The notes beneath the pieces were generated by a model, which was not told where the DNA came from, made no database searches, and was given only the letters and a program-made list of their open reading frames with translations. Of a stretch of DNA of 64,000 bases, positions 1 through 64,000 are shown piece by piece. Every line of letters starts with the position of its first letter. Positions within the stretch are counted from its first letter, which is position 1. The DNA comes from Candidatus Moraniibacteriota bacterium. Its GTDB lineage: Bacteria > Patescibacteriota > Minisyncoccia > Moranbacterales > JAPLXC01. The DNA lies in NCBI GenBank assembly GCA_026396275.1, contig JAPLXC010000004.1, forward strand, positions 1,193 through 65,192. Reading direction: 5' to 3'. A program made the position numbers and the translations under genes.

Positions 1-18
1 TCACTCGGCGGCAATTAT

Positions 19-225
19 TTGGATGTTGAAAAAGGAGGAATTATTTGCAAGCACTGCCGTGGCGGAAGGCAGAACGCTATAGGTACCGGGGACAATACTG
101 TGAAGCTCATCCGGATTTTTTCCCGCAATAAAATTTCCTCTCTTCAAAAACTACGAGTTCAAAGAAAAGAAATTGATGAACTAAATGCGATTTCCCAGAA
201 GTTTCTTGAGTGGGTCGTAAAGTAG
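19..225 (+). CDS. C-terminal fragment of an upstream ORF with a CxxC motif; function unknown
   Basis: ORF runs to the window edge. Peptide contains CKHC. No recognisable family. Confidence 0.3.
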   Translation: MDVEKGGIICKHCRGGRQNAIGTGDNTVKLIRIFSRNKISSLQKLRVQRKEIDELNAISQKFLEWVVK

Positions 226-246
226 CTTTTTACGATGCTCTTTTTG

Positions 247-255
247 TGTTATAAT
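247..255 (+). promoter_or_regulatory. Extended -10 element (TGtTATAAT) upstream of the 287 ORF
   Basis: tgttataat lies about 30 nt before the start codon. The -35 is weak. Confidence 0.3.
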
Positions 256-286
256 TTACATACTAAAACTAAAGCGAATATGAATT

Positions 287-2209
287 ATGTCCTTGGGAGA
301 TCTAAATAAGGAACTCTATAATCCCAATTCAGATGCGGGAGAAAAAACTCATAAAAAGAGCCGATTTGACCCGGAACTTTCACCCCAGAACGATAGCCAG
401 GAATTTCAGAAAAAGGAGATGTGGATAAAAGGAAAAAAAGGACTAACTCCCGATCAGAAAAAAATAATTAAGCGAGGATTATGGGCAGTCGGCAGTATAG
501 TTCTTTTGGGTCTTCTCACCCTGGCTGTTTACGAAATCAGGAGGTCGGCTTTCAATGAGGAGAAAACGACCATAGGCCTAGAGGGGCCGACAGTTATTGA
601 CAGCACTCAGCCTGCTCAGTACATCATCCGTTATAAAAATGGTAATCGCGTTGATCTTAAAGATGCAGTGATCCGTTTGAACTACCAGGAAAATTTCCAG
701 CCGGAGGAAGCGGCAAACCTGAAAACCATAAACGCCAGCAATAGCCAGATCTACATTGGCACTATTAAGGCCCATTTCGAAGGTACAATTGAACTAAAAG
801 GGAAGTTTTACGCTCCCCAGGACTATATTGTTTATCTCCGGGCTACTCTTAGCTATACTCCTTCAAATTTCAACAGCACTTTCGAAGCCCAAAACCAGCT
901 GGGTGTCAGTGTGCAGACATCTCCTATTTTTTTGGAAATCGCCGCTCCCTTGGAAGCAGCTAGCGGAAATAGGGTGGAATATGTCATTGATTACAAAAAT
1001 CTCGGCACTCGGAATTTTTCCGATGTGCGGATTAAAGCCGAATACCCGGAAGGATTTCTGTTTTCTTCCGCGGAGCCGCAGCTGTCGGAGGGAAATAACT
1101 TCTGGTACATTGGAAAACTTGACCCCCAACAGGGGGGGAAAATAAAAATCCAGGGAACGTTACAAGGCGCGCGAAGCGAAGAGAAAAAAATAAATGTTTT
1201 CGCGGGTTCATTGAGCAGCAGCGGGCAGTTTCTTATTTACACTCAAAGTGACAAAACCACTAAAATAATCGTTTCACCTTTAAGTATAACGCAGTCAGTT
1301 AACAATCAGCGAAGTCCTTCAGTGAACGTGGGCGAAGAGCTTTACTACGTGCTAAAGTACCAAAATGAAGGCGAGATTGGACTACGGGACGTGATTATAA
1401 CCCTGGAAATCAAAAGTTTAGCGCTTAATTTTTCCAAACTTAAATTAGGAAATGGATTTTACGACCGGACTCACCAGACAATTACCTGGAAGGCCCCGGA
1501 TTTTCCTCAACTGACTAATCTGGGTCCGGGAGAAGGAGGGGAAATCAGGTTTTCCGTTCCGGTAACGAGTCAGATTCCCGTGGACAACGAAAACGACAAA
1601 AATTTTACCGTCACATCAACCGCTAAAATCGACAGCCCTGACATTCCGACTCCTCTTGGATCGAATAAGATTATCGATAGCGATACGCTTGAATTTAAAT
1701 TAAACTCCAAAGTTATCCTGGAAACCCTTGGATATTACGCTGATCCCAACATTCCTAACTCCGGACCGGTTCCCCCGCAAGTGGGGAAAGAGACAACTTA
1801 TACTATTCACTGGAAGATTACTAACGTCAATAACGATATTGCTGATACAAGGGTCGTATCTTCGCTTTCCACCGGCGTGAAGTGGACCGGAAAGATATAT
1901 CCAGAAAGTGAAAATATCGCCTTTAATGAGCGCACTAATCAAATAATTTGGGAAGTAGGAAAACTTAAAAACGGTATTGGAATTTTAAACCCCAAACGGG
2001 AAATAAGTTTTCAGGTAAGCATTATCCCCCAAATAAACCAGGCAGGACAGGAAGCGCTTCTACTTACTCCCTCGATTCTAACAGCCAAAGACCTCTTTAC
2101 TGGGGAAGAATTACGAGCTGAAACGCCAAAGAAGAACACGCTGTTACCAGAGGACGTTAGCATTGGCGGGAATTATAAGGTGGAAAATCCCGGTAATGAA
2201 CCCGGCTGA
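287..2209 (+). CDS. Membrane-anchored surface protein with about four tandem ~100-aa beta-sandwich repeats (DUF11-like conserved repeat domain)
   Basis: N-terminal TM helix (GLWAVGSIVLLGLLTLAVY). Recurring repeat pattern Y.I.YKN.G ... W.IG.L..G..G.I.F seen four times. Confidence 0.6.
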   Translation: MSLGDLNKELYNPNSDAGEKTHKKSRFDPELSPQNDSQEFQKKEMWIKGKKGLTPDQKKIIKRGLWAVGSIVLLGLLTLAVYEIRRSAFNEEKTTIGLEGPTVIDSTQPAQYIIRYKNGNRVDLKDAVIRLNYQENFQPEEAANLKTINASNSQIYIGTIKAHFEGTIELKGKFYAPQDYIVYLRATLSYTPSNFNSTFEAQNQLGVSVQTSPIFLEIAAPLEAASGNRVEYVIDYKNLGTRNFSDVRIKAEYPEGFLFSSAEPQLSEGNNFWYIGKLDPQQGGKIKIQGTLQGARSEEKKINVFAGSLSSSGQFLIYTQSDKTTKIIVSPLSITQSVNNQRSPSVNVGEELYYVLKYQNEGEIGLRDVIITLEIKSLALNFSKLKLGNGFYDRTHQTITWKAPDFPQLTNLGPGEGGEIRFSVPVTSQIPVDNENDKNFTVTSTAKIDSPDIPTPLGSNKIIDSDTLEFKLNSKVILETLGYYADPNIPNSGPVPPQVGKETTYTIHWKITNVNNDIADTRVVSSLSTGVKWTGKIYPESENIAFNERTNQIIWEVGKLKNGIGILNPKREISFQVSIIPQINQAGQEALLLTPSILTAKDLFTGEELRAETPKKNTLLPEDVSIGGNYKVENPGNEPG

Positions 2210-2227
2210 AAAATGGATAAAGCATAA

Positions 2228-3355
2228 ATGCTCAAAATAATTTCCCATAAAAACGGGAGAAGAATAGGAAAACTGGAGACGAAAAGCGGAGCAATAAATA
2301 CTCCGTTTTTTATGCCGGATGCGACGAGAGGATTTGCGAAGTCTCTTGGTAAAGAGGATTTGGAAAAAATCGGCGTTGGGCCGATGGTGGTAAACACTTA
2401 TCATCTTTATCTTCAACCGGGAATTGACCTAATTAAAAAAGCCGGCGGGATAAATAAATTTATGAACTGGGAGGCACCGCTTCTCTCTGACAGTGGAGGC
2501 TATCAGATCTTTTCACTCATTCACAAAAATCCGGAAATGGGAAAAATCACGGACGACAAAGTGATTTTCAAATCGCCGCTTGACGGAAAAGAACATGAAT
2601 TCACTCCGGAGGAGGCGATTCAAATCCAATTTGACTTAGGTGTTGATATGATGGTGGTGCTGGATGACTGCCCGCCGAATAGTTATCCCAAAGAGAAAAT
2701 AGAAGAAGCCGTGAAGCGGACAATAGGGTGGGCGAAAAGATGCAAAGAAGAATATAACAGACAATTAAGAGTGAGAAATGAGAAGTTGAAAAGAAGGCCG
2801 TTAATATTTGGGGTAATTCAAGGCGGGACATATAAGGATTTGCGGAAATATTGCGCTGAAGAGTTAATTGAAATTGGATTTGATGGACTGGGTTTCGGCG
2901 CGCGGCACCATGATGAAAAAGGAAATTTAATGGAAGAATTACTTAAATTTACCGCCAATTTAATACCAGAAAATTATTTGCGTTTTGCTTTGGGAGTTGG
3001 AACGCCGGAAGATATTGTACAATGTGCGGTAATGGGATGGGACATATTTGATTGTGTGATTCCCACCCGTGAAGGCCGTCATGGCAAATTGTTTATTTGG
3101 AAAAGTGACCCAAATGACGCGAATTTTCATCCGAATGGCCCGAATGGATTTTATGAAACCGTAAACATTAATAATGAAAAGTTTAAAACAGATCTTTCGC
3201 CAGTAGATGAACATTGCGATTGTGAACTTTGCCAAAATTACAGCCGGGCATATCTAAGTCATTTGTTCAAAGCGGGCGACCCATTAGCAATGCGCCTGGC
3301 GACAATTCACAATTTGCGGTTTTATCTGCGGCTTATGAAACAGTTACAGTCTTGA
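2228..3355 (+). CDS. tgt: Queuine tRNA-ribosyltransferase
   Basis: LSDSGGYQIFSL motif and the zinc site CDCELC...H are both present. Confidence 0.9.
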   Translation: MLKIISHKNGRRIGKLETKSGAINTPFFMPDATRGFAKSLGKEDLEKIGVGPMVVNTYHLYLQPGIDLIKKAGGINKFMNWEAPLLSDSGGYQIFSLIHKNPEMGKITDDKVIFKSPLDGKEHEFTPEEAIQIQFDLGVDMMVVLDDCPPNSYPKEKIEEAVKRTIGWAKRCKEEYNRQLRVRNEKLKRRPLIFGVIQGGTYKDLRKYCAEELIEIGFDGLGFGARHHDEKGNLMEELLKFTANLIPENYLRFALGVGTPEDIVQCAVMGWDIFDCVIPTREGRHGKLFIWKSDPNDANFHPNGPNGFYETVNINNEKFKTDLSPVDEHCDCELCQNYSRAYLSHLFKAGDPLAMRLATIHNLRFYLRLMKQLQS

Positions 3356-3433
3356 TTTTAGAAACCGTTAAACAGCGGTATTTTGCAAAAATGCTTCCAG
3401 TTGTTAAAATTGATGTAATAAGCAAAAAGAGAA

Positions 3434-4744
3434 ATGGTAAACCCAGTCATCACAATAGAAAATCTTCGCGTTATCTACAACCAGGGAAAATCCAACGAAA
3501 CCCGTTCTCTGGACGGAGTCAATCTTAAAATATTTCCCCGGGAGTACATTATCGTTCACGGTCCTTCTGGTTGTGGCAAATCAACCCTTCTTTATTCTAT
3601 CGCCGGATTGCAAGCACCGACCTATGGAGAAGTGACAATTGAAGACAAAAAACTTTCTCAAATGAAAGAGCGGGAAAAAGTGGAACTTCATCAGGTGGGA
3701 GTGGGAATGATTTTTCAGGCCTTCTATTTAATTTCCTCATTGAGTGTGATTGATAATGTTTGCCTCCCCCGGGTTTTTCGCGGTGAAGATCCGGAAAAAA
3801 GAAAAAGTGATGCCTTGGTGCTTCTGCGCCGGTTTGGAATTGCGGAGCAAGCCAATAAATTCCCCGGCCAGCTTTCCGGAGGGCAAAAACAGCGAGTAGC
3901 AATCGCTCGCGCTCTAATAAATAACCCCCAGATTATTTTGGCCGATGAGCCCGTGGGAAATTTAGATAGTGAGTCAGCGGAAAGTGTGCTCCAGATCCTA
4001 AAGGAACTAAATGAAGTCGACAAAAGAACGATAATTATGGTTACTCATAACTCTGAATATTTGCATTATGCTGATCGAGTGATTCACATGAAAGATGGGA
4101 TCATTGTCAGCTTGGAAGTAATTGAAGAAAAAAGACCTATCTCAGTGGTGAAAGAAGAAGTAGCCATTCAACCTGAAGAAATTTCCACTGATTTAAAACT
4201 ATTAATGCGAATGTTTAAAAATCTTTCTCCTCAACAAGCCGGGGTCTTGATTGTTCCTTTTAAGGCCAAACAGCTTCTTTCTCACGTGGTGTCAGAATTT
4301 ACTGAAGAACAGCTGACTTCAGCGGAAAATTATTTGAAAGAGTTTCTCTTTCGCAATATCGATATCAAGGAACTGGAAAAAAGCTTGGATCTTGATTATG
4401 ACGAAGGCGGAGCCGGATGGAATAAAAGAAGAGCCATTGCCTTTGCCCAGCGAGTAAGACAAATAATGAATCAGGTAGAGGCGCTCACAGCTAATCCGGA
4501 AACCGCTGCCAACACTTTTTCTGACTATCTTCTTGAACACTTTAATATTAAACTCAGCGATGATATCAAATTGCGGTTTCGCTCCTTTATTAAGTTAAGA
4601 ATTGACAATAAAATAGACCGTTTCAGCTTGCAGCAGCGTTTGGATACCCCCAAGATATTAGGAGGAATAGGACTGTATAAAACAACAGCTGAGAAAGTAG
4701 TGCGGGAGATAGAAGTGGTAATGTTGCTTAAATATTCAGCTTAA
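3434..4744 (+). CDS. ABC transporter ATP-binding protein (FtsE/MacB/LolD-like) with an unusual ~200-aa C-terminal extension
   Basis: Walker [10 protein letters not shown], signature [15 protein letters not shown] and Walker B ILADEP are present. The C-terminal half has no recognisable motif. Confidence 0.85.
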
Positions 4745-4747
4745 ACT

Positions 4748-5962
4748 ATGAAATTTTCCGATATTTTCAAACTTTCAACCAGAATGTTCAAAGCGAGAAC
4801 TTCGCGCACGCTTCTTACGATTTTAGGCATGAGTATTGGAATCGGTGCTATTTTATTCCTGGTATCGCTTGGATACGGCTTGCAGAAAACCTTACTTAAT
4901 AAGATCACTACTTCCGACGCGCTGCTTACTCTGGATGTGACTGAAGCCAAATCAGCAACCGTTTTTCTTAATCGCGAGACCCTCAAAGTGATGGCAGAAA
5001 TGGAAGGGGTAGGGGAAGTAAGTCCCGCTTATCAGTTGAACGCCCAGGGACGCCTTGGCGATCTTTCAGCTGATTTTTCTGCCGTAGTGGTAAAGCCGTC
5101 ATTTCTAAAATTGGGGGGATATCGGGTAAGTCAGGGGCGCTTACTGAATGACGAAAGTCCTCAGGAAATTGTGGTTACTTCAACGGTCTCCCGCGTATTT
5201 GGGAAAAATGCGGATGAGATAATTGGAAAAGAAATAAAGTTTAGTTTTTTGGTGCCCGAGCAGGACAAAACAGGAGAAGTATCAAAAAATTCGCAAGTCA
5301 AGACAAAACGGGTGGAATCCGACAAAGCATACGTAGTAGCCGGCGTCATTGAAGGGGAGGATAGCATTATATATATCAATTCCAAGTCCCTTGATAATTT
5401 TTCCATTGATCATTTTAGCCAGGTTAAAGTGAAATGCAGAACGAATCAGGCGTTGGGGTTAGTTCGGGATCAGCTCATTAGCCAGGGATTTTTAGTATCG
5501 GCACTTTCCGATACGGTTGAGGAAGCAAACAAAGTGTTCAGGGCCATTCAGATTGTGCTAATGCTCTTTGGAGTTGTTGCTCTTGTAGTAAGCGCTATCG
5601 GGATGTTTAACACAATGACTATTGCTCTTTTGGAGCGGACGGAGGAAATCGGGATAATGAAGTCCATTGGCGCTTCCAATGCGGGAATATCTTTAATATT
5701 CGTTATGGAATCGGCTATTATGGGATTTTTGGGAGGAGTATGCGGTGTTTTTATCGGCTTTGTCAGCGGGGAGGTTTTTAATGGACTGATAAATTTTATT
5801 GCCCGGCGTTTTGGAGGAGAATCAGTGGACTTGTTCTACATTCCTTTGTGGTTCGTGCTACTTATCATTCTTTTTGCCGGTTTTGTTGGCTTTTCCACCG
5901 GGTTTATTCCGGCCAGACGGGCAAGCCACATTGATCCTCTGGAAGCTTTGAGGTATAAGTAA
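4748..5962 (+). CDS. FtsX/MacB-family ABC permease with a large extracytoplasmic domain
   Basis: One N-terminal TM, then a ~220-aa loop, then three C-terminal TMs. Translationally coupled to the ATPase (4-nt gap). Confidence 0.8.
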   Translation: MKFSDIFKLSTRMFKARTSRTLLTILGMSIGIGAILFLVSLGYGLQKTLLNKITTSDALLTLDVTEAKSATVFLNRETLKVMAEMEGVGEVSPAYQLNAQGRLGDLSADFSAVVVKPSFLKLGGYRVSQGRLLNDESPQEIVVTSTVSRVFGKNADEIIGKEIKFSFLVPEQDKTGEVSKNSQVKTKRVESDKAYVVAGVIEGEDSIIYINSKSLDNFSIDHFSQVKVKCRTNQALGLVRDQLISQGFLVSALSDTVEEANKVFRAIQIVLMLFGVVALVVSAIGMFNTMTIALLERTEEIGIMKSIGASNAGISLIFVMESAIMGFLGGVCGVFIGFVSGEVFNGLINFIARRFGGESVDLFYIPLWFVLLIILFAGFVGFSTGFIPARRASHIDPLEALRYK

Positions 5963-5966
5963 AGCT

Positions 5967-6806
5967 ATGAAAATTCTTAGCGGAAAAAGAGCAGCTCTAA
6001 AAATATTAAATAATCTTGAAGTCAACATCAGGAAATTACCCGCCGCTCCCGGACTGGCAGTGCTTTTAATTGGAGACGATAAACCCTCACATTTATATGC
6101 CCGCTTAAAACAGGAAGCAGCAAAAAAAATAGGAGTTCGTTTTTATCTTGTTAAATTTAAAGAGAATGCTGCCGAGAGAAAAATTATTGAGAAAATATCA
6201 GTGCTTAACAAAAACGGAAAAATAAACGGAATTATAGTTCAGCTTCCACTGCCCTCAAAATTCAACGCACGGAGAATTATCAAAGCCATTGATCCGGAAA
6301 AAGACGTAGACGGATTTCATCCGGAAAATATGAAGCTGTTTTTGAAAAGCAAAGAAAGATTCTGGCCGGTTTTTCCGCGGGCAATTGTTAAACTGATTGA
6401 AGAAAGTCGTCTTAAACTTTTAGGAAAAAAAGCAGTGGTTTTAGCAAATTCGCAAAGTTTCGGGAAGATAATGGTGGCAGCTTTAGGGAAGAAAAAAATA
6501 AGAGCCAAATATATCTTGTTTAAAAAAGTTAAGGAGAATGTTAAGTTAATCAAAAAAGCAGACATCATTGTGGTTGCAATGGGAATTCCAAATCTCGTAA
6601 AAGGGAAAATGATTAAAGAGGGTGCAGTAGTAGTTGACGGAGGAATTACGAAAAGAGGAAAGAAGGTACTAGGAGATGTTGATCGAGAGTCCGTAAAATA
6701 CGTGGCTTCCTATCTTTCCCCGGTTCCCGGAGGAGTTGGGCCAGTAACGGTAGCCTGCCTTTTTTGGAATGTTTACTTAGCCACTAAAGAACAACTCAAG
6801 GATTAA
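5967..6806 (+). CDS. folD: Bifunctional methylenetetrahydrofolate dehydrogenase/cyclohydrolase
   Basis: FolD family motifs: LLIGDDKPSHLY, GIIVQLPLP and a C-terminal GGVGPVTVA. Confidence 0.85.
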   Translation: MKILSGKRAALKILNNLEVNIRKLPAAPGLAVLLIGDDKPSHLYARLKQEAAKKIGVRFYLVKFKENAAERKIIEKISVLNKNGKINGIIVQLPLPSKFNARRIIKAIDPEKDVDGFHPENMKLFLKSKERFWPVFPRAIVKLIEESRLKLLGKKAVVLANSQSFGKIMVAALGKKKIRAKYILFKKVKENVKLIKKADIIVVAMGIPNLVKGKMIKEGAVVVDGGITKRGKKVLGDVDRESVKYVASYLSPVPGGVGPVTVACLFWNVYLATKEQLKD

Positions 6807-6937
6807 GAGATTAAGTAAAAAACTGATTGTTCCAGATAACTACGATCGCTGCCAAGTAGAATAATTGTTTTTGGCAAAGTCGGCTTTATAAAATCTTCCT
6901 TTTGACGGAGGGTTTTTTTGTTGATAAACTTAATAGT

Positions 6938-9889
6938 ATGGAAAAATACAACTCGCGGAAAATAGAGAAAAAGTGGCAGAAGAAATGGGAAGAAAGCGGA
7001 ATTTACAAGAATTACAAAAAAGACAAGAAATTCTACGCTCTTGATATGTTTCCTTATACCTCCGGCGAGGGTTTGCACGTGGGCCATCCGAGAGGATACA
7101 TCGCCACTGATGTCGTTTCCCGTTTCAAGATGCTTCAGGGAGCAAGCGTTCTTCATCCGATGGGATGGGACGCTTTTGGCTTGCCAACAGAAAATTACGC
7201 CATCGAGCATAAAATTCACCCGCGGATCGTGACCGAAAAAAATATTTCTGTTTTTAAAAAACAGCTTCAAATGTTTGGTTTTACCTATGATTGGGATCGG
7301 GAGATTAATACAACGGATCCGGGATATTACAAATGGACGCAGTGGATTTTTTTGAAAATGTTTGAAAAAGGACTGGCTTATGAGTCGAACGAGCCGATTA
7401 ACTGGTGCCCCTCCTGCAAGACAGGGCTGGCGCTGGAGGATTTGGAAAAAGGATTATGCGAACGTTGCGGAACGCAGGTAGTGCAGAAAAAAATGAGACA
7501 GTGGGTTTTAAGGATGACAAATTATGCTGATCGTCTGCTTTACGATCTGGACAGCGAAGATCTAGATTGGGAGGAGCAGATTTTAGAACAACAAAGAAAC
7601 TGGATCGGGAGAAGCGAGGGAACAGAGTTCAAGATGCCAGTTGTCATTGCGAGCGAAGCAAAGCAATCTCGTACAGAAGAATCAAATTCAGAGATTGCCG
7701 CGTCGCCTTCGGCTCCTCGCAATGACATCTATATTGAAGTTTATACCACCCGTCTGGATACGGCCTTTGGGATGACATATGCAGTAGTAGCACCGGAACA
7801 TCCAATCGTCGCTTCGCTTCTCAAAATCAAAAATCAAAAATCAAAAATCAAAAATATTGAAGAAATTAGAAATTATATAATCCGGTCACAGAATAAAACA
7901 GAGCTGGAAAGAATGGAGGCAAAGGAAAAAACAGGAATGGAAATTAAAGGAATAAAAGTTATAAATCCTTTCACTAATGAGGAAATTCCGTTATTTGTTG
8001 CCGATTATGTTTTAGGCCACTACGGCACCGGCGCAGTGATGGCTGTGCCAGCACACGATGAAAGGGACTGGGAATTTGCGAGGAAATATAATTTACCCAT
8101 AAAACAATCAATCGTTCCAAATTACAGAGAATATGAAACTACAATAAAGACCCTAAATGCACTTAGAGAAATCTATAGAGCAGCTGAAAAAAAAGACTTA
8201 AGATTTTGGCTACTTGGCGGACTAGCTTGCGCTTTTTATGCGGGAATAATTTATAGGGAACACAATGATTTAGATTTAATTACCGAAAATGAAAATGACC
8301 GTATTAAAATGTTTCAATTATTGGAAAATTTGGGATTTAAAAAAATAAAGGAGAAAAAAATATCAGAAAATCTCATCAACTTTGTTTATCAACGAGGAGA
8401 AATTGAAGTTGATATTGGACCCAATCAAGGCGAATTTGGTTTGGCTGGTGATTTTGAGGAAGATATTAAATATCTAGGAGAATACCAGTCAAGAGTATTA
8501 AGCAAACGATTTGTCAAAAGTTTTAAAGAATATCAGTTGAAGACTAGAGATGAAAAAAAAGACCAAATAGACGTGGAATATTTAAGTGGTAAAGTTTTGA
8601 TTGATGATGAAGTATTGGTTAATTCTGAAAAATATTCAGGACTAACTTCCCAAAAAGCCCGAGAGGAAATGGCAAAGTGGCTGGAGAAACAAAGAATCGG
8701 CAAGAAAAAAATAAATTACAAAATGCGTGACTGGGTGTTTTCCAGACAGCGTTACTGGGGAGAACCCATTCCCATAATTCACTGCGAGAAATGCGGTGCA
8801 GTAGGGGTGCCGGAGAAGGAATTGCCTGTTACTTTGCCGGATGTTGAAAGTTACGAGCCGACCGGGACGGGCGAATCGCCACTGGCGAATATCAAAGATT
8901 GGGTGAACACCACTTGTCCCAAATGCGGCGGACCGGGAAAAAGAGAAACCAATACTATGCCTCAATGGGCGGGCTCCTCCTGGTATTATCTTCGCTACAT
9001 TGATTCAAAAAATGAAAAGGAACTTGTTGGAAAAAAAGAAGAAAAAAAGTGGATGCCGGTGGATCTCTATGTGGGCGGGATAGAACACGCTACTCGTCAT
9101 CTTCTCTACGCACGATTCTGGCACAAGTTTTTATACGATATTGGTGTTGTTTCCACAAAAGAGCCGTTTAAAAAATTAGTTCACGTCGGGCTCATTGGCG
9201 GAGAGGACGGCAGAAAAATGTCCAAGCGCTGGGGCAATGTCGTCAGTCCTAACGACGTGATAGAACAATTCGGAGCGGACTCAATCAGATTGTATGAAAT
9301 GTTTATGGGGCCTTTCACCCAGGGTATTTCATGGAGTACGGCAGGGGTAAGTGGGATGAGGAGATTTTTGGAGAAAGTATGGAAATCGCAAAATCGAATT
9401 ATGAATTACGAATCAGGAATTAAGAATAACGTTGAAAATTTATTGCATAAGACAATCAAAAAAATAACAGAAGATATAGAAAATTTCCGATTTAATACCG
9501 CACTAAGCTCGATGATGATATATATTAATCAACTTGAGAAACAAAAGAAAATATCCATGATTCATTATTCACAATTCCTAATTCTATTGAGTCCCTTCGC
9601 CCCCCATATCGCCGAAGAGCTATGGGAGAAACTAGGACACAAAGAAAGCATATTCCGGCAGTCCTGGCCGAAGCATAATCCGCAATTGATAAAAGACGAG
9701 GAAATAGATCTGGTAATCCAAGTCAATGGAAAAGTCCGCGACACTGTTAAAGTATCAGCCGATATTTCCGAAGATGAAGCGAAAAAACTAGCCTTTGAAA
9801 ATCAAAAAGCAAAAACCTTTACAAAGGAAAAAGTAATTAAAAAGGTCATTTTTGTAAAAGGCAAGTTAATTAATATCGTAGTTTCTTAG
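6938..9889 (+). CDS. leuS: Leucyl-tRNA synthetase with an embedded ~165-aa nucleotidyltransferase-like domain and two short repeat-derived insertions
   Basis: HIGH motif (HVGHPRGY), KMSKR, and the zinc ribbon CPSCK...CERCG are present. Likely start is the second Met (MEKYNSRKIEKKW). An extra segment with W..GG...R.H.D.D motif lies between the CP1 domain and the body. Confidence 0.9.
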   Translation: MEKYNSRKIEKKWQKKWEESGIYKNYKKDKKFYALDMFPYTSGEGLHVGHPRGYIATDVVSRFKMLQGASVLHPMGWDAFGLPTENYAIEHKIHPRIVTEKNISVFKKQLQMFGFTYDWDREINTTDPGYYKWTQWIFLKMFEKGLAYESNEPINWCPSCKTGLALEDLEKGLCERCGTQVVQKKMRQWVLRMTNYADRLLYDLDSEDLDWEEQILEQQRNWIGRSEGTEFKMPVVIASEAKQSRTEESNSEIAASPSAPRNDIYIEVYTTRLDTAFGMTYAVVAPEHPIVASLLKIKNQKSKIKNIEEIRNYIIRSQNKTELERMEAKEKTGMEIKGIKVINPFTNEEIPLFVADYVLGHYGTGAVMAVPAHDERDWEFARKYNLPIKQSIVPNYREYETTIKTLNALREIYRAAEKKDLRFWLLGGLACAFYAGIIYREHNDLDLITENENDRIKMFQLLENLGFKKIKEKKISENLINFVYQRGEIEVDIGPNQGEFGLAGDFEEDIKYLGEYQSRVLSKRFVKSFKEYQLKTRDEKKDQIDVEYLSGKVLIDDEVLVNSEKYSGLTSQKAREEMAKWLEKQRIGKKKINYKMRDWVFSRQRYWGEPIPIIHCEKCGAVGVPEKELPVTLPDVESYEPTGTGESPLANIKDWVNTTCPKCGGPGKRETNTMPQWAGSSWYYLRYIDSKNEKELVGKKEEKKWMPVDLYVGGIEHATRHLLYARFWHKFLYDIGVVSTKEPFKKLVHVGLIGGEDGRKMSKRWGNVVSPNDVIEQFGADSIRLYEMFMGPFTQGISWSTAGVSGMRRFLEKVWKSQNRIMNYESGIKNNVENLLHKTIKKITEDIENFRFNTALSSMMIYINQLEKQKKISMIHYSQFLILLSPFAPHIAEELWEKLGHKESIFRQSWPKHNPQLIKDEEIDLVIQVNGKVRDTVKVSADISEDEAKKLAFENQKAKTFTKEKVIKKVIFVKGKLINIVVS
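7643..7726. mobile_element. MITE-like palindromic element family A (GTCATTGCGAGCGAAGC...CTCGCAATGAC), 84 nt, in-frame inside leuS
   Basis: Terminal inverted repeats gtcattgcgag / ctcgcaatgac. Encodes VIASEAKQS... in the leuS frame and SLRGAEGDAAIS on the opposite strand, the usual signature of this repeat family. Confidence 0.6.
7823..7855. repeat. (AAAATCA)x4 heptamer tandem repeat, in-frame in leuS
   Basis: Direct read. Encodes KIKNQKSKIKN. Same repeat occurs in rnhB and the GT4 gene at 48093. Confidence 0.7.
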
Positions 9890-9890
9890 C

Positions 9891-10547
9891 ATGAGAGTAA
9901 TTTATCTTGATCTTAATGACGAACATAAATTTAATTTGGCAATTTCTGAAGCAGTTCAATATTTAAAAGAGGGTAAAATTATTATTTATCCAACAGACAC
10001 AATTTACGGAATGGGGTGCGACGCGTTTTGCGAAAGAGCGATAGATAAAATTTTTTCCATCAAGGGGCGGGAAAATATGAAGCCGCTCTCTATTCTCGTG
10101 AAAGACATTGAAGAAATAAGAAAATATTCATTTGTTGACAGCAAAAGAGAAAAAATTATTTCTGCTCTGCTCCCCGGCCCTTTCACTCTCATTCTTCCGG
10201 AGGCAAAAAATATTCCCAAACTGGTAACTGGCGGAAAAAACGCCATCGGAGTAAGAATTCCAGACAATCCTATTACCAAGAAGCTTTTGAAAAGCTTTGA
10301 GCGTCCCATAGTCAGCACTTCAGTGAATATCTCCGGCAGAGAGCCCCTAAGCGACCCGTTTAAAATCGTTGAGGAATTCAAGATTAAAAAAATTCGGCCG
10401 GATTTAATTCTGGACTGCGGAAAAATTCCTAACGCGCGCCCCTCGGTCATCGTGGACATAACCAGAGAAAACCCGCAGATAAAAAGGAGTGAAATATTGA
10501 GCGTTCAAGAAGTTAGAAAACTGTTGCAAAAATTAAGCGCGCTTTAA
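9891..10547 (+). CDS. tsaC: L-threonylcarbamoyladenylate synthase (YrdC/Sua5 domain)
   Basis: YrdC motifs IIIYPTDTIYGMGCDA ... SIKGRENMKPLSILV. Confidence 0.8.
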   Translation: MRVIYLDLNDEHKFNLAISEAVQYLKEGKIIIYPTDTIYGMGCDAFCERAIDKIFSIKGRENMKPLSILVKDIEEIRKYSFVDSKREKIISALLPGPFTLILPEAKNIPKLVTGGKNAIGVRIPDNPITKKLLKSFERPIVSTSVNISGREPLSDPFKIVEEFKIKKIRPDLILDCGKIPNARPSVIVDITRENPQIKRSEILSVQEVRKLLQKLSAL

Positions 10548-10577
10548 CGCTAAATACAAAGTACCGGAACTAAAATT

Positions 10578-12407
10578 ATGTGCGGAATTATTGGCTACAC
10601 CGGAAAACAAAACGCAGCCCCTATTCTAATTGAAGGACTAAAACGTCTTGAGTACCGCGGCTATGACAGCGCCGGCTTAGCAGTGGTTAATAATGGAAAA
10701 ATTTTTGAGTCCAAAGCAGTCGGTAAAGTGGCAGAACTCGAAAATAAAATAAACGGGAAAAATATTTCCGGAACTGCCGGCATTGCTCATACCCGCTGGG
10801 CGACTCACGGGAAACCCAGCGATCAAAACTCGCATCCTCATAGTGATTGCCGGGGTGAAATTTATCTGGTTCACAATGGAATTATCGAAAACTACAAGGA
10901 GTTAAAAGACAAGCTTGCTAAAAAAGGTCACAAATTTTCTTCAGAAACGGACAGTGAAATTATTGCCCACCTTATTGAAGAACTGACCAAAAAAATGGAT
11001 TTTGAAGAAGCAGTTATTGAAGCGCTTAAAAATCTAAAAGGTACTTATGGCTTGGCAATCATAAATAAAAAATTTCCAAGAAGAATTATCGCCGCCAGAA
11101 TGGGAAGTCCCTTAGTAATCGGTCTGGGCCACAATGAAAATATTATCGCTTCGGATGTTTCGGCCATAGTGCGGCATACGGATAAAGTAATTTATCTTGA
11201 AGATGGAGAGGTGGCAACAATCGAGCCGGATAATTACGAAGTAACAAACATCAAAAAGCAAAAAGTTGACAAGAAAATAACAAAACTTGATTGGACGATT
11301 GAAAAGGCCCAGAAGGGGGGATTTGCCCATTTTATGCTCAAAGAAATTTTTGAGCAGCCGGAAGTGGTAGGAAACGCCACTCGTGGGCGATTGGTTGTTC
11401 CTGAAGGAATGGCGAAACTTGGGGGCCTGCGTGATGTTTCTGAAAGATTGCGGGAGTTGGAGAGAATAATCATAGTCAGTTGTGGAACATCATATTATGC
11501 CGGACTGGTCGGAGAATATATGCTGGAAGAATATGCCGGGATTCCCGTTGAAGTAGAATACGCCAGCGAATTCCGTTATCGCAAGCCAATTCTTGATAAA
11601 AACACGGCAGTACTGGCCATTTCCCAATCGGGAGAAACAGCTGATACTTTAGCTGCCATTCGGGAGGCAAAAAACAAAGGAGCGCTGACTCTCGGAATTG
11701 TAAATGTCGTTGGGTCAACTATTGCCCGTGAAACAGACGCTGGGGTCTACAATCATGCCGGTCCGGAAATTGGAGTAGCTTCAACGAAGTCGCTTACCTC
11801 GCAGTTAAGCGTTTTAGTACTGATAACCTTGCTTATGGGGCGCCAAAGAGCAATGTCATATGTTATGGGAAAAAGAATTGCCAGTGAAATGGCAAAAATC
11901 CCCAAACTTATTTCGACGATTCTCAAAAAATCAAACGAGGTTAAAAAAATTGCCAAGAAATACGCAAAATACGAAAACTTTTTGTATATGGGAAGAAAAT
12001 ATAATTATCCGATTGCCTGCGAAGGAGCACTCAAGATTAAAGAAATTTCCTATATCCACGCCGAGGGCTACCCGTCAGGTGAGATGAAACACGGACCAAT
12101 CGCCCTAATTTCCGAAAATTTCCCTTCAGTGTTTATAGTTCCCCGTGACAGCGTTTACGAAAAAAACCTAAGCGGAATGCAGGAAATTAAAGCCAGAGAA
12201 GGTTCCATTATCACCGTAGCTACGCAAGGTGACAAAAAAATCAGAAAAATCGCCGATGACGTTATTTATATTCCTAAGACACTGGAGATGCTTACTCCAC
12301 TTTTATCAATTGTTCCATTACAACTGCTGGCTTACTATGTAGGAACTCTCAAGGGCTACGATGTTGATAAGCCGAGAAATTTGGCAAAAAGTGTGACGGT
12401 TGAGTAG
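10578..12407 (+). CDS. glmS: Glutamine--fructose-6-phosphate aminotransferase
   Basis: N-terminal MCGIIGY (Ntn Cys), two SIS domains, C-terminal ...KSVTVE. Confidence 0.9.
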   Translation: MCGIIGYTGKQNAAPILIEGLKRLEYRGYDSAGLAVVNNGKIFESKAVGKVAELENKINGKNISGTAGIAHTRWATHGKPSDQNSHPHSDCRGEIYLVHNGIIENYKELKDKLAKKGHKFSSETDSEIIAHLIEELTKKMDFEEAVIEALKNLKGTYGLAIINKKFPRRIIAARMGSPLVIGLGHNENIIASDVSAIVRHTDKVIYLEDGEVATIEPDNYEVTNIKKQKVDKKITKLDWTIEKAQKGGFAHFMLKEIFEQPEVVGNATRGRLVVPEGMAKLGGLRDVSERLRELERIIIVSCGTSYYAGLVGEYMLEEYAGIPVEVEYASEFRYRKPILDKNTAVLAISQSGETADTLAAIREAKNKGALTLGIVNVVGSTIARETDAGVYNHAGPEIGVASTKSLTSQLSVLVLITLLMGRQRAMSYVMGKRIASEMAKIPKLISTILKKSNEVKKIAKKYAKYENFLYMGRKYNYPIACEGALKIKEISYIHAEGYPSGEMKHGPIALISENFPSVFIVPRDSVYEKNLSGMQEIKAREGSIITVATQGDKKIRKIADDVIYIPKTLEMLTPLLSIVPLQLLAYYVGTLKGYDVDKPRNLAKSVTVE

Positions 12408-12567
12408 ATTATAGTGTTATCCCTTAAGGAACAGCGACTTTACGGTGTGAATAAAACGAATCTTACAAAAAAGATCAGGCGAGAACCCTGTTCTTTAATT
12501 TTCTTAATATTTAGATTATTCCACTTGGCAACGATCGCGGCTATCTGGAATAATCAGTTTTTTTACT

Positions 12568-13011
12568 TTATTCTCCGATAATCTGCAAAGCGATTTTTCG
12601 CGGGCGGGAACGGTCAAGTTCTACGGCAAAAATTCTTTGCCAAGTTCCCAGTTGAAGCTGATTCTTAACGATGTTGAGAAAAGTCGAAGTGGGGAGATGA
12701 ATGGATTTCACGTGAGCGTGGCCGTTGGAGCATTCATTGTCGCACATGTTAACAGTACGGATTTCAAAATTGTCGTGAAGATATTTATAGGTTCGGGGCG
12801 CCAATCTTTCCAAAAGCACTTTCATGTCCTTGATGAGCAATGGTTCAGCTTCGTTGACGATAATGGCCATGGTAGTATGGAGCGACTGGATATTTATCAC
12901 TCCGTTTTTGATACCGGCTTCTTTTATTTTCTTCTGGATTTTTTCGGTGACGTCGATGAAATCCAGAGTAGCGTTAGTCTTAAGGTTAATAATGTGATTA
13001 ATGATTTTCAT
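12568..13011 (-). CDS. YjbQ/UPF0047 family protein (secondary thiamine-phosphate synthase-like)
   Basis: Length and motifs (NGHAHVKS, LQLGTWQRIF) fit the YjbQ family. Confidence 0.55.
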   Translation of the reverse strand: MKIINHIINLKTNATLDFIDVTEKIQKKIKEAGIKNGVINIQSLHTTMAIIVNEAEPLLIKDMKVLLERLAPRTYKYLHDNFEIRTVNMCDNECSNGHAHVKSIHLPTSTFLNIVKNQLQLGTWQRIFAVELDRSRPRKIALQIIGE

Positions 13012-13128
13012 AGCTGTGCTTAATTATTATAATATCCGTTATTATAATCCTTTTTGGATAGAATTTAAAGATTTTGTCAAGATGGCAATGATTTTGATTT
13101 TTCCTTGAATTAACAATATAATGGCCTT

Positions 13129-13965
13129 ATGCTAAGCGAAGTTTTGCAATCAGTAGTGCTGGGAGTTGTACAGGGATTAGGAGAGTTTTTGCCAATTTCT
13201 TCAACGGCCCATTTAATACTTGTACCCTATTTTTTCTGCTGGAAAGATCTGGGATTGGCTTTTGACGTGGCGCTGCATATCGGGACGCTCATTGCCGTAT
13301 TAGCATATTTTTATTCTGATTGGATTAAAATTTTTGATCTGGCGATTGATAATTTAAAATTAAAAAAAGCAATTTGCAATAATTCACTATCCCGCGGCCG
13401 CGGGATAATGTACAATCGGAATTTATTGTGGTTTTTGGTTATTGCCACCATCCCTGGGATACTAGCTGGATATTTTTTGGAAGAAAAAGCGGAAACAATT
13501 TTTCGCAGTCCCTTGCTTATCGCGTTCACGCTGGCTTTTTTTGGACTCATACTCTATCTGGTTGACCGCCGCGTTCAGCATAAAAAAACACTGGGAGAAA
13601 TCACTTCTTTAGATTCAATTATTATCGGCCTCTCTCAAGCCATAGCTATTATTCCGGGAATTTCTCGATCCGGTGCCACTATTACGGCGGGGCTTTTCCA
13701 AAAATTGGACCGGGTAAATGCTGCTCGGTTTTCATTTCTTCTTTCCACTCCGATAATTTTCGGGGCGGCAGTGTTTAAGCTTCCTCACCTTTTTCGCGAA
13801 GGAATAAATATTGCCATGGCAGTCGGCGTGCTAACCTCCGCCATTAGCGGATACCTAGCGATAAAATATCTTTTGAAATTCGTACAGAAATCAAGCTATG
13901 CAATTTTCTTTTGGTATCGCTTGGTATTGTCACTGGCAATAGTTCTTGTTTATTTTTTGAAGTAG
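13129..13965 (+). CDS. uppP: Undecaprenyl-diphosphatase
   Basis: GLGEFLPISSTAHL motif and a multi-TM profile. Confidence 0.85.
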   Translation: MLSEVLQSVVLGVVQGLGEFLPISSTAHLILVPYFFCWKDLGLAFDVALHIGTLIAVLAYFYSDWIKIFDLAIDNLKLKKAICNNSLSRGRGIMYNRNLLWFLVIATIPGILAGYFLEEKAETIFRSPLLIAFTLAFFGLILYLVDRRVQHKKTLGEITSLDSIIIGLSQAIAIIPGISRSGATITAGLFQKLDRVNAARFSFLLSTPIIFGAAVFKLPHLFREGINIAMAVGVLTSAISGYLAIKYLLKFVQKSSYAIFFWYRLVLSLAIVLVYFLK

Positions 13966-13973
13966 TTTCGCAG

Positions 13974-14209
13974 TGGGCACACCAAGATTCGAACTTGGGA
14001 CCTCGTCATTATCAGCTTGCCCCGCACTAAAATTCAATCTTTGTTTATACTTTTAGTGGGCGATGGAAGACTCGAACTTCCGACCTCGTCATTATCAGTG
14101 ACGCGCTCTAACCAACTGAGCTAATCGCCCAAATACTTCTTGAATTTTTAGTGCGGGGTGAACGCTCTATGCCTGCCGGCAGGCAGGTAACCAACTGAGC
14201 TATGTGCCC
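13974..14209 (-). tRNA. Interrupted tRNA-Ile(GAT)-like gene: 5' part (14163..14209) and 3' part (13974..14019) separated by ~139 nt that contain a complete tRNA-Ile. Possible intron-containing or split tRNA, or a pseudogene
   Basis: The 5' part reads GGGCACATAGCTCAGTTGGTTA, then a 20-nt insert holding a 16-nt perfect palindrome, then GAGCG. The 3' part reads CTGATAATGACGAGGTCCCAAGTTCGAATCTTGGTGTGCCCA. Acceptor (GGGCACA/TGTGCCC) and T-stem pair perfectly. The insert is flanked by CCCCGCACTAAAA / TTTTAGTGCGGGG. The 5' strand of the anticodon stem is not cleanly recoverable. Confidence 0.4.
14057..14130 (-). tRNA. tRNA-Ile (anticodon GAT), intact, nested inside the interrupted tRNA locus
   Basis: Manual fold: acceptor GGGCGAT/ATCGCCC, D-arm GCTC-AGTTGGTTA-GAGC, anticodon arm CGTCA-CTGATAA-TGACG, T-arm GGAAG-TTCGAGT-CTTCC, discriminator A. 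No encoded CCA. Confidence 0.85.
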
Positions 14210-14216
14210 TTATCCG

Positions 14217-14289
14217 TGGACCGTGCCGGAATCGAACCGGCTGCCTCCGCAGTGCAAATGCGGCGCTCTACCAGGTGAGCTAACGGCCC
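14217..14289 (-). tRNA. tRNA-Ala (anticodon TGC)
   Basis: Manual fold: GGGCCGT-TA-GCTC-ACCTGGT-AGAGC-G-CCGCA-TTTGCAC-TGCGG-AGGCA-GCCGG-TTCGATT-CCGGC-ACGGTCC-A. Confidence 0.85.
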
Positions 14290-14365
14290 TGCGAGAGGCT
14301 TATACTTAATAAAATAACACTAAAAGCTATTATAACCAATTTTTTCAATTTGTCCAGATCCCAAT

Positions 14366-14393
14366 TTGACAAAAAATCTGCTTATTATACAAT
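14366..14393 (+). promoter_or_regulatory. Candidate sigma70-type promoter (TTGACA-16-TACAAT) for secE-nusG, followed by a short GC hairpin (14402..14420)
   Basis: Consensus hexamers read directly, then aagccctcggggcttttt. Confidence 0.35.
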
Positions 14394-14515
14394 AATGTAA
14401 AAGCCCTCGGGGCTTTTTAAAAAAGGGCATAATCTCGAAACCCGCAACCTGAAACCTAAAAATCAACATATCAATATGTTTGAATCCAAATGGTTACAGG
14501 TTACAGGCTACAGGA

Positions 14516-14704
14516 ATGATTAATAAAGTTGTCACATTTATAAAAGAAGCACGGATTGAACTGAAAAAAGTTAACTGGCCGTCAAAAAAGCAAACTATTA
14601 ACTACACACTGATAGTTATTGGAATAAGCTTGGCAGTAGCGGCTTTTTTGGGAGGGCTGGATTATGTGTTTGGATATTTATTGAAGGTATTTATTATCAA
14701 ATAG
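14516..14704 (+). CDS. secE: Preprotein translocase subunit SecE
   Basis: 63 aa with one C-terminal TM (TLIVIGISLAVAAFLGGLDYVF). Immediately upstream of nusG. Start chosen at MINKVV. Confidence 0.75.
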   Translation: MINKVVTFIKEARIELKKVNWPSKKQTINYTLIVIGISLAVAAFLGGLDYVFGYLLKVFIIK

Positions 14705-14795
14705 ATAACTCGAATATCCCGAAAAATTAAACCGAATGACCCGAAAATTTTTTCGAATCATTCGGGTAATAATTCGCAGATTCGGGTTATATTAC
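14703..14795. repeat. Tandem degenerate AATTCGGGTA / CGAAT..CCCGAA motif array just upstream of nusG
   Basis: Four to five imperfect copies read directly. A related array lies at 40600..40670. Confidence 0.5.
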
Positions 14796-14799
14796 AAAA

Positions 14800-15345
14800 A
14801 TGGCGAAGCAAACGCAACATCACGGAAGAGCTTGGTATGTAATCCATACTTATTCCGGATATGAAGATAACGTCTCGCGCAATTTGCGCCAGCGTATTGA
14901 ATCAATGGATATGCAGGATTTGATTTTTGACGTGATTGTGCCTAAGGAAAAGAAGATTAAGATTAAAAACGGAAAAAGGGCAGTAATTGAAGAAAGAATT
15001 TATCCCGGCTATGTTCTGGTAGAAATGATCGTGACTGATGCTTCCTGGTACGTGGTGCGCAATACTCCTAATGTAACCGGCTTTATTGGATTGGGAACAA
15101 CTCCGACGCCGGTTGATCCAAAAGAAATAGAACTGCTCAAAAAGCGGATGGGCGTGGCCGAGCCGAAATACAAGATTGACGTGAAGCCGGGAGACGCCGT
15201 GAAAATAAATGATGGACCGTTTAAAGATTTTGACGGTAAAATTCAGGAAGTTGACGAGGAAAAAGGAAAAATCAAAGTGCTAGTATCGATATTTGGAAGA
15301 GAAACACCGGTAGAATTGGACTTTTTACAGGTGAAGAAGATTTAG
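14800..15345 (+). CDS. nusG: Transcription termination/antitermination factor NusG
   Basis: NGN domain (WYVIHTYSGYE) and C-terminal KOW (GDAVKINDGPFKDFDGKIQEVD). Confidence 0.9.
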   Translation: MAKQTQHHGRAWYVIHTYSGYEDNVSRNLRQRIESMDMQDLIFDVIVPKEKKIKIKNGKRAVIEERIYPGYVLVEMIVTDASWYVVRNTPNVTGFIGLGTTPTPVDPKEIELLKKRMGVAEPKYKIDVKPGDAVKINDGPFKDFDGKIQEVDEEKGKIKVLVSIFGRETPVELDFLQVKKI

Positions 15346-15507
15346 TAGGTATGGCTATCCCGCACCAATTCCGAACATAGTTTTACGTAAAGTAAAGTTA
15401 TATCCACGGAATCGCCTGCGGCTTAGTTCTGGTAATTATTAAATTTTTACAATGAATTAGTGCGGGATGCTCATTTTTTTAGCTACTCACTACGCTCATA
15501 GACAAAA

Positions 15508-15930
15508 ATGGCAAAGAAAATCAAAACAGTGGTAAAATTGCAAATTCCAGCCGGAAAAGCTACTCCAGCTCCTCCTATTGGGCCGGCCTTAGGCCAGCAT
15601 GGACTGAATATCCAGGATTTTTGCGTGAAATTTAACGAAAAGACAAAAGACAAAGGAGAAGATGTTATTCCAGTGGAAATCACCATTTACGAGGACCGGA
15701 CTTTTGAATTTATTATGAAAACTCCTCCGGCGGCGGAACTTCTCAAAAAAGCGGCTGGCATTGAAAAAGGAGCGGCTAATCCCTTGAAAGACAAGGCGGG
15801 AAAAGTGACCAAAGAGCAAATTCGCCAAATTGCCCAAACCAAAATGGCCGATCTTAATGCCAATGATATTGAAGGAGCGGAAAAAATTGTAGAAGGGACG
15901 GCAAGGAGCATGGGGATAAAAATAGAGTAA
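15508..15930 (+). CDS. rplK: 50S ribosomal protein L11
   Basis: [27 protein letters not shown]. Confidence 0.9.
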
Positions 15931-16012
15931 TTCTCTACGAAGTACGAACGCCTACGAAACTACGAAAATATAAATTAAAGTTCGTAATTTCGTAAATTTC
16001 GTAATTTGTAGA
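15931..16012. repeat. Intergenic TACGAA/TTCGTA repeat palindrome (rplK-rplA leader). Member of a dispersed AATTCTCTACGAA...TACGAA motif family
   Basis: taattctctacgaagtacgaacgcctacgaaactacgaaaat ... agttcgtaatttcgtaaatttcgtaatttgtag. The two arms are roughly complementary. Confidence 0.5.
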
Positions 16013-16020
16013 CACATCGT

Positions 16021-16695
16021 ATGAAACGCGGAAAGAAGTATAAAACTGTCGCGGAAAAAATTGATAAGAATAAATCTTATCCTATTGATGAGGCGGTTAA
16101 GCTTGTCAGGGAAAAAAAAATCGCCAAATTCGATGAATCAGTCGAAATTCATATTAAGCTTTCCATTGATACCAAAAAGGGCGAAGAGCAAGTGCGGGGA
16201 ACTGTAGTTCTTCCTCACGGAACGGGAAAAAGCAAAAAGGTGGCGGTCATTACTTCAACCAAGGTAAGGGAAGCCAAAGATGCAAAAGCGGATATTGTCG
16301 GTGGCGAAGAAATGATAACCAAACTAAAAAGCGGAAAATTCAACTTTGATGTTTTAGTAGCCACTCCCGAAATGATGCCGCGCCTGGCTTCAATCGCCAA
16401 GATTCTGGGACCCAAGGGACTGATGCCCAGCCCCAAAACGGAAACCGTTACGGAAAAAGTGAAAGAAACAGTAGAAATGCTTAAAAAAGGAAAAGTCAAT
16501 TTCAAAAACGATGACACTGGAAACATCCATCAAATAATCGGCAAAGTTTCTTTTACTGAGGAGCAGCTCAAAGGAAATTTTGAAGCATTTCTGGAAGCAG
16601 TTAAAAAAGCAAAACCAGCTACAGTGAAAGGAAAATTTATTAAGTCAATTTCAGTTTGTTCCACAATGGGCCCGGGAATTAAAATTGGGATATAG
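16021..16695 (+). CDS. rplA: 50S ribosomal protein L1
   Basis: Typical L1 N-terminus and length, following rplK. Confidence 0.9.
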   Translation: MKRGKKYKTVAEKIDKNKSYPIDEAVKLVREKKIAKFDESVEIHIKLSIDTKKGEEQVRGTVVLPHGTGKSKKVAVITSTKVREAKDAKADIVGGEEMITKLKSGKFNFDVLVATPEMMPRLASIAKILGPKGLMPSPKTETVTEKVKETVEMLKKGKVNFKNDDTGNIHQIIGKVSFTEEQLKGNFEAFLEAVKKAKPATVKGKFIKSISVCSTMGPGIKIGI

Positions 16696-16717
16696 AATTA
16701 AGAATTATAGATATGCA

Positions 16718-16743
16718 AAAAGATGCTTGAAAGCATCTTTTTA
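16718..16743 (+). terminator. Rho-independent terminator after rplA
   Basis: agatgctt-ga-aagcatct stem followed by TTTT. Confidence 0.5.
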
Positions 16744-16814
16744 AATTTGTTGACATTTATGATTTAATATTTTAGGATGTTATGAAGCTCTTTAAAATAA
16801 AAGGGAGGTAAAAA

Positions 16815-17831
16815 ATGAATATAAAGGTAAGGAAGATAAGGGAAGATGCTAAAGTTCCAATTAGGGCATCTGATGGTGCAGTAGGATATGATGTTTTTGC
16901 TTCAAGGGTACTGGATAAATTTACCAAGGAAGTAATTCAGGATTTGCCGGTAGAAATACTTGGTGGCGCTAGTGTATTAATCGGTATTGGAGTAAAAATG
17001 GCTGTGCCCTGGCCGTATGAGTGCCAAGTTAGACCCAGGAGTGGTCTTGCGAGTAAATTTGACATCGAACTTTCTAATTCTCCAGGAACAATAGATCCCG
17101 ACTTCAGGGGCGAAGCAGGTGTTCTTTTGAGAAATAGAGGAAAAGAAACTTTTGTTGTGGAAAAGAATATGAGAATTGCTCAATTAATTTTCTCTAAAGT
17201 CGAAATCCCGATTTTAGAAGAAACGAAAGAGCTCCCTGCAACTAGGAGGGGAACTGGCGGTTTTGGATCAACAGGACTTCATGGAGATGGATTAGGGACT
17301 GATGAATATAATGAATACATAAAAGAAATGGATAGGTATTATATGAGAGTGGTTCTTGCAGTAGCGGATCGCTCCACATGTGTCAGGGGGGTAAAAAAAG
17401 TAAATGGTAAATATGAAAGAGATAAAAAGGGAAAATTGGTTGGCCAGAATCGCAGATTCGGTTGTGTGATTGTGAAGAATGATAATATCCTTGCTCAAGG
17501 TTTTAATGACCAATATTACGGTTCTCCAAAATGTGCTGACGCAGGATGTTTGAGGGAGGAGTTGAATATTCCCTCTGGTACGCAAATTGAAAAATGCAGA
17601 GCAATGCATGCCGAGTGGTGGGCATTCACTAATGCAGGTAAAATGGATAGCTCGCCGACACTTAAAGGTGCTACTGTCTATGTCAATGCGGAACCATGCG
17701 AAATATGCGCAAAGATGATTGTTGGTTTTGAGATTGATACAGTTGTTTTACTAAAAGGTATTTATCCAACTAATGGCATCAGGATTTTAAAAGAAGGAGG
17801 AGTGAATATAAGGTATATTGAAATTAATTAA
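16815..17831 (+). CDS. Fusion protein: N-terminal dUTPase-like domain plus C-terminal dCMP/cytidine deaminase zinc-binding domain
   Basis: N-terminal half has dUTPase motifs (GYDVFAS, GTIDPDFRGE, RRGTGGFGSTG). C-terminal half has the deaminase signature HAEWWA...PCEICAKMI. Confidence 0.7.
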   Translation: MNIKVRKIREDAKVPIRASDGAVGYDVFASRVLDKFTKEVIQDLPVEILGGASVLIGIGVKMAVPWPYECQVRPRSGLASKFDIELSNSPGTIDPDFRGEAGVLLRNRGKETFVVEKNMRIAQLIFSKVEIPILEETKELPATRRGTGGFGSTGLHGDGLGTDEYNEYIKEMDRYYMRVVLAVADRSTCVRGVKKVNGKYERDKKGKLVGQNRRFGCVIVKNDNILAQGFNDQYYGSPKCADAGCLREELNIPSGTQIEKCRAMHAEWWAFTNAGKMDSSPTLKGATVYVNAEPCEICAKMIVGFEIDTVVLLKGIYPTNGIRILKEGGVNIRYIEIN

Positions 17832-17840
17832 GACCTAGAA

Positions 17841-17875
17841 AGGCTCTTAGTTTGAATAAACTAAGAGCTTTTTCC
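17841..17875 (+). terminator. Rho-independent terminator
   Basis: gctcttag / ctaagagc stem followed by TTTTT. Confidence 0.5.
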
Positions 17876-17891
17876 TTTATTAAGCCGTTTT

Positions 17892-17920
17892 TTGACAAGT
17901 TTGGCTAAAGGCGGTACAAT
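17892..17920 (+). promoter_or_regulatory. Candidate sigma70 promoter TTGACA-17-TACAAT
   Basis: Read directly, 25 nt upstream of the dCMP deaminase start. Confidence 0.45.
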
Positions 17921-17944
17921 GAAATAACTGATTACTAACTTCCT

Positions 17945-18469
17945 ATGGCTAAAAAAGCTTTAAAAAAGAAAAATAAAAAGAGCGAGGAAAAGTATATTCG
18001 TCCGTCTTGGGATGAGTATTTTTTAGATCTAGTAGAAGCTGTTGGAAAAAGAGCTACCTGTGATAGAGGGAGAACAAGCTGTATAATTGTTCGCGAAAAA
18101 AGAATTCTTTCCACCGGTTATGTCGGTTCACCAATCGGAGCCAAGCACTGCGACGATGCGGGGCATGAGATACACACGGTTATCCAAGAGGATGGCACTC
18201 AATCTCGGCATTGCATCAGAACCAGCCACGCGGAGCAGAATGCTATTGCCAATGCTGCCAGATTCGGTATGCCTCTGGAAGGCGGAACACTTTATGCCCA
18301 TATGGCTCCCTGCTACACTTGCGCCAAAATGATTATAAACTCCGGGATAAAAAGAGTGGTCTGCCGGGTTGATTATCATGGCGCCAAACGCGCTAAAGAA
18401 ATTTTCAAGGAATGCGGGATTGAATTTGAACAGATTGAAGATAAAATGCAAACTTATAAAGATATGTAA
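17945..18469 (+). CDS. dCMP deaminase (ComEB-type)
   Basis: HAEQNAI...PCYTCAKMIINSGIKRVV. Confidence 0.8.
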   Translation: MAKKALKKKNKKSEEKYIRPSWDEYFLDLVEAVGKRATCDRGRTSCIIVREKRILSTGYVGSPIGAKHCDDAGHEIHTVIQEDGTQSRHCIRTSHAEQNAIANAARFGMPLEGGTLYAHMAPCYTCAKMIINSGIKRVVCRVDYHGAKRAKEIFKECGIEFEQIEDKMQTYKDM

Positions 18470-18531
18470 TTCAAACGTACTACTTTTTCTGGTGTATGCT
18501 AAAAAAGCAGCACGCTTACAAAAAGTCAAAA

Positions 18532-19083
18532 ATGAGAAAAATAATCGCCATACTTGGATTACCCGGAGCTGGTAAAACCGAAGTTATAAATTATCTTATA
18601 AAAAAATACAACTGGCCGAAAGTTTATTTTGGCGATGTTACTTTTGATGAAGTTAAAAGGCGCGGATTGGAAATAAATGAGAAAAATGAAAGAACGGTGC
18701 GAGAAGATTTGCGCGCAAAATATGGAAGGTTGCATTATGCGTCGCAGGTAATAAAAAAGATTGAAGCGTTGCCGTCCGACACAAATGTCCTTGTGGAGAG
18801 TTTATACGACTGGAGGGAATATCTTTTTTTCAAAGAAAAATTTGGAAAGGAATTTATGACAATTGCGACTTATGCTTCGCCTGAAACTAGGTATGAGAGG
18901 CTGTCAAAAAGGCCAGAAAGGCCATTGACTCCGGAAGTAGCCCAAAGCCGGGATTATGCTCAAATTGAGAATCTTTTTCAAGCCGGACCAATTGCGATGG
19001 CGAATTATACCATAAATAATGAAGGTACATTTGAAGAACTTTATAGTCAGGTTGATGAGATAATAGAAAATATAAATAAATGA
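18532..19083 (+). CDS. P-loop deoxynucleoside monophosphate kinase-like protein (resembles phage T4 gp1-type dNMP kinase)
   Basis: Walker [12 protein letters not shown]. The C-terminal [16 protein letters not shown] resembles, from my memory of the T4 gp1 sequence, its C-terminal segment. The ORF could start earlier, at 18496. Confidence 0.5.
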
Positions 19084-19874
19084 AACAATATCTAGATTTA
19101 TTGCAAAAAATAATGGAAGAAGGGGTTAACAAAGAAAATAGAACCGGTATTGATACAAGAAGTATTTTTGGTTATCAATTGCGTTTTAATCTGGAAGAAG
19201 GATTTCCGCTTCTTACGACCAAAAAAATGCATCTGAAGTCCATTATTCACGAACTAATTTGGTTTTTGAAAGGCGAAACGAATATAAAATATCTTCACGA
19301 CAATGGAGTAACGATCTGGGACGAGTGGGCGAATGAAAAAGGGGAACTCGGTCCGGTTTATGGCTATCAATGGCGGCACTGGAAAAAATATGAGGGAGGG
19401 GAAGTTGACCAGATCAGCGAGGCGATTGAAAAAATAAAAAACAAGCCAAATGACCGAAGAATAATAGTGAGCGCCTGGAATGTTGGGGAAATTGAAAAAA
19501 TGGCGCTCCCTCCCTGCCATTTATTATTTCATTTTTATGTAGCCGATGGAAAATTATCCTGTCTAATGTATCAGCGAAGCTGTGATACTTTTCTGGGAGT
19601 GCCGTTCAATATTGCATCTTATGCACTTCTTACTATGATGTTTGCGCAGGTTTGCAGTTTGAAACCGGGAGAATTCGTACATATTTTGGGTGATACCCAT
19701 ATCTATCATAATCATTTTGATCAAGTGAAACTGCAATTAAGCCGGGAACCAAAAAAACTGCCGACTATGAAAATCAATCCGAAAGTGAAAAATATTTTTG
19801 ATTTTAAATACGAAGATTTTACACTGGAAGGATATGATCCCCATCCGGCGATTAAAGCGCCAATCGCGGTTTAG
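19080..19874 (+). CDS. thyA: Thymidylate synthase
   Basis: [51 protein letters not shown]. Confidence 0.9.
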
Positions 19875-19878
19875 AAAT

Positions 19879-19934
19879 GTCACTCCGGGCTTGATCCGGA
19901 ATCTAATTAGATTCTGAAACAAGTTCAGAATGAC
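19879..19934. mobile_element. MITE-like palindromic element family B (GTCA[CT]TCCGG...CCGGAATCTA...GAATGAC), thyA-folA spacer
   Basis: gtcactccgggcttgatccggaatctaattagattctgaaacaagttcagaatgac. Nested hairpins. Confidence 0.55.
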
Positions 19935-19947
19935 ATATTAAAATGTA

Positions 19948-20436
19948 ATGAAATCGACTATCTCTATCATCGCAGCTATTGCCGAAAAAAATCGGGCTAT
20001 CGGCAAAGATAATAAATTGCTTTGGCATATTCCGGAAGACCTAAGACGTTTTAAAAATCTCACCACTGGACACGCAATAATAATGGGGCAAAAAACTTTT
20101 GAGTCGCTTGGAAAACCTCTGCCAAACCGCACCAATATTGTTATTTCGAACAATCCCGATTTTAATCCCCAAAATGTTATTGTGACAAGATCAATTGAAG
20201 AATCTCTGAAAAAAGCTAGGGAAATAGAGAAAGAAGAAATATTTATTTGTGGCGGAGGATTAATTTACCGACAATTTCTACTACTGGCTGACAAATTGTA
20301 TTTAACTATTATTGAAGGAAACTTTGAAGCTGATACTTTTTTTCCAGATTATTCGGAGTTTAGTAAAATTGTTAAAGAAGAAAAAAGTTCAGATGAGAAA
20401 TATAATTATAAATTTGTGGAGTTAGTCAGAGAATAA
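19948..20436 (+). CDS. folA: Dihydrofolate reductase
   Basis: ISIIAAIAEKNRAIGKDNKLLWHIPEDLRRFKNLTTGHAIIMGQKTFESLG. Confidence 0.85.
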   Translation: MKSTISIIAAIAEKNRAIGKDNKLLWHIPEDLRRFKNLTTGHAIIMGQKTFESLGKPLPNRTNIVISNNPDFNPQNVIVTRSIEESLKKAREIEKEEIFICGGGLIYRQFLLLADKLYLTIIEGNFEADTFFPDYSEFSKIVKEEKSSDEKYNYKFVELVRE

Positions 20437-20440
20437 AAAT

Positions 20441-21055
20441 ATGAAAAAAAACAAGAAACGGAGATTGTTCATTGTCTTTGAAGGACTTGATGGTTCCGGC
20501 CAGACAACGCAAATAAACTTATTAGAAAAATATCTAAAATTAAAAGGAAAAAAAGTGCATATGACAGCTGAACCATCAAGCAGTTTAATTGGCGGATTAA
20601 TTCGGGCAGTTTTGACGCATCATTGGAAATTGAGCAACACCGGATTACAGCTTCTCTATTGCGCTGACAGGGCGCATCATCTTGAAACAGAAGTGTACCC
20701 GGCGCTTGCGAAAGGAAATATCGTGTTATCAAGCCGCTACTTTTTTTCAACCATCGCCTTTGGCTCTTTGAATAATGACACTAGATGGCTGGAAAAAATC
20801 AATGAAAAATTTCCAAAACCTGATGTCACTTTTTTCATCAATGTTTCTCCAAAAGAGTGCATTAAAAGATTAGATCTTTCAAGATTCAGAAAAGAAATTT
20901 TTGAAAAGGAGGAAAAAATGGGAAAGGTCTTAAGAACCTATATTAAAATAGGTAAAAACAAAAAATATAAAAATTTCTTTACTATCAACGGGGAACAGCC
21001 CGTCGAAAAAATTTCACAGGATGTAATTAAAATTATTGACAAATTTATTAGATAA
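20441..21055 (+). CDS. tmk: Thymidylate kinase
   Basis: P-loop FEGLDGSGQTTQ and the DR..H LID region. Confidence 0.85.
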   Translation: MKKNKKRRLFIVFEGLDGSGQTTQINLLEKYLKLKGKKVHMTAEPSSSLIGGLIRAVLTHHWKLSNTGLQLLYCADRAHHLETEVYPALAKGNIVLSSRYFFSTIAFGSLNNDTRWLEKINEKFPKPDVTFFINVSPKECIKRLDLSRFRKEIFEKEEKMGKVLRTYIKIGKNKKYKNFFTINGEQPVEKISQDVIKIIDKFIR

Positions 21056-21129
21056 TATTACACTAAAAAGCCGATAATTTTGTAAGGAAGAAATAAAAGC
21101 TTTTTGAAAATTTAAGGAGGTGGGAGAAG

Positions 21130-21852
21130 ATGATTTTTGAAGATAGTAATACTGTTATGGTTAATGGCCGGATTGATGATGGTTACAGAGAAGCAATGCT
21201 TCTTTGCGTGAGAAATGGCTGGGATTTTGTAGTAAAAGGCGGGAGTTATGTCGGGCAAATTAGAAAACAGTTGGAAAATGTCCAGATAATAATAGGGGAT
21301 CCGAGTAAAAGACCGCTGGCTCCAGTTTTGCCGCCTGGAATTCCCGCCAGTACCAGTGATGAAAAAATAGATAAATATTTTGCCGAATATCTGATGAGCA
21401 CCGAGGTCAAAGAAAATGAGGAATATACCTATGGCACCTACATTGTTCCACAAGTTCCGAAAATAATCGAAATATTGAATAAGGCAAAAGGAAACACTAA
21501 TCAGGCCTGCATAAGCATCGGGGATATTAATTCAATTAATCTTCCTGATCCACCCTGTTTAAAGCTTATAAGCTTTAAGGTTGTAAAAGGAAAATTGATT
21601 ATGACAGTTTTTTTTAGATCTTGGGACTTATATGCAGGTCTGCCAGAAAATCTGGGAGGGCTGCAACTACTCAAAGAATTTGTTTTTGCTCATCTCGATT
21701 TTGAGTGCTCTGACGGGAAAATGATTGCTTATAGCGACGGGCTTCACCTCTATGAACAGTACTTTGATTTAGTAAATGTTCTGAATGTGGATAAAGTTGT
21801 TATTAGCAAAATAGCGGCAAAAGATAAGGAGGAATTTTCAAAAACTCTTTAG
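21130..21852 (+). CDS. Divergent thymidylate synthase-superfamily paralog (candidate pyrimidine nucleotide hydroxymethylase/methylase)
   Basis: Catalytic-core motifs retained: PPCLKLISFKV (PPC nucleophile), GKLIMTVFFRSWDLYAGLPEN (compare QRSxDxxLGxPFN), DGLHLY. The N-terminal ~95 aa are unrelated to ThyA. Confidence 0.5.
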   Translation: MIFEDSNTVMVNGRIDDGYREAMLLCVRNGWDFVVKGGSYVGQIRKQLENVQIIIGDPSKRPLAPVLPPGIPASTSDEKIDKYFAEYLMSTEVKENEEYTYGTYIVPQVPKIIEILNKAKGNTNQACISIGDINSINLPDPPCLKLISFKVVKGKLIMTVFFRSWDLYAGLPENLGGLQLLKEFVFAHLDFECSDGKMIAYSDGLHLYEQYFDLVNVLNVDKVVISKIAAKDKEEFSKTL

Positions 21853-21916
21853 TTGCAAAAAGGTCGACATCCGTCGGCCTTTATTTTTTTGACCAGTATG
21901 ATAAGATAAAATTGAT

Positions 21917-22474
21917 TTGAAGACAAGCCATTTTATGAAAAGGAGAAATATCGAAGTTGAAATTAGGAGTTTTATTTCCAAAGAGGAATATGATGAATTA
22001 CTGAAATTTTTTGAAGAGAGAGGAAAGCTAATTAGCAAAGACAAGCAGGAAACTTATTATTTTAAAGGACTGTGGGATCTGCGGATCCAAAAGAATAATT
22101 TTTATTCAAAGATCTGGTTCAAGAAAGGAAAAATTCATGACGACTTCCGGGAAGAAATTGAAATAAAATTTGATAGCGGTGATTTTAATGAATTAAAAAA
22201 ATTGTTTGATGCTCTTGGTTATAAGGTCGATATAAAATGGCTGCGAACTAGACATACTTTCAGATGGCAGGGAATTACAGTAACAGTTGATTTTACCAAA
22301 GGATACGGCTATATTATTGAGCTGGAAAAAATGACAAGGAGAATAGAAAAGGAAAAAGTAGTCAAGCTACTAAAAGGAAAGTTAAAAATGCTTAGCATTC
22401 GAGAAACGCCGCGGGAGGTGTTTGAGAAAAAATTTCAGTTTTATAAGAAGAATTGGGAAAAACTAGCCAAATGA
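21917..22474 (+). CDS. CYTH-domain protein (triphosphate tunnel metalloenzyme family)
   Basis: N-terminal EVEIR acidic motif and beta-rich size fit CYTH. Weak. Confidence 0.45.
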   Translation: MKTSHFMKRRNIEVEIRSFISKEEYDELLKFFEERGKLISKDKQETYYFKGLWDLRIQKNNFYSKIWFKKGKIHDDFREEIEIKFDSGDFNELKKLFDALGYKVDIKWLRTRHTFRWQGITVTVDFTKGYGYIIELEKMTRRIEKEKVVKLLKGKLKMLSIRETPREVFEKKFQFYKKNWEKLAK

Positions 22475-22896
22475 AAATTTTTGTCAAAAAACTTGAGCCC
22501 GAGGCAAAGATTCCTTCCTACGCCCATCCCGGAGACGCCGGAATGGATTTGTATTCTCTGGAAAACGTGAATATAAAACCAGGAGAAAGAGTTTCTTGCC
22601 GAACCGGAATTGCGATACAAATCCCGGGTGGCTATGCCGGGCTCATTTGGGACAAAAGCGGAATTGCTTGGAATGGTGGAATTAAAACAGTAGCAGGAGT
22701 AATTGACAGTGGTTATCGGGGTGAAGTCGGAATTGTTCTTGTTAATTTAGGTCATAAAGATTATAAAATAAACAAAGGCGACAAGATTGCCCAAATGCTT
22801 ATACAGAAAGTTGAGGATCCGGAAATTATTGAAGCAGAGAACCTAGAAGAAAGTGCCAGGGGCAACGGAAGATTTGGAAGCACAGGAGTAAGCTGA
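22471..22896 (+). CDS. dut: dUTP diphosphatase
   Basis: AGVIDSGYRGEVGIVLVN and RGNGRFGSTG. Its ATGA start overlaps the preceding stop. Confidence 0.9.
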   Translation: MKIFVKKLEPEAKIPSYAHPGDAGMDLYSLENVNIKPGERVSCRTGIAIQIPGGYAGLIWDKSGIAWNGGIKTVAGVIDSGYRGEVGIVLVNLGHKDYKINKGDKIAQMLIQKVEDPEIIEAENLEESARGNGRFGSTGVS

Positions 22897-22984
22897 AATA
22901 ATATGAAATACATATCAGTAATAGGAATGGAAGTCCACCCTGTAAAGTCACGAGGCATGACCACGGGGCAAGTATTGAACTTAT

Positions 22985-24490
22985 ATGAGTAAATACAAAG
23001 CCACAATTGGCATGGAGGTTCATGTCGAGCTCAAAACAAAGAGCAAGATGTTTTGTGATTCTAAAAACGCGATGGGAGAGGAAAAAAAGCCCAACGTTCA
23101 TATCTGCCCGGTTTGCACGGGCCAGCCCGGCACTCTTCCGGTTCCCAATCGCCAGGCAATAGAATTTGTGCAGCTGGCCGGGTTAGCATTGAATTGCGAA
23201 ATTGCAAAAGAATCCAAATTTGACCGCAAAAATTATTTTTATCCCGATCTTCCCAAGGGCTACCAAATTTCACAGTACGATCAGCCGTTATGTAGAAGTG
23301 GAAAATTAGAAATGGGGAGCGGGAAGATTATCGGAATTACGAGGATTCACTTAGAAGAAGATACGGGAAAATTAATACACCCCGTAAAATCGCTTCGCGA
23401 TAACGGGGCAAGCCCCGCCGGGGCAGGTTATACTTTAGTAGATTTTAACCGGGCTGGAGTGCCACTTATGGAACTAGTGACGGAACCGGATATTGAATCC
23501 GGAGCCGAGGCGCGATTATTTTGTCAAAAACTCCAGCAAATTTGCCGCTATCTTGAAATTTCCGAAGCCGATATGGAAAAAGGGCACATGCGCTGCGAAG
23601 CTAACATCTCGCTATACAAAGAAGGCGAAAATAAGCTAAGTGGAGTTAAAGTGGAAGTAAAAAATATCAACTCTTTCAAGTTTGTTGAGAAAGCTATTGA
23701 TTATGAAATTAAAAGACAAACTGAAATTTTAGAGAAAGGTGAAAAAGTAATTCAGGAAACTAGAGGCTATGACAGCAACAAAAATATTACTGTATCCCAG
23801 CGAACCAAAGAATCAGCTCATGATTACCGCTACTTTCCCGAACCAGATATTCCGCCACTGAAGTTTACTGAAGATTATATTAATAACTTGCGCGCTAAAC
23901 TCCCGGAACTTCCCGATGCCAAAAAGAAAAGATTAATCGCGGAATATAATTTATCTTCGGAAAATGTTGAGGTAATAGTCAGCGATAAGGGTTTGGCGGA
24001 TTACTTTGAACAGGTAGTTTCAGAAATTAAAGAAAAAAGGGAAAGCAGTGAAGTATGTGCGGATGAAAATAAATGCGTTAAACTTTCGGCCAACTATATC
24101 GTCAGCGAACTGCAAAAGCATCTGATTCGCGACGGGGTGACGGTTAGGGACATAAAAATCACTCCGGAAAACTACGCGGAACTTGTAGGTTTTATCGCGG
24201 ATGGGAAGATAAGTTCCAGTGCTGCCCAGACAGTCCTTGAAGAAATGTACAAAACCGGCGGAGATCCATCACAGATAATCAAGGCCAAAAACTTGGCCCA
24301 AGTCAGCGATGAAAGTGAGTTAGACAAAACTATCCAACAGGTGCTTGACAAAAATACTCAATCAATGGAGGATTATAAAAAGGGGAAAGCCAATGCGTTG
24401 CAGTTTTTGATAGGCCAAGTAATGGCAAAAACCGGCGGCCGGGCTAATCCCAAAATGGTGGCAAAAATACTAAAAATTAAATTGAACTAA
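22985..24490 (+). CDS. gatB: Asp/Glu-tRNA(Asn/Gln) amidotransferase subunit B
   Basis: IGMEVHVELKT...CPVCTGQPGTLP and a C-terminal GatB/YqeY tail. Confidence 0.9.
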   Translation: MSKYKATIGMEVHVELKTKSKMFCDSKNAMGEEKKPNVHICPVCTGQPGTLPVPNRQAIEFVQLAGLALNCEIAKESKFDRKNYFYPDLPKGYQISQYDQPLCRSGKLEMGSGKIIGITRIHLEEDTGKLIHPVKSLRDNGASPAGAGYTLVDFNRAGVPLMELVTEPDIESGAEARLFCQKLQQICRYLEISEADMEKGHMRCEANISLYKEGENKLSGVKVEVKNINSFKFVEKAIDYEIKRQTEILEKGEKVIQETRGYDSNKNITVSQRTKESAHDYRYFPEPDIPPLKFTEDYINNLRAKLPELPDAKKKRLIAEYNLSSENVEVIVSDKGLADYFEQVVSEIKEKRESSEVCADENKCVKLSANYIVSELQKHLIRDGVTVRDIKITPENYAELVGFIADGKISSSAAQTVLEEMYKTGGDPSQIIKAKNLAQVSDESELDKTIQQVLDKNTQSMEDYKKGKANALQFLIGQVMAKTGGRANPKMVAKILKIKLN

Positions 24491-24494
24491 AAAT

Positions 24495-24842
24495 ATGCCA
24501 AATCGAGAAATTATAACGCCAGAGGCGTCAGAGATAGACAAGAAAAAACCTCGTGTTGAAAGCGAGAACATTGGTCGATTGGCCAAGGCGATTTATTGCA
24601 TGATAGAAGATTCTGTGGCAATTTTAAGAGAAAAGGGCAATGAGGAAACGCTACTTAAAGAAATAAAAGAGAAAATAGATAATTCAGACATAGTAGTTAC
24701 TTTTTTGACTTTCCAGGAAATAAGAGATTATATAGAGGATATGAAAAACAAAGACTTAAGGAACAAAGACAAAGAAATCAAATATGAATATTTTTCCGGC
24801 ATCTTGGATAAAGTGGAAAAGATGTATAATCCTAGCAACTAA
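24495..24842 (+). CDS. Hypothetical protein
   Basis: ORF coupled to gatB. No motif recognised. Confidence 0.4.
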   Translation: MPNREIITPEASEIDKKKPRVESENIGRLAKAIYCMIEDSVAILREKGNEETLLKEIKEKIDNSDIVVTFLTFQEIRDYIEDMKNKDLRNKDKEIKYEYFSGILDKVEKMYNPSN

Positions 24843-24878
24843 GTTTGGCATTAGATTACGTAATAAAAGGAGGTGAAA

Positions 24879-25037
24879 ATGGCAGGGCCATTATTGACAG
24901 AAAAGCAATTAAGGCAAAACAAAAAATGTGTCTGTAGGAGATGCAGTCATTGCCACTCAAAGATATGCAAAGGTTGTGAAAATCCTGAAGTAAGTAAGAA
25001 AAATTGCAACGATAATTGCAATGTATACTTAAAGTAA
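24879..25037 (+). CDS. 52-aa cysteine-rich small peptide (10 Cys; zinc-ribbon or metal-binding or RiPP-like)
   Basis: Strong SD aaaggaggtgaaaATG. Peptide MAGPLLTEKQLRQNKKCVCRRCSHCHSKICKGCENPEVSKKNCNDNCNVYLK. A terminator follows immediately. Not in the ORF track because it is under 60 aa. Confidence 0.35.
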   Translation: MAGPLLTEKQLRQNKKCVCRRCSHCHSKICKGCENPEVSKKNCNDNCNVYLK

Positions 25038-25078
25038 AAAAATAGGTCTCGATATTAATCGAGACCTTAAAAATTTTA
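25036..25078. terminator. Bidirectional rho-independent terminator (ggtctcgat-atta-atcgagacc with A/T runs on both sides)
   Basis: Read directly. Shared by the small Cys-rich ORF (+) and miaA (-). Confidence 0.6.
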
Positions 25079-26002
25079 TTTTAAGAATTTTTCACTTGCT
25101 TCCTTAATTTTCTTATAACTTTCTAGCCATTCAACTCTTTTGTCTTTCCTGAACCATGTCATTTGCCGTCTGGCGTAGTTTTTAATTTCTTGATAAAGTT
25201 TTTCTTTCATTTCCTGAAGTCCTATTTTCTTTTGCAGATACAGCGCAATCCAGTGATATTCAAGGCCGAAACTTTCCAGCCGTTTCCATCTTACGCCATA
25301 TTTAAAATGCAAATCTTTTACTTCCTTTATCATTCCCTGATAGAATCTTTTTTCTAACCGAACTTTGATATTTTTGTGCAATTTTTCTTTTGGCAGTTTT
25401 ATTCCAATCTGAAGAAATTGGAAATTGGAAATTGGAAATTGGAAATTTGGTTTTGGGACATATCCCAAAACTTTGGCTATCTCAATTGCCCTAATCAACC
25501 TCACTTTATTATTTTTGTCAATATTTTTCGCTCTTTCGAAATCTAATTTTTGAAGCATTTTAAATAATGTTTCCGCGGACCTGTTGCGTAACTTGTTACG
25601 TAACTCTTTATTGGGCGCAACGGCGGGGAACTGGACATTATCCATAATGGCTTTGATCCAAAATCCTGTCCCGCCGCAAATAATAGGCAATTTACCGCGT
25701 TTTAAAAGAGCAGGGATAATTTTGTCAACTGCTTTTTTAAATTTTGCTACATTATATTCAGTTTTTGGGCTAACAATATCTATCATGTAGTGGGTAATTC
25801 CTTCGGATATAAATGTTTTATGCTTCATGTTGCATGTTCCATGAATCTTGCCTGTTCCTATGTCCATATGACGATATACTTGCCGGCTGTCAGCTGAAAT
25901 CACCTCGCCGCCGAATTTTTTGGCAAGTTTAATCGCAACGTCAGACTTGCCGCTGGAAGTTGGCCCCAATATTACAATAATTTTACCACTCGAATTTTTC
26001 AT
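25076..26002 (-). CDS. miaA: tRNA dimethylallyltransferase
   Basis: ILGPTSSGKSDVAIKLAKKFGGEVISADSRQVY. Likely start is MKNSSGKIIV (ATG at 26002 rather than the TTG at 26020). Contains two repeat-derived in-frame insertions. Confidence 0.9.
   Translation of the reverse strand: MKNSSGKIIVILGPTSSGKSDVAIKLAKKFGGEVISADSRQVYRHMDIGTGKIHGTCNMKHKTFISEGITHYMIDIVSPKTEYNVAKFKKAVDKIIPALLKRGKLPIICGGTGFWIKAIMDNVQFPAVAPNKELRNKLRNRSAETLFKMLQKLDFERAKNIDKNNKVRLIRAIEIAKVLGYVPKPNFQFPISNFQFLQIGIKLPKEKLHKNIKVRLEKRFYQGMIKEVKDLHFKYGVRWKRLESFGLEYHWIALYLQKKIGLQEMKEKLYQEIKNYARRQMTWFRKDKRVEWLESYKKIKEASEKFLK
25414..25448. repeat. (GAAATTG)x4-5 heptamer tandem repeat, in-frame in miaA (encodes NFQFPISNFQF)
   Basis: Direct read. 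The complementary heptamer CAATTTC array is in rnhB. Confidence 0.7.
25813..25869. repeat. ATG-rich dispersed repeat (ATGTTTTATGCTTCATGTTGCATGTTCCATG), in-frame in miaA
   Basis: Near-identical strings at 47940..47968, 50862..50893 and 27215..27262. Confidence 0.45.
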
Positions 26003-26012
26003 ACTAAATGAA

Positions 26013-26048
26013 ATATGCAAATCCTTGCATATGCAAGGATTTGCATAT
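26013..26048. promoter_or_regulatory. Perfect 36-nt palindrome ATATGCAAATCCTTGCAT|ATGCAAGGATTTGCATAT in the miaB-miaA spacer
   Basis: Both halves checked against each other. 10 nt upstream of the miaA start. Confidence 0.5.
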
Positions 26049-26066
26049 GGACGCTAAGGGGGCGTA

Positions 26067-27440
26067 TTATGATAAAATTCCCTCTAAATTCCAAATGTTA
26101 GCTTTAATAATTTTAATTTTGACAAATTTGCCAACGAGATTTTTTTGAGCGCTTTTAAATTTTACATTCTTCATTGTTCTGGTTCTGCCGAAATAAAATC
26201 CATCTTTTTGGCTGTCTATTATGACTTTAAATATTTTTCCCAAATAATTTTTATTATTCTCAAATGCCGTAATTTTCAGAATTTCATTCAAAAATTTTTC
26301 CCGCCTTTCTTTTTCTTTTTTGGAAACATTATCTTTCATCTTCCAAGCGGCGGTTCCCGGGCGGGGAGAAAATTGGCCAAAGTAAACCATATCATATTTG
26401 ACTTTTCTCATAATTTCAGCGGATTTGGCAAATTGTTTTCTGGTTTCCCCGGGAAAACCAACAATTATGTCAGAGGTTATCGCATATAAAACTCCCGGCT
26501 TGTATTTAGTAAACGCGGATTTAATTTTTTTAATCAGTCCCGGATAATGTCTGGCCGTATAGTTTCTGTTCATTCTTCTTAGTATTTCGTCGTCTCCGGC
26601 CTGGATGGGAAGATGCACATATTCACAAACTTTTTCGCATTTAGCAATTGTCTTAATCAATTCATCTGACATATCTTTCGGGTGGCTGGTTAGAAAATGA
26701 ATCCAGAAATTGCCGGAGATAGCATTTATTTTTTTAAGAAGCTTGGAAAAGTTTATTTTTCTATAATTATAAGAATTCGCGTTTTGTCCAAGTAAAATAA
26801 TTTCTTTATATCCCTTTTTCACTAAAACTCTGACTTCCTTAATAATTTCCTTTGCCGGACGGGAAATTTCCCTCCCTCGGGCATAGGGGACAACGCAATA
26901 AGAGCAAAAGTTGTTGCAGCCGGTCATGATCGGCACGAAGGCAGAATATTTTGTGTTGTATTTTGGCTCAATGTTTAGGTAATTGTCATTGCGAGGGAGC
27001 CCGTCAAAGGCGGATAAACTCCGCGACCGTGGTAATCCTGTAGATTTATCATCATTTAAATTATCTAGAGATTGCTTCCACCGCCAAGGTGAGGTCGCAA
27101 TGACAGACAAAATTTTTTCCGGGAATTCTTTTATTCCACAAAACAAATCAACTTTATCTTTTAACCTTCTCTGCACATCTTTTCTATTTGCCAAGCACCC
27201 GGTTAAAACAATAATCTTTTTTGTTCTATGTTTTGTGTTCCATGTTGTAAGATTATGTATTTGTCCATAAACCCGATCCTCTGCGCTTTGGCGCACGCCG
27301 CAGGTGTTGAAAATCACCAGATTGGCCTCATTGATATTTTTCCCTGGCTTAAATTTATGCAATTCCAAAAATGCCGCAATTCGTTCAGAATCGCTATAAT
27401 TCATCTGACAACCAAAGGTTTTAATAAAATATTTTTTCAT
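26067..27440 (-). CDS. miaB: tRNA-i6A37 methylthiotransferase (MiaB family, radical SAM)
   Basis: N-terminal MTTase domain (FGCQMN), radical SAM CNNFCSYC, TRAM C-terminus. Confidence 0.9.
   Translation of the reverse strand: MKKYFIKTFGCQMNYSDSERIAAFLELHKFKPGKNINEANLVIFNTCGVRQSAEDRVYGQIHNLTTWNTKHRTKKIIVLTGCLANRKDVQRRLKDKVDLFCGIKEFPEKILSVIATSPWRWKQSLDNLNDDKSTGLPRSRSLSAFDGLPRNDNYLNIEPKYNTKYSAFVPIMTGCNNFCSYCVVPYARGREISRPAKEIIKEVRVLVKKGYKEIILLGQNANSYNYRKINFSKLLKKINAISGNFWIHFLTSHPKDMSDELIKTIAKCEKVCEYVHLPIQAGDDEILRRMNRNYTARHYPGLIKKIKSAFTKYKPGVLYAITSDIIVGFPGETRKQFAKSAEIMRKVKYDMVYFGQFSPRPGTAAWKMKDNVSKKEKERREKFLNEILKITAFENNKNYLGKIFKVIIDSQKDGFYFGRTRTMKNVKFKSAQKNLVGKFVKIKIIKANIWNLEGILS
26985..27104. mobile_element. 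MITE-like palindromic element (family A-related, GTCATTGCGAG...GTCGCAATGAC), 120 nt in-frame in miaB
   Basis: Terminal inverted repeats. Encodes a 40-aa insert (SPWRWKQSLDNLNDDKSTGLPRSRSLSAFDGLPRNDNY) ahead of the radical-SAM cysteine motif. Confidence 0.55.
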
Positions 27441-27451
27441 TCAATTTATAT

Positions 27452-27516
27452 GTCATTCCGGACTCCAATCCGGAATCTAGTTAATTTTACTGGATTCCCG
27501 CCTGCGCGAGAATGAC
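27452..27516. mobile_element. MITE family B copy, 12 nt upstream of the miaB start codon
   Basis: gtcattccggactccaatccggaatctag...ctggattcccgcctgcgcgagaatgac. Confidence 0.55.
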
Positions 27517-27630
27517 AGTTAAAATTGCTTGACAGCTAAAGGTTTTGATGAAATACTTCATGGAAGTTTCTTTAACAAACAAGTATTCATTAGGATACTT
27601 AATAATAAAACTAAAATCAAGGGAGGATAA

Positions 27631-27897
27631 ATGAAGCCGGGAGTTTTAGAACGTAAGATAAGAAAGATAGTAGAATATTCAAGAGACAAACAGCCGATGT
27701 TAAGAATCATCAAAAATAATGGTGAATCAAAATTCGGCGAATATATTCAATTAGGAATCATTGAAGGCGGCGGAAGAGCTCTCTTTACCAGAGATTCGGG
27801 GATCAGCGTTTATCCCTTGCGTGAGATTTCTGGCGTAGAATATATTTCAAAAAGTATAGCATGTTATGCATTAAACCGATCGCTGATTTTTAATTAA
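27631..27897 (+). CDS. Hypothetical small protein
   Basis: Strong SD (caagggagga). No motif. Confidence 0.4.
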   Translation: MKPGVLERKIRKIVEYSRDKQPMLRIIKNNGESKFGEYIQLGIIEGGGRALFTRDSGISVYPLREISGVEYISKSIACYALNRSLIFN

Positions 27898-27928
27898 AAG
27901 TTTCAGTGAAAATCAAAGGAGGAGGAAA

Positions 27929-28210
27929 ATGGAGAAAAAACAAATGCAAAAAGAAATAAAAGAAATTATTAAAAGAAATGGTGCTTTTCCTGCCCTAGTT
28001 GTTTTGACTAAGAAAGGTCTTTTGATTCTTGGTGAGCTTCAAGCATTATACTCAGACAGATTGGCGCTAAGAAAGTTTAATACGCCTCCAGAACAAGCAG
28101 AAGGTTGGACATTTATAACGCATTCAGCTGTTGAAAAAATAAAACATGTGCCGCAGATTGAATTGATTAATATGATCAACAATCTTGAATCTTGCTGTCT
28201 TGTTTGGTAA
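27929..28210 (+). CDS. Hypothetical small protein
   Basis: Strong SD (aaaggaggagga). No motif. Confidence 0.4.
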   Translation: MEKKQMQKEIKEIIKRNGAFPALVVLTKKGLLILGELQALYSDRLALRKFNTPPEQAEGWTFITHSAVEKIKHVPQIELINMINNLESCCLVW

Positions 28211-28377
28211 AATATGCGCCATTTAAATGTACGCAGAAAGTAAAAATAAGCCGACGGAAAATCCGCTCAGCTTTCTTTTTTGTCCAAATTTCTGATAAGT
28301 AACTATTCGCGCGAATAGTTACCAGTACTTTATTCGATGTTACACTTAACGTCGGCCGACAGTATGTGTAGTAAGAG

Positions 28378-30333
28378 TTATTTCTTTTCTGTGATTTCTT
28401 TGGTAATTTTTTCAATAAATTTCTCCAATTTCATAGTTTCCTGATTTCTATTATCTCTTTCTCTAACGTTCACACTATCACTTCCCATTTCTTTTTCTCC
28501 AACCACTAGCATATATGGGATTTTTTGCTTTTCGGCATCGCTGATGCGTTTGCCTAGTGTCTCGGATTGGTTGCTAATTTGAGAGCGAATATTATTAGCT
28601 AATAGAAGCGAATTAATTTTTTCAGCGTATCTAGAAAACTTTTCTGAAATTGGGATAATTACCGCCTGAACAGGAGAGAGCCAAACGGGAAAAGCGCCGG
28701 CAAAGTGTTCCGTAATAATTCCAATGAATCTTTCAAAAGCGCCAAAGATGGCAGCGTGAATCATCACCGGCGTTTTTTTCTTTCCGTCTTTATCTACATA
28801 TTCTATCTCAAACCTTTGGGGAAGTTGAAAGTCAAGCTGAATGGTAGCTAGTTGCCAAGAGCGGCCCAAGGCGTCTTTAATGTCAATATCAATTTTCGGC
28901 CCGTAAAAGACACCCTCTTTATCTTTTATTTCGTATTTAACTCTTTCTTTCTTAAGCGCATCTTCTAAATCTTTTTCAGCTTCATTCCAAGTCCTAATAT
29001 CTCCCATAAAATCATCTGGCCGGGTGGAAAGATAAAATTTCGGCTCAATTCCAAAACAACCATAGTATTCTCGCGTCATCTTGAGCAATATCCTGATTTC
29101 TTCTTTAACCTGATTTTTGGAGAGAAAAATGTGCGAGTCATCCTGGGTAATTTGGCGAACACGCAAAAGGCCGTTAAGCTCACCCGATTTTTCGTTGCGC
29201 ATCACATGGCCGATCTCCGTATATCTTATTGGAAGTTCTTTGTACGACCTTTGTTTTTCCTGGTAAATTTTTATATTAAAAGGACAGTCCATTGGCTTGA
29301 TAACATACTTATTACTGTCGACTTCGAAGTGAAACATGCTTTCTTTATAATGCTCCCAGTGGCCGGAGATTTCCCAAAGTTTTCTTTTAGCCAGGATCGG
29401 CGTCTGTATTTCTTCATAACCGTATTTCTTACGTATGTTTTTTCCTAATTGTTCTAGTTCGTTCCAGATAATCATTCCCTTGGGATGCCAGAAAGCCGAA
29501 CCGGGAGATTCAGGGTGAAAGGAATATAAATCCAAATCTTTCCCCAGTTTTTTGTGGTCTCTTTTTTCAGCTTCTTCCATATTTTTCAAATAATCATTCA
29601 GCTCTTTTTTGGTTTGAAAAACCACGCCATAAATTCTTTGCAATTGCTTGTTTTTTTCATCGCCTTTCCAATAAGCGCCGGAGATTTTGGTAAGTTTAAT
29701 CGCGTCGGGATTTATTTCGCCAGTAGAATCCAAATGTGGTCCTGTACAAAGATCGACGAAGCCCCCAGTTTTATAAATTGTTACCATCACCGATTTTTTT
29801 TCTTTTGACAGTATACTCCGATCGGAGCATACTGTTATATTAGCAGAAATGTCATTTAGAAGTTCGACTTTATATGGCTGGCCGGCTTTTTTGAAATGTT
29901 TAATGGCATTCTCGGCTGTGATTTCTTGCCTCTCAAATGGATAATTAGCTTTAATGATTTTTTTCATTTTTTCCTCCAGGATTTCCAGGTCTTCGGGAAT
30001 GAGAGTCCGCGGCAAATCAAAATCGTAATAAAAACCATTTTCAATAGCCGGGCCTATCCCAAATTTGGCTTCGGGAAACATTTCCAAAACCGCCGCGGCA
30101 AGAACATGCGAAGCCGAGTGCCTTAAAATTTCTAGATCGCTATTTTTTTTGCTTAACATATTTTCATTATAGCTAAAAAATAAAAGACCTAAAAACATAG
30201 GTCCTGGGCCCCGATGTAACTTCGGGGGGTTCCACCCAAGTTGTCCGATGTAACCATCAAACCACTCTTTAAGCTGTTGCGCCAGCTTCTGCGGAAACTC
30301 GACGGTTGGTAGCCGTGTCATTGTTTCATTCAA
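28378..30333 (-). CDS. thrS: Threonyl-tRNA synthetase
   Basis: TGS domain, editing-domain HxxxH (HSASHVLAAAV), class II core, C-terminal anticodon-binding domain. Confidence 0.9.
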   Translation of the reverse strand: MNETMTRLPTVEFPQKLAQQLKEWFDGYIGQLGWNPPKLHRGPGPMFLGLLFFSYNENMLSKKNSDLEILRHSASHVLAAAVLEMFPEAKFGIGPAIENGFYYDFDLPRTLIPEDLEILEEKMKKIIKANYPFERQEITAENAIKHFKKAGQPYKVELLNDISANITVCSDRSILSKEKKSVMVTIYKTGGFVDLCTGPHLDSTGEINPDAIKLTKISGAYWKGDEKNKQLQRIYGVVFQTKKELNDYLKNMEEAEKRDHKKLGKDLDLYSFHPESPGSAFWHPKGMIIWNELEQLGKNIRKKYGYEEIQTPILAKRKLWEISGHWEHYKESMFHFEVDSNKYVIKPMDCPFNIKIYQEKQRSYKELPIRYTEIGHVMRNEKSGELNGLLRVRQITQDDSHIFLSKNQVKEEIRILLKMTREYYGCFGIEPKFYLSTRPDDFMGDIRTWNEAEKDLEDALKKERVKYEIKDKEGVFYGPKIDIDIKDALGRSWQLATIQLDFQLPQRFEIEYVDKDGKKKTPVMIHAAIFGAFERFIGIITEHFAGAFPVWLSPVQAVIIPISEKFSRYAEKINSLLLANNIRSQISNQSETLGKRISDAEKQKIPYMLVVGEKEMGSDSVNVRERDNRNQETMKLEKFIEKITKEITEKK

Positions 30334-30375
30334 TTAATTGTAGTATATTAAAAATATTCAAAAAATGCAATATTT

Positions 30376-31161
30376 ATGATCAATGTCAAAAATCTCACCA
30401 AAAAATTCGGCGATTTCGTCGCTGTGGATAATTTTTCTTTTTCAGTTAACAAAGGGGAAATTTTTGCGTTTTTAGGGCCGAATGGCGCCGGGAAAACTAC
30501 CACCATAAAAATATTTACGACGCTCCTTCAGCCGACGAGCGGGAAAGTTTTGATAAACGGCTTTGATCCGGTGGAAAATCCGGATGACGTACGCTGTTCT
30601 TTTGGAATTACTTTTCAGGACCAGAGTTTGGATGATGAGCTTACGGCTTATGAAAATATGGAATTTCACGGAGTACTTTACGGCATTCCCAAAGTAACTC
30701 GCCGAACCAGGATTGAAGAATTGTTAAAGATTGTCGAGCTTTGGAAAAGAAAGGATGATTTGGTCAAAGAATTTTCCGGCGGAATGAAAAGACGGCTGGA
30801 AATTGCCCGCGGGCTTCTTCATCACCCGAAAATTTTATTTTTGGACGAACCAACATTAGGACTTGATCCGCAAACACGAACTCTCATTTGGAATTATATT
30901 AAAAACTTGAATGAGAAAGAAAAAATTACCGTTTTTTTTACGACGCACTATATGGAAGAAGCCGAAAAAGTAGCAGATCGAATCGCCATCATTGATCACG
31001 GAAAAATTATATCGGAAGGTACCGCGCAGGAATTAAAGTTAAAAACCAACACAATATCACTTGAGGACGCATTTCTTGCTCTCACCGGTGAAACTATCCG
31101 CGACGAAGGCGGGACGGCAATCGAAAGATTAAGAACGGCGAGAAAAGTGTGGAGAAGATAA
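30376..31161 (+). CDS. ABC transporter ATP-binding protein (ABC-2/DrrA-like)
   Basis: GPNGAGKTTT, SGGMKRRLEIARGL, LFLDEPT. Confidence 0.85.
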   Translation: MINVKNLTKKFGDFVAVDNFSFSVNKGEIFAFLGPNGAGKTTTIKIFTTLLQPTSGKVLINGFDPVENPDDVRCSFGITFQDQSLDDELTAYENMEFHGVLYGIPKVTRRTRIEELLKIVELWKRKDDLVKEFSGGMKRRLEIARGLLHHPKILFLDEPTLGLDPQTRTLIWNYIKNLNEKEKITVFFTTHYMEEAEKVADRIAIIDHGKIISEGTAQELKLKTNTISLEDAFLALTGETIRDEGGTAIERLRTARKVWRR

Positions 31162-31292
31162 TATTGAAAATTTCTAATTACTAATTTCTAATGTCTAATC
31201 AAATCCCAATTTAGGAATGAACAAACTAATAAAATTTTAGACATTATCATTTCAAGTATTGGTTATTAATCAGAAATCAGGTCAATTATAAA

Positions 31293-32057
31293 TTGGACAT
31301 TATGAACATAGTGAATATTATATATATTCTCTGGCTTCGGCAGGTGAAAAGATATTGGCGTTCGAAGCCCAGAATGATCGGCTCTTTAGGCCAGCCAATA
31401 TTGTTTCTGGTGGCTCTGGGTTTTGGCTTCGGTCCGATTTATCAGTGTGCGGGCGGAGGAAATTACATCGAATTTTTAGCGCCGGGCATTATTGCCATGA
31501 GTATCATCTTCACCGCCATGTTCACTGGTATTGAAGTCATTTACGACCGTCAGTTCGGGTTTTTGAAAGAAACGCTGGTGGCTCCGGTGCCGCGCTGGGC
31601 TATAATGTTTGGCCGGACTCTGGGCGGAGCAACAGTCGCAGCCTTGCAGGGAATTGTGGTTTTTATAATATCGCTTTTCATCGGATTCCGGCCGGAAATA
31701 GCGGCGCAGTCGCTTCTGGCTTTGGTTTTTATGGTATTAATTGCGATTTTTTTCACCGCCTTTGGAACAGCCATTGCTTCGCGCCTCGAAGATATGCAGG
31801 CCTTTCCTTTGATAATCAACTTTCTTATTATGCCTCTTTTCTTTCTTTCCGGAGCGCTTTTCCCGATAGAAAATGTTTCAGGGGCATTGCATACAATTAC
31901 AAGCTTCAATCCACTCTCCTACGGCGTGGACGGTATTCGCGGGGCGCTGACAAATCAAATTCATTTCGGCTTCACAAGTGATTTTACTTTTTTAATCATC
32001 GTGACTTTTCTGGTACTGGCAATTGGAACATATCTTTTTTCAAAGGTTGAGGTTTGA
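31293..32057 (+). CDS. ABC-2 family transporter permease
   Basis: Six predicted TMs. Follows the ATPase. Confidence 0.7.
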   Translation: MDIMNIVNIIYILWLRQVKRYWRSKPRMIGSLGQPILFLVALGFGFGPIYQCAGGGNYIEFLAPGIIAMSIIFTAMFTGIEVIYDRQFGFLKETLVAPVPRWAIMFGRTLGGATVAALQGIVVFIISLFIGFRPEIAAQSLLALVFMVLIAIFFTAFGTAIASRLEDMQAFPLIINFLIMPLFFLSGALFPIENVSGALHTITSFNPLSYGVDGIRGALTNQIHFGFTSDFTFLIIVTFLVLAIGTYLFSKVEV

Positions 32058-32166
32058 GTTTACTGAATTTTAAGAAGTGGTAGAATAGGATTAACTAATA
32101 ACTTACTACTAACTACTAGCTGCTTCCGCCAAAGGCGGATTCTCCCCTGGCGAAAACAACAACCAT

Positions 32167-33363
32167 ATGCCAGAAGAATTCAAAATCAAAAACGAGGATG
32201 TAATGCCTATGAAAAAAAGCAAGAAACCAGTGATAATTATTAGCACGGTTATTGTAGTGATTTTAGCGCTTGGCGCGCTGGGATATTTCGGCTGGAAATA
32301 CTATTCAGGAAAGCAAACACAGCTTAATGAGCTGAAACAGCAATTGGAAAATCTTAAGAAAGAATCGGAAAACCTGGCCGGCCAGGCAACTACGCAGGAA
32401 AATCAAGCGGGAAATGAAGGACAGAGTGAAGAAACGGCGGACGAATATGCCGGCTGGAATATTTATACCAATTCAGAAGTAGGATATCAGCTGAAATATC
32501 CGGCTGACTGGACAGTAAAAGAAACAAGCGAACATAGTGAGATTCTGGATAAGTATGTGAAATATGTGACTTTGTATACTCCTGGCAAGAAATATTTTCT
32601 TCACTGGGGGCTGAAATACAAGGGTGATAATTTTGGAGCCACCGACCGTACGGGACTGGGCGCCGGGGATTTTATAAATACCGGAAAGAAAATTGCGATT
32701 CTCGGAACAGAAGTGGATGTGGTGAAGCAGGTGTATAAAGGTGAAACCCAGGAAATGTTTTTTCCTAATGCCGGGGAAACTAAAACTTCCGACGGAAAAT
32801 ACTCTTTTGTAAATTCATTTACATATAACACAACTCACAAATCAACCGATCCGGATCTGGCCGGAATTCCGGAGGAAAAACTAGCCGAAAAAATTCTTAT
32901 ATCGGTAAAAATTATTCCGCGCACGGCCGTTCAAACCGGCTGCGCTTCAACTTTGACTGCTTCTGATAAATTGGCGATAAAAACCTGGAAAACTTATAAA
33001 AACGACAAATACGACTATTCCTTTAAGTACCCGGCCGATTGGACTTACGACAAAGTAAGCGATAAGCTTATAAATTTTGAGGGAAATGATGACGTTGTTT
33101 TTTCTTGGCGAAGCGAAGAGATGACAGCACTGGGATACGAGGGCTGGGAACTGGACACAACAAAAAATTTGAAAGTAGCCTGCCAAAGCGCGAAATCGAC
33201 TTATCTTGAACAAGGAGATGAGCGGATGATTTTCACCCAATTTAAAAAAGATAGTATCAACCATATGACCAACTTCGGTTACAAATACATCGGCGCCTCG
33301 CTTTCCAGCGACATGGTGGAGATGTATGACTTAATTTTGAAAAGTGTGGAATTTAGTGATTAG
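32167..33363 (+). CDS. Membrane-anchored hypothetical protein with a coiled-coil linker and two YxxKYPADWT repeat domains
   Basis: TM VIIISTVIVVILALGALGYFGW, then two ~120-aa repeats each containing KYPADWT. Confidence 0.5.
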   Translation: MPEEFKIKNEDVMPMKKSKKPVIIISTVIVVILALGALGYFGWKYYSGKQTQLNELKQQLENLKKESENLAGQATTQENQAGNEGQSEETADEYAGWNIYTNSEVGYQLKYPADWTVKETSEHSEILDKYVKYVTLYTPGKKYFLHWGLKYKGDNFGATDRTGLGAGDFINTGKKIAILGTEVDVVKQVYKGETQEMFFPNAGETKTSDGKYSFVNSFTYNTTHKSTDPDLAGIPEEKLAEKILISVKIIPRTAVQTGCASTLTASDKLAIKTWKTYKNDKYDYSFKYPADWTYDKVSDKLINFEGNDDVVFSWRSEEMTALGYEGWELDTTKNLKVACQSAKSTYLEQGDERMIFTQFKKDSINHMTNFGYKYIGASLSSDMVEMYDLILKSVEFSD

Positions 33364-36300
33364 TAAATGTCAATCCTTCCTTCTGGAATAACACTTTTTA
33401 ATTCTTCTTTCAGTTTACCATTGTCTTTGATGCAGTATGGGGTCTCCAGTTTAGACCCGTTGATATTAAGATAAATCTTCATTGCTCCCAGCTCGCATTG
33501 ATCAAAGAAACGAGATAGCTTTTTAATGGTTTCCTGCTGGGAATGAGAAGGAAGAGTGATGACTAGCTTTTTCCTTTCTTTATTGTAACCGCTGCTGGTC
33601 TTTTGGATTGACTGGACTCTTTTGAAATTATCCAAATCCTGCTGGCTTATAATCTTCGCCTCATCCGCTATTAATTTAAACACACCCTCCTTATCGGAAA
33701 GTTTTCCTTCAACAATTACTATTCTATCTTCCTCCCATACTCCTGACGTTCTTTCCAGAACCTTGGGAAAAACAAGAATCTCAAGCCGCCCCTGCAAGTC
33801 CTCGATGGTCACGAAAAGCATGGTACTGTTTTGGTTTCTCACGTGAACCTTTTGAATTCTGCTTATCACTCCGCCGAGGCGGACTTTGCCGCCAACCATT
33901 TTTTTGTCGAGAGACCGGATAGGAATAACCGTTTTTTCCAGGTACTCGCGAAAATCAGAAACAGGGTGATCGCTGACGTAAAGCCCCAAAAGTTCTTTTT
34001 CCCACCCGAGCTTTTGTTTTTTAGTGGCCGGTTCAGTAGCAACCAGCGGAATAGTGGGGGGAGCAAGAATTGAATCACTAAACAAGCTTGATTGATTGGA
34101 ACAACGTGACTTTTGAATATTGCGGGAAAAGATTAGGATGTTTTCTAAACTGGCAAGCAATTGATTGCGCTCGCCTAATTCGTCGAGAGCTCCAACTTTA
34201 ATCAATGATTCCAGAGATTTTTTGTTCAGGTCCTTGTGCTGAATGCGCTCGGTGAAATCAGCAATACTCTTGTATTTTCCGCTGCGCTTCCTTTCCTCGA
34301 CAACTTCATGGGCTATGGTATGACCGACATTTTTTATGGCATTAAGCCCAAAGCGAATCCGTTCCACCTTGTCTTCTCCGATAATCACCGCAAATTCCTC
34401 AAAACTTTCATTAACGTTGGGAGGAAGGACTTCTAGTCCCATTTCAGTGGTTTCGGCGACTTCAATGGCGATCCGGTCGATGTCATCCTGGTCGGAAGTG
34501 AGAAGCGCTGCCATAAATTCAGCCGGGAAGTGGGCTTTGAGATAAGCTGTTTGGTATCCGATAAGCGCGTAACAAGCGGCATGAGACCGGTTGAAACCAT
34601 AGCCAGCAAAGGGCTCAATAAAATCAAAAACCTTTTCAGCGATTTTCTTTCCAATTCCGTTGCGGACGCAGCCCTCAACAAACTTGATCCTTTGCTGTCT
34701 GATTAGTTCGGGAATCTTTTTGCCCATCGCTTTCCGGAGAACATCGGCTTCTCCGAGAGTGAAACCGGCCAGGTCTCTGGCGATCTGCATAATTTGTTCT
34801 TGGTAAACCGCGACGCCGTAGGTGTTTTTGAGAATTGGTTCCAGTTTGGGATGAAGATAGTTGATTTTTTTCTTTCCGTGTTTTCCGGCTATGAAATCCG
34901 GAATCCACTCCATGGGTCCCGGACGGAAAAGCGCCACCATGGCGATAATATCTTCAAAGTTAGTCGGCTTGAGCTGCTTCAGATACCGCTTCATTCCCGA
35001 ACTCTCCAACTGAAATACCCCGGTGGTCTTGGCTTCTTGGAGAAGCTGATAAGTTTTTTTGTCATCCAAGGGGATATCGTCAATGTTAATATCAATATTT
35101 TTTATTTTGCGCACGATTCGAAGCGCGTTTTGAATAATAGTGAGGTTTTTAAGCCCCAGAAAATCCATCTTCAAAAGTCCGATTTTTTCCACGTAGCTTG
35201 ATTTAGTGGAAGAAGAATATTGGGTAACTGTCCCTTCCTTTTTCCCGGCGATTTTCTGAAGAGGGGAATATTCCGTTACCGGATTTTTCGTAATTACCAC
35301 TCCGCAGGCGTGCATTGAAGCGTGACGGGCCACTCCCTCTAGGCGCCGGGCGCTGTCAATGAGTTTTTTAGCGGCGGGGTCGGACTGGTATAATTGCCTG
35401 AATTCACTGGCTTGATCCAGCGCGTCTTCAATAGAAGAAAAAATCGGGATCATTTTAGCCGCTTTGTCGCAAAAATCGTAAGGGTATCCTAGGGCTCGGC
35501 CGGCATCGCGGATAGCGGCGCGCGCCGCCATTGTTCCAAAAGTGATGATTTGGGCCACTTGATCATGCCCATATTTTTGGCGCACATAATCAATTACTTC
35601 GTCGCGCCGATCATCAGCAAAATCCATATCAATATCGGGCATTGAGATTCTTTCCGGGTTGAGAAAGCGTTCGAATAAGAGATTATATTTAATAGGATCA
35701 ATATTGGTTATTCCAATAAGATAAGAAACCAAGCTTCCCGCAGCGCTTCCCCGGCCAGGTCCGACAACGATTTTGTTTTGTTTGGCCCAGTTGACAAAGT
35801 CCTGGACGATCAGAAAATACGAAGCAAAAGCGGTCTTTTCTATGACCGAGAGCTCATATTCCATTCGCTGGCGGTGTTCTTCAGTAAACCCTTTTCCGAA
35901 TCTTTTTTCCAGTCCTTCTTCAGCAAGATGCCGAAGATAACTCTCTGGAGTAAAACCAGAAGGGACTTCTATTTCAGGCAGAATGGTTTTTCCCAAGTGA
36001 AGTTCAAAGTTAATTTGATCTACTATTTTTTGAGTGTTCGCGAGGGCTTCCGGAATATGCCGGAAGGTCTCTTTCAGTTCCGCCGGCGTTCTCATTGAAA
36101 GATCAAAAGCAGTGAGATTCATCCGGTCTTTTTCCTGAACCTTCCGGTTGGTTTGAATGCAAATCAGAATATCCTGAATCGGCGAGTCGTCCTTTTGCAC
36201 GTAATGAACATCGCTAGTGGCAACAACCGGAATTCCGGTCTCGCGGGAAATTTTTATTATCCCCTCGCTGGCAATTTTTTGCGCCGGATAATTTGGATGA

Positions 36301-36848
36301 TCTTGCAATTCCAAAAAGAAATTACCCCGGCCAAAAATTTTTTCGTATTCCAGGGCTGCCTGCTTCGCCCTTTCATATTTACCAGAAACAATATGGGAAG
36401 GAATTTCTCCCTCGATGCAGCCGCTAAGGCCTATCAAGCCCTCTGAATGGCGGCGCAGAATTTCTTTATCAATCCTGGGCTTGTAATAAAACCCTTCAAG
36501 ATGGGATACGGAAATAAGTTTCATTAAGTTTTTGTATCCCTTCTCGTTTTTAACTAAAAGGATGAGATGATAACGAAGACGGTCTTCGGCAGTCGGATTT
36601 TTATTGGCCAGCCCATTGGGAGCCAGATACATCTCGCAGCCGATGATCGGTTTTATTCCCCGCTCTTTGGCTTTAATGAAAAATTCCACGGCGCCATAGA
36701 GCACTCCGTGGTCAGTGAGAGCCAGGGAGTCCATGCCCAGTTCCTTGGCGCGATCAAGAAGCTCGTCGATTTTGGCGAGACCGTCGAGAAGAGAATAATG
36801 AGAGTGGACATGTAAATGAGTGAATTTGGGTTTTGCGGTTTCGGACAT
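33360..36848 (-). CDS. dnaE: DNA polymerase III alpha subunit
   Basis: PHP domain HLHVHSHYSLLDG, polymerase core, OB fold. 1162 aa. Confidence 0.9.
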   Translation of the reverse strand: MSETAKPKFTHLHVHSHYSLLDGLAKIDELLDRAKELGMDSLALTDHGVLYGAVEFFIKAKERGIKPIIGCEMYLAPNGLANKNPTAEDRLRYHLILLVKNEKGYKNLMKLISVSHLEGFYYKPRIDKEILRRHSEGLIGLSGCIEGEIPSHIVSGKYERAKQAALEYEKIFGRGNFFLELQDHPNYPAQKIASEGIIKISRETGIPVVATSDVHYVQKDDSPIQDILICIQTNRKVQEKDRMNLTAFDLSMRTPAELKETFRHIPEALANTQKIVDQINFELHLGKTILPEIEVPSGFTPESYLRHLAEEGLEKRFGKGFTEEHRQRMEYELSVIEKTAFASYFLIVQDFVNWAKQNKIVVGPGRGSAAGSLVSYLIGITNIDPIKYNLLFERFLNPERISMPDIDMDFADDRRDEVIDYVRQKYGHDQVAQIITFGTMAARAAIRDAGRALGYPYDFCDKAAKMIPIFSSIEDALDQASEFRQLYQSDPAAKKLIDSARRLEGVARHASMHACGVVITKNPVTEYSPLQKIAGKKEGTVTQYSSSTKSSYVEKIGLLKMDFLGLKNLTIIQNALRIVRKIKNIDINIDDIPLDDKKTYQLLQEAKTTGVFQLESSGMKRYLKQLKPTNFEDIIAMVALFRPGPMEWIPDFIAGKHGKKKINYLHPKLEPILKNTYGVAVYQEQIMQIARDLAGFTLGEADVLRKAMGKKIPELIRQQRIKFVEGCVRNGIGKKIAEKVFDFIEPFAGYGFNRSHAACYALIGYQTAYLKAHFPAEFMAALLTSDQDDIDRIAIEVAETTEMGLEVLPPNVNESFEEFAVIIGEDKVERIRFGLNAIKNVGHTIAHEVVEERKRSGKYKSIADFTERIQHKDLNKKSLESLIKVGALDELGERNQLLASLENILIFSRNIQKSRCSNQSSLFSDSILAPPTIPLVATEPATKKQKLGWEKELLGLYVSDHPVSDFREYLEKTVIPIRSLDKKMVGGKVRLGGVISRIQKVHVRNQNSTMLFVTIEDLQGRLEILVFPKVLERTSGVWEEDRIVIVEGKLSDKEGVFKLIADEAKIISQQDLDNFKRVQSIQKTSSGYNKERKKLVITLPSHSQQETIKKLSRFFDQCELGAMKIYLNINGSKLETPYCIKDNGKLKEELKSVIPEGRIDIY

Positions 36849-36854
36849 AATTCG

Positions 36855-36990
36855 TGTTTAAAAAATCCCAATTTCAAAACCCAAATGTCAAATAAAATCC
36901 AAAAAATTAAAAATAAAAAACGGCCTTATGGAGCGTTTAAAAAATCTTGGAAATTTGAGCTTTGAAATTTGACATTTTTTTATTCTATCC
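36855..36990. repeat. Long AT-rich imperfect palindrome (AAATCCCAATTTCAAA / GAAATTTGAGCTTTGAAATTTGACA arms) upstream of dnaE
   Basis: The arms are roughly reverse-complementary. Related to the element at 39012..39135. Confidence 0.45.
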
Positions 36991-37015
36991 TCATTCCCCG
37001 GGTTGCCCCTTTGGA

Positions 37016-37065
37016 GTTTGCAGGGTAGTTCTCTACGAATTACTAATCACATACGAATGTACGAA
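37016..37065. repeat. TACGAA motif family copy (ttctctacgaattactaatcacatacgaatgtacgaatc)
   Basis: Nearly identical in reverse complement to 46843..46880, upstream of mreB. Confidence 0.5.
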
Positions 37066-37428
37066 TCCGTGATTTGATTATAGCAGGTTTGGGGAAAAAG
37101 AAAAGAAGCGACGGTTTATATGTCGCTTCTAGCGGTTTTTAAACAAGGAATGCTTCACATTACCAAGGCGTCCTTCTTCGGGTTTTACTCTCAATTTTGC
37201 CAATATCAGTTGGTAATTTGTTCAGTTCCACCATTTTTTCGTAGAAGCTTTTTAAGCTTCTTCCGGAGGCCTTTAATGCTTCGTGCAAATAAAGAATTAT
37301 AACTGCCGGAAGAAGGATAATTAATCCTGCTAATACTTTTAAAACTTCTATCGGATGAAGGTACCACCTATAACTTTTCATTAGTTCCTCCTTTGCTGTG
37401 AACTTATTTAAGATGTTATAATAAATTT

Positions 37429-38142
37429 ATGAAAAAGTCAACCTTTGAACTAGAAAATAAATTATTGAATGATGGCTATGATTTTATTATCGGCATTGAT
37501 GAGGCGGGGAGAGGGCCATTGGCGGGCCCCGTCGTTGCTGCTGCAACGATAACCCGCAATTTCCAATTTCCAAATCTCAATTTCCAAAAAAATGTCAAAT
37601 GTCAAATGTCAAATGTCAAGATGTTTGATCTTATCCGCGATTCAAAAACCTTATCTGCGAAGCAGCGGGAAAAATTATTTGATTTCATTCAAGAACACTT
37701 TTACGTAGGGATCGGAATTTGCGATCACCGGACAATTGACAAGGTAAATATTTTGCAAGCGAGTTTTTTGGCGATGAAAGCGGCCCTATCAGACCTGAAA
37801 TCAAAAATCAAAAATCAAAAATCAAAATTACAATTTAAAAATCAAAAAGAAATATTAGACACCAGGTACAAAATACCAGATACAAAATACATAGTACTCG
37901 TTGATGGCAAGCACAAAATTCCCAATTTTTCCCATAAGCAAAAAAATATCGTCAGCGGTGACAAACTTGTGAAATCCATTTCCGCTGCTTCAATTGCGGC
38001 TAAAGTCACCCGTGACCGGATAATGTTGAAAATGCATAAAAAATATCCACACTATGGATTTAGATTAAAAAAGCATGGACCTTGCCGAATTCACCGGAAA
38101 AGTTTTAAGCCGGTAGAAAAACTTGTCAAAGCAAAGAAATGA
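37429..38142 (+). CDS. rnhB: Ribonuclease HII, with two in-frame heptamer-repeat insertions
   Basis: IIGIDEAGRGPLAGPVVAAA. Insertions at 37557..37619 and about 37795..37842. Confidence 0.85.
   Translation: MKKSTFELENKLLNDGYDFIIGIDEAGRGPLAGPVVAAATITRNFQFPNLNFQKNVKCQMSNVKMFDLIRDSKTLSAKQREKLFDFIQEHFYVGIGICDHRTIDKVNILQASFLAMKAALSDLKSKIKNQKSKLQFKNQKEILDTRYKIPDTKYIVLVDGKHKIPNFSHKQKNIVSGDKLVKSISAASIAAKVTRDRIMLKMHKKYPHYGFRLKKHGPCRIHRKSFKPVEKLVKAKK
37557..37619. repeat. Nine consecutive heptamers (CAATTTC x2, CAAATCT, CAATTTC, CAAAAAA, ATGTCAA x4), 63 nt, in-frame in rnhB
   Basis: Direct read. Encodes NFQFPNLNFQKNVKCQMSNVK. Confidence 0.7.
37795..37842. repeat. (TCAAAAA)n heptamer tandem repeat in-frame in rnhB
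   Basis: Encodes KSKIKNQKSKLQFKNQK. Same unit as in leuS and GT4. Confidence 0.7.
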
Positions 38143-38188
38143 TGATAACTTAACAATGTAGCCATTAACAGTTTAGCAATTTACGATT

Positions 38189-38395
38189 ATGTCTGTACCA
38201 AAGCAGCGTCATACTAAAGGCAGAAGAGATCGAAAAAGGAAAAGATTCACAGTTCGCGCCAAGAAAATGCAAACTTGCCCGAAATGCTCAAAACCGGTGC
38301 TCCCTCACCGCGTTTGTTTGGTATGCGGTTATTATAAAGGAAGGGAAATCATGGACACGCTTAAAAAGTCAAAAGGCAAAAAAGTAAAAAAATAG
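38189..38395 (+). CDS. rpmF: 50S ribosomal protein L32 (zinc-ribbon type)
   Basis: MSVPKQRHTKGRRDRKR and CPKC...CLVCG. Confidence 0.7.
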   Translation: MSVPKQRHTKGRRDRKRKRFTVRAKKMQTCPKCSKPVLPHRVCLVCGYYKGREIMDTLKKSKGKKVKK

Positions 38396-38419
38396 AGATG
38401 ACTCCCCGCACCAAATTCC

Positions 38420-38510
38420 GTTAATTCTCTACGAACTACGAATTTTTACGAATGTACGAATCTTGGTTGTTTTATTTTTTCGTACTTTAGTACTTGTTCG
38501 TAATTCTTAG
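38420..38510. repeat. TACGAA motif family copy (aattctctacgaactacgaatttttacgaatgtacgaatc ... ttcgtactttagtacttgttcgtaattc)
   Basis: Shares aattctctacgaa with 15931 and 37020. Confidence 0.5.
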
Positions 38511-38518
38511 GCAACTTC

Positions 38519-39010
38519 ATGGCAAATAGACATCTTCAGCGTTCCGTGGCGATGCAGTCCCTTTTTGAGTGGGATTTTCAAGGGCGCAAAAATGAAGAAG
38601 TGCCAGAGATTGTCGAACGCAATGTTCAAGAATTTGCTTCCGGACTGGAGGATTCCAGTTTTGTCAAATCACTGGTGGAGGGAGTCCTAAAAAACCGCGA
38701 TAAAATAGACGCTTTAATAGAAAAATGCGCTCCCGAGTGGCCGCTGGACCAGGTGACGGCCGTGGATCGCAATATTCTGCGGCTGGGGATTTATGAGCTG
38801 ATGTTTGGCAATTATGAGGAGGTTCCTCCCAAAGTGGCTATAAATGAGGCAATTGAGCTGGCTAAGACCTTTGGAGGGGAAAATTCCGCCCGGTTTGTCA
38901 ATGGTGTGCTGGGAACAATTTATCGGGAAATGGGAGAGCCCCTTAAAGACGATGATGGCCAGAAGAGAAAACAAAAAGCGGAAGAAATAAAGAAAAATAG
39001 TGGAAAATAG
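38519..39010 (+). CDS. nusB: Transcription antitermination factor NusB with a Lys/Glu-rich C-terminal tail
   Basis: NusB core [17 protein letters not shown]...[15 protein letters not shown]. Confidence 0.75.
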
Positions 39011-39011
39011 T

Positions 39012-39135
39012 TAATTTTTTAAATCCGAAATCCCAAGCTCAAATTTCAAATAAAATCCAAAATCCCAAATCTAAAATTTATTAATTTGGAATTGGAATTT
39101 CATTTGGCATTTGGATTTTGAACTTTGGATTTATC
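39012..39135. repeat. Long AT-rich imperfect palindrome in the nusB-rnc spacer
   Basis: aaatccaaaatcccaaatctaaaattt ... tttggaattggaatttcatttggcatttggatttt. Confidence 0.45.
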
Positions 39136-39141
39136 ATCTTT

Positions 39142-39825
39142 ATGATTGAAAATCTTTCCAAAAAGCTCGGAGTAAAGTTTAAAAATCAGGATTTGCTTCA
39201 GTCGGCGGTGACTCATCGCTCTTACCTTAATGAAAATCGTAGTTACGGAATAGAGCATAATGAACGGCTCGAGTTTCTGGGTGACGCGGTTTTGGAATTG
39301 ATTATCACTGAATACTTGTATAAAACTTACTCCAACCCTGAAGGAGAGCTAACTAGCTGGAGATCGGCTTTGGTCAATGGAGAAAATCTGGCAAAAATCG
39401 CCGGAGAGCTGGGAGTGGAAGAATTCCTACTTATGAGCAAAGGTGAAGCCAAGGATACGGGGAGAGCCCGTCAATATTTGCTGGCCAATGCTCTGGAAGC
39501 CATTATTGGAGCGATCTATCTTGACAGAGGATACCAGGAAGTCCAGCAATTTGTTTTGAAGTACATCGTGGCAAATTTAGACGAGGTATTGAAGAAAGGA
39601 CTTTATCTTGACGCGAAAAGCGTTTTTCAGGAAAAGTCCCAGGAGGAAGAAAAGATCACCCCTTCCTACCGGGTGCTAGAGGAATGGGGGCCCGACCATG
39701 ACAGGCATTTTGTGGTAGGCGTGTTTCTTGGTGAAGAGTTGATTGCCAAAGGGGAAGGAAAGTCAAAGCAGGAAGCCCAGCGGGAGGCGGCAAAAAAAGG
39801 ATTGGAAGTTAAAAGATGGATGTAG
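39142..39825 (+). CDS. rnc: Ribonuclease III
   Basis: ERLEFLGDAVLEL signature and a C-terminal dsRBD. Confidence 0.85.
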   Translation: MIENLSKKLGVKFKNQDLLQSAVTHRSYLNENRSYGIEHNERLEFLGDAVLELIITEYLYKTYSNPEGELTSWRSALVNGENLAKIAGELGVEEFLLMSKGEAKDTGRARQYLLANALEAIIGAIYLDRGYQEVQQFVLKYIVANLDEVLKKGLYLDAKSVFQEKSQEEEKITPSYRVLEEWGPDHDRHFVVGVFLGEELIAKGEGKSKQEAQREAAKKGLEVKRWM

Positions 39826-40032
39826 TAGATACTAAGATACTGGGATATTAGGATATTCATTGAAGTTTGTAGAAATTAAAGGGGAGAAGTTATCCACAAT
39901 TGATGAAAAATTATATTTTGCTATAATTAACCTAATAGAACAGGGAAGAACAAATTTTAAAAGGAGGACTTGAGGGGTGCATAGTCATGACGCATTTTTG
40001 TTTTTTAACAATAAAAAAGGAGAGAGAATATT

Positions 40033-40215
40033 ATGCCCGAAAATTGGTGGTATCTTATTTTTGAAACTTTTCTAAACCCTGTCAAGTTGATAACTGGTGT
40101 AATAGTTGTGGCGCTAACCTACGTTGTCCTATATTTCATATTCGGCCGCGATAAAAAATCCTGTTTATTGAAAGGAGGTGATTACGGTAAAAAAGCCAGA
40201 GGGAAAATGTTGTAA
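40033..40215 (+). CDS. 60-aa small membrane peptide with a basic C-terminal tail (toxin- or bacteriocin-like)
   Basis: SD aaaaaggagagag. TM VKLITGVIVVALTYVVLYFIF, then KKSCLLKGGDYGKKARGK. Confidence 0.35.
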   Translation: MPENWWYLIFETFLNPVKLITGVIVVALTYVVLYFIFGRDKKSCLLKGGDYGKKARGKML

Positions 40216-40524
40216 GATTCATCATGTTGTTTACTGGATTTATGTGCTACGCTCTAATCTTGCAAGATTAGAGCGTAATAAATTTTTCATTAAAAGGAGG
40301 TCACCATGATTTTTACAAGGATTTTCAAAAAAATTGCAACTAAAAATTCTTTGTAAAAGGAGGTGATCGGGCAACGGCTATCAGAAGTAGACGACCCAAT
40401 CTAGACGGATAACCGGTTTATAAAAAAGAGAGGTGAAATTTAATTTAGGCCGTTCGTGCCAAATTTGACTGGTTATTTCGCAACCAGGGGGCAGAGCGCT
40501 TCCTTGGAGATTTCAAAAGATAGA

Positions 40525-40549
40525 GGGCTGGATTTATCCAGCCCTTTTT
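40525..40549 (+). terminator. Rho-independent terminator closing the small-ORF locus
   Basis: gggctggat-tta-tccagccc followed by TTTTT. Confidence 0.5.
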
Positions 40550-40599
40550 AAATTGTTCGACAGCTTGAAAAATGGTACAATAGTTCCATACGAATAATA

Positions 40600-40670
40600 A
40601 TTCAGATGATATCCAAATTAAGAACGAATTCGGATAGTAATTCGGATATAATTCGGGTAGGAATTCGTAT
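40600..40670. repeat. Tandem AATTCGGRTA array (four copies) immediately upstream of the aminoacylase gene
   Basis: gaattcggatagtaattcggatataattcgggtaggaattcgtatc. Confidence 0.5.
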
Positions 40671-40672
40671 CT

Positions 40673-42262
40673 ATGTACGACATAATAATCAAAAACGGGA
40701 AGATTATTGACGGTACCGGCCAGCCGATGTTTGCGGCTGACATTGGAATTAAAGAGAGCAAAATAAAAGAAATAGGAGATCTCCATAATGAAAACGCGGA
40801 GGTTGTTATCAATGCTGAAAATCACTATGTGGCGCCGGGATTTATTGACGTCAATAACCACTCTGATACCTACTGGAGGATTTTTCTGGATCCGGAACTC
40901 CCGAGTTTGATTTATCAGGGAATCACCACCGTTGTTGGTGGAAACTGCGGATCGTCACTGGCTCCCTTAGTCAATCAGGAAATTATTCAAGCAATTCAAA
41001 AATGGGCGGATATCCGAAAGGTCAATCTTAACTGGCTGACCATGAAGGATTTCCTGGCGGAGATAGAGTGCCGAAAGCCCTCTGTTAATTTCGCCACTTT
41101 GGTGGGCCACAGCACGCTGCGCAGGGGACTGCTTGGCAATGAAGTCAGGAGTTTGAACACGGAGGAGTTGAAAATAATGAAAAGGATGCTGAAAAACGCT
41201 CTGAAAGAAGGAGCCCTTGGTCTTTCCACGGGCTTGGTTTATACTCATGCCAAATTGGCCTCCGAAAAAGAAATTGCTGAAATTGCCGAAGTCGTCAGCA
41301 GCTACGGGGGCGTGTATACGACTCACGTTCGGGGAGAATCCCAGGAGCTTTTGGAAGCAGTCGAAGAAGCAATCAAGACCGCTTCAGCCACGGGAGTGAA
41401 ATTGCAGATCTCCCACCTCAAGGCGATTGGCGAAAAGAATTGGCACTTGATGGATGAAGCGCTAAATCTTATTGAAACCGCCCGCACCAGCGGAATTGAC
41501 GTGAACTTTGATGTTTATCCTTACACCGTAACGGGTTCGGTTCTTTATATCCTTCTTCCTGACTGGGTAGCGGAAGGAGGAAAAAGGGCGATGATCCACC
41601 GGCTCAAAGACCCTAATATTCGCGTGCGGGTATTGCGGGAAATGGAAGAGGATAATTTTGATTATTCCAAAGTCGTCATTTCCATTTCTCCTTTGGATAA
41701 AACCCTCACGAGAAAAAGAGTTGTTGATATTGCCCGGGCGCAGGAAAAAACGGTTGAGGAAATAATTGTTGATCTTTTAATAGCCAGCGAGGGAAGAGTC
41801 ATAACGATGATGGACGTGTTGAGTGAGAAAAATGTGGCCAAAGCCATTCAGCATCCTTTTTCCATAATTTCCTCCAACGGCGCGGGGTACAGCATAGAGC
41901 ATAGCGAATCAGGAGAAGTGGTTCACCCCCGCAATTTCGGATCGTTCCCCCGGGTGCTGGCCCGCTATGTCCGGGAAAAAGGGATTTTAAGTTGGGAGGA
42001 AGCCATTCACAAGATGAGCAGCAAACCGGCGGAGAAATTCGGGATTAAAAAGCGTGGCGTACTTGAAAAAGGAAATGTCGCTGATGTTATTGTCTTTCAT
42101 CCGGAGGATATTCAGGATCTGGCTACTCCGGAAAATCCCTATCAATATTCACAAGGGATGCAGTGGGTCATTATAAATGGAGAAGTGGTAATGGAAAAAG
42201 GGAATTATTTGGGCAAAAGGGCGGGAGAAGTGATCAGAAGATCTTCGTCAAGGTGGTTTTGA
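40673..42262 (+). CDS. N-acyl-D-amino-acid deacylase family amidohydrolase
   Basis: MYDIIIKNGKIIDGTG ... APGFIDVNNHSD metal-binding start. 529 aa. Confidence 0.75.
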   Translation: MYDIIIKNGKIIDGTGQPMFAADIGIKESKIKEIGDLHNENAEVVINAENHYVAPGFIDVNNHSDTYWRIFLDPELPSLIYQGITTVVGGNCGSSLAPLVNQEIIQAIQKWADIRKVNLNWLTMKDFLAEIECRKPSVNFATLVGHSTLRRGLLGNEVRSLNTEELKIMKRMLKNALKEGALGLSTGLVYTHAKLASEKEIAEIAEVVSSYGGVYTTHVRGESQELLEAVEEAIKTASATGVKLQISHLKAIGEKNWHLMDEALNLIETARTSGIDVNFDVYPYTVTGSVLYILLPDWVAEGGKRAMIHRLKDPNIRVRVLREMEEDNFDYSKVVISISPLDKTLTRKRVVDIARAQEKTVEEIIVDLLIASEGRVITMMDVLSEKNVAKAIQHPFSIISSNGAGYSIEHSESGEVVHPRNFGSFPRVLARYVREKGILSWEEAIHKMSSKPAEKFGIKKRGVLEKGNVADVIVFHPEDIQDLATPENPYQYSQGMQWVIINGEVVMEKGNYLGKRAGEVIRRSSSRWF

Positions 42263-42362
42263 AATAAATCAAAAATTAAAATGCAAAAATCAAAATGACA
42301 ATGCAAAGTCCAAAAAGAATAATTTTCTTTTTATATTTTAATTTGTCATTCCTGCCCGCCGG
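42262..42362. repeat. AAAATCA / AAATG-CAA heptamer-family intergenic copy followed by a family-B-like half element with a 20-nt perfect palindrome CCTGCCCGCCGGCGGGCAGG
   Basis: Read directly. The palindrome resembles the D-loop insert of the interrupted tRNA. Confidence 0.45.
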
Positions 42363-42383
42363 CGGGCAGGTTGAATTATTATT

Positions 42384-43790
42384 ATGGATTTAACTTTCTT
42401 CAAAAACAAAAGGGTTACCGTTTTTGGTTTGGGATTGCAGGGAGGAGGAGTAGGAACGGTAAAATTCTTGGTAAAGCAGGGAGCACGGGTAATAGTTACC
42501 GATATCAAAGCCAAGGAACAGCTGGTCCCTTCGCTCGAAGCTCTCAAGGGGCTGAAAGGCGTTGAATTTGTTTTAGGCCAGCATCACCGGGAAGATTTCA
42601 TCAAAGTGGATATGGTAGTGAAAACCCCTCCTGTTCCCTGGAACAATGAATATGTAAAACTGGCGCTAGCTCATAACATTCCGGTGGAGATGGACTCCAG
42701 TTTGTTTTTTAAGTTCTGCAAAAATCCTATTATCGGAGTGACTGGTACGAAAGGAAAGACAACAACAGCCACACTAATTTATGAGATTTTGAAACTGGCC
42801 GGGAAAAATCCCGTGAAGGTCGGAATCGGCCAGGCATCCGTGCTGGATAGATTAGAACTCTTAAAAAAGGATTCGGTGGTGGTGTTTGAACTGTCCAGTT
42901 GGCGGCTGTCGGCTTTGGGAAAAGCGCAAATGAGTCCTCACATCGCGGTGATTAAGAATATTCTTCCTGACCATCTTAACTATTATAGAACCATTGACGA
43001 CTATCTGACTGACAAAGAAAATATTTTCCTTTATCAGAAACCCAAGGACTTTCTGATTATCAATGAAGACGATGAAAGGTTGAGAGAATCATCTAAAAAG
43101 GCCAAGTCGCAGATAATCAGATTTTCCGGACGTCCGATCAAGGAGGGGAAAGCGGTATTTCGCGAAGACAATTTTATTTATCTTAACGACGGCGTGGATA
43201 CCAAGAAACTTGTAGATATTAAAGATATTAAGATTCCCGGCGAGCATAATATTTATAACATTATGGCTGCCGCTGCCGCCGCCTATGTTTACGGAATACC
43301 AATTGAGCAAATAAAAAAGGCAGTAGTCGATTTTTTCGGCGTTCCGCACCGGCTGGAATTCGTGAGAGAACTTCGCGGCGTTCGCTATTTCAACGACACG
43401 GCGGCGACCATTCCTGATGCGATGATGAGTGCCCTTGAGTCATTTGTGGAGCCGATTGTTCTAATCGCCGGCGGAACTGACAAGAAACTGGATTTTTCCC
43501 GGGCCGGAGAAGAGATTTTAAAGAAAGTTAAATATCTGGTACTCCTTAAAGGCGATGCAACAGAAAAACTTCTGGAGTGTATTGGAAAAAATTTACCCGA
43601 GAAAGAAAAAGGACAGAGCATAGAATTTGAAGTGGTTGATTCCATGCAAAGGGCGGTAGAGCTGGCTTCTCAAAAAGCAGAAGAAGGGGATGTCGTGCTT
43701 CTTTCGCCGGGAGCGGCGAGCTTTGGATTATTTTTAAACGAGTTTGACCGCGGAGATAAGTTCCGGGAGGCGGTTAACACTATTGAGTAG
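42384..43790 (+). CDS. murD: UDP-N-acetylmuramoylalanine--D-glutamate ligase
   Basis: Rossmann N-domain GLGLQGGGVGTV, Mur ligase P-loop GVTGTKGKTTT. Confidence 0.9.
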   Translation: MDLTFFKNKRVTVFGLGLQGGGVGTVKFLVKQGARVIVTDIKAKEQLVPSLEALKGLKGVEFVLGQHHREDFIKVDMVVKTPPVPWNNEYVKLALAHNIPVEMDSSLFFKFCKNPIIGVTGTKGKTTTATLIYEILKLAGKNPVKVGIGQASVLDRLELLKKDSVVVFELSSWRLSALGKAQMSPHIAVIKNILPDHLNYYRTIDDYLTDKENIFLYQKPKDFLIINEDDERLRESSKKAKSQIIRFSGRPIKEGKAVFREDNFIYLNDGVDTKKLVDIKDIKIPGEHNIYNIMAAAAAAYVYGIPIEQIKKAVVDFFGVPHRLEFVRELRGVRYFNDTAATIPDAMMSALESFVEPIVLIAGGTDKKLDFSRAGEEILKKVKYLVLLKGDATEKLLECIGKNLPEKEKGQSIEFEVVDSMQRAVELASQKAEEGDVVLLSPGAASFGLFLNEFDRGDKFREAVNTIE

Positions 43791-43825
43791 CTTAAATACA
43801 ACCAGAGCGAAGTGAATTCCAAAGG

Positions 43826-43854
43826 TTGACAAAAGGTGAAAATTGGCCTATAAT
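43826..43854 (+). promoter_or_regulatory. Strong sigma70 promoter TTGACA-17-TATAAT
   Basis: Perfect consensus hexamers, about 60 nt upstream of the SCP-domain ORF. Confidence 0.5.
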
Positions 43855-43914
43855 AGATATAAGAACAAGTAAAAGGGTGTTTCTAGGGTGAAACGCCTTT
43901 TTTGATTTTTTGCT

Positions 43915-44532
43915 ATGAAAAGCCATTTTCAGAGCATTTTTAGGATAAGAAGTCCAAAGCTGCTAGTTGCAACAGCCGTTCTTTTCGGCATGCTTGTGTT
44001 CTTTCAAGCCCAACCGGTTTGGGCTAGCGAAGTAACGGTTCAAAATATTATTCAACTGGTAAATAAAGAGAGAATCTCACAAGGACTGGATGCGCTAACA
44101 GAAAACTCGCTGCTTTCGCAAGCAGCCCGGGAGAAAGTCAGTGATATGGTCAAAAATAATTATTTTTCCCATACTTCGCCAAGTGGAATATCTCCCTGGC
44201 ACTGGGTAGAAAAAAGCGGCTACGATTACAAGTATGCAGGAGAGCTCCGGCTGTGGGAGTTGTCCGCTCACTGGAAAATGAACCAGCCAAGCAACCGGTG
44301 GAAGAAAAAACGGCCAGTCAGGAGAAAAGCCAATCACTTATTCCTTTGTCAAAAAGCTTGTATTTTGAGCAGGTTGGAGAGGTTAAAAAAACGGAAACAG
44401 GATGCGCCAATGGACTGTGTTATTTTAACCAGGCCAATAGCTTGTTTTATCCGGAAAGAAAAATTTCAGAAGAAGCAGCTTGGCTTGTGGCCGTGGTCGT
44501 TCTTCTGCTTTCCATTATTTTCAATGCGATAA
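43915..44532 (+). CDS. Secreted CAP/SCP (YkwD-like) domain protein; the reading frame appears disrupted mid-gene (possible frameshift or pseudogene)
   Basis: Signal/TM N-terminus and the first half of an SCP domain (VNKERISQGLDALTENSLLSQAAREKVSDMVKNNYFSHTSPSG). After YAGE the frame degenerates. The +1 frame (44253..44627) carries a linker and two C-terminal TM helices. Confidence 0.4.
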   Translation: MKSHFQSIFRIRSPKLLVATAVLFGMLVFFQAQPVWASEVTVQNIIQLVNKERISQGLDALTENSLLSQAAREKVSDMVKNNYFSHTSPSGISPWHWVEKSGYDYKYAGELRLWELSAHWKMNQPSNRWKKKRPVRRKANHLFLCQKACILSRLERLKKRKQDAPMDCVILTRPIACFIRKEKFQKKQLGLWPWSFFCFPLFSMR

Positions 44533-44743
44533 CGCTTTCCCGCCAGAATAGCCACAATCCTTTCATTGCCGCTAATACCGTAATCTTGCTTATGGTTTTA
44601 ACATCGGTGATTTTCTGGAAGATGTAGCTACATGTTAGAGCAAGGAGAGAGTAATAATGCTGAATAATGACTTTTTAATATAGCGGAAACCGGTTCCTTA
44701 ACATAAAAACATAAACAAAAAAGGGGAATATAAAAAAACTTTA

Positions 44744-44820
44744 AAGGCAAGAATCCTTGCCTTTCCCTTTAAGTAGGGAAATAATATTAAAAAGAAACGA
44801 TCCAGAATCGTTTCTTTTTT
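44744..44820 (+). terminator. Two tandem rho-independent terminators
   Basis: ggcaagaatccttgcc followed by ttt, and gaaacgatccagaatcgtttc followed by tttttt. Confidence 0.5.
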
Positions 44821-45003
44821 GTTCTCCTCCGCTCAAATACCCAGCGGCTTGCCGCGGGGATAAAGGCGAAAGATATTAAAGAAGTTCCAGTGATAATAAA
44901 AGGGCTTTGGCGAATTTCGCTAGACACCTCGCAGCTTAACTGCGAGGAGCTTCATTTTGCGGTTTCTTGAAAAAAATAGAAAGGTAGAATATACTAAAGA
45001 AGT

Positions 45004-46317
45004 ATGGAACAATTCGAGATTATCGGTGGGAAAAAGCTAAAAGGGGCGGTAACAGTTAACAGCTCTAAGAATGCAGCTGTTGCTTTATTAATGGCATCTC
45101 TTATTAATAAGGGGAAAACTACACTTAAAAATGTGCCCCAAATTGAAGAAGTTAACCGGCTAGTCGAGGTGCTTAAAAGCATTGGAGTAAAAATTTCGGC
45201 AAAAGGCAGGAATCTTGAGATAACTTCACCGGAAAAAATTGAAATTGGAAAAATTAACAGAACATCGGCGAAAAAGACAAGATCAATCGTTCTTATGATC
45301 GGAGCATTAGCGGGAAAATTGAAAAATTATACTATTCCCCAATGTGGGGGATGCCGCCTGGGCAGCAGAACTGTTGTTCCTCACTTTATGGCTCTTAAAA
45401 ATCTCGGATTGATAATTAGTACAAACAGTAAGGGTTTTAGGGTCAATTCAAAAAAACTTAAACCGGCGGAAAAAATTGTCCTTTATGAAACGGGTGACAC
45501 AGCTACCGAAAACGCGCTTTTGGCAGCCGCTCAAGCAAAAGGAAAAACAACAATAAAATTAGCATCAGCTAATTATATGGTCCAAGACCTTTGCTTCCTG
45601 CTTGAAAAAATGGGAGTGAAGATAAAAGGAATAGGAACAGGAACACTTGAGGTTTATGGTATGAGAAATATAAAAAAGGATGTGGTTTATAAAATTAGTG
45701 AGGATCCAATAGAAGCCATGTTTTTTCTTTCCATCGCGGCTACTTGTCAGGCAAATCTGAAAGTAAAAAGATGCCCGATTGATTTTTTGGACCTTGAACT
45801 CTTAAAACTTTCCAAAATGGGATTACGCTATAAAATAGTAAGACGCTATGCATCCGGAAATGGGAAAACGAAATTGGCCGATATCGTAACATGGCCTTCA
45901 AAGCTAGTGGCGCTTGAGGACAAAATTCATCCTCTTCCTTCAGCGGGGATAAATATAGACAACCTCCCGTTCTTTGTCCCTATTGCCTGCGTGGCTAGAG
46001 GAAAAACACTTATTCATGACTGGGTTTATGAAAATAGAGCGATTTATTTTACGGAACTTAATAAGCTGGGAGCGCGGGTAACCCTTCTTGATACTCATAG
46101 AGTAAATATTGAAGGACCTGCGAAATTAAAAGGTTCGAAAATTTTATGCCCGCCGGCGCTTCGCCCAGCGGCGATAATTCTAGTCGCCATGCTCGCGGCC
46201 AAAGGTAAGTCAATTTTAAAAGGCGTTTATCCGATAAATAGGGGATATGAAAATTTGGAAGAACGGCTCAAAAAAATCGGAGCAGATATAAAATTTTTTT
46301 CAAACAATGAAAAATAA
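45004..46317 (+). CDS. murA: UDP-N-acetylglucosamine 1-carboxyvinyltransferase
   Basis: EPSP/MurA fold. N-terminal FEIIGGKKLKGAVTVNSSKNAAVALL, Cys-containing active-site loop QCGGCRLGSR. Confidence 0.9.
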   Translation: MEQFEIIGGKKLKGAVTVNSSKNAAVALLMASLINKGKTTLKNVPQIEEVNRLVEVLKSIGVKISAKGRNLEITSPEKIEIGKINRTSAKKTRSIVLMIGALAGKLKNYTIPQCGGCRLGSRTVVPHFMALKNLGLIISTNSKGFRVNSKKLKPAEKIVLYETGDTATENALLAAAQAKGKTTIKLASANYMVQDLCFLLEKMGVKIKGIGTGTLEVYGMRNIKKDVVYKISEDPIEAMFFLSIAATCQANLKVKRCPIDFLDLELLKLSKMGLRYKIVRRYASGNGKTKLADIVTWPSKLVALEDKIHPLPSAGINIDNLPFFVPIACVARGKTLIHDWVYENRAIYFTELNKLGARVTLLDTHRVNIEGPAKLKGSKILCPPALRPAAIILVAMLAAKGKSILKGVYPINRGYENLEERLKKIGADIKFFSNNEK

Positions 46318-46762
46318 AACGCAAAACTTAATACCAGGAAAAGATTGTATTGGGGTCGAAGGAGGCGTCTTGATTTTTAATAAAAAAGGCGAGGTACTTT
46401 TGATGAAACGGAGTAAAAATTCCAAGAATGAAGCTGATTGGTGGTCGAAACCCGGCGGAGCAGTGGATTTTAATGAAAAAGCAATAGATGCGATGAAAAG
46501 GGAAATAAAAGAAGAATTGAATGTTGATATAAATATCTGGGGCTATTTGCCGCATACTGATCATATTATAAGAAGAGAAAAGCAGCACTGGGTAGCTATA
46601 AATTATTTAACAAACATAAAAAAGGGGAAACTGAAAATAATGGAACCACATAAGTGTGAAGAAATCAGATGGTTTAGCATGAAAAAATTGCCAAAAAGAA
46701 TTACTCAAACTGCTAGAGAACCAATTAAGAATTATTTGGCGGGGAAATTTATCAAGTTATAG
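46307..46762 (+). CDS. NUDIX hydrolase
   Basis: NUDIX box GGAVDFNEKAIDAMKREIKEELN. Confidence 0.75.
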   Translation: MKNKTQNLIPGKDCIGVEGGVLIFNKKGEVLLMKRSKNSKNEADWWSKPGGAVDFNEKAIDAMKREIKEELNVDINIWGYLPHTDHIIRREKQHWVAINYLTNIKKGKLKIMEPHKCEEIRWFSMKKLPKRITQTAREPIKNYLAGKFIKL

Positions 46763-46766
46763 TAGT

Positions 46767-46833
46767 GTCATTCCCGCGGAAGCGGGAATCCAGTATTTAT
46801 CTTTCTGGATTCCGGCTCGGAGGCCGGAATGAC
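46767..46833. mobile_element. MITE family B copy (gtcattcccgcggaagcgggaatccag ... ggattccggctcggaggccggaatgac)
   Basis: Terminal GTCATTC/GAATGAC plus two internal hairpins. Spurious antisense ORF 46768..47085 ends in ...GFPLPRE. Confidence 0.55.
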
Positions 46834-46842
46834 ATAATTATA

Positions 46843-46880
46843 TGATTCGTATATTCGTAAGTGATTAGTAATTAGTAGCC
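46843..46880. repeat. TACGAA-family motif upstream of mreB (gattcgtatattcgtaagtgattagtaattagtag)
   Basis: Near-identical to the reverse complement of 37020..37060, upstream of dnaE. Confidence 0.5.
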
Positions 46881-46882
46881 GT

Positions 46883-47896
46883 ATGAGTTTATTTGTCCGA
46901 AAAATTGGAATTGATCTGGGGACAGCCAATACTCTGGTTTTTGTTCCTGGGCGCGGAGTGGTCATCAACGAGCCATCAGTGGTGGCCATTTCTATTTTAG
47001 AAAATGAAGTGCTAGCAGTAGGAAACCAGGCAAAAGAAATGCTCGGGCGCACTCCGGACTCAATCGTCGCTAGCCGTCCTCTCAAAGACGGAGTAATCGC
47101 CGATTACCGGATAACCGAGGCAATGCTCAAATATTTCATCAACAAAGTGACTGGCAAAGTTCGTATTTTCCGTCCAGAGGTGATGATTTCCATTCCGGCG
47201 GGAATTACTTCAACTGAACGCCGGGCAGTCGTTGATGCCGCTATCAAAGCCGGAGCGAAAGCCGCCTACATCGTGAAAGAGCCATTGCTTGCGGCTATTG
47301 GTGCGGGAGTTCCCATTCACAGCGCCCAGGGAAATATGATAATTAACACCGGCGGCGGCACCACGGAAATTGCCATTATCTCACTGGGAGGAGTAGTGGC
47401 GGCTCACAGCGCTCGGGTAGGCGGCAACAAACTCGACCAGGCCATTTCCGACTACGTTAAGCGCAAATACGGTTTGGCAATCGGAGAAAGAACCGCCGAA
47501 GAAATAAAAATAAGCATCGGATCAGCTATTGCTCAAGTTAAAGAAGAATATATCGAGGTCCGCGGCCGCGACTTGATGGGAGGGCTTCCCAAAATGATCC
47601 GGGTATCTTCCAATGAAGTGACAGAAGCCATTCAGGATGAATTGCGTGAAATTATTAATGCCATCAAAAAGGTCTTTCAGGAAACACCACCGGAACTGGC
47701 GGCAGATGTTATTGATAAGGGAATGGTGCTTTCGGGAGGAAGCGCTCTGCTTCGCAATTTCGACCAGCTGATCACTAAAACAATAGGAGTTCCCTGTTAC
47801 GTGGCCGACGATCCTCTGTTTTGCGTGATAAAAGGGATTGGAATAGCTCTGGATAATTTGGAGGTGTACAAAAGGACAATAATGCTGACGAAATAA
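46883..47896 (+). CDS. mreB: Rod shape-determining protein MreB
   Basis: IGIDLGTANTLVF... actin-fold motifs. 337 aa. Confidence 0.9.
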   Translation: MSLFVRKIGIDLGTANTLVFVPGRGVVINEPSVVAISILENEVLAVGNQAKEMLGRTPDSIVASRPLKDGVIADYRITEAMLKYFINKVTGKVRIFRPEVMISIPAGITSTERRAVVDAAIKAGAKAAYIVKEPLLAAIGAGVPIHSAQGNMIINTGGGTTEIAIISLGGVVAAHSARVGGNKLDQAISDYVKRKYGLAIGERTAEEIKISIGSAIAQVKEEYIEVRGRDLMGGLPKMIRVSSNEVTEAIQDELREIINAIKKVFQETPPELAADVIDKGMVLSGGSALLRNFDQLITKTIGVPCYVADDPLFCVIKGIGIALDNLEVYKRTIMLTK

Positions 47897-47968
47897 TTCA
47901 TATAACATATAACATGAAACATGTAACAGAATAATTGTTTTATGTTTTATGCTTTATGCTTCATGTTG
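47897..47968. repeat. ATG-rich repeat family (CATATAACATATAACATGAAACATG ... ATGTTTTATGCTTTATGCTTCATGTTG)
   Basis: Partner copy at 50837..50893. Its 3' end supplies the annotated N-terminus (MFYALCFM) of the GT4 ORF. Confidence 0.5.
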
Positions 47969-49186
47969 ATTGGCATTGATGCTTCCCGGGCTTTTATTAA
48001 AAACCGCACGGGAATTGAGGAATATTCTTATCAAGTAATCAGAAACCTGGTCCCGCTACTTAAAGATGATCAGGTTGTTTTATATGTGAGAAAAAATCAA
48101 AAATCAAAAATCAAAAATCAAAATGTCAATGTAAAAATTAAAATTATTAAATTTCCCTTTTTATGGACTCAATTAGGTTTGTCGCTGGAAATGCTGTTTC
48201 ACCCCGTTGACGTATTGTTTATCCCGGCGCATACGGTACCGATAATCCATTCCAAAAATACAATCGTGACAATCCACGGACTGGAATATGAATTTTTCCC
48301 GCGGGCTTATTCTTTTTGGGAAAGATTATATATGCGCTGGTCGATAAGAAATTCGTGCCGGTGGGCAAAAAAAATAATCGCGGTTTCAAATAATACTAAA
48401 AAAGATTTAATGAGATTGTATAAGGTGCCGGAAGAGAAGATTGAAGTTATTTATGAAGGCTATGAGGATTGTCATTCCGGGCTTGACCCGGAATCTAGTC
48501 TAAAAAACTTAGATGCTACACTGGATTCCCGTTTTCACGGGAATGACAAATATTTATTATTCATCGGCCGATTAGAAGAACGCAAAAATATAGTTGGTAT
48601 TATTAGGGCCTTTGAGATATTAAAAAAGCAACATAAAATTCCGCACAAATTAATACTCGCCGGAAAATTCGGTTATGGTGAAGATAAAATAAAAAATTAT
48701 ATTTCCAAATCGTCTTATAAGTCCGAGATAATTACGCCTGGATATATTAGCGAAGAAGAAAAATGGGAACTTTTAAAAAATTCCGACGTATTTTTATTCC
48801 CGACTTTTTATGAAGGTTTTGGCCTGCCGATTCTTGAAGCCCAAAGCGCGGGAGTGCCGGTGGTGGCGGGTAATAATTCGTCAATACTGGAGATCACTAC
48901 AGTATCTGCCTCCCCTCAGATGAGGGGAGGAAATGAAGGAGGGGAGTTGAAAAAAACATATGATCAGCCCCTCACTCTTAATCCCTCTCCCCATTTGGGG
49001 CGAGGGGGAGTAGAGTCCACACTTTTAGTGAATCCTCATAACCCCGAAAAAATTGCCGAAGCAGCCTATAAGCTTATTTCTAACAAGGCCTTGAGAGATG
49101 ATATAATACAAAGAGGCTATGAGAATGTGAAGAGGTTTGGGTGGGGAAAGTGCGCTGATCAAATTGCTAAATTATTAACAAAATAA
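47963..49186 (+). CDS. Glycosyltransferase family 1 (GT4), carrying three in-frame repeat or MITE insertions
   Basis: EGFGLPILEAQSAGVPVVAG. Start is probably the internal Met (MLIGID), since the upstream codons come from a repeat. Confidence 0.8.
   Translation: MLIGIDASRAFIKNRTGIEEYSYQVIRNLVPLLKDDQVVLYVRKNQKSKIKNQNVNVKIKIIKFPFLWTQLGLSLEMLFHPVDVLFIPAHTVPIIHSKNTIVTIHGLEYEFFPRAYSFWERLYMRWSIRNSCRWAKKIIAVSNNTKKDLMRLYKVPEEKIEVIYEGYEDCHSGLDPESSLKNLDATLDSRFHGNDKYLLFIGRLEERKNIVGIIRAFEILKKQHKIPHKLILAGKFGYGEDKIKNYISKSSYKSEIITPGYISEEEKWELLKNSDVFLFPTFYEGFGLPILEAQSAGVPVVAGNNSSILEITTVSASPQMRGGNEGGELKKTYDQPLTLNPSPHLGRGGVESTLLVNPHNPEKIAEAAYKLISNKALRDDIIQRGYENVKRFGWGKCADQIAKLLTK
48093..48150. repeat. (AAAATCA)x4 plus an ATGTCAA-like heptamer repeat in-frame in GT4
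   Basis: Encodes KNQKSKIKNQNVNVKIKI. Confidence 0.7.
48471..48547. mobile_element. MITE family B copy inserted in-frame in GT4 (encodes CHSGLDPESSLKNLDATLDSRFHGNDK)
   Basis: gtcattccgggcttgacccggaatctag ... ctggattcccgttttcacgggaatgac. Confidence 0.55.
48903..49015. mobile_element. GC-rich multi-hairpin palindromic insertion in-frame in GT4 (cctcccctcagatgaggggagg ... ccctctccccatttggggcgaggggg)
   Basis: Local GC spike. Encodes SASPQMRGGNEGGELKKTYDQPLTLNPSPHLGRGGVES, interrupting the GT-B C-terminal domain. Confidence 0.5.
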
Positions 49187-49243
49187 AAAAGGAGCAAGTT
49201 CGATTACATAAACTTGCCCCTTACTCCGGTTGTTTCTATTGAT

Positions 49244-49570
49244 CTAACATCGAAATCCGTTGAACCAGAAATTTAACATACGCCATGCCATTTGTATAAT
49301 GATACCAATTACGAAAAGTATAGCAAAAAAAGCATATGCAAGTGGATAAACTAAGAAGAAAACCCATTTTGATGATTTAAAATCTGATTCTGAAAATTCC
49401 TTTTTTTGGCTTTCTCGTAAGCGATCCACATATCTTTCTGGTTTTCCTGATTCTTTCCAAGAAGCAAATACATGTGCTACTGGGAATGCCCATCTTGCAT
49501 AAAAACCTACAGAAATAAGTCCGAGCAATAAATATGCAGGGATGATATATACAAACGGAATTCCTAACAT
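49244..49570 (-). CDS. Small integral membrane protein (3 TM), hypothetical
   Basis: Hydrophobic segments. Sits between the two GT4 genes. Confidence 0.5.
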   Translation of the reverse strand: MLGIPFVYIIPAYLLLGLISVGFYARWAFPVAHVFASWKESGKPERYVDRLRESQKKEFSESDFKSSKWVFFLVYPLAYAFFAILFVIGIIIQMAWRMLNFWFNGFRC

Positions 49571-49642
49571 ATTGTCCTCCTAAAGAACTAGAATTTTGAA
49601 ATCTAACCTAGCAAGATTTCAATAGACAATAATAGCATACCC

Positions 49643-50857
49643 ATGCAAAAAAGTCAAGCCCGTAAAGATGCTTCGCATCCATGGGCCAAGGAATTAAAAG
49701 TAGCTCTTATTCACGATTTTCTCCTTTACCCTGGCGGGGCGGAGAGGGTTTTGGAAGTGCTCGCGGAGATGTTTCCGGAAGCGCCTATTTATACGTTACT
49801 TTATGATCCGGAAAAAATGAGGGGGAAGTTTTCCGGTAAGGACATTCGCGTTTCATATCTCCAGAAATTTCCTAAGTTTTTACGCAAACGCTACCAGTGG
49901 CTTCTGCCGCTTTTCCTGGTTGTTCCGGAAACGTTCGATCTTCGCGATTTTGATCTGGTAATATCGTCTTCCGGCGCCTGGTCAAAAGGAATTGTTACCA
50001 AGCTCAATACCATTCATATCGCCTACATTCACTCGCCGATGCGCTTTGTGTGGGACTATAACGAGCGGTACCTAAAAGAACAAGGACAAAAGAAAATCTG
50101 CTTATTAAAAAGGTTTATTTTAAGCTACGCCCGCCTCTGGGATCGCCTGGCAGCCGACCGGCCGGATTATTTGATCGCTAATTCGAAGTACACACAGGAA
50201 AGGATAAAAAAATATTACCGGCGTGAAAGCACGGTTATTTACCCGCCGGCATATATTGATGTCGTTGCGAGAAGCGAAGCGGCGCGGCAATCTCGTTCAA
50301 ATAAGGATAGTGTTATTACTCCGGGGTCCCTCGATTTTGCTCGGGACGAAGAGAAATTCTTTCTCGTCGTTTCCCGTCTCTCTCCCTACAAAAAAGTTGA
50401 CGTTGCGGTCGAGGCCTTCAATAAACTAGAACTGCCTTTAGTTGTTATTGGAGAAGGGAAGCAGGAAAAGTACCTGAAGCTAATCGCTCGAGGAAATATT
50501 CAGATACTGGGCTGGCAGAATGATGAAACAGTAGAGCGTTATTATTCAGGTGCCCGGGCTTTTATATTTCCCGCCGAAGACGACTTTGGCATTACGATGG
50601 TTGAAGCAATGAGTCATGGTATTCCAGTAATTGCCTATGGCAAGGGCGGGGCAATAGAGATAGTTCAAGAGGCAGTTACCGGAGAGTTTTTTCATGCCCA
50701 AACGCCGGAAGTTCTGGCTGACGGAGTGAGAAGATTTATGGAGAAGGAAAAAAAATATGATAAGGAAAAGATAAGAAAAAAAGCGGAGGAATTCAGTAAG
50801 GAGAAATTTAAGAAAGAGTTCAGGGAGTTTGTAAATCATATAACATATAACGTATAA
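49643..50857 (+). CDS. Glycosyltransferase family 1 (GT4) with an in-frame MITE family A insertion
   Basis: FPAEDDFGITMVEAMSHGIPVIAYGKGG. Confidence 0.8.
   Translation: MQKSQARKDASHPWAKELKVALIHDFLLYPGGAERVLEVLAEMFPEAPIYTLLYDPEKMRGKFSGKDIRVSYLQKFPKFLRKRYQWLLPLFLVVPETFDLRDFDLVISSSGAWSKGIVTKLNTIHIAYIHSPMRFVWDYNERYLKEQGQKKICLLKRFILSYARLWDRLAADRPDYLIANSKYTQERIKKYYRRESTVIYPPAYIDVVARSEAARQSRSNKDSVITPGSLDFARDEEKFFLVVSRLSPYKKVDVAVEAFNKLELPLVVIGEGKQEKYLKLIARGNIQILGWQNDETVERYYSGARAFIFPAEDDFGITMVEAMSHGIPVIAYGKGGAIEIVQEAVTGEFFHAQTPEVLADGVRRFMEKEKKYDKEKIRKKAEEFSKEKFKKEFREFVNHITYNV
50261..50375. mobile_element. MITE family A copy (gtcgttgcgagaagcgaagcggcgcggcaatctcg ...) in-frame in the second GT4
   Basis: Encodes VVARSEAARQSRSNKD. 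Antisense frame reads SLREAKRRGNL. Right boundary approximate. Confidence 0.5.
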
Positions 50858-50893
50858 CCTTTTTGTTTTATGTTATATGTTTCATGCTTTATG
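50837..50893. repeat. ATG-rich repeat family copy overlapping the GT4 stop and the holB start
   Basis: catataacatataacgtataac ... gttttatgttatatgtttcatgctttatg. Confidence 0.5.
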
Positions 50894-51811
50894 AATATAA
50901 TTGGCCATCAAAAAATACTAAATTTACTGGATCGAAGCTTAAAGCGGGACAGTATTTCCCAGGCCTATCTTTTTGCCGGCCCAGAGTCAGTAGGGAAATT
51001 TACCATTGCCCAGGAATTTGCCAAAAGCGCAATTAACGGAACTGATTTTATCTCATCAGTCAGCCGTAAAAGAGATGAAAAAAGCCGACCCCTTTTAGAT
51101 TTAATAATCGTGGAACCCGAGAAAGAAGAAAAAAGGGGAATTACAAAGGAAAAGGAAATAAAAATAGAGCAAATACGGAAAGCCCGGAAAAACCTTCTGC
51201 TTTTTCCTTTTCAGAGAAAATATAAAGTGTTAATCGTAGACAATGCGCACCGAATGAATGAAGCATCCCAAAACGCGTTGCTGAAAATTTTGGAAGAACC
51301 CAACTCCACCTCCGTTATTATTTTAGTCACCCATGATGAATCAAGAATTCTGCCCACGCTTAAATCGAGATGTCAAAAAATATTATTTTCCCTCGTCAGT
51401 GAAGAAAAAATAAAAAAAGGTCTTGAGAAAAAAGGAATGCTGGTTAGCAACGAGCTTATTTCCTTGTCTCTCGGTCGTCCCGGAATAGCTCTGACTATCA
51501 GCGATAAAAGGGAAGAGTTTCTTTTGAGGCAGGAAGCATTGGAACAGCTCCAGGGCCTTCCGGCGCAAAGCTTAAACCAGCGGCTGGAAATGGCGGAAGA
51601 ATTGTCAAAAAACATAGTTAAGACGGCAAAAAAATTAGAGCTGTGGATCTGGATAACGCGTTTGCAGGGACTGAAAGAATTTCAGCGGAAGGAGCAATCC
51701 GGCCAGAAGAATTTCAGCCGGGCTGAACTAATTGAAAAAAGCCTTTCTGTTCTTCAGCAGACCAATGCCAATAGCCGTCTGGTGCTGGAGAATTTATTAA
51801 TAAATCTTTGA
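50891..51811 (+). CDS. holB: DNA polymerase III delta-prime subunit
   Basis: AAA+ clamp-loader fold: GPESVGKFTIAQEFAK ... NALLKILEEP ... SRC. Start probably MNIIGHQ. Confidence 0.8.
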   Translation: MNIIGHQKILNLLDRSLKRDSISQAYLFAGPESVGKFTIAQEFAKSAINGTDFISSVSRKRDEKSRPLLDLIIVEPEKEEKRGITKEKEIKIEQIRKARKNLLLFPFQRKYKVLIVDNAHRMNEASQNALLKILEEPNSTSVIILVTHDESRILPTLKSRCQKILFSLVSEEKIKKGLEKKGMLVSNELISLSLGRPGIALTISDKREEFLLRQEALEQLQGLPAQSLNQRLEMAEELSKNIVKTAKKLELWIWITRLQGLKEFQRKEQSGQKNFSRAELIEKSLSVLQQTNANSRLVLENLLINL

Positions 51812-51812
51812 A

Positions 51813-52742
51813 ATGGTCTTTTGGAGAAATAGAAAAAAAGATTCAAAAAAAATCCTTCTGCGCAAAAGCACTCGAGAGTTTCCGCGCCGCTCTTTCGATG
51901 ACCCACCCCGATTTTTAAAAGTGCTTTATTATATTTTGCTGATGCTGTTTTTGGGGGTAACAGTATATGTTTTCTTTTTTTCTTCCTTTCTTCAAGTAAA
52001 GTCGTTCGCAATAAAGGGAATAAAAAGTTTGCCTTCCGAGGAAGTCCTGAGAAAAATAACTTCTCCGCTGGAGGGGAATTATCTGGGGTTTGTTCCCAGG
52101 AATAATTTGGTCTTGATTTCTGAAGAAAAACTGAAAAGTGATCTCTCGCGCCAGTTTCGAAGGATTAAATCAGTGGAAATCAAAAAGTCCTTTCCCGATC
52201 TTTTAGCAATAAACATTGAAGAGAGGGTATCACTAGTTCTCTGGTGCTCGGGAGGCCCCTGCTATCTAGTTGACGAACAGGGATACGCCTATAATAATGC
52301 TGACCTCGATTCTCCGGAAGTAACCCAGAATAATTTAATCCGGCTGGTTGATATAAGTGCCCAGCCAGTAAACATCGGCGAACGCTTGCTCAGTAGCGAG
52401 TATCTGAATTTTGTGATTGCCGCCAGAGAAGCCCTTAAGAAAGAGTTAGGTATAGAGCTATCCGATGAGTTTCAAACAAGATCGCGTTTTGCGGAAGAAA
52501 TTCAGATTGAGACATCCGAGGGCTGGAAGGCATATCTTTCCAGTCAGCTGCCTCTTAATCAGTCGGTAAGGACGCTCAAAACCTTTCTGGAGGAAGAAGT
52601 TGATTCATCAAAACGCGGCCGCTTGGAATACGTGGATTTGCGGGTGAATAATAAAGTTTATTATAAAATGAAAGAAGAAGATAAAAGTCAAAATGTTTCG
52701 GAGGATAAATCAGAGGATAAGAAAGGAAAATCCGAGGAGTGA
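51813..52742 (+). CDS. FtsQ/DivIB-like cell division protein (N-terminal TM plus POTRA)
   Basis: TM YYILLMLFLGVTVYVFFF, then a POTRA-like segment QVKSFAIKGIKSL. Confidence 0.5.
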   Translation: MVFWRNRKKDSKKILLRKSTREFPRRSFDDPPRFLKVLYYILLMLFLGVTVYVFFFSSFLQVKSFAIKGIKSLPSEEVLRKITSPLEGNYLGFVPRNNLVLISEEKLKSDLSRQFRRIKSVEIKKSFPDLLAINIEERVSLVLWCSGGPCYLVDEQGYAYNNADLDSPEVTQNNLIRLVDISAQPVNIGERLLSSEYLNFVIAAREALKKELGIELSDEFQTRSRFAEEIQIETSEGWKAYLSSQLPLNQSVRTLKTFLEEEVDSSKRGRLEYVDLRVNNKVYYKMKEEDKSQNVSEDKSEDKKGKSEE

Positions 52743-52780
52743 GTAATAAAGTTTCCTAAAGTTGAACTTTAGAATTTACT

Positions 52781-54598
52781 TTACTTTGCCGGAATGTAAT
52801 AGATGAAAATTGAGTCGCCGGCCCGGGCGTAAGGCGAATATGACTTCAGCCACTCGTAGCTTTTTTCTCCCGGCTGTTTTGCCTTGCTGATGTTTTCCAT
52901 CAAGAAACCGGCGGAGATGGCGTACCATCCTGCTTCGGGATTATTACCGGAATGCCAGGGGATAAAAGCGTTGCCAAAATAATAGCCGGGATTCGATCCG
53001 CCGAAGTAATCAATGCGGATTTTGCTGATGGGGTCTTGCGGATGTGATTGATTGTAATCGCTGACCCAATTCCGCAGCCGCTTCAGATCCTGCCCCCAGT
53101 CAGCGTTTGAATCCGTGACGTACTTATATCCATTCTTCGGTCCTCCCACCAGTTGGTTAAAATAAGAAAGATAGCTGGGAAAGAATATTAACGGTTCCAA
53201 TACAATCCAGATTACCAATCCCGCCAGGATTATTTTGAAGGTCTTTTTGGTTGTTTCGGAGTTGGCGCTTTTGATCCAATCAAATACTTTTTTGGAGACC
53301 AGAACATAGGCAAAGGGAAGAATGGGAAATAAATGGCGAAAACCAATATTAAGATTGCCGGTAATGCTAAGGTAGACATAGAGAGCGATAAAAGCCAGCA
53401 TTGTGTAATAGGCGACTCCGGTTTGCAGATAAAATTTAATTGTTCCTCCGATTTTTGCCAATATATTACCCGGGTAGGAAAATATGTTTTTTACGGTCTG
53501 AAAAATAGCTAAACCCGCCGCAGCCAGGAGAAGCAGAAGGAAAGGAATTGTTTCTTTAATAAGAAATACTACGGGGAAGTAAGCCGGGGAAGCATGATTG
53601 GAAACATTTCCCAGGAAGTAATAAGTATTGCCTCCTTCCACGCGCACAAAGACCATAAAGACGCCCAGAAAATATTCACTCAAGGGCTTGAGAAAAGAAA
53701 TAGCGCTCATTTTAATAACAATGGATTTAGAAATAATTCCCATTCCGGAATCGGAAAAAACTGCTTTGGAAATATCCTGGACTTTTTCAGCCGGCATATT
53801 AAAGGTGTTGTAAAAGTACACAATCCAAATTATTGCGAAGCAGATGATAATAATAAGCATATACTTCCCAACGTACTCCCAAATTTTTGCCCAGCGGAAT
53901 CGAGAGTCGCTTCTCTGGTCGAAACCCGGCTTCTTTTTCGCCAGCGCGTAGGTGATTGCAATGATTCCAAAAACAGGAAAGAGGAGAACGCCGGAAAACT
54001 TGGCCAGTTCCGCCAGAGCCAGGAATACGCCGGCCAGCACGGTGTTTTTCCAGTTCGGGTTTTTGACGAATTTTACGAAGAAGTAAAAAGCGATAAAAAT
54101 AAAAGCAGCGATTCCAATATCCGTGGTAACGTAATGATTGTGGCCCAGAATGTTGGGGTCAAAAGCGTAAAGAACAAGGGCAAAAAGTCCGGCGGCGGTT
54201 CCGGCCAGTTCTTTCGTCCAGCGGAAGATGAAAAATCCCAAAAGCAATGCAACCAGCAAAATCGGAACCCGCGACCAAAAAGTAATCGCGTCAGCGTTAT
54301 TTTGATGGATGAATTTATTTCCTAGATTCCATTGCTCGTTGACACCGCTCATCCAAGCCGGATCATCAGTCGGGAACTTGACGTTGAGAAAAAGCAAAGG
54401 AATGCCGGCCAGATCCTTGAGAAGGGGCGGATGTTCGGGGTTAAGCCGCATGTCGTTGTATTTCACGTAGGTGTAAGCTGAGGGAATATGCGCCTGTTCA
54501 TCCATTGTTGTTGACTCCTGGGAAAAAACTATCAGGGAAACGGCAAAAAACCAGCCGAGAATTGCCAAAACAATGAAGGTGGAATATTTTTTAAGCAT
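52781..54598 (-). CDS. GT-C family membrane glycosyltransferase (PMT/ArnT-like, lipid-carrier dependent)
   Basis: More than 10 TMs. N-terminal loop motif PEHPPLLKDLAGIPL. Confidence 0.7.
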   Translation of the reverse strand: MLKKYSTFIVLAILGWFFAVSLIVFSQESTTMDEQAHIPSAYTYVKYNDMRLNPEHPPLLKDLAGIPLLFLNVKFPTDDPAWMSGVNEQWNLGNKFIHQNNADAITFWSRVPILLVALLLGFFIFRWTKELAGTAAGLFALVLYAFDPNILGHNHYVTTDIGIAAFIFIAFYFFVKFVKNPNWKNTVLAGVFLALAELAKFSGVLLFPVFGIIAITYALAKKKPGFDQRSDSRFRWAKIWEYVGKYMLIIIICFAIIWIVYFYNTFNMPAEKVQDISKAVFSDSGMGIISKSIVIKMSAISFLKPLSEYFLGVFMVFVRVEGGNTYYFLGNVSNHASPAYFPVVFLIKETIPFLLLLLAAAGLAIFQTVKNIFSYPGNILAKIGGTIKFYLQTGVAYYTMLAFIALYVYLSITGNLNIGFRHLFPILPFAYVLVSKKVFDWIKSANSETTKKTFKIILAGLVIWIVLEPLIFFPSYLSYFNQLVGGPKNGYKYVTDSNADWGQDLKRLRNWVSDYNQSHPQDPISKIRIDYFGGSNPGYYFGNAFIPWHSGNNPEAGWYAISAGFLMENISKAKQPGEKSYEWLKSYSPYARAGDSIFIYYIPAK

Positions 54599-54613
54599 AG
54601 TGGTTTGGTAATT

Positions 54614-56212
54614 TTAATTTATAATTACGGCTATAAAATCCGAAGGATAGCCGGGTCTTGAGTCAATTTTTTCCACTTTGGCGTTAGGATAAAATGTTTT
54701 CAGCCGGTCAATAACACCTTGATTGTAGCCCATAAGGATAATAACCATAGGTTTTTCAAGCACAATATCAGAACCGCGTTTTAAAAATATCACTTCTCCT
54801 GCCTTCCGGTAGGTCAGGTATTTAATCACATGAGCGCTGATAGGAAGACCGTCTTCCATAATCTTGCCGCTTCCGTTGACGAAAACATATTTGTGAATGG
54901 AAGCCGGGGTGCTATTGAGGTAAAGCGACATATTTTTCAGGTTTTCATTAAACTGTCCGTGCTGTTCCGGCCGGTGATTCCAAAATACGAAATATTTAAT
55001 TGTCTCGGTGGCGCCTATAGAGATAAAAGCGATGGCAAGGAGAGAAATGACAGAGAGTTTGAAAAAGTATCCTGCCCGTCCTGCTCTTCCCAAAACCCAC
55101 AGGATGGAGATGGTGGCAATGATAAAAACCACCGGCATTGTTCCAATTGAACGCAAAGCATGAGGAAGCCCTTCAGCAGTGAGAAACTCCGGCATAAGCA
55201 TCACCACAAACCAGGCCAAAAGAAAAAGATAAATCTCAAATTTTTTGTCCCGGACACCGTGACGGAAACGCAAAATGAGAAGGTGCGCGGTCTTTATCAC
55301 CAGATATATCAGCCCGGTTAGGAAGAAAAATCCCGCAATCGGATTAAGAATGGGATAAGGCGGGTAATTATGCCGCCAGTTCTGGTCGCCCCAGAAATTG
55401 TATTTTATCAAACTTAATCCCAAACTTTTTCCCAGTGTTTCGAAAAGATGCCCTTTGTTGACTTCGGAGGAAAACACCGAAATGCTGCCGGAGCGGGACT
55501 GAAAATGTTCCGGGTGTTTGACAAAATCGTAAAGCATGGGAGAAACCACAACCAAAATGGCAATAGCAAAAACAATAATTGGCTTCCAATTTTCCTTAAG
55601 AAAATTTTTCCGGTTGATAAGAAGAATTATAAAGAGTGATACCAAAATAAGAGGAGCAATCCGAAAGGCGATATAAGTGTGGAATCCCAGTCCGAAAATA
55701 AGACCGGCTAAAATAAAATTTAAATAATGTTTCGTCCGCAGGCCGCGGAAGAGGAAATAAAAAGAGAAAGTGAGTAAAAAAGGGACCATAATTGCCCGGA
55801 AAGAAATGCGGGAAAAATTAATGGCCCAAAAGGAGAAGGCCAGAAGATACGCGGCAATCAGCCCCGATCGGGTGCTGCGAAACAGCTCCTTTGTCAGAAG
55901 ATAGATTCCTAAAACGGTTAGTGTTCCGAAAAGAATTGACCAAAACTTAATCCCCAGTATGGTATTCCCGAATATTTTAATGGAAAAGGAGATAAGGTTC
56001 ATAAATAATCCCTCCCGGCCATAGTTGTTGGTGTAAAAAATTTTGTAATCGCCGGTTTCATTGGCTAAAATCGCATCGGTGCCGTTCACTGATTCGTCGG
56101 GATAAATGCCGGCCGGGATACTGTCGATTTTATAAATTCGCAAAAACAGGGCAGTCAAAACTATCGCTGAAATCAATATCGCGTTGGCAATTTTTTCATT
56201 TCTGTTTTTCAT
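54614..56212 (-). CDS. GT-C family membrane glycosyltransferase (GT39/ArnT-like)
   Basis: Multi-TM. First-loop motif IYPDESVNGTDA. Confidence 0.7.
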   Translation of the reverse strand: MKNRNEKIANAILISAIVLTALFLRIYKIDSIPAGIYPDESVNGTDAILANETGDYKIFYTNNYGREGLFMNLISFSIKIFGNTILGIKFWSILFGTLTVLGIYLLTKELFRSTRSGLIAAYLLAFSFWAINFSRISFRAIMVPFLLTFSFYFLFRGLRTKHYLNFILAGLIFGLGFHTYIAFRIAPLILVSLFIILLINRKNFLKENWKPIIVFAIAILVVVSPMLYDFVKHPEHFQSRSGSISVFSSEVNKGHLFETLGKSLGLSLIKYNFWGDQNWRHNYPPYPILNPIAGFFFLTGLIYLVIKTAHLLILRFRHGVRDKKFEIYLFLLAWFVVMLMPEFLTAEGLPHALRSIGTMPVVFIIATISILWVLGRAGRAGYFFKLSVISLLAIAFISIGATETIKYFVFWNHRPEQHGQFNENLKNMSLYLNSTPASIHKYVFVNGSGKIMEDGLPISAHVIKYLTYRKAGEVIFLKRGSDIVLEKPMVIILMGYNQGVIDRLKTFYPNAKVEKIDSRPGYPSDFIAVIIN

Positions 56213-56433
56213 TGGTTTGTGTTTTTAGCCGTGTTTCTCCGCCTACGCAGAAGACCGCGGACATGAGACCGGGGATGAATGTTATATAACTCTTCTGCTT
56301 CGACGGATTTCACTCCGCCGAAGAAAAAGGCAATACCGGATGCGCAAGTTTGCGGAGATTCATTTTCCTACTCCATTATAGCATAAATTTCTGATTATTT
56401 GGTTATGCACACGCATTCATCGCGAAGCGCTTT

Positions 56434-56444
56434 TGTGGTATAAT
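56434..56444 (+). promoter_or_regulatory. Extended -10 (TGTGGTATAAT) in the 300-nt divergent intergenic region. A perfect hairpin agagacc-t-ggtctct follows at 56479..56494
   Basis: Read directly. Confidence 0.35.
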
Positions 56445-56510
56445 TGAATCAAACAAACGAAGTAAGATTTAAGCCAATAGAGACCTGGTCTCTCTTTTGG
56501 GATTTGAAAA

Positions 56511-59402
56511 ATGAAAGATAAAGGAAATATTATTAATGTATATTCGAGCGATCAAGGAAAAAACAGGCCCCGTCTTTTCGACATGCTTAAGGAAAATTCC
56601 GGTTCTGGTGAGAAAATAACTAGTGAGGAGAAAAAATTACCTGAAAAAAGCGTTGGGGCAACTTCAGGTTCGGAATTTAAACCGCTGGAGAAGCCAAGCG
56701 GAATTGATTCCGAAAAGGGGATAGAAAGTGAACAGCTAAAAGCCGTTCCGGAAAAACCGTTTGATGAGAAGCAAAAAGAGCGGCTGCTTAGTAAGGAAAA
56801 TAAAATATTTTTAGATGATTTTAAAGAAAAGATTGAAAAAGGAATCCTGAAAAAACTTAACAAATCGGATGAGAAAGAAAATGAAAAATTGGAAGCTAAA
56901 AAAATTAGTAAAGCGCTAGAAACCCTTTCTGTACTCAATAAAGGCAGAACATTAGCAATCGAGAGAGGTGATAATTGGTCAGATATTAATATTCGCAAGA
57001 CGCAACCGGATGAGGTTGAGGAATTAAGTCCAGAAGGATTAAAATTAGTTCTGTCCAAAGAAGAAGAATACAATGCAGGACTAAGAAAATTAAGTGAAAA
57101 AAAGGAAAAAGAAAAAGAATTAACAAAAAGGGATAAGGGAAAGAAAGAAGGAAAGAAAATAACTTTCAAAACAAAAAAAGAAACTAAGCAAGTTAAAGAA
57201 GAAAAAACCGAACTGTTAAAGAGTTCTATTGTTGTGGCCCTAGAAAAAACTAGCGGAATGCCGCAGGAGAGTATTAAGAAGGAGAAAGAAGCTGATAAGG
57301 AAACACCAGAAACATCTACAGCGAAGGAAGATATAAGCGCTGAAGACGCAAAAAAACGCAACGAGGAATATATCCGCAAGCACCGGGAGGAAATGAAAGA
57401 TTATCACCCTCGTATGAAGGCGGAAGAGGTTGAAAGAAAAAGAGCGGAAAAAGCCCAGAAAGAAATTGAAGCTACAGAATCAGATAAAGAAAAGGCGAAG
57501 CGCGAGTACAAAGAAACGCAGGAAAGGCAGGAAAAATTAAGGCAATCAAAAGAAGAACTAGATCAAGCCCGCCCCGACTATGCCGAGATGGATTATAAAA
57601 AAAGAAAATTATGGATGAATGTGAGAAATTATTTCGGCAATATTATCGGGAAGGGTTGGAAAAGCAGATTTAGGAATGACATAGAAACTGAAAAGGCAAA
57701 AGATTCAAGCGGCGAAGAAAGGGAAGTTATCAAAGACGAGGATGTCGCCTATATGGAAGCGATCTATTACAACAAGCTCTTTAACTACAAAAACGCAGTT
57801 TTGGAAGATATTCGGGAGCGGGGACTTTCCGGAGAAGAAATTAAAAAAGAATTGGCCAAAGAAATACTCTTTTTAGATCACGATGAACCGCTTAATTTAT
57901 GCAATGCCCGCACGCAGGCCAGAACTGAATATCTAAAGCAGGATAAAAGTTTGTTTCATCTAGCGGAAATGACAATTACCAGATTCCTTAATTTCTACAA
58001 CAAGCTCCCGCGCAAAACAAAATGGGCAATCACCGCCGGAGTGTGGGCAAGCGGATCAGCAGCTTTAATTGGCGGAAAAAGGATTTTAGCCGGCCTCATA
58101 ATGGGTGCGGGAACAGCGCAATTTTTAGATGTCGTAGAAAGACAACTTGACTTTCGAAAGTCCCGCAGGGAAACAGAGAAGATGCTAGCGGGATTTGAAG
58201 GAAGAGATGACCAACTGAAGGATTTGGATAAGATTCTTAAAGAAAAAATTTTTCAGTCCGATGCCAAGTTTCAGCGCCGCAAATGGCTGTCATTCTATAA
58301 TAGAGCAGTGGGAACGCTAGTCGCGACTGCAATTTGCTCCGGCGCTATGGCGGAAATTACTCACTGGCTTTCGGAAAAACTGGGACTGGCTGTTCCCGAA
58401 AAACTTCCTTCAGAAGAAAAAGTAACAGCGCCGGAAGGGGCAATAGCACCGGAAGAAACGCCAGCGGAAGTTGTGTCACCGGTGGAACTGGCGGTGGAAA
58501 AGGGAAGCAGTTTGGAGGGGTCAATAATAAATTATCTTGAGCAAAATCCGGATTTAATGGAAAAGTATCAAGGACTTCATGGCGGGCGGGAATTTAATTC
58601 CGGGCAAATCGCCCACCGGATGGCGCTGGAGTGGGCAAAGGATAACCCGAATTTCCCCGAAGGGCCGCCGAGTTTAATCCATCCGGATACTAAAATAACC
58701 ATTGATCCGGAGAATTTAAAGATAATAAATGTTGAAGACCCGCAAGACCTCGGATATTTGCCGGAAAAAGAGGAGTTGGCAGGAAGCGTGCGAGAAAAGA
58801 TAGCTGAAGAAATAAAAAAGCCAGAATTTGCCCGCGCGGTTGAACTTGAGCACGCGGGACTGCGCGAATCCCCGGGTGATTTTGCGGCGGAAATTGACGA
58901 GTTGAACCAAAGCCAGATTGAAGAAGCGGAAAATCGTTTTTCTGAACTGGATCAGGATGTTAAAGAAGCTCAAGAAGATATTCTTCGCCGTTACGATACC
59001 AACTATGACGGGCGCTTGGATGACTGGGAAAAGCAAGACGGAGGCGCGGAGGCGGATCTTGAGCGAATTGAATCAATGGAGCAGCAGAAAGAAATGGAAG
59101 CGGGAAAAATAGAACAACTGGCAAATTCCATCGGTGATTTTAAGTCCAATGTGACGGCACTGCGTAAAGGACTCTCATTGGGTGATATCAATAACTGGAG
59201 CGCAATGAAGAATATGACATTTGAAAATGCGCAGGATACCATGGATATTTCTTTTCGCAAAAAACTTTCTTTGCTAGTCAAGTACTGCCGTGATGAACTC
59301 AAACTGGGAAATACCGCTCGCCCTCGATCCGAGGAGACACTGGAGGAATGGACCCGGAGAATTGCCCGGATTGCTCCGCCAATAAAAGATAAGGCATTTT
59401 AA
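56511..59402 (+). CDS. 963-aa Lys/Glu-rich coiled-coil protein with two central TM helices; hypothetical
   Basis: Long KE-rich low-complexity stretch. TMs WAITAGVWASGSAALIGG and LVATAICSGAMAEITHWL. No enzymatic motif. Confidence 0.6.
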   Translation: MKDKGNIINVYSSDQGKNRPRLFDMLKENSGSGEKITSEEKKLPEKSVGATSGSEFKPLEKPSGIDSEKGIESEQLKAVPEKPFDEKQKERLLSKENKIFLDDFKEKIEKGILKKLNKSDEKENEKLEAKKISKALETLSVLNKGRTLAIERGDNWSDINIRKTQPDEVEELSPEGLKLVLSKEEEYNAGLRKLSEKKEKEKELTKRDKGKKEGKKITFKTKKETKQVKEEKTELLKSSIVVALEKTSGMPQESIKKEKEADKETPETSTAKEDISAEDAKKRNEEYIRKHREEMKDYHPRMKAEEVERKRAEKAQKEIEATESDKEKAKREYKETQERQEKLRQSKEELDQARPDYAEMDYKKRKLWMNVRNYFGNIIGKGWKSRFRNDIETEKAKDSSGEEREVIKDEDVAYMEAIYYNKLFNYKNAVLEDIRERGLSGEEIKKELAKEILFLDHDEPLNLCNARTQARTEYLKQDKSLFHLAEMTITRFLNFYNKLPRKTKWAITAGVWASGSAALIGGKRILAGLIMGAGTAQFLDVVERQLDFRKSRRETEKMLAGFEGRDDQLKDLDKILKEKIFQSDAKFQRRKWLSFYNRAVGTLVATAICSGAMAEITHWLSEKLGLAVPEKLPSEEKVTAPEGAIAPEETPAEVVSPVELAVEKGSSLEGSIINYLEQNPDLMEKYQGLHGGREFNSGQIAHRMALEWAKDNPNFPEGPPSLIHPDTKITIDPENLKIINVEDPQDLGYLPEKEELAGSVREKIAEEIKKPEFARAVELEHAGLRESPGDFAAEIDELNQSQIEEAENRFSELDQDVKEAQEDILRRYDTNYDGRLDDWEKQDGGAEADLERIESMEQQKEMEAGKIEQLANSIGDFKSNVTALRKGLSLGDINNWSAMKNMTFENAQDTMDISFRKKLSLLVKYCRDELKLGNTARPRSEETLEEWTRRIARIAPPIKDKAF

Positions 59403-59433
59403 TTAAAGTAATTTTTTTAATTTTTTAAAATTT

Positions 59434-59745
59434 ATGGACCAATTATCCGACAGCCAGAATCCGGCCGTCAAGCAATTAATCAAAGAGCTGGGCATAGAAA
59501 AACTTCCCCAGGACGCCCAAAGCGACATAATTATCAAAGCGTCAGAAGCGCTTCTCAAGAGAATTTTTCTGGAAACGATGGAACAGTTGGGCGAAGAAAG
59601 CCGGACCCAGTACGAAAAGATGATTATTGACGGCGCCTCGCCGGCCCAAATGGAAGAATTTCTGAAAGCCAGCATTCCAAATTACGAAGGGGTTGTCCAA
59701 AAAGTAATCGATGAGTTTAAAGAGGAAATAAAAGGTAATTTATAA
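59434..59745 (+). CDS. Hypothetical small acidic protein
   Basis: ORF with SD. No motif. Confidence 0.45.
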   Translation: MDQLSDSQNPAVKQLIKELGIEKLPQDAQSDIIIKASEALLKRIFLETMEQLGEESRTQYEKMIIDGASPAQMEEFLKASIPNYEGVVQKVIDEFKEEIKGNL

Positions 59746-59820
59746 CTTAATAACTTAACTGCCTGACTGCCCACAACTCAATTTCAAAGTTTCCGGTTGT
59801 AGGTTGTTAGCGCTTAGTTT

Positions 59821-60255
59821 ATGTCCAACCTCGAACCAATTGAAGAAAAAGATCTTAACATAGAGGGAAAATTCAAAGGCGAGAAAAAAGAGACGCCTCA
59901 ACCAGAGGCAGAAAAAGAAATTTTTAAAATTGAAAAAGAAACGCCGCCTGAAACAAACCCGGCTGAAAAAGAGGGCGCTTACGGAAAAATACTTTCTAAA
60001 ATAAAACAATTGGGCCAGCCGGTTTTAGGCGAGGAAGAAATAAAATCCGACGCCGAGAGTGTTTTTCAAAAGAACGACGCCCAGAGCCAAATCCAGCATC
60101 TGGTGGACATAGCATTGCAAAAAGGAGTAGTCCACGCGGTAAAAGTGGCCAGTCACCTGGAAAATAATTATGTGCTGGATATGTTTCATGATAAACTGCT
60201 AGCAGATGAGCTCCACAAGGCGCTTACTGAAAAAGGACTGATAAAAGATCTGTAA
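59821..60255 (+). CDS. Hypothetical protein
   Basis: ORF only. Confidence 0.45.
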   Translation: MSNLEPIEEKDLNIEGKFKGEKKETPQPEAEKEIFKIEKETPPETNPAEKEGAYGKILSKIKQLGQPVLGEEEIKSDAESVFQKNDAQSQIQHLVDIALQKGVVHAVKVASHLENNYVLDMFHDKLLADELHKALTEKGLIKDL

Positions 60256-60291
60256 ATTGTAAGAAAGTAAAACAAAAATAGCAACAAAAAA

Positions 60292-62781
60292 ATGTTTCCC
60301 TTTGATCTCAACGCGATTTTTATCCCAGCTGTTGCGCTTTTGTCACTGGCAGTGTTTACCAGCGGCGCTTATTTGATGTTTCGCAGCTTTTTTCTTTTCC
60401 GGGCCCAGATCAGTCGTTCTATAAACACGGACTTGGAAGTAGTGCGGGTGTCCCGGCTGATGATAAAGAAAGAGGAACAAGTGAAAGAAGGATGGAAGGA
60501 GGAAATCGGGGCGATGGAACAGCTCTTAACCACACTTTCAAATGTAAAAGAAAGGAAATCATTTTTTTTCCGCTTTCTTTATGACGAACCGAGCATTGTG
60601 TTGGAAATCGCCAAGCCCGCCCAAAGCGAAGAAATATTTTTCTACATTGCCATTCCCAAAAAGTTCAGAGAATCCGTGGAAAAGCAAATCCACGCCTATT
60701 TTCCCAATGCGTCGCTCGAAAAAGTTCCCGATTACACCATTTTTTCCCCAGTTGGCTTTACGGCGGCGGCGGTGCTCACGCTTAAAAACAAATCAGCCCT
60801 TCCCTTCAAGACCTATGAGACAATGGAAGTTGATCCGCTTAATGAACTTTCCAATGCTCTTAGCAAGTTAAAAACTGAAGAAGAAGGAGCGGCCATCCAA
60901 ATTGTGCTTCGGCCGGCCGGCTTGCAGTGGAAAAGCTTCGGCCGGACAATCGCCCATAAAATGCAGCAGGGGAAACGCCTAAGGGATGTTTACTCGCCGT
61001 CTCTTGCCAGAAACTTAAGTAAGGAATTGCGGGGAATGATGGCTAGCACCAGCCAGAAAGAATTTTCTCAAAAAGAAAGAGAGGTAATTCAGCTTACCCC
61101 CGAAGAGCAGGAGCTTATCAAATCAATTGAAAGAAAGTCCAATAAAGTCGGATTCCGGGTTAATATCCGCCTGCTGTCGGCCGCGGCAACTCAACAAAAA
61201 GCCGAAGAAATCCTCTCTCATCTGGAAAACGCCTTTATTCAATTTGAAAACTCTGACATTAATCATCTGGTGGTGAAAAAAAGAGTCAAGGCAAAACGAA
61301 TTGCTTTTAATTACATCTTCAGGGAGTTTAGCGAGCAAGATTCAATTATTCTCAACACCGAAGAAATAGCCAGTATCTATCATTTTCCTATTTCCACCAC
61401 CGAAACGCCGAAAATAAAATGGCTCAAGGCCGGCGCGGCTCCGCCTCCGCCCAACATTCCCGCAAGCGGGATTCTTTTGGGCTACAACGATTATCGCGGG
61501 ATGAAAACGGACATTCGCCTGGCGGAAGATGATCGCCGCCGCCACTTGTATGTTGTCGGGCAGACCGGCACCGGAAAATCCGCCTTTCTTCAGGAAATGG
61601 CTAAGCAGGATGTGAAGAGCGGAAAAGGAGTATGCTTTATTGATCCTCACGGGGATGCGGTGGCTGATATTCTGACGGCCGTGCCCAAAGAACGGGCTGA
61701 AGATGTGATCTTTTTTGATCCTTCCGACAGTGAGCGCCCCTTCGGGCTCAATATGCTGGAATACGACCGCCCGGAGCAGAAAACGTTCGTGATTAATGAG
61801 ATGATTAATATCTTTGACAAACTTTATGATTTGAAACAGACCGGTGGGCCGATGTTTGAACAGTATATGCGAAACGCCATGCTGCTGGTGATGGAAGATC
61901 CGGCTTCCGGGTCAACGCTTATGGAAATTCCCAAGGTTCTGGCCGACGAAAAATTCAGAAGGATGAAGCTGGCCAAATGCGCCAATCCGGTAGTAAGTGA
62001 CTTCTGGCTTAAGGAAGCGGAGAAAGCCGGCGGGGAAGCGGCGCTGGCCAATATGGTGCCCTACATCACTTCCAAACTAACCCAGTTCATCGCCAATGAC
62101 CTGATGCGTCCCATTATCGCCCAGCAGAAAAGCACTCTGAACTTCCGCCAAATTATGGACGAGAAAAAGATTCTTCTCATTAATCTTTCCAAGGGCAAGA
62201 TCGGCGAAATGAACAGCTATCTTTTGGGAATGGTGATCGTGGGAAAAATTCTGATGTCGGCTCTTTCCCGGGTGGATATTCCCGAGAGTGAAAGAGGGGA
62301 CTTTTACCTTTACATTGATGAATTTCAAAACGTGACAACCGATTCCATTTCTCAAATTCTCTCTGAAGCCCGCAAGTACCGCCTCAATCTCACCATGGCT
62401 CATCAGTTTATCGGGCAGCTGCGTGAGGAAATTTCCAAAGCGGTCTTTGGAAACGTGGGATCAATTTGCGCTTTTCGGGTCGGACCGGAGGACGCGGAAT
62501 TTTTGGAAAAGCAATTTGCGCCGATATTCACCGTCAATGATCTAGTAAACGCCGACAATTATAATTGCTTCGTGCGTCTTTTAATTAGCAATGAATCCAC
62601 CAAGCCCTTCAATATGAAGACCTATCCGCCTACCGGCGGCGACCAGGAGGTTGCCAACCATCTCAAAGAACTCTCCCGCCTCAAATACGGCCGCGACGCG
62701 CAAATTGTCAACCGCGAGATTCTGGAACGGATAAAACTGGCCAACACGCCCGGCGAGAACGAACACCTCCCGGCTTTGTAA
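60292..62781 (+). CDS. Membrane-anchored P-loop ATPase of the VirD4/TraG/TraD (type IV coupling protein) / FtsK-HerA superfamily
   Basis: Two N-terminal TMs. Walker A VVGQTGTGKSAF followed by CFIDPHGD and FFDPSDSERPFGLNML. Walker B LYIDEFQNV. ARKYRLNLTMAHQ...QL conserved block. The ~380-aa N-domain is atypical. Confidence 0.6.
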   Translation: MFPFDLNAIFIPAVALLSLAVFTSGAYLMFRSFFLFRAQISRSINTDLEVVRVSRLMIKKEEQVKEGWKEEIGAMEQLLTTLSNVKERKSFFFRFLYDEPSIVLEIAKPAQSEEIFFYIAIPKKFRESVEKQIHAYFPNASLEKVPDYTIFSPVGFTAAAVLTLKNKSALPFKTYETMEVDPLNELSNALSKLKTEEEGAAIQIVLRPAGLQWKSFGRTIAHKMQQGKRLRDVYSPSLARNLSKELRGMMASTSQKEFSQKEREVIQLTPEEQELIKSIERKSNKVGFRVNIRLLSAAATQQKAEEILSHLENAFIQFENSDINHLVVKKRVKAKRIAFNYIFREFSEQDSIILNTEEIASIYHFPISTTETPKIKWLKAGAAPPPPNIPASGILLGYNDYRGMKTDIRLAEDDRRRHLYVVGQTGTGKSAFLQEMAKQDVKSGKGVCFIDPHGDAVADILTAVPKERAEDVIFFDPSDSERPFGLNMLEYDRPEQKTFVINEMINIFDKLYDLKQTGGPMFEQYMRNAMLLVMEDPASGSTLMEIPKVLADEKFRRMKLAKCANPVVSDFWLKEAEKAGGEAALANMVPYITSKLTQFIANDLMRPIIAQQKSTLNFRQIMDEKKILLINLSKGKIGEMNSYLLGMVIVGKILMSALSRVDIPESERGDFYLYIDEFQNVTTDSISQILSEARKYRLNLTMAHQFIGQLREEISKAVFGNVGSICAFRVGPEDAEFLEKQFAPIFTVNDLVNADNYNCFVRLLISNESTKPFNMKTYPPTGGDQEVANHLKELSRLKYGRDAQIVNREILERIKLANTPGENEHLPAL

Positions 62782-62894
62782 CAAAAGGATTCCCAAACAA
62801 AAATTCCTAAAGTCCGGCTTTAGGGATTTTTAAGGTTTCTTACGTTACACTTTATTCCGATCTGGGTGAAGTGTATTAAAAGAATTTACAAATA

Positions 62895-63926
62895 TTATTG
62901 CAAGTTAAGAAAAACCGCTCCACCTTCAGCGGTTATGAAGTAGGCCTTGTTATTTTTGGGATCAATTGAGAGCTGACGGGCGCCTTTGAGAAATTCGTGA
63001 TAGTACTGGGAAATTATTTCTCCGTTTTTCCTCAGCACCACCAGCCGGGAATTGGAAATGTCAAGAACGTATAATTTTTCCATCTGGCGGGTGGTTGCCA
63101 CTTTATCAAAGTGAATGGGTGTGGCGCTTTTTTCCACTGCCAGCTCCTGCTTTTTTCCCCGAAACAACTTTACCAGTTCCGCCCCGGTGGCAAGGTACAC
63201 ATTTTCATCTATGGCGATATCTTCCGCATCACCGAGATTCATCTCTTCTTTTAACCAGTTGGTTTTGGGCCCGAATCCGCCCTCCGCGCGGGGGTAACGG
63301 TATATTTGGTTAGAATTGACGTCAACCAGATAAAGATAGGTAAGATACGAAGCCAAAGATTGAACCTTGGCGTTTTCCGGTATCCCAATTTTATTCTCTT
63401 TAATATCGCGGGAAATGGTGCCAAAGGAGAAAATTTTGTTTCGATCAGTGAGAAGAAAAATCAGTTTAAGGTCCTCCATATAAGTTGAGTCTAGAACATT
63501 TCCGGCTTCTTGAGGCAGAGAAAATTCGCTGGTGCCGCCGTTTTCCTCCCGCTGAATTATTTTTTGCGGCGCGATAAGGAAAAGATTATTATTAGAAAAT
63601 TCGGCGGTGGTTATTTTTTCACTAACAGGAATTACCTCCACCCCGGCGGAAAGATTGATATTTTTATCAGCGGCTAGAACTTCCCGCTGGCTTTTTTCCT
63701 GCGGCACGGCGGGAGGGAAAGTACTTCTTTTATTTTTTATGCCGATTATTACCAGCGGGACGATTAAAATAGCCAGAAGGATAAGGATTCCGTACAGGCG
63801 CTGCTGATAAGTCAGGACGGAAAATGCAGATCTCGCTTTTTTGAGATCAGGAAGAAACTGGCGGGTTTTTTCGCGGAAAGCAGTCAGGGTTACTTTTCCG
63901 AAAGGCGCAAAAATTTTATCCTTCAC
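62895..63926 (-). CDS. Membrane-anchored hypothetical protein
   Basis: N-terminal TM ILILLAILIVPLVIIGI. No motif. Confidence 0.5.
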   Translation of the reverse strand: MKDKIFAPFGKVTLTAFREKTRQFLPDLKKARSAFSVLTYQQRLYGILILLAILIVPLVIIGIKNKRSTFPPAVPQEKSQREVLAADKNINLSAGVEVIPVSEKITTAEFSNNNLFLIAPQKIIQREENGGTSEFSLPQEAGNVLDSTYMEDLKLIFLLTDRNKIFSFGTISRDIKENKIGIPENAKVQSLASYLTYLYLVDVNSNQIYRYPRAEGGFGPKTNWLKEEMNLGDAEDIAIDENVYLATGAELVKLFRGKKQELAVEKSATPIHFDKVATTRQMEKLYVLDISNSRLVVLRKNGEIISQYYHEFLKGARQLSIDPKNNKAYFITAEGGAVFLNLQ

Positions 63927-64000
63927 CTTTTCCGGGCGCTCTGCTGCTTGAGGCGGGGCTGGCGGAATATCAAGCGAATCTTTTCTTCTGGGTCTAAGGC

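Follow-up and report, generated by a model that had tools for sequence, protein, structure and literature searches.

Known nucleotidyltransferases and inserted domains

Few enzymes are as conserved as the aminoacyl-tRNA synthetases. The CP1 domain is the classic inserted domain of the class Ia synthetases, itself lying within the Rossmann fold. In the usual view it is a module devoted to proofreading and always the inserted partner. A survey from 2026 of 2.7 million classified domains lists CP1 (PF13603) as insertion-exclusive and never as a host (PMC13114784). In the leucyl-tRNA synthetase (LeuRS) described here, by contrast, CP1 hosts a further catalytic domain, which makes this a second-order nested insertion. 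Synthetases with extra enzyme-like domains unrelated to aminoacylation are known, as in the fusion of IleRS with GNAT (NF040702). The MetRS of Mycoplasma penetrans carries N-terminal nucleotidyltransferase-like and aminotransferase domains (PMC13215547), but these additions are terminal and the nucleotidyltransferase-like one is of the Rossmann-type sugar-nucleotidyltransferase class, whereas the LeuRS domain is nested, of the Pol-beta type and alternates with other cassettes. In the literature we found no published description of a nucleotidyltransferase (NTase) within CP1 with alternating loop contents.

The antibiotic NTases ANT(2'')-Ia and Lnu(A)/Lnu(D)/Lnu(P) have the same two-subdomain build as the insert, an N-terminal NT fold followed by a β-hairpin and helices, and have in common with it the W-x-GG...R-x-H-x-D-x-D motif and a third Asp. 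They are free-standing, whereas the insert is embedded in another enzyme and has a shorter C-terminal half of unrelated sequence. For ANT(2'')-Ia, the D44A and H42A variants are inactive and R40A raises the Km for ATP (PMC4313920). This enzyme adenylylates 4,6-disubstituted aminoglycosides at the 2''-OH. Its C-terminal domain forms the aminoglycoside cleft, with Tyr74 and Tyr134 as stacking residues, and specificity resides in this domain according to Cox et al.

MenT1 (Rv0078A), a DUF1814 AbiEii-type protein, is likewise a small single-domain NTase (TM 0.64, E 1e-5 to the insert). MenT enzymes add nucleotides to the 3'-CCA acceptor ends of tRNAs (PMC10435456, PMC7450476), the same tRNA end that is handled by CP1. 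They are growth-arresting toxins with an antitoxin, whereas the insert is part of an essential housekeeping enzyme and shows no detectable sequence kinship; there was no DUF1814/MenT match in Pfam, no match to the PADLOC defense models and no antitoxin partner.

An NTase domain inside the CP1 domain of LeuRS

The window (64,000 nt from a Candidatus Moraniibacteriota bacterium) contains a leuS gene that has folD and tsaC-like genes as neighbors (Table 1). The maximal open reading frame (6902–9889, + strand) is uninterrupted and encodes 995 aa from a TTG start. The true start is probably the ATG at 6938 (M13), giving 983 aa, as this start is shared by the homologs and by the NCBI record P0151 (983 aa, 100% identical). 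Residues 1–11 have a pLDDT <50 in the full-length model.

Apart from the insert, the LeuRS is complete. The whole protein scores 992.6 bits against TIGR00396 (leuS_bact, cutoff 548.4) in two stretches that flank the insert. The HIGH and KMSKS motifs are present as HVGH (aa 59–62) and KMSKR (aa 772–776), and H59, G61, H62 and K772–K775 as well as the editing motifs T282, T283, R284, D286, T287 and G375–D386 are invariant in 76 orthologs. The full-length model has a pLDDT of 86, with the NTase insert as its best-predicted part (pLDDT 91–98).

Table 1. Features of leuS and its inserts in the window.
Feature	Position (nt)	Strand	Basis
leuS, bacterial-type LeuRS (probable start)	6938..9889	+	TIGR00396, signature motifs, orthologs
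CP1 editing domain (PF13603), approx. aa 232–600	7595..8701	+	two Pfam stretches
Separate in-frame insert, 91-nt palindromic hairpin-forming element, peptide VVIASEAKQSRTEESNSEIAASPSAPRND	7640..7730	+	fold energy, model
Left anchor ARKYNLPIKQSIVPNY, aa 393–408	8078–8125		
Minimal NTase domain, in-frame, 154 aa (aa 409–562)	8126..8587	+	Pfam, phmmer, AlphaFold2, Foldseek
NTase motif LRFWLLGGLACAFYAGIIYREHNDLDLIT, aa 433–461	8198–8284		
G439-G440 of hG[GS] motif (FWLLGGLA)	8216..8221	+	alignment
R452-E-H454-N-D456-L-D458, predicted nucleotide/Mg-binding motif	8255..8275	+	ANT(2'')-Ia alignment
D504 in IEVDIGP, third carboxylate	8411..8413	+	D100 (domain numbering) invariant
C-terminal half of insert, β-hairpin and two helices	8450..8587	+	model, alignment
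Right anchor GKVLIDDEVLVNSEKYSGL, aa 563–581	8588–8644		

The NTase insert sits in a surface loop of CP1. It interrupts PF13603 at profile position ≈150 of 185 (aa 232–414 cover profile positions 1–150), and the site maps between residues 362 and 381 of the T. thermophilus LeuRS. The spacing between 'LPIK' and 'DG.L' is 175 aa here vs. 23–74 aa in insert-free orthologs. Pfam family PF10706 (Aminoglyc_resit, gathering cutoff 21 bits) recognizes the insert with 28.1 bits when the whole protein is searched and 30.2 bits for the excised segment, the match being restricted to profile positions 2–65 of 149. A phmmer search against the PDB found AadB/ANT(2'')-Ia with E = 0.001; the E-value drops to 3.7e-5 when a profile is used. 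As judged from these sequence comparisons, the resemblance to NTases is beyond chance. The insert also aligns over its full length with free-standing NTases of 153–171 aa (45–54% identity) and is a whole gene's worth of enzyme, a complete minimal Pol-beta-type NTase.

AlphaFold2 models the insert domain with a pLDDT of 91.8 and the topology H-E-H-E-H-E-E-E. The best Foldseek match in the PDB is ANT(2'')-Ia (TM 0.71–0.74), followed by Lnu(A) (0.62), MenT1 and then TM1012, with a Foldseek probability of 1.00 to many NTases. That an NTase fold is nested in CP1 is therefore nearly certain. The first-pass annotation had proposed an ANT(2'')-like minimal NTase in LeuRS from a W-x-GG...R-x-H-D-D-[IL]-D signature of the AadB type. 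The phmmer alignment bears out this signature, and the Pfam match above threshold, the confident model and the top fold match bear out the domain itself, which is not an ordinary insertion without an NTase fold. The in-frame segment between the anchors is present as described but has 154 aa rather than ≈165. It was also thought to explain the length of 995 aa, which it does in part, the second insert and the TTG-to-M13 stretch contributing as well.

This second insert, a palindromic element, has a fold energy of −35.3 kcal/mol (z −4.7). Its peptide of roughly 25–30 aa is unrelated to the NTase insert, is modeled as a disordered CP1 loop (pLDDT <50 for aa 254–273) and is absent from the archaeal LeuRS ortholog. 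Elsewhere in the LeuRS family, other loops carry PD-(D/E)XK, ASCH-like and Nudix inserts as well as peptides of palindromic elements.

The catalytic residues are conserved

The insert has the features that define the Pol-beta superfamily, i.e., the NT fold, the hG[GS] motif, the DxD motif and a third carboxylate on the adjacent strand. In the alignment, R452, H454, D456 and D458 correspond to R40, H42, D44 and D46 of ANT(2'')-Ia. D504 is predicted, from its motif and its position on the strand, to be the equivalent of the catalytic base D86 (ELLDCEP). At the sequence level all five residues that are important in ANT(2'')-Ia (R452, H454, D456, D458, and D504) are kept.

R48, D52, D54 and D100 (domain numbering) do not vary among 15 aligned sequences; mutagenesis and structure have shown their counterparts to be necessary in ANT(2'')-Ia. 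G35 and G36 are nearly invariant, with one Gly of the pair differing in a few copies, and H454 also varies in a few. Across NTase copies that are only 41–56% identical, some 12 other polar residues are invariant as well. Invariant catalytic and polar residues at this level of identity point to an enzyme activity under selection, and there is good reason to expect from the sequences that the NTase domain is catalytically active.

The CP1 loop is exchangeable among related LeuRS

Among the 120 closest LeuRS clusters (Moranbacteria/Parcubacteria), the CP1 loop is short in 58, holds a Nudix domain in 36, an NTase in 18 and other contents in the remaining 8. The insert is thus present in some orthologs and absent from others, as the survey suggested by the first-pass annotation was meant to reveal. 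The graft had been called unusual, but the arrangement is recurrent and represents one state of an exchangeable site in Moranbacteria LeuRS. At least 13 of the 120 clusters have the present NTase family in the loop, as do the further LeuRS P0005, P0006, P0032, L008, and L009. Other, distant NTase-fold domains and domains of unknown kind also occur there in Moranbacteria and related CPR bacteria. The Nudix inserts score above the PF00293 threshold, and the Nudix-box glutamates are kept in most of them.

The type of insert does not track the similarity of the LeuRS cores. The cores of P0156 (NTase) and P0175 (no insert) are 91% identical, those of P0152 and P0260 (Nudix) 89%, and those of P0155 and P0199 (different NTase type) 92%, each pair having near-identical flanks. 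As the inserts differ between cores that are 88–92% identical with near-identical flanks, the loop acts like a site at which cassettes are exchanged. Neither mobility machinery nor terminal repeats were found with the insert, and the likeliest route by which leuS alleles exchange cassettes is homologous recombination in the conserved leuS sequence on either side.

In-frame placement in an essential gene, patchy occurrence among close relatives and occurrence also in UvrC are features shared with inteins and other selfish in-frame insertions. The insert differs from these in having no splice residues, Hint domain, homing endonuclease or terminal repeats, and in occupying a variable surface loop and not a conserved active-site motif. 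The mature LeuRS presumably still contains it.

Free-standing homologs and a second host protein

The closest free-standing homologs are found in three Woesearchaeota-like archaeal loci, in which leuS is followed by the NTase gene. The two genes meet in the junction TAAGATG in two of the loci, and a 108-aa open reading frame intervenes in the third. In these archaea leuS and the NTase gene are probably transcribed together and coupled in translation. The arrangement holds at 47–63% NTase and 59–77% LeuRS identity. The genomes are related and their wider gene order is conserved, so the archaeal synteny may be a single evolutionary event. Two other close free-standing homologs show no such partner (no leuS upstream of L007, and none within the 1.6 kb examined around L011), and the distant ones lie in unrelated contexts.

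The third-codon-position GC content (GC3) is 0.22 in the insert vs. 0.43 in the rest of leuS (p = 7e-7), and the GC content of the insert is lower than that of its flanks. A GC3 below that of leuS is also seen for the free-standing archaeal NTase genes, and the gap may therefore reflect a bias or constraint of the family rather than recent transfer.

The only other host found is one UvrC, which carries the same NTase domain inside its RNase H-like endonuclease domain. The 5' incision by this UvrC domain leaves a DNA 3'-OH. Both hosts, the CP1 of LeuRS and UvrC, handle nucleic acid, and CP1 binds the 3' end of tRNA.

Possible function of the NTase domain

As an explanation of the whole we lean toward an active accessory NTase that sits in an exchangeable CP1 loop and works with LeuRS. 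In the proposed mechanism R452 and H454 would bind the NTP, D456 and D458 would carry two Mg2+, and D504 would activate an acceptor hydroxyl for attack on the α-phosphate, making the domain an NMP-transferase. The NTase would work in physical association with LeuRS, by covalent fusion in CPR bacteria and through an adjacent gene in DPANN archaea. The evidence tips slightly toward such a functional coupling, although fast gain, loss and swapping together with unrelated domains at the same loop would fit mere permissiveness equally well.

As acceptor we favor the 3'-end of a nucleotide or nucleic acid that the host protein presents. For LeuRS it would be the CCA end of tRNA(Leu), to which CP1 binds, and the purpose could be repair, capping or regulation. 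That a tRNA or some other nucleotide supplies the accepting 3'-end is a tentative suggestion. It has against it that the best sequence and fold matches are small-molecule antibiotic NTases, with MenT1 ranking lower, and that the D-F-E-E-D motif and the mostly acidic but variable net charge of the NTase copies (−12 to +10) are unlike an RNA-binding surface. A still bolder idea, which we consider rather improbable, is that the CP1 loop is a docking bay for interchangeable nucleotide-processing enzymes beside the tRNA 3'-end pocket. Its Nudix enzymes and NTases of several families would act on the acceptor end of tRNA(Leu) by repair, capping or some other editing, and might counter or imitate toxins of the tRNA end (MenT extension, toxSAS pyrophosphorylation).

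The C-terminal half is presumed to bind the acceptor and the triphosphate. It opens with a conserved acidic D-F-E-E-D-x-K, followed by LSKRF..FK.YQ.K.R..KD..D, and is modeled as one hairpin and two helices, compared with two hairpins and a helical bundle in ANT(2'')-Ia. The sequence alignment to ANT(2'')-Ia ends at about residue 80, with ≈47–65 alignable N-terminal residues. The ANT(2'')-Ia model of NCBIfam (NF000064, cutoff 350) gives 17.5–21.4 bits and the Lnu(A/C/D/P) models (cutoffs 300–340) 16–25 bits. Orthology to ANT(2'')-Ia or Lnu was rejected on account of these scores and because only the N-terminal NT fold aligns. The earlier label 'ANT(2'')-like' is thus apt as far as fold and catalytic core are concerned, but does not extend to the C-terminal half or to orthology with the resistance enzymes.

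The domain might instead modify a small molecule in resistance or detoxification, with the fusion serving co-expression or proximity to the target. This is a less probable but serious alternative. The domain would nucleotidylylate a hydroxyl on a diffusible compound, such as an aminoglycoside- or lincosamide-like antibiotic, a mimic of the aminoacyl-adenylate or another LeuRS inhibitor. Those of its close relatives, in sequence and fold, that have been characterized are all antibiotic NTases, namely ANT(2'')-Ia and Lnu(A/D/P); the D-F-E-E-D patch and the often acidic pI resemble the site for a cationic substrate in ANT(2'')-Ia; patchy distribution and rapid turnover are typical of resistance and conflict genes; and the IleRS–GNAT fusion (NF040702, NCBIfam) is an earlier case of a synthetase that bears a modifying domain. 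Set against this, the substrate-defining C-terminal half cannot be aligned with ANT(2'')-Ia or Lnu, and the NCBIfam resistance models reach only 17–25 bits vs. cutoffs of 300–350. A drug-modifying enzyme needs no link to LeuRS, yet fusion and coupled genes recur, and the UvrC host is left unexplained.

With about the same probability, the insert could be a passenger that exploits a permissive CP1 loop in an essential, always-expressed gene and is independent of LeuRS or near-neutral. Such a passenger would account for unrelated domain types sharing one loop, for inserts in other LeuRS loops, for insert types that are independent of core similarity, for the same NTase in UvrC and for the distinct synonymous-site composition. 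It is at odds with the invariance of the catalytic and ≈12 polar residues at 41–56% identity, and mobility machinery, terminal repeats and intein motifs are lacking. The permissiveness of the site does not predict the coupling of a free-standing NTase with leuS in archaea, and the two main classes, NTase and Nudix, both act on nucleotides and are not a random sample of small domains.

Accessory domains of aminoacyl-tRNA synthetases are often non-catalytic, and a few copies differ at H454 and at one Gly of the GG pair, as might be expected of an inactive structural or regulatory lobe, e.g., a dimerization or nucleotide-sensing module that modulates editing. This is very unlikely, given the invariance of the full Mg-binding triad and R452 and given that the alternative Nudix inserts pass PF00293, mostly with their Nudix-box glutamates. 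An artifact, be it a chimeric assembly, a gene pair joined by a frameshift or an intein, has practically no chance of being the explanation, for although the source is a metagenome-assembled genome and the insert is lower in GC than its flanks, the frame is uninterrupted and the same architecture recurs in >15 independent assemblies (NCBI, JGI, ENA, and Logan). An intein was rejected on the NTase fold and on the junctions PNY/REYE and EYLS/GKV, which have no Cys/Ser/Thr-HN-Cys/Ser/Thr; Pfam gave no Hint or endonuclease domain match in the LeuRS insert, in agreement with the initial observation that intein motifs are absent.

Implications

The CP1 domain in this LeuRS hosts a second enzyme with conserved catalytic residues. 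If the substrates of the accessory NTase are the tRNA acceptor end or adenylate-like ligands, synthetases would have a new accessory activity, and this would hint at selective pressures, e.g., from toxins, inhibitors or nucleotide damage, on the translation of ultra-small symbiotic bacteria and archaea. Should the loop turn out to be a docking bay, this would add a new, conflict-driven layer of 'editing' to a synthetase, one shared with the DPANN archaea, where it takes the form of a two-gene operon. Even as a passenger, the insert would be a case of natural cassette-like exchange of domains inside an essential gene, and the permissive insertion site in CP1 could be used for the engineering of LeuRS.

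Domain nested in the editing domain of a leucyl-tRNA synthetase

The host gene encodes a bacterial-type leucyl-tRNA synthetase (LeuRS), which matches TIGR00396 in two pieces with 992.6 bits (cutoff 548.4). Its start codon is likely the ATG of M13 and not the TTG of the maximal open reading frame, since the identical protein in the NCBI record (P0151) has 983 aa, homologs also align from M13 onward, and residues 1–11 have pLDDT <50 in the model. The first 12 residues of the 995-aa ORF are probably not translated. The HIGH, KMSKS, T-rich editing and GTGxVMxVPAHD motifs show no variation in 76 orthologs, the window LeuRS among them, and the host LeuRS with its insert remains intact. Although their Pfam domains are precomputed, the database entries of these proteins bear no annotation beyond "class I tRNA ligase family protein."

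A nucleotidyltransferase (NTase) domain splits the proofreading domain CP1 (PF13603) at about position 150 of the 185-position profile; in Thermus thermophilus LeuRS the equivalent loop lies between residues 362 and 381. Both anchor sequences and the motif quoted in the first-pass annotation lie where it had placed them, and the segment between the anchors is in frame, although it spans 154 aa and not ∼165 aa. It explains the 995-aa length only partly, as the choice between TTG and ATG and a second small in-frame insert also contribute. In a survey of domain insertions PF13603 was insertion-exclusive and never seen as a host (PMC13114784). The window LeuRS is an exception to this survey, i.e., a second-order nested insertion.

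Coordinates of features in the window and in related loci
Feature	Sequence	Nucleotides	Strand	Residues
leuS, maximal ORF (TTG start)	window	6902-9889	+	1-995
Probably untranslated 5' part of ORF	window	6902-6937	+	1-12
Likely start codon, ATG	window	6938	+	13
Palindromic hairpin element, 91 nt	window	7640-7730	+	247-276
Weak second match to the element	window	26985-27001		
Anchor ARKYNLPIKQSIVPNY	window			393-408
NTase insert	window	8126-8587	+	409-562
PF10706 match	window			421-484
Motif LRFWLLGGLACAFYAGIIYREHNDLDLIT	window			433-461
Anchor GKVLIDDEVLVNSEKYSGL	window			563-581
tRNA-Ala(TGC) and tRNA-Ile(GAT)	window	14056-14289	-	
tRNA-like 5' fragment	window	~14131-14215	-	
leuS with NTase downstream	L001	5172-8958		
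leuS with NTase downstream	L013	717-4132		
leuS with NTase downstream	L014	3507-6908		
LeuRS with two inserts	L008 (JAAXTX010000005)	191-3490		
UvrC (nucleotides) with NTase domain (residues)	L019 (P0008)	1001-3322		479-628
LeuRS, PD-(D/E)XK nuclease-like domain	P0032			279-409
LeuRS, second-site Nudix domain	P0194			796-875

Fold and family of the insert

PF10706 (Aminoglycoside-2''-adenylyltransferase) matches the insert above its gathering score (28.1 bits versus 21; 30.2 bits for the excised segment), and PF14907 is slightly under threshold. Phmmer against PDB sequences returned ANT(2'')-Ia, the aminoglycoside NTase AadB (E = 0.001; Lnu(A) weaker), with LPLWIGGGWAIDARLGRVTRKHDDIDL of the insert opposite LRFWLLGGLACAFYAGIIYREHNDLDL. 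The AlphaFold2 model of the segment (15-sequence alignment, mean pLDDT 91.8, pTM 0.88) predicts an NT fold followed by a β-hairpin and two helices, and in a model of the full-length LeuRS (pLDDT 86.2) confidence is highest within the insert (91–98). Foldseek against PDB ranked ANT(2'')-Ia first (TM 0.71–0.74, E ≈ 4e-7), followed by Lnu(A) (0.62), the tRNA NTase toxin MenT1 (0.64, E 1e-5) and TM1012. A BFVD fold search gave generic NTase folds only, and the PADLOC (defense) and PHROGs (phage) libraries gave no significant match.

Residues R452, H454, D456, D458 and D504 of LeuRS (995-aa numbering) align with R40, H42, D44, D46 and D86 of ANT(2'')-Ia. In ANT(2'')-Ia, D44, D46 and D86 chelate two Mg2+ ions, and D86 is the proposed catalytic base; the D44A, D86A and H42A mutants are inactive, and R40A has a higher Km for ATP (PMC4313920). 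The family alignment of 15 sequences shows no variation at R48, D52, D54 and D100 (domain numbering), nor at W32, F114, K119, S130, K138, K149, D150 and D153. The insert is probably an active Mg-dependent NMP transferase.

The ANT(2'')-like NTase of the first-pass annotation stands as to the fold and the catalytic core (PF10706, Foldseek, aligned residues), but the likeness to ANT(2'')-Ia as well as to lincosamide NTases (Lnu) is limited to this catalytic NT fold. The profile alignment to AadB covers only about 47 insert residues, and in NCBIfam the insert reaches 17–25 bits on the ANT(2'')-Ia and Lnu models, whose cutoffs are 300–350. In the ANT/Lnu-type group it is the divergent C-terminal domains that determine specificity (Cox et al.). 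The domain should not be named an aminoglycoside-resistance enzyme.

Recurrence and cassette turnover at the CP1 loop

When the insert served as a single-sequence query in a word-indexed search, the hits were just two free-standing proteins and no embedded copy came up; the profile version overlooked the embedded copies as well. Embedded copies were recovered by an exhaustive representative search, a search with full-length LeuRS and a GTDB scan. The NTase is found at the same loop in the LeuRS representatives P0004, P0005, P0006 and P0032 (exhaustive search, 1.84 billion representatives) and in the loci L008 (a Moraniibacteriota MAG with a 1099-aa LeuRS) and L009 (both GTDB scan). An assembly artefact is ruled out by this recurrence in many independent assemblies. 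An intein or mobile element is likewise rejected, as the borders of the insert have no splice-junction residues and no direct or inverted repeats of note, and Hint and endonuclease matches are absent; the first-pass annotation, too, had seen no intein motifs. The L009 contig (JAACEG010000065) is binned as Lysobacteraceae, yet its LeuRS resembles the Moranbacteria type, with NTase insert and repeat-like peptides, and the contig may be mis-binned. Apparent frameshifts, or insertions of repeats, divide this LeuRS into three ORFs.

The 120 closest LeuRS clusters (Moranbacteria/Parcubacteria) were aligned together with three more distant ones, and the loop was classed between the conserved "LPIK" and "DG.L". 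An NTase is carried by 18 of the 120 clusters (the window's own counted among the 13 of its family).

Content of the CP1 loop in the 120 closest LeuRS clusters
Loop content	Length (aa)	Clusters	Representatives
Short loop	23-74	58	
Nudix domain (PF00293)	154-177	36	
NTase, window's family		13	
NTase, divergent types		5	
Domain without significant Pfam match	127-131	6	P0161, P0189, P0193, P0204, P0259, P0270
Single insert	140	1	P0176
Single insert	97	1	P0158

Hmmscan confirmed the Nudix domain in two proteins, with E values of about 1e-11 to 5e-12, and the Nudix-box glutamates are kept in most of the Nudix inserts, which comprise at least two subtypes (154 aa and 165–177 aa). In Nudix-bearing LeuRSs such as P0160, P0162, P0169 and P0252, the loop is exactly that of window residues 409–562. 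Among the divergent NTases, the P0194 type matches PF10706 (42.5 bits), the P0171 type aligns with the window family over the NT fold only (hhalign probability 94.6%), and the P0185 type aligns weakly. No significant Pfam match was found for the inserts of 127–131, 140 and 97 aa.

The NJ tree of the LeuRS cores (the LeuRS outside the loop insert) was star-like, and nearest-neighbor and Mantel-type comparisons were used instead. Core similarity does not predict insert type, and the loop behaves as a site of cassette turnover. The cores nearest to that of the window (78% identity) have a Nudix domain or no insert. Four other NTase-bearing LeuRSs also have differently equipped nearest cores: P0175 without insert for P0156 (91% core identity), P0260 with Nudix for P0152 (89%), P0252 with Nudix for P0153 (88%) and P0199 with a different NTase type for P0155 (92%). 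Pairwise views of P0156/P0175, P0152/P0260 and P0155/P0199 show unrelated middles between near-identical flanks. The simplest mechanism would be homologous recombination between leuS alleles via the highly conserved flanks. Within the window NTase family core and insert identity are correlated (rho 0.60 for 16 sequences, 0.29 for 13; 48 of 2000 Mantel permutations reach the observed value), and there is therefore vertical descent too.

The GC3 of the insert in the window is 0.22 versus 0.43 for leuS outside it (Fisher p = 7e-7), where the lowest sliding window is 0.32. In L009 the values are 0.21 versus 0.33, and in the GC-rich L008 there is no difference. The low GC3 in the window fits later acquisition, but a bias related to the family or to constraint might also produce it, since the GC3 of free-standing archaeal NTase genes is also below that of the adjoining leuS.

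Other insertions and the tRNA region

Domains were also seen at other places in LeuRS. P0032 has a PD-(D/E)XK nuclease-like domain early in CP1 (PDDEXK_3, 31.5 bits), and P0194, whose CP1 loop holds an NTase, has a Nudix domain close to its KMSKS region. Besides its NTase, the L008 LeuRS holds about 135 additional aa following the HCESC zinc motif, a second insert with a weak ASCH-domain match under threshold (E 0.006); both inserts have high GC3, as in the host gene.

The second small in-frame insert of the window LeuRS is a palindromic hairpin element in CP1, encoding VVIASEAKQSRTEESNSEIAASPSAPRND. Its ends form a perfect inverted repeat of 11 nt (GTCATTGCGAG/CTCGCAATGAC), and its folding energy is -35.3 kcal/mol (z -4.7). 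The encoded peptide is a disordered loop in the model (pLDDT <50), and the archaeal ortholog lacks it. The only second match in the window has 3 mismatches, and none of the other loci retrieved contained the element. Repeat-like peptides similarly interrupt other CPR LeuRSs (P0005, L009/P0004).

Adjacent tRNA-Ala and tRNA-Ile genes are present, and no rRNA match was found anywhere in the 64-kb window. Between them lies a tRNA-like 5' fragment (GGGCACATAGCTCAGTTGGTTA...AGAGCG) whose D-loop is broken by CCTGCCTGCCGGCAGGCAT, a short palindrome; the fragment is not recognized as a tRNA by ARAGORN or by Rfam.

Free-standing relatives and a second host

The closest free-standing NTases (153–171 aa) align end to end with 45–54% identity and are encoded on Woesearchaeota-like archaeal contigs with genes for TFIIE, GINS and Nre. 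In three loci (L001, L013 and L014) the NTase gene lies downstream of an insert-free bacterial-type leuS, whose product has 41–45% identity to the window LeuRS. The two genes meet in a TAAGATG stop/start junction in L013 and L014, and in L001 they are separated by one 108-aa ORF without Pfam match. All three loci continue with a gene for a DUF1003 membrane protein and with a convergently oriented alaS (AlaRS). The arrangement is persistent, since among these loci the NTases are 47–63% and the LeuRSs 59–77% identical; as the genomes are related, it may represent a single evolutionary event. Of two further close homologs, L007 has no upstream leuS, and in L011 none was seen within the 1.6 kb examined. 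Distant members (about 26% identity) have unrelated gene contexts.

The only host found besides LeuRS is a 773-aa UvrC with the NTase family inside its RNase H-like endonuclease domain (70 bits, E 1.8e-14), known from one 3.4-kb metagenomic contig.

Possible function

We lean toward a functional coupling between the insert and LeuRS. As a tentative and slightly preferred reading, the acceptor might be the 3'-OH of a nucleotide or nucleic acid that the host protein presents; in LeuRS, this would be the CCA end of tRNA(Leu) bound by CP1. MenT toxins extend the acceptor ends of tRNA (PMC10435456, PMC7450476). This reading gives one account of the LeuRS coupling, the MenT1-like fold, the UvrC host and the nucleotide-processing alternative cassettes. 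Against it speak the best matches, which are NTases of small-molecule antibiotics, and a conserved D-F-E-E-D patch and variable, often acidic charge that are unlike an RNA-binding surface. The net charge of the insert family ranges from -12 to +10, and charge and pI are uninformative on RNA versus small-molecule acceptors. Neither tRNA gene of the window encodes CCA (CGG and CTA follow the discriminator bases of tRNA-Ala(TGC) and tRNA-Ile(GAT)), so the organism needs a CCA-adding activity; this need does not discriminate between the acceptor readings.

A domain that modifies a small molecule or inhibitor, as its antibiotic-modifying relatives do, is an only slightly less favored alternative, set beside the limited extent of that likeness. 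On a par with it is a passenger cassette in a permissive loop, which would fit the turnover of cassettes but would not predict that leuS and the NTase are neighbors in the three archaeal loci. An inactive structural lobe is highly improbable next to the invariant catalytic residues.

Synthetases with accessory domains and NTases of the ANT/Lnu fold are already known. Our search of the literature on LeuRS and other aminoacyl-tRNA synthetases with NTase or Nudix domains, CPR/Parcubacteria and insertions found no description of such an architecture. The catalytic domain nested in CP1, its alternation with Nudix and other domains in the manner of a cassette, and the archaeal leuS–NTase operon appear to be undescribed. 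The structural finding is solid and should surprise specialists.

What the first reader, a model, noticed from the sequence alone, without database searches (positions are those of the whole stretch)
7643..7726. MITE family A (GTCATTGCGAGCGAAGC...CTCGCAATGAC) inserted in-frame in leuS, miaB and a glycosyltransferase
Three copies sit at 7643..7726 in leuS, 26985..27104 in miaB and about 50261..50375 in the second GT4 gene. All lie inside ORFs and preserve the frame. They translate to the VIASEAKQS / ARSEAARQS peptide family on the gene strand and to SLRGA(E/K)... on the opposite strand. These are classic signatures of a widespread palindromic mini-element. Its presence inside essential translation and tRNA-modification enzymes (RPE-like behaviour) implies tolerated surface-loop insertions and ongoing element activity.
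Basis: seen in the sequence. Interest (0 to 1): 0.55.

Follow-up and report, generated by a model that had tools for sequence, protein, structure and literature searches.

The report
REP-like hairpin repeats inside essential genes
Short palindromic "selfish" DNA repeats, of a type found across many bacterial phyla and in phages, sit in frame inside flexible loops of three conserved enzymes of a tiny candidate-phylum bacterium; this was already known from Rickettsia, and here the same few loops are hit again and again in related genomes.

Summary
Copies at 7643-7726 (leuS) and 26985-27104 (miaB) are complete. The third (GT4) is 50261-50347, not ~50375, and only its left half is family A. All three keep the reading frame.

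The element is not a classical MITE, because it has no target-site duplication. It is a head-to-head doublet of (C/T)GTC-tagged hairpin units. That is the CGTC-tagged REP superfamily of Di Nocera et al. 2013, which includes Rickettsia RPE-4/RPE-6 and Neisseria dRS3 and has no known transposase. Family A is a variant of it: a 5-bp ATTGC/GCAAT base, a GAG/GAA internal loop, and a covarying apical hairpin, often the GC-GNA-GC minihairpin.

The window comes from a Candidatus Moranbacteria genome (Patescibacteria). The same termini occur in Alpha-, Gamma- and Deltaproteobacteria, Bacteroidota, Chloroflexi, Planctomycetota, Cyanobacteria, Patescibacteria and phage contigs.

Each insertion lies in a loop or linker that is hypervariable among about 110-120 orthologs and has low AlphaFold confidence. 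Many orthologs carry other palindromic families at the same spot. Family A-bearing LeuS genes are scattered in the tree. Their element nucleotides are conserved far beyond synonymous expectation. So the inserts are not one passively inherited insertion.

"Ongoing activity" in this genome is not shown, and the mobilising enzyme remains unknown. Verdict: a new variant of a known kind, of moderate interest.

The parts
7642..7727 (+). Family A doublet, copy 1, in leuS. It consists of T, a left unit at 7643-7670 (GTC ATTGC GAGCGAAGCAAA GCAAT CTC), a spacer at 7671-7690, a right unit at 7691-7726 (GAG ATTGC CGCGTCGCCTTCGGCTCCTC GCAAT GAC), and A.
   Evidence: Sequence read. Covariance-model hit at E=1.8e-17. 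Folds as one long hairpin, z=-4.3 as DNA and as RNA. In frame, 28 codons.
26984..27105 (-). Family A doublet, copy 2, in miaB (the gene is on the minus strand). It is 120 nt. The outer arms match 10 of 11, the inner arms are partly eroded, and the side hairpins are enlarged.
   Evidence: Covariance-model hit at E=3.6e-4. Fold z of about -2.7 to -3.1. Encodes aa 113-152 in the linker between the UPF0004 and radical-SAM domains.
50260..50347 (+). Copy 3 in the second GT4 gene, a hybrid (heterodimer). The left unit is family A (GTCGTTGCGAG..GCAATCTC, 50261-50294). The right unit is a different, decayed hairpin: GTCCC (50326-50330), a 12-nt loop, and GGGAC (50343-50347).
   Evidence: Covariance-model hit at E=0.039. 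No significant fold, z of at least 0. It lies in the linker between the two GT4 domains (Pfam domain limits aa 202 and 234).
6902..9889 (+). leuS host gene. The ATG used by NCBI is at 6938, giving 983 aa.
   Evidence: Pfam tRNA-synt_1, the editing domain and Anticodon_1. 100% identical to a protein annotated as Candidatus Moranbacteria.
26067..27440 (-). miaB host gene. miaA lies next to it at 25076-26020.
   Evidence: Pfam UPF0004, Radical_SAM and TRAM. IPPT for miaA. PDB 7mjz aligns along the full length with the gap at the linker.
49643..50857 (+). GT4 glycosyltransferase number 2, host gene of copy 3.
   Evidence: Pfam Glyco_transf_4 and Glycos_transf_1. Orthologs.
48470..48548 (+). Sister-family (CGTC-1-type, 'family B') doublet in GT4 number 1. 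It sits at the equivalent interdomain linker and encodes CHSGLDPES...LDSRFHGND.
   Evidence: Covariance-model hit at E=0.0019. Pfam domain limits aa 174 and 198.
46766..46834 (.). Sister-family CGTC-1-type doublet, intergenic between the NUDIX and mreB genes: TGTC ATTCCCGC GGAA GCGGGAAT CCA ...
   Evidence: Covariance-model hit at E=2.4e-6. Gene map.
27451..27517 (.). Sister-family doublet, intergenic, just upstream of the miaB start.
   Evidence: Covariance-model hit at E=0.019.
19878..19935 (.). Sister-family doublet (TGTCAC..ATGACA) that fills the thyA-folA spacer.

Best explanation
Family A is a dispersed, non-coding palindromic repeat of the REP type. It is a head-to-head doublet of two (C/T)GTC-tagged hairpin units that together fold into one long imperfect hairpin.

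Each unit has these parts, in order:
- the tag YGTC;
- a 5-bp base ATTGC/GCAAT;
- a conserved GAG...G(A/T/C)(A/G) internal loop;
- an apical stem-loop whose sequence is free but whose pairing is kept, often the GC-GNA-GC minihairpin;
- a 3-nt tail (CCA or CTC) that pairs with the tail of the partner unit.

Shown: the doublet occurs in many bacterial phyla and in phage structural-gene modules. It has no target-site duplication. It has no linked gene. It belongs by anatomy with the CGTC-tagged REPs, the group that contains Rickettsia RPE-4/-6 and Neisseria dRS3.

Inferred: it spreads as a non-autonomous element, moved in trans by an enzyme that recognises the tagged hairpin in single-stranded DNA. 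A RAYT/IS200-like HUH enzyme is the obvious candidate, but none is identified.

Shown, apart from the selection step, which is inferred: in a gene-dense Patescibacteria genome the surviving copies are either intergenic or in sites where an insertion does no harm. Such copies have a length that is a multiple of three. They lie in one of the two reading frames whose termini have no stop (VIA...PRND here). They sit in a surface beta-hairpin turn of the LeuS editing domain, in the MiaB inter-domain linker and in the GT4 inter-domain linker.

Inferred: the inserts are translated as disordered 28-40-residue loops. The same permissive loops are colonised repeatedly and independently in related genomes by this and other palindromic families.
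For: Anatomy, from 259 units:
- Tag C 175 / T 72.
- Tail CCA 134, CTC 55.
- Loop modes 12 and 18 nt.
- The central N of GAGCG-N-AGC is free: C35, A31, T14, G4.
- 72 different apical stem arms of at least 4 bp lie between constant 'ga' and 'gNR'.
- Tails of the two units covary, for example CG 60 / UA 26 and AU 53 / CG 29. The flank pair -1/+1 is CG 62, UA 16, UG 14, other 8.
- No target-site duplication in 91 of 98 copies. Position -1 is C/T in 93 of 98 and +1 is G/A in 96 of 98.

L164, L192 and L202 are phage structural modules.

Known family: the definitions in PMC3733652 match tag, AT-start, tail and head-to-head dimers. That paper also reports intragenic 20-30-aa inserts such as VIPAKAGIQ..LDSRLRGND. 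A model of family A also detects the window's CGTC-1-type doublets.

Tolerated sites:
- The LeuS baseline is 30 aa between WIGRSEG and TTRxDT. About 40% of 119 orthologs carry diverse inserts there.
- The MiaB linker spans 66-111 aa and the GT4 linker 31-104 aa, with many palindromic-peptide families in each.
- T. thermophilus LeuRS has only 3 residues in that turn.
- AlphaFold pLDDT is below 50 for LeuS 241-261, between confident strands. It is 44-50 for the MiaB insert.

Not passive inheritance:
- Family A LeuS genes are scattered in the tree with insert-free sisters.
- The termini are perfectly kept in L121 and L122.
- Third-position identity is 45/54 in the element against 1001/1832 in the rest of leuS, p=2e-5.
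- Length mod 3 is uniform genome-wide, but all three intragenic copies are multiples of 3.
Against: - No transposition event, empty/filled allele pair at species level, or mobilising enzyme was observed.
- No transposase, integrase or HUH domain was found in 47 ORFs of the window.
- No gene family was enriched next to 120 genomic copies or between paired copies.
- The window's copies are mutually divergent, so recent activity here is unproven.
- Single units fold weakly on their own, so the 'unit hairpin' rests on covariation, not energy.
- The outer 11-bp helix is invariant by construction of the search pattern and says nothing.
- Family A fails two numerical criteria of the published CGTC families (stem 8-9 bp, loop 4-5 nt).
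- Translation of the inserts is inferred only.
- The LeuS loop in occupied alleles is not simply 'empty loop plus element': 6 loop residues are replaced by the element plus about 2 residues. Insertion history at that site is therefore not fully resolved.
Confidence: 0.8

Rival explanations
1. It is a classical MITE. On this view it is a deletion derivative of a DDE-transposase insertion sequence, recognised through its terminal inverted repeats and inserted by cut-and-paste with a target-site duplication.
For: There are perfect 11-12-bp terminal inverted repeats (TGTCATTGCGAG/CTCGCAATGACA). The size of 70-120 bp is in the MITE range. The TG...CA ends resemble many DDE element ends (own knowledge).
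Against: No target-site duplication in 91 of 98 copies. No IS-like partner was found in the window or near 240 loci. The internal anatomy is two tagged hairpins with covarying apical stems and tails, which is the REP/REPIN logic. Tag, AT-start and CCA tail match the CGTC REPs.
Confidence: 0.07
2. It is primarily a functional nucleic-acid structure kept by the host, for example an mRNA hairpin that modulates decay, RNase III processing or ribosome pausing, or a DNA structure used in replication or recombination. On this view its presence in genes is selected for, not merely tolerated.
For: Element nucleotides are conserved beyond coding needs. There is structural covariation. The fold z-score is -4.3. 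The window encodes RNase III. Bulged heterodimers are proposed in PMC3733652 to escape or attract endoribonucleases.
Against: Presence or absence is patchy among close orthologs. Completely different families occupy the same loops. Copy 3 has lost all structure yet persists. No Rfam family matches. Copy numbers vary greatly between genomes (paper).
Confidence: 0.1
3. It is a vertically inherited, lineage-specific peptide insertion with a protein-level role, and it only happens to be palindromic.
For: The same peptide type (VIAS.AKQS...PRND) is found at the same LeuS loop in six orthologs, at the MiaB linker in six, and at the GT4 linker in four including the window's own hybrid copy.
Against: The same DNA occurs intergenically and in unrelated phyla and phages. 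Bearers are scattered in the tree. Synonymous sites are conserved to the family consensus. The insert is predicted disordered. The peptide differs by frame and orientation.
Confidence: 0.02
4. It is an intervening sequence removed after transcription or translation (a mini-intron or intein-like element), or it is an assembly artefact.
For: None is positive. Only the oddity of a roughly 29-bp hairpin inside essential genes points this way.
Against: There is no intron or ribozyme match in Rfam. At 28-40 aa it is too short for an intein (own knowledge). The frame and stop-free reading are maintained, which would be unnecessary if the segment were removed. The same arrangement appears in independent assemblies from NCBI, JGI, ENA and Logan.
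Confidence: 0.01

Closest known systems
CGTC-tagged REPs (Di Nocera, De Gregorio & Rocco 2013, BMC Genomics 14:522; PMC3733652). The group includes Rickettsia RPE-4/RPE-6 and Neisseria dRS3.
   Same: An unpaired CGTC/TGTC tag. A stem beginning with A-T, T-A. A 3-nt tail fitting CCA. Mostly head-to-head dimers that can fold as one hairpin. Hybrid dimers exist. Intragenic copies encode 20-30 aa (VI....ND peptides). No associated transposase. The window's 'family B' doublets fit the CGTC-1 definition exactly (8-bp stem, 4-nt loop, CCA tail).
   Different: The family A unit has a 5-bp base, an internal loop and a variable apical hairpin (total 'loop' 12-27 nt). The published families have an 8-9-bp stem and a 4-5-nt loop. 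The string ATTGCGAG is absent from that paper's text and from the supplements held as text; its Figure 2 could not be read. That paper reported CGTC repeats in 5 phyla, mostly in Alphaproteobacteria. Here the family also occurs in Patescibacteria, Bacteroidota, Chloroflexi and phage contigs.
Rickettsia palindromic elements (RPE; Ogata et al. 2000, as summarised in PMC10969869 and PMC3733652)
   Same: Palindromic repeats inserted in frame in unrelated housekeeping genes of a reduced genome. The products are presumed functional, and the inserts are thought to sit where the fold tolerates them.
   Different: The host phylum differs (Patescibacteria) and the sequence family differs. RPE-1 is about 150 bp. 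Here the same loop is shown to be occupied by many different families across orthologs.
REPIN / RAYT systems (Bertels & Rainey 2011; own knowledge plus abstracts listed)
   Same: Two inverted REP units separated by a spacer form a long hairpin and evolve as one unit. There is no target-site duplication. They are non-autonomous.
   Different: REPINs carry the GTAG tag, are lineage-specific and vertically inherited, and have a single-copy RAYT flanked by the same REP. Here the tag is YGTC and the sequence is shared across phyla and phages. No RAYT is linked. The one Y1_Tnp gene seen nearby (L122) is associated with another palindrome.
Bacterial MITEs such as Correia/NEMIS, ERIC and Coxiella QMITE (reviewed in PMC10969869)
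   Same: Small size, terminal inverted repeats, no coding capacity of their own, and occasional in-frame fusions.
   Different: MITEs have target-site duplications and IS-derived TIRs. Family A has neither.
d(GCGNAGC) GNA-triloop DNA minihairpins (Hirao, Yoshizawa and co-workers; own knowledge, not checked in the library)
   Same: The short unit's apex is GC-GNA-GC with a free central N.
   Different: That is a biophysical motif, not a genetic element. Whether the element acts as DNA or RNA is not decided here.

Membership tests
CGTC-tagged REP superfamily (PMC3733652) | Unpaired terminal tetranucleotide CGTC (TGTC or CCTC allowed) | tested here: met
   The base before GTC is C in 175 and T in 72 of 259 units. 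The window copies read TGTC.
CGTC-tagged REP superfamily (PMC3733652) | Stem begins with complementary A-T residues at positions 1 and 2 | tested here: met
   ATTGC...GCAAT is invariant in 100 aligned elements.
CGTC-tagged REP superfamily (PMC3733652) | Stem of 8-9 bp | tested here: not met
   There is only a 5-bp basal stem, followed by a GAG/GNR internal loop and a separate apical helix.
CGTC-tagged REP superfamily (PMC3733652) | Loop of 4-5 nt | tested here: not met
   The segment between ATTGC and GCAAT is 12 nt (96 units), 18 nt (45 units) or up to about 27 nt. The apex itself is often a 3-nt GNA loop.
CGTC-tagged REP superfamily (PMC3733652) | Short unpaired tail fitting CCA | tested here: met
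   Tail CCA in 134 and CTC in 55 of 259 units. The window copies use CTC. In dimers the two tails pair with each other.
CGTC-tagged REP superfamily (PMC3733652) | Predominantly head-to-head dimers | tested here: inconclusive
   All window copies are head-to-head. However, the collection scans were designed to find dimers, so predominance over singletons was not measured.
CGTC-tagged REP superfamily (PMC3733652) | No dedicated transposase gene associated | tested here: inconclusive
   None in the window. None enriched in 120 loci or between paired copies. Whole genomes were not searched.
MITE | Target-site duplication flanking the element | tested here: not met
   91 of 98 copies have none, and the remainder have 1-3 nt, consistent with chance.
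MITE | Terminal inverted repeats shared with a parent insertion sequence | tested here: inconclusive
   The TIRs exist, but no IS with these ends was seen in any locus read. Public IS collections were not searchable.
REPIN-RAYT | Two inverted REPs that fold into one hairpin and evolve together | tested here: met
   Fold z=-4.3. The tails and flank pair covary.
REPIN-RAYT | GTAG tag and a cognate single-copy RAYT flanked by the same REP | tested here: not met
   The tag is YGTC. The only Y1_Tnp seen (L122 6880-7539) is flanked and interrupted by a different palindrome. The rest of the window's genome is not available.
Rickettsia palindromic elements (behavioural class) | Palindromic repeat inserted in frame in genes that stay functional | tested here: met
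   The frame is kept in leuS, miaB and two GT4 genes. Function is inferred from intact conserved domains and confident AlphaFold cores.
Any Rfam RNA family | Match to a curated covariance model | tested here: not met
   No hit at the gathering threshold in the window, at E<=1 on 7560-7810, or in L018, L040 and L122.

The most novel reading that the evidence does not exclude
Family A may be one sequence family of a pan-bacterial, phage-carried class of YGTC-tagged hairpin doublets whose mobilising machinery is still unknown. In gene-dense Patescibacteria these doublets would not merely survive by chance. They would have a real preference for a small set of loop- or linker-coding sites in essential genes (LeuS editing-domain hairpin, MiaB linker, GT4 linker). 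They would be kept there as nucleic-acid structures under constraint. This would make them a recurrent generator of loop and linker diversity in a phylum with minimal genomes. It would also make them a tractable handle for finding the missing enzyme by phylogenetic profiling.
Probability: 0.25. Interest if true: 0.7.

Novelty: new variant of a known kind. Interest (0 to 1): 0.45.

Why it matters
Annotation: peptides such as VIASEAKQS...PRND, SLRGAE... or CHSGLDPES... in Patescibacteria proteins are repeat-encoded loops, not domains. They inflate protein lengths and seed spurious 'hypothetical proteins' in other phyla.

Biology, four points:
- In-frame colonisation of essential genes, famous in Rickettsia, also operates in the candidate phyla radiation.
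- Three unrelated enzymes each have one permissive site that is hit again and again by different repeat families. This gives natural insertion-tolerance maps.
- Near-identical units are shared between a 41%-GC Moranbacterium, Alphaproteobacteria and phage modules. This points to horizontal spread of a repeat class for which no transposase has been found since 2013.
- The conserved tag, base and internal loop with a free but paired apex define a precise recognition target for finding that enzyme.

Tried and rejected
- Literature search for the exact DNA and peptide strings found only unrelated primers. Searches combining Patescibacteria/CPR with palindromic or RPE terms found nothing relevant.
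- Rfam gave no family.
- BLAST of copy 1 against plasmids gave no match. BLAST of a consensus against cultured phages gave only half-unit matches in Helicobacter canis phage records. Short queries have low power.
- A phmmer search of the 32-aa insert peptide against 1.84 billion representatives gave only 2 hits at E<=0.001. The query is too short to be informative.
- Stop-to-stop ORF overlap of elements in high-GC genomes (42 of 125) was rejected as evidence of intragenic location, because spurious ORFs abound there.
- The Y1_Tnp gene near leuS in L122 looked like a candidate mobiliser. However, it is flanked and interrupted by an unrelated palindrome, not family A.
- Clustering of 3049 ORFs from 120 loci gave only ordinary large families: ABC transporters, response regulators, SDR, LysR and similar.
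- Genes bracketed by two copies are ordinary cargo or phage structural genes.
- No relative of the window's genome is closer than about 64-75% protein identity. No species-level empty/filled pair could therefore be examined, and the metagenome scan was not spent.


Full report
**1. The observation**

Copy 1 reads TGTCATTGCGAG...CTCGCAATGACA at 7642-7727, with an 84-nt core at 7643-7726. It begins on a codon boundary of the leuS ORF and encodes VIASEAKQSRTEESNSEIAASPSAPRND.

Copy 2 (26985-27104, 120 nt, one mismatch in the right terminus) lies in miaB on the minus strand. It encodes VIATSPWRWKQS...GLPRND.

Copy 3 starts at 50261 with GTCGTTGCGAG...GCAATCTC, in frame in the second GT4 gene. It has no CTCGCAATGAC end. 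Its right half is another hairpin (GTCCC, 12 nt, GGGAC) ending at 50347. The element is therefore 87 nt and a hybrid, not about 115 nt.

Pfam confirms the three host genes. The terminal 11-mer with up to 1 mismatch occurs 5 times against 0.73 expected.

A covariance model built only from elements of other genomes recovers copy 1 at E=1.8e-17, copy 2 at 3.6e-4 and copy 3 at 0.039. It finds no further family A copy in the window.

**2. Source organism**

The window is from a Candidatus Moranbacteria (Patescibacteria/CPR) genome. LeuS, MiaB and GT4 each have a 100% match annotated as such on a 76-kb NCBI contig. The 47 main ORFs are housekeeping genes. None has a transposase, integrase or HUH domain.

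**3. Anatomy**

The 120 loci came from Alpha-, Gamma- and Deltaproteobacteria, Bacteroidota, Chloroflexi, Planctomycetota, Cyanobacteria and Patescibacteria.

Reading these copies shows that the element is two units in head-to-head orientation. Each unit has five parts:
- a base Y (C 175, T 72 of 259) before GTC;
- ATTGC;
- a segment of mostly 12 or 18 nt that starts with GAG and ends with G(A/T/C)(A/G);
- GCAAT;
- a 3-nt tail (CCA 134, CTC 55).

The 12-nt form is GAGCG-N-AGCGAA, with N = C35, A31, T14, G4. That is GC-GNA-GC with a free loop centre. In longer forms the middle is a stem-loop whose sequence varies while the pairing is kept. There are 72 different stem arms of at least 4 bp, for example GGCCCC-aaa-GGGGCC and GGCTCGCC-gca-GGCGAGCC.

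The tails of the two units covary with each other. So does the base pair formed by positions -1 and +1 (CG 62, UA 16, UG 14, other 8). The doublet therefore propagates as one hairpin.

There is no target-site duplication in 91 of 98 copies. Copy 1 folds as a long hairpin (z=-4.3 as DNA or RNA). Copy 2 folds less well (z about -3). Copy 3 does not fold significantly.

**4. What is known**

These features are those of the CGTC-tagged REPs defined by Di Nocera et al. 2013 (PMC3733652):
- a CGTC or TGTC tag;
- a stem starting with A-T pairs;
- a CCA tail;
- mostly head-to-head dimers, with hybrid dimers also seen;
- intragenic copies encoding 20-30 residues, such as VIPAKAGIQ...LDSRLRGND;
- no dedicated transposase.

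That paper equates CGTC-1 and CGTC-4 with Rickettsia RPE-6 and RPE-4, and CGTC-1 with Neisseria dRS3.

The window's other doublets fit CGTC-1 literally: TGTC ATTCCCGC GGAA GCGGGAAT CCA... at 46766-46834, 48470-48548, 27451-27517 and 19878-19935. The family A model also detects three of them; it did not report 19878-19935.

Family A differs in unit architecture. It has a 5-bp base, an internal loop and a variable apex, instead of an 8-9-bp stem with a 4-5-nt loop. Its signature string is absent from that paper's text and supplements. I therefore file it as a variant of that superfamily, not as one of its four described families, and not as a MITE. No Rfam family matches.

**5. Where the inserts sit**

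*LeuS.* In 119 LeuS orthologs the distance from WIGRSEG to TTRxDT is 30 residues in the majority. About 40% carry extra sequence exactly in the turn between the two strands. It comes from many kinds of repeat: VIAS..PRND in six, and also VILNGAERSEES..AQDD, VIPASEPES..QND, VINGGSTS.., ISNFQFPISN.. and others. T. thermophilus LeuRS has 3 residues in that turn, and HMMER splits the alignment precisely there. AlphaFold gives pLDDT below 50 for residues 241-261, between confident strands 225-237 and 265-270.

*MiaB.* The segment between the N-terminal domain and the radical-SAM cysteines spans 66-111 residues in 108 orthologs. It carries family A in six and other palindromic families in many more. 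The window's insert has pLDDT 44-50 in an otherwise confident model.

*GT4.* The inter-domain linker spans 31-104 residues, with the same picture. The paralogous GT4 at 47942-49186 has a CGTC-1-type doublet at the equivalent linker.

**6. Inherited or repeatedly gained?**

Four observations bear on this:
- In a neighbour-joining tree of LeuS with the loop removed, the six family A bearers are scattered. Each has insert-free close relatives.
- The left boundary differs by one codon between families and orthologs.
- At the DNA level, two orthologs 61-75% identical in protein (L121, L122) keep perfect TGTCATTGCGAG...CTCGCAATGACA termini. An insert-free relative (L123) has an ordinary six-codon loop.
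- Among codons for identical amino acids, third positions agree in 45 of 54 inside the element but in 1001 of 1832 in the rest of leuS (p=2e-5).

The element is thus held to its family consensus beyond coding needs. The cause is recent independent insertion, conversion from other copies, or structural constraint. A passively inherited peptide insertion is excluded.

The same 33-nt unit (ATTGCCGCGTCGCCTTCGGCTCCTCGCAATGAC) is identical in the window and in a Beijerinckiaceae MAG.

**7. Spread and mobilisation**

The full element is also present in at least 120 IMG/VR contigs. L164 carries three copies between portal, protease, tail-collar and baseplate genes. L202 and L192 carry copies around capsid and adaptor genes. 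Phages are therefore a plausible vehicle; this is an inference.

No candidate enzyme emerged:
- ORFs around 120 genomic copies cluster only into ordinary families.
- Genes bracketed by two copies are ordinary.
- The Y1 transposase near leuS in L122 belongs to another palindrome.

The absence of duplication, the tagged hairpin and the free-but-paired apex fit recognition of a folded single strand by a RAYT/IS200-like enzyme. That is an inference by analogy and not a result.

**8. Why in frame**

Genome-wide, element lengths are spread evenly over the three residue classes modulo 3 (44/44/37). The three intragenic copies here are 84, 120 and 87 nt.

With a length divisible by three, the termini read VIA...PRND or SLR...LAMT in two frames. 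In the third frame they read HCE...SQ-stop, from direct reading of the termini. Selection therefore leaves only in-frame, stop-free copies in places where a 28-40-residue disordered loop is harmless.

**9. Limits**

- Recent activity in this genome is not shown. The copies are divergent, copy 2 is eroded and copy 3 is a decayed hybrid.
- Translation of the inserts, the DNA-versus-RNA level of the structure, and the mobilising enzyme are all unresolved.
- The outer helix was fixed by the search pattern, so it carries no covariation information.
- The NJ tree is approximate.

**10. Verdict**

This is a real and correctly spotted feature. The 'RPE-like' reading is right and the 'MITE' label is wrong. 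It is a new structural variant of the known CGTC-tagged REP class, seen in a new host phylum, with a notable hot-spot pattern and cross-phylum plus phage distribution. Interest is moderate.

Noticed in passing
window 8140-8620 (leuS, aa ~414-570 of the 995-aa ORF): LeuS carries a folded nucleotidyltransferase-like domain (Pfam PF10706 Aminoglyc_resit, and PF14907) inserted after the editing-domain core. Many other Moranbacteria LeuS carry a NUDIX domain (PF00293) instead. AlphaFold models the inserted domain with pLDDT 85-97.
   Followed up: partly
window 7823-7878; also 37778-37853, 42263-42336, 48090-48164: An (AAAATC)n-type simple repeat lies inside leuS, 100 nt downstream of copy 1. It encodes KIKNQKSKIKN, 7 residues more than T. 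thermophilus LeuRS at that point. The same motif recurs in intergenic spacers.
   Followed up: partly
window 19878-19935, 27451-27517, 46766-46834, 48470-48548: Four doublets of a sister family fit the published CGTC-1 definition (TGTC, 8-bp ATTCC... stem, 4-5-nt loop, CCA tail). Three are intergenic. One is in frame in GT4 number 1, at the same inter-domain linker as copy 3 in GT4 number 2.
   Followed up: yes
window 6817-6865 and 12515-12563: A 49-nt inverted repeat (88% complementary) brackets the leuS-sua5-glmS block. Its nature is unknown (pair I1).
   Followed up: no
window 15928-15966, 38422-38460, 37033-37067, 46844-46878: TACGAA-rich dispersed repeats occur in intergenic spacers. They are another small repeat family of this genome (D15 and I2).
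   Followed up: no
L122 6880-7539 (Y1_Tnp), with palindromes at 7320-7353, 6829-6867, 5911-5958: A Patescibacteria Y1 (IS200/RAYT-type) transposase gene is itself interrupted in frame, and flanked, by a different palindromic repeat (AGCCACTCGGTGGCTT / AAGCCACCGAGTGGCT). This is a possible REP-RAYT pair in a CPR genome.
   Followed up: partly
LeuS orthologs P0086 and P0098: Two orthologs carry a roughly 200-residue extra segment in the very same beta-hairpin turn. In P0098 it directly follows a family A element. The turn therefore tolerates whole domains.
   Followed up: no
window 39118-39825: An RNase III gene is present (Pfam Ribonucleas_3_3 plus dsrm). The long mRNA hairpins formed by intragenic doublets would be potential substrates unless their bulges protect them. 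This is speculation.
   Followed up: no
L164 842-919, 6429-6511, 8549-8631; L202; L192: Family A doublets lie between phage structural genes (portal, XkdF protease, tail collar, baseplate J, capsid, adaptor) in IMG/VR contigs.
   Followed up: partly
window 16815-17831: A single ORF combines dUTPase/dCTP-deaminase-like and dCMP deaminase domains. It sits within a nucleotide-metabolism cluster that includes thyA, folA, tmk, a second thymidylate-synthase-like gene and a separate dUTPase.
   Followed up: no

Follow-up and report, generated by a model that had tools for sequence, protein, structure and literature searches.

An intact tRNA-Ile gene nested between the two parts of another in a Candidatus Moranbacteria genome, and similar nests in other Patescibacteria

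Several described systems interrupt tRNA genes, fragment them or drive their inheritance. Archaea have split tRNA genes and tRNA genes with bulge-helix-bulge (BHB) introns. In Patescibacteria, the anticodon loops of tRNAs carry group I introns at position 35/36 (PMC13011429). Displaced 3′ tRNA fragments are common in prokaryotes (PMC9897764). In T4, inheritance of a tRNA gene region is driven by the GIY-YIG homing nuclease SegB, whose recognition target is a tRNA motif (PMC2330249). The locus compared with these systems here lies in a window (the whole stretch of DNA analysed, 64 kb) from a single MAG contig of Candidatus Moranbacteria. On its minus strand, tRNA-Ala is followed by a 5′ portion of a tRNA-Ile gene, an intact tRNA-Ile(GAT) enclosed by an 18/19-nt inverted repeat, and a 3′ portion of a tRNA-Ile gene (Table 1). 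The two outer portions are called the shell here, the repeat-bounded insert the cassette, and the whole a nest. On balance, a repeat-bounded replacement tRNA cassette probably split a resident tRNA-Ile(GAT) gene, whose halves persist as relics. We found no description of tRNA-in-tRNA nests in the published literature, and the nested arrangement appears to be a widespread, undescribed family.

All the elements named in a preliminary description of this DNA are present on the minus strand, at the coordinates and in the order that it had claimed. Across the whole 64 kb, ARAGORN and Rfam call only two tRNAs, tRNA-Ala (65 bits) and the inner tRNA-Ile (74 bits); the latter is presumed to be a functional gene. 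Within the repeat, CCCCGCACTAAAA begins at 14158 and TTTTAGTGCGGGG finishes at 14020 (both minus strand). The arms are separated by 113 nt, of which 74 are tRNA, and the whole insert measures 143 nt and sits at position 31/32, the boundary of anticodon stem and loop. The shell 5′ part is 86% identical to the inner 5′ end and matches positions 1-22 of the Ile model in nhmmer, and the shell 3′ part comprises the anticodon loop CTGATAA, the stem strand TGACG, a variable loop, the T arm CCAAG/CTTGG, the acceptor strand TGTGCCC and the discriminator A. The 41 nt from the intact gene to this 3′ fragment hold no ORF. The 20-nt D-loop insert (14187-14168) was hidden by an ellipsis in the preliminary description and went unflagged there. 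No site comparable to the promoter upstream of tRNA-Ala precedes the inner tRNA-Ile, and the TGGACAAAT...TATAAT motif upstream of tRNA-Ala is kept in relatives; one promoter probably serves tRNA-Ala, the shell and the inner tRNA-Ile.

Table 1. Features of the nest and its upstream region, in minus-strand order (window coordinates).
Feature	Coordinates	Strand	Evidence or remarks
Promoter-like site TGGACA-16 nt-TATAAT, upstream of tRNA-Ala	14329..14356	-	11/12 consensus matches
tRNA-Ala(TGC), intact, heads the cluster	14217..14289	-	ARAGORN and Rfam, 65.3 bits
Outer shell 5′ part, GGGCACATAGCTCAGTTGGTTA	14188..14209	-	Acceptor 5′ strand GGGCACA, D-stem 5′ strand, D-loop AGTTGGTTA
20-nt palindromic insert CCTGCCTGCCGGCAGGCATA in shell D-loop	14168..14187	-	Core is a perfect 16-nt palindrome
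Conserved left junction GAGCGTTCA	14159..14167	-	Shell D-stem 3′ strand and defective anticodon-stem 5′ strand, one nucleotide short
Left inverted-repeat arm CCCCGCACTAAAAATTCAA	14140..14158	-	Repeat search; covariation in 10 lineages
Spacer GAAGTATTT, left arm to inner tRNA	14131..14139	-	Nearly identical in L045
Inner intact tRNA-Ile(GAT)	14057..14130	-	74 bits (ARAGORN, Rfam); every stem perfect
Spacer, inner tRNA to right arm	14038..14056	-	Read from sequence
Right inverted-repeat arm TTGAATTTTAGTGCGGGG	14020..14037	-	Repeat search; covariation
Right-junction tetranucleotide CAAG	14016..14019	-	Invariant in 10/10 aligned lineages
Outer shell 3′ part, CTGATAA...TGTGCCCA	13974..14015	-	82% identical to inner 3′ half; nhmmer E 4.8e-10

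The two outer portions belong together as parts of one distinct former tRNA-Ile gene and do not represent a degenerated duplicate of the inner one: they complement each other in the acceptor and T stems, and both stems differ from those of the inner gene. The acceptor stem GGGCACA/TGTGCCC is paired at 7/7 positions (inner stem GGGCGAT/ATCGCCC) and the T stem CCAAG/CTTGG at 5/5 (inner stem GGAAG/CTTCC). The preliminary description had read the stems and the two halves in the same way, and it was also right that the 5′ strand of the anticodon stem is not intact: this stem is paired at only 3/5 positions, its 5′ strand being one nucleotide short. Several searches bear on whether the shell still works as a tRNA gene. 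Rfam does not detect it as a tRNA in the window even at E<=10, and the same holds for the shells of 14 other nest loci. ARAGORN rejects the shell when the cassette alone is removed, a tRNA being restored only if the 20-nt D-loop insert goes as well; in intron-aware mode on the native region, the program calls the inner gene alone. The shell is thus very probably a non-functional relic of a distinct gene. Against this stands the shell of one relative, L101 (compared sequences are given L numbers), which forms a perfect tRNA when its insert is deleted.

The 13-nt perfect inverted repeat noted in the preliminary description is real and, if one bulged A is allowed, reaches 18/19 nt. Among 2000 dinucleotide shuffles of the 651-nt region, 0.45% contained a perfect repeat of at least 13 nt within 400 nt. 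In an alignment of 10 lineages, pairing in the repeat stem stands at 98% and both partners have changed in 5 of its 12 pairs, a result matched by 0 of 500 shuffles; there is one G-U and one A-C case, too few to separate selection on RNA from selection on DNA. Within the 64 kb, the paired repeat motif occurs only in the nest and in a similar stem of the nusG-rplK leader. Two further pairs of CCCGCAC (41481/41624 and 57907/58105) lie inside long ORFs without extended complementarity and were set aside as chance. The region is predicted to fold as one cloverleaf inside another (z = -4.0). At the junctions, a 3-bp helix (GUU/AGC) is followed by a 2x2 internal loop (CA/CA) and then by the repeat helix of 13-18 bp; if the anticodon stem forms instead, 0 nt are unpaired on the 5′ side and 11 on the 3′ side (CAAG plus CTGATAA). 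A bulge-helix-bulge (3-nt bulge, 4-bp helix, 3-nt bulge) cannot be drawn at the junctions. Rfam reports no intron or ribozyme family in the window at the gathering threshold, nor around the nest at E<=10, and none in 14 nest loci; no other family covers the nest either. Weak Rfam matches to Plastid-ycf2, miRNA and snoRNA families were dismissed as tRNA antisense or AT-rich hairpin noise.

A covarying stem that could bring two tRNA halves together might indicate a functional interrupted tRNA. The repeat would join the outer halves, some bacterial activity, either a protein endonuclease with a ligase or cutting of the RNase III type, would excise the insert, and two tRNA-Ile would result from a single transcript; in the window the join of the shell parts would read GAGCGTTCA followed directly by CTGATAATG. 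If true, the insert would represent a new kind of bacterial tRNA intron, one that carries a tRNA. The perfectly complementary outer acceptor and T stems, the covariation of the repeat and the nested fold all speak for this, and the cassette reading has to accommodate the same evidence: the repeat is kept by compensation and the shell insertions are all self-contained hairpins in cloverleaf loops, which resembles selection on a functional RNA. Other lineages add to it. The L101/L102 shell is a perfect tRNA-Ile without its insert at 35/36, a position where tRNA introns are known in Patescibacteria, but as group I introns (PMC13011429). The outermost shell of L081 keeps a perfect anticodon stem (CCTCA/TGAGG) around its insert, and the shell stems of L081 and L088 covary, the two having an odd T-loop, TCCGATT, in common. 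However, excision in the window would leave the defective anticodon stem and the D-loop insert that ARAGORN rejects, and neither BHB geometry nor a ribozyme or intron family accompanies the junctions here or, for the families, in the 14 nest loci. Nests around tRNA-Ala lack two loop nucleotides, so no precise junction yields a tRNA; the shells of L045, L035, L015, L087 and L096 have truncations or mismatches; and since an intact isoacceptor always lies inside, the shell is redundant. The reading as an archaeal-type split or BHB-intron tRNA, raised in the preliminary description, is not supported, on the same grounds: a search of the precursor fold gave no BHB, excision restores no tRNA, and an intact tRNA-Ile(GAT) sits inside. 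For the window, a functional interrupted tRNA is very unlikely. We give an equally small chance to the idea that in some lineages (candidates L101/L102 and L081) the insert is removed at the RNA level, by neither a BHB nor a group I route, with two tRNAs per transcript; decayed shells like that of the window would then be later stages of the same system.

The preliminary description also offered a pseudogene created by insertion of a tRNA-carrying element, and the comparative data fit this: the window and L045 share a cassette but not a shell, as do L096 and L087, and shells are half-deleted or mismatched. The junctions TTCA-YCCCGCAY...RTGCGGGR-CAAG recur in at least 12 other Patescibacteria lineages. 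They are present in the Moranbacteria species representatives L045, L035 and L015, in the syntenic relatives L096 and L098, and in 10 of 11 metagenome matches. The cargo elsewhere is tRNA-Ile, tRNA-Ala or tRNA-Lys, and nesting reaches a depth of three (triple nests in L081 and L086). The left junction GAGC(A/G)TTCA is identical in L045, L085, L088, L090 and L096; TTCA is the left junction of Ala nests too, and in nests around tRNA-Ala and tRNA-Lys the repeat is likewise followed by CAAG. The point of interruption varies: it follows position 35 in Ala nests and lies at 35/36 in the Ile nest of L101. Shells may be perfect, half-deleted or chimeric. The 5′ half is missing in L045, L035 and L015 and the left repeat arm in L087, and the L096 shell has an acceptor stem paired at 4/7 positions. 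The 20-nt palindromic insert takes up an identical place in the D-loop in L096, L021 and L087, and in the L045 and L090 shells it lies in the T-loop, while empty hairpin versions of the repeat are inserted in the variable loops of shells in L045, L086 and L087. Three pattern scans of IMG/VR found no cassette in viral contigs, nothing beyond chance matches in ORFs of GC-rich phages without tRNA context, and blastn against GenBank phages gave only ordinary tRNA similarity.

This recurrence bears on two simpler accounts of the nest. One is an assembly artefact, in which reads of two strains with different tRNA-Ile alleles were joined in the MAG. The window is a single MAG contig whose UppP is 100% identical to that in one NCBI record (a 76-kb contig), tRNA repeats can confuse assemblers, and the nest of L021 contains an N-gap. 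However, identical nests come from independent assemblies that differ in sample and pipeline (L082/L083/L084; L088/L091; L101 from JGI and L102 from Logan; L098 from NCBI and L099 from Logan), the repeated tRNA parts are only 82-86% identical and thus too divergent for collapse, and misassembly does not give an ordered, symmetric layout with an 18-bp inverted repeat. We give this account next to no credence. The other is the scar of a conventional integrative element: an integrase island would have entered the anticodon loop of tRNA-Ile, left the 3′ fragment as attR and then been almost entirely deleted. A 3′ fragment starting at the anticodon loop is a classic signature of integration, and in L015 and L035 the intact tRNA is accompanied by nothing but a spacer and a 3′ fragment. 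But conventional integration regenerates a hybrid tRNA and does not predict a separate 5′ half before a complete inner gene; the space between the repeat arms, mostly tRNA, holds no integrase ORF or remnant; nests are equally tiny in all lineages; and the ends are inverted, not direct, repeats. Such a scar is highly improbable.

Comparison of the locus in related genomes, which the preliminary description had proposed, bore out the recurrence of nests and revealed no polymorphism between filled and empty sites within one species. Syntenic relatives were found through UppP. NusG proved too conserved for this purpose (88-94% identity across the phylum), its top matches having other synteny and no tRNAs nearby. 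At the uppP-secE locus, four syntenic relatives have four configurations, and the three nearest each carry a different nest. Similarity between these loci is mosaic. The 5′ parts of the window and L096 shells share 50 of 52 nt through the D-arm, palindrome, junction and repeat core, and only 4 of 7 in the acceptor strand, which is the pattern expected of co-conversion tracts: similarity around the insertion and recipient-type sequence distally. The pair L096 and L098 has the same character, the 3′ half of the L096 shell (42 nt) being contained, at 100% identity, in the working tRNA-Ile of L098. Compared with the window inner tRNA, the L101 shell has differences at only 2 positions, and it is identical to its own inner tRNA except in the acceptor stem.

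That last similarity, among others, could reflect local duplication and decay, in which the shell parts are partial tandem copies of the resident tRNA-Ile, and the repeat and palindromes are repair scars (for example, of fold-back synthesis at breaks), without any foreign cassette. Partial tandem copies do exist, with two pseudo-Ile 5′ parts in L077 and an ORF plus 3′ fragment repeated three times in L264, and loop-less perfect palindromes such as CCTGCCTGCC/GGCAGGCAGG may resemble the products of hairpin-capped break repair. Neutral decay, however, would not yield differences between shell and inner gene that are fully compensated and concentrated in the acceptor and T stems. The same junctions and repeat core recur in distant lineages and around different isoacceptors, and the 3′ half of the L096 shell matches the working gene of another species, not its own inner gene. 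We consider duplication and decay unlikely.

Under the preferred reading, in which a replacement cassette split the resident gene, the cassette would run from TTCA through one repeat arm, a complete tRNA-Ile(GAT) and the second arm to CAAG. The cluster would be transcribed as one RNA from the promoter upstream of tRNA-Ala, and RNase P and 3′ processing would free the inner tRNA, leaving shell RNA as a by-product. The repeat stem may hold the folding of the inner tRNA apart from the homologous shell halves, or mark a cleavage site. The cassette quite probably is, or was, mobile. Cassettes may pass between genomes by recombination on the flanking conserved tRNA sequence, in a homing-like gene conversion, and each newcomer would enter the currently working copy, building up Russian-doll nests; we infer from few genomes only which of the inner gene and the shell is the newcomer.

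Candidates for an enzyme come from the relatives. GIY-YIG ORFs (PF01541) of 86 residues begin 1-3 nt after an intact tRNA-Ile and finish inside a tRNA-Ile-like fragment, an arrangement present in four different genomic neighbourhoods. Such nuclease genes lie in or beside the segment in L021, L028, L049, L058, L096 and L262-L271. A phmmer search against the six-frame translation of the window's 64 kb gave no homologue of them, and the window nest and its surroundings have no gene for a nuclease, transposase or integrase; the link to homing is indirect. Nucleases fused to tRNA-Ile copies in this way may drive spread in some lineages, and we tentatively suggest homing-like recombination with GIY-YIG involvement as a possible route. 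Simple homologous homing does not account for a single repeat family around Ile, Ala and Lys cargo. Whether the cassettes form a dedicated class of mobile element with their own hairpin-recognising enzyme, as opposed to being passengers of homologous recombination, is a further step that we are inclined to doubt, though we rate it as likelier than removal of the insert at the RNA level.

Destroying a single-copy essential tRNA gene should be lethal, an outcome that is averted if the cassette itself supplies a replacement. Such a cassette can itself be invaded, which would explain layered nests. If correct, the model means that tRNA genes in the highly reduced genomes of the candidate phyla radiation are turned over and horizontally replaced by a new route, and it draws attention to a family of 86-residue GIY-YIG nucleases tied to tRNA-Ile genes. 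It also explains the tRNA fragments and odd hairpins around tRNA-Ile, tRNA-Ala and tRNA-Lys genes, a practical problem for annotation. The nests provide natural examples in Bacteria in which complementary sequences divide a tRNA gene in cis, and this bears on the debate about the origin of split and intron-containing tRNA genes.

Each of the known systems shares some features with the nest. In archaeal split and BHB-intron tRNAs (Nanoarchaeum equitans, the tri-split genes of Caldivirga, multi-intron genes), complementary GC-rich sequences can join the halves, the interruption falls in or beside the anticodon arm and several per gene are possible; unlike these, the window has a bacterial host, halves arranged in cis around a complete second tRNA, no BHB and an interrupted gene that is redundant. 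Group I tRNA introns are likewise anticodon-region insertions, in the same phylum, with the L101 nest exactly at their position, and some carry homing endonuclease genes, whereas the window insert has no group I core, is largely tRNA (74 of 143 nt) and has ends that form one long helix. SegB-type homing (PMC2330249) resembles the relatives' loci in tying small GIY-YIG ORFs to tRNA genes; its outcome is a replaced recipient tRNA region, and the mosaic similarity seen here is compatible with co-conversion. In the window, by contrast, the nest contains no nuclease, the layout is gene-in-gene with a covarying inverted repeat, and the host is cellular. Integrative elements that target tRNA genes also compensate for disruption of the target and leave a 3′ fragment from the anticodon loop, but the cassette carries a whole tRNA, leaves a 5′ half, has inverted terminal repeats and no integrase, and is only ~140 nt long. 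Finally, the cassette is like MITE and REPIN elements in being a short, non-autonomous unit with terminal inverted repeats (18/19 nt); unlike them, it is not dispersed in the 64 kb, has a presumably functional tRNA as its cargo, and inserts only in tRNA loops.

The nest, read on the minus strand with its coordinates verified, is a cassette (an inverted repeat enclosing an intact inner tRNA-Ile(GAT)) lodged between the halves of an outer tRNA-Ile, the shell. The preliminary description of this layout stood in full, except that its ellipsis had hidden an insert in the shell D-loop, now added, which is built around a perfect 16-nt palindrome. The perfect inverted repeat of 13 nt it reported is confirmed, and allowing one bulged A lengthens it to 18/19 nt; a perfect repeat of 13 nt or more turns up in 0.45% of dinucleotide-shuffled versions of the region. 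As had also been noted, the outer halves are complementary in the acceptor (7/7) and T (5/5) stems, with sequences unlike the inner gene, and the anticodon stem is defective. The latter pairs 3/5, with a 5′ strand one nt short; the D stem pairs 4/4.

Layout of the window nest and the adjoining uppP gene
Feature	Position	Strand
tRNA-Ala	14289-14217	minus
Spacer CGGATAA	between tRNA-Ala and shell 5′ portion	minus
Shell 5′ portion GGGCACATAGCTCAGTTGGTTA	14209-14188	minus
20-nt insert in shell D-loop, CCTGCCTGCCGGCAGGCATA	14187-14168	minus
Shell segment/left junction GAGCGTTCA	14167-14159	minus
Left repeat arm CCCCGCACTAAAAATTCAA	14158-14140	minus
9-nt spacer	left arm to inner tRNA-Ile	minus
Intact inner tRNA-Ile	14130-14057	minus
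19-nt spacer	inner tRNA-Ile to right arm	minus
Right repeat arm TTGAATTTTAGTGCGGGG	14037-14020	minus
CAAG	between right arm and shell 3′ portion	minus
Shell 3′ portion CTGATAATGACGAGGTCCCAAGTTCGAATCTTGGTGTGCCCA	14015-13974	minus
uppP	13129-13965	

The window comes from the chromosome of a candidate-phyla-radiation bacterium. Its NusG shares 88-94% identity with Candidatus Moranbacteria MAG proteins, and its UppP matches one NCBI Moranbacteria MAG protein, from a 76-kb contig, at 100% identity. Gene order around the nest is leuS, a Sua5/TsaC-family gene, glmS, a UPF0047 gene and uppP, then secE, nusG, rplK and rplA. Across the 64 kb, ARAGORN and Rfam find just two tRNA genes, tRNA-Ala(TGC) and tRNA-Ile(GAT); they occupy the uppP-secE interval and are encoded on the minus strand. 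The leucyl-tRNA synthetase ORF (6902-9889, plus strand; 995 aa) has weak Pfam matches to the nucleotidyltransferase families PF10706 and PF14907 at residues ~414-505, directly past the editing domain, which suggests an inserted domain. Directly after rplA, dUTPase and dCMP/cytidine deaminase domains are joined in one ORF (16815-17831, plus strand), and a second, stand-alone deaminase ORF is next in line (17945-18469, plus strand).

The complementary flanks had raised the possibility of archaeal-type splicing at a bulge-helix-bulge (BHB) motif. The predicted RNA fold nests one cloverleaf inside another (-87.4 kcal/mol, z = -4.0); at the junction, a 3-bp helix leads through a 2x2 CA/CA internal loop into the long repeat helix. 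The splicing reading is not supported, because this junction is not a bulge-helix-bulge and excision does not restore a tRNA: without the cassette the shell is rejected by ARAGORN, and it is accepted only once the D-loop insert is also removed. The shell has no Rfam tRNA model match even at E<=10, ARAGORN in intron mode calls the inner gene and nothing else, and no Rfam intron or ribozyme family matches in the window. It is well supported that the outer halves derive from opposite ends of a distinct, former tRNA-Ile gene that no longer functions, and that tRNA-Ile(GAT) is supplied by the inner gene. Since the single strong promoter-like site lies upstream of tRNA-Ala, with none before the inner gene, the tRNA-Ala/nest cluster is probably one transcript, judging from sequence.

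Three relatives with UppP 68-73% identical to the window's share the glmS-uppP-secE-nusG order, and each has its own, different configuration at the uppP-secE locus (L-numbers denote loci fetched from other genomes or metagenomes). The Ile nest of L096 shares the D-loop palindrome and the GAGCGTTCA junction with the window; in its shell the acceptor stem pairs 4/7, as 5′ GGGCGAT cannot pair with 3′ CACACCC. L098 combines an Ala nest, with a window-type tRNA-Ala as shell, and a simple tRNA-Ile. In L101/L102 an Ile nest lies at position 35/36, with another repeat (CCTGCCCGCC.../...GGCAGGCGGG) and a perfect shell. The working tRNA-Ile of L098 contains the L096 shell 3′ half with 0 mismatches, the L101 shell differs from the window inner tRNA at 2 positions, and the L101 inner tRNA is one compensated pair apart from the L098 tRNA. 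The 5′ parts of the window and L096 shells are 50/52 identical beside the cassette and 4/7 in the acceptor strand. Moreover, the window and L045 share one cassette, and L096 and L087 another, each time in different shells. A local duplicate that was slowly decaying would yield neither such mosaics nor one cassette in different shells; both are as expected if arriving nest DNA recombined with a resident tRNA gene. Short palindromes scattered through shells (CCCGCCnnGGCGGG, CCTGCCTGCCGGCAGGCAGG) look like repeat bases minus the interior, and empty copies of the family-A hairpin also sit in the variable loops of shells (L045, L086, L087).

The earlier suggestion of an insertion is supported, and it widens to a family of nested tRNA replacement cassettes in Patescibacteria. 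Among 80 Moranbacteria species representatives fetched via NusG, 35 include an Ala-Ile pair in the fetched stretch, on the same strand as nusG or on the other, and tRNA fragments adjoin the intact genes in at least 10 of these 35 by nhmmer, with further cases seen by eye. The pair is always Ala then Ile (L001-L080, ~0.4-1.5 kb upstream of nusG); its orientation relative to secE-nusG differs among species, so this small cluster has been inverted or re-inserted repeatedly. L045 carries the window cassette, with repeat, spacer and junctions alike and a compensated C-G to U-A change at the stem base; in its shell little of the 5′ half is left and two more hairpins have been inserted. All that remains in L035 and L015 is the right arm, CAAG and the 3′ half.

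A metagenome scan with the right-junction pattern matched 11 contigs, 10 of them true nests. In these the outer 5′ half ends GAGC(A/G)TTCA (ACCTCA in L081, ACGTCA in L082), followed by YCCCGCAY, a variable stem and an intact tRNA-Ile(GAT), then the complementary stem, RTGCGGGR, CAAG, CTGATAATGA... and the remaining outer 3′ half. Nests reach three layers in L081 and L086, TTCA/CCCCGCAY and GTGCGGGG/CAAG junctions also flank tRNA-Ala inside tRNA-Ala shells (L086, L087, L098), and remnants lie downstream of tRNA-Lys genes (L085, L090, L096). Across 10 lineages the first 12 repeat pairs are 98% paired and 5 of the 12 are altered on both sides, which 0 of 500 shuffles reach; at every nest locus the innermost copy alone reaches the Rfam tRNA threshold. 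That the window arrangement belongs to a recurrent, fast-turning-over family is well supported.

Other features accompany these tRNA genes. In L081 (9075-11670) and L082 (2325-4195) a 16S rRNA gene is found 1.2-1.4 kb away from the tRNA-Ile nest, on the opposite strand, and the two genes' spans of 2596 and 1871 nt against a 1533-position model imply insertions of ~1.0 and ~0.3 kb. A conserved 110-190-nt insert (...cttgaacgggaaagggtcggaaaacgggagttttccgttggagg...) follows tRNA-Ala in L001 (3279-3493), L004 (3324-3509), L009 (3264-3391) and L016 (3255-3372), succeeded by a duplicate of the last ~16 nt of tRNA-Ala, gtcctgtccggtccac; it may be another type of tRNA-flanking relic or a small structured RNA. 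Between nusG and rplK (window 15357-15510, plus strand) is a conserved structured element of ~110 nt, closed by the stem TCCCGCACCAATTC.../...GAATTAGTGCGGGA and followed by a hairpin sequestering the rplK start codon. Found in ~10 Moranbacteria loci, with 11/26 pairs covarying and no Rfam match, it is a probable L11-operon leader; its closing stem shares 8-13 nt of sequence with the nest inverted repeat. A long AT-rich hairpin CCGAATGATTCGAAAAAATTTTCGGGTCATTCGG separates secE and nusG (window 14705-14799), and in other Moranbacteria (L001, L013, L015, L022) the nusG-rplK spacer is filled with hairpin repeats related to it, cgaatgaca/ttcgtagattcg.

Some tRNA-Ile loci are linked to a nuclease. 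In L021, L028 and L049 an 86-residue GIY-YIG ORF (PF01541) begins 1-3 nt past an intact tRNA-Ile; a tRNA-Ile-like D-arm, a hairpin of CCCGCC..GGCGGG type and an anticodon-loop TAA supply its end codons and stop, and a copy of the tRNA 3′ half comes after the stop. The arrangement recurs in further homologues, in four other neighbourhoods examined, and in L028 and L021 the unit sits between matching outer halves (GGGCTTA/TAAGCCC, GGGCGTA/TACGCCC). In L264 (1201-2100) an intact tRNA-Ile is immediately followed by three perfect tandem copies, with a 298-nt period, of a unit comprising the GIY-YIG ORF, a tRNA-Ile-like D-arm, a hairpin and the 3′ half, and a hairpin-riddled pseudo-tRNA-Ile lies upstream. 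L096 has a small GIY-YIG ORF of a different kind (3807-4027, locus minus strand), whose stop TAG falls within the tRNA-Lys(TTT) 5′ acceptor/D region. After this tRNA come TTTGTGCGAGAGCAAG, a hairpin and a second copy of the tRNA's 3′ part; the Lys remnant is the same in L085 and L090. The GIY-YIG enzyme SegB of phage T4 recognises a tRNA motif and drives inheritance of a tRNA gene region (PMC2330249). The 64-kb window holds no homologue of the tRNA-linked GIY-YIG ORFs, and the link is therefore circumstantial for its locus.

Cassettes may enter by homing-like recombination through the conserved tRNA sequence that flanks them on either side, and nests would result as each further arrival hits the working copy. 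The repeat may stay paired because it keeps folding of the inner tRNA apart from its homologous flanks, or because it directs processing; perfect shells such as that of L101 may be simply young or actually spliced. Full-text literature searches yielded no account of tRNA-in-tRNA nests, and nested tRNA replacement cassettes in Patescibacteria are apparently an undescribed family. Archaeal split tRNAs share the complementary flanks, but the nest fails both the BHB and the restoration test. Nests are similar to intronless homing, but mostly lack a nuclease. Patescibacteria tRNA group I introns have a ribozyme core that nests lack, yet the insertion region is shared, with L101 at the exact 35/36 site (PMC13011429). 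In tRNA-targeting integrative elements disruption of the target is compensated, as in nests, but the nest has no integrase, carries a whole gene and leaves both halves of the old one in place (PMC9897764).
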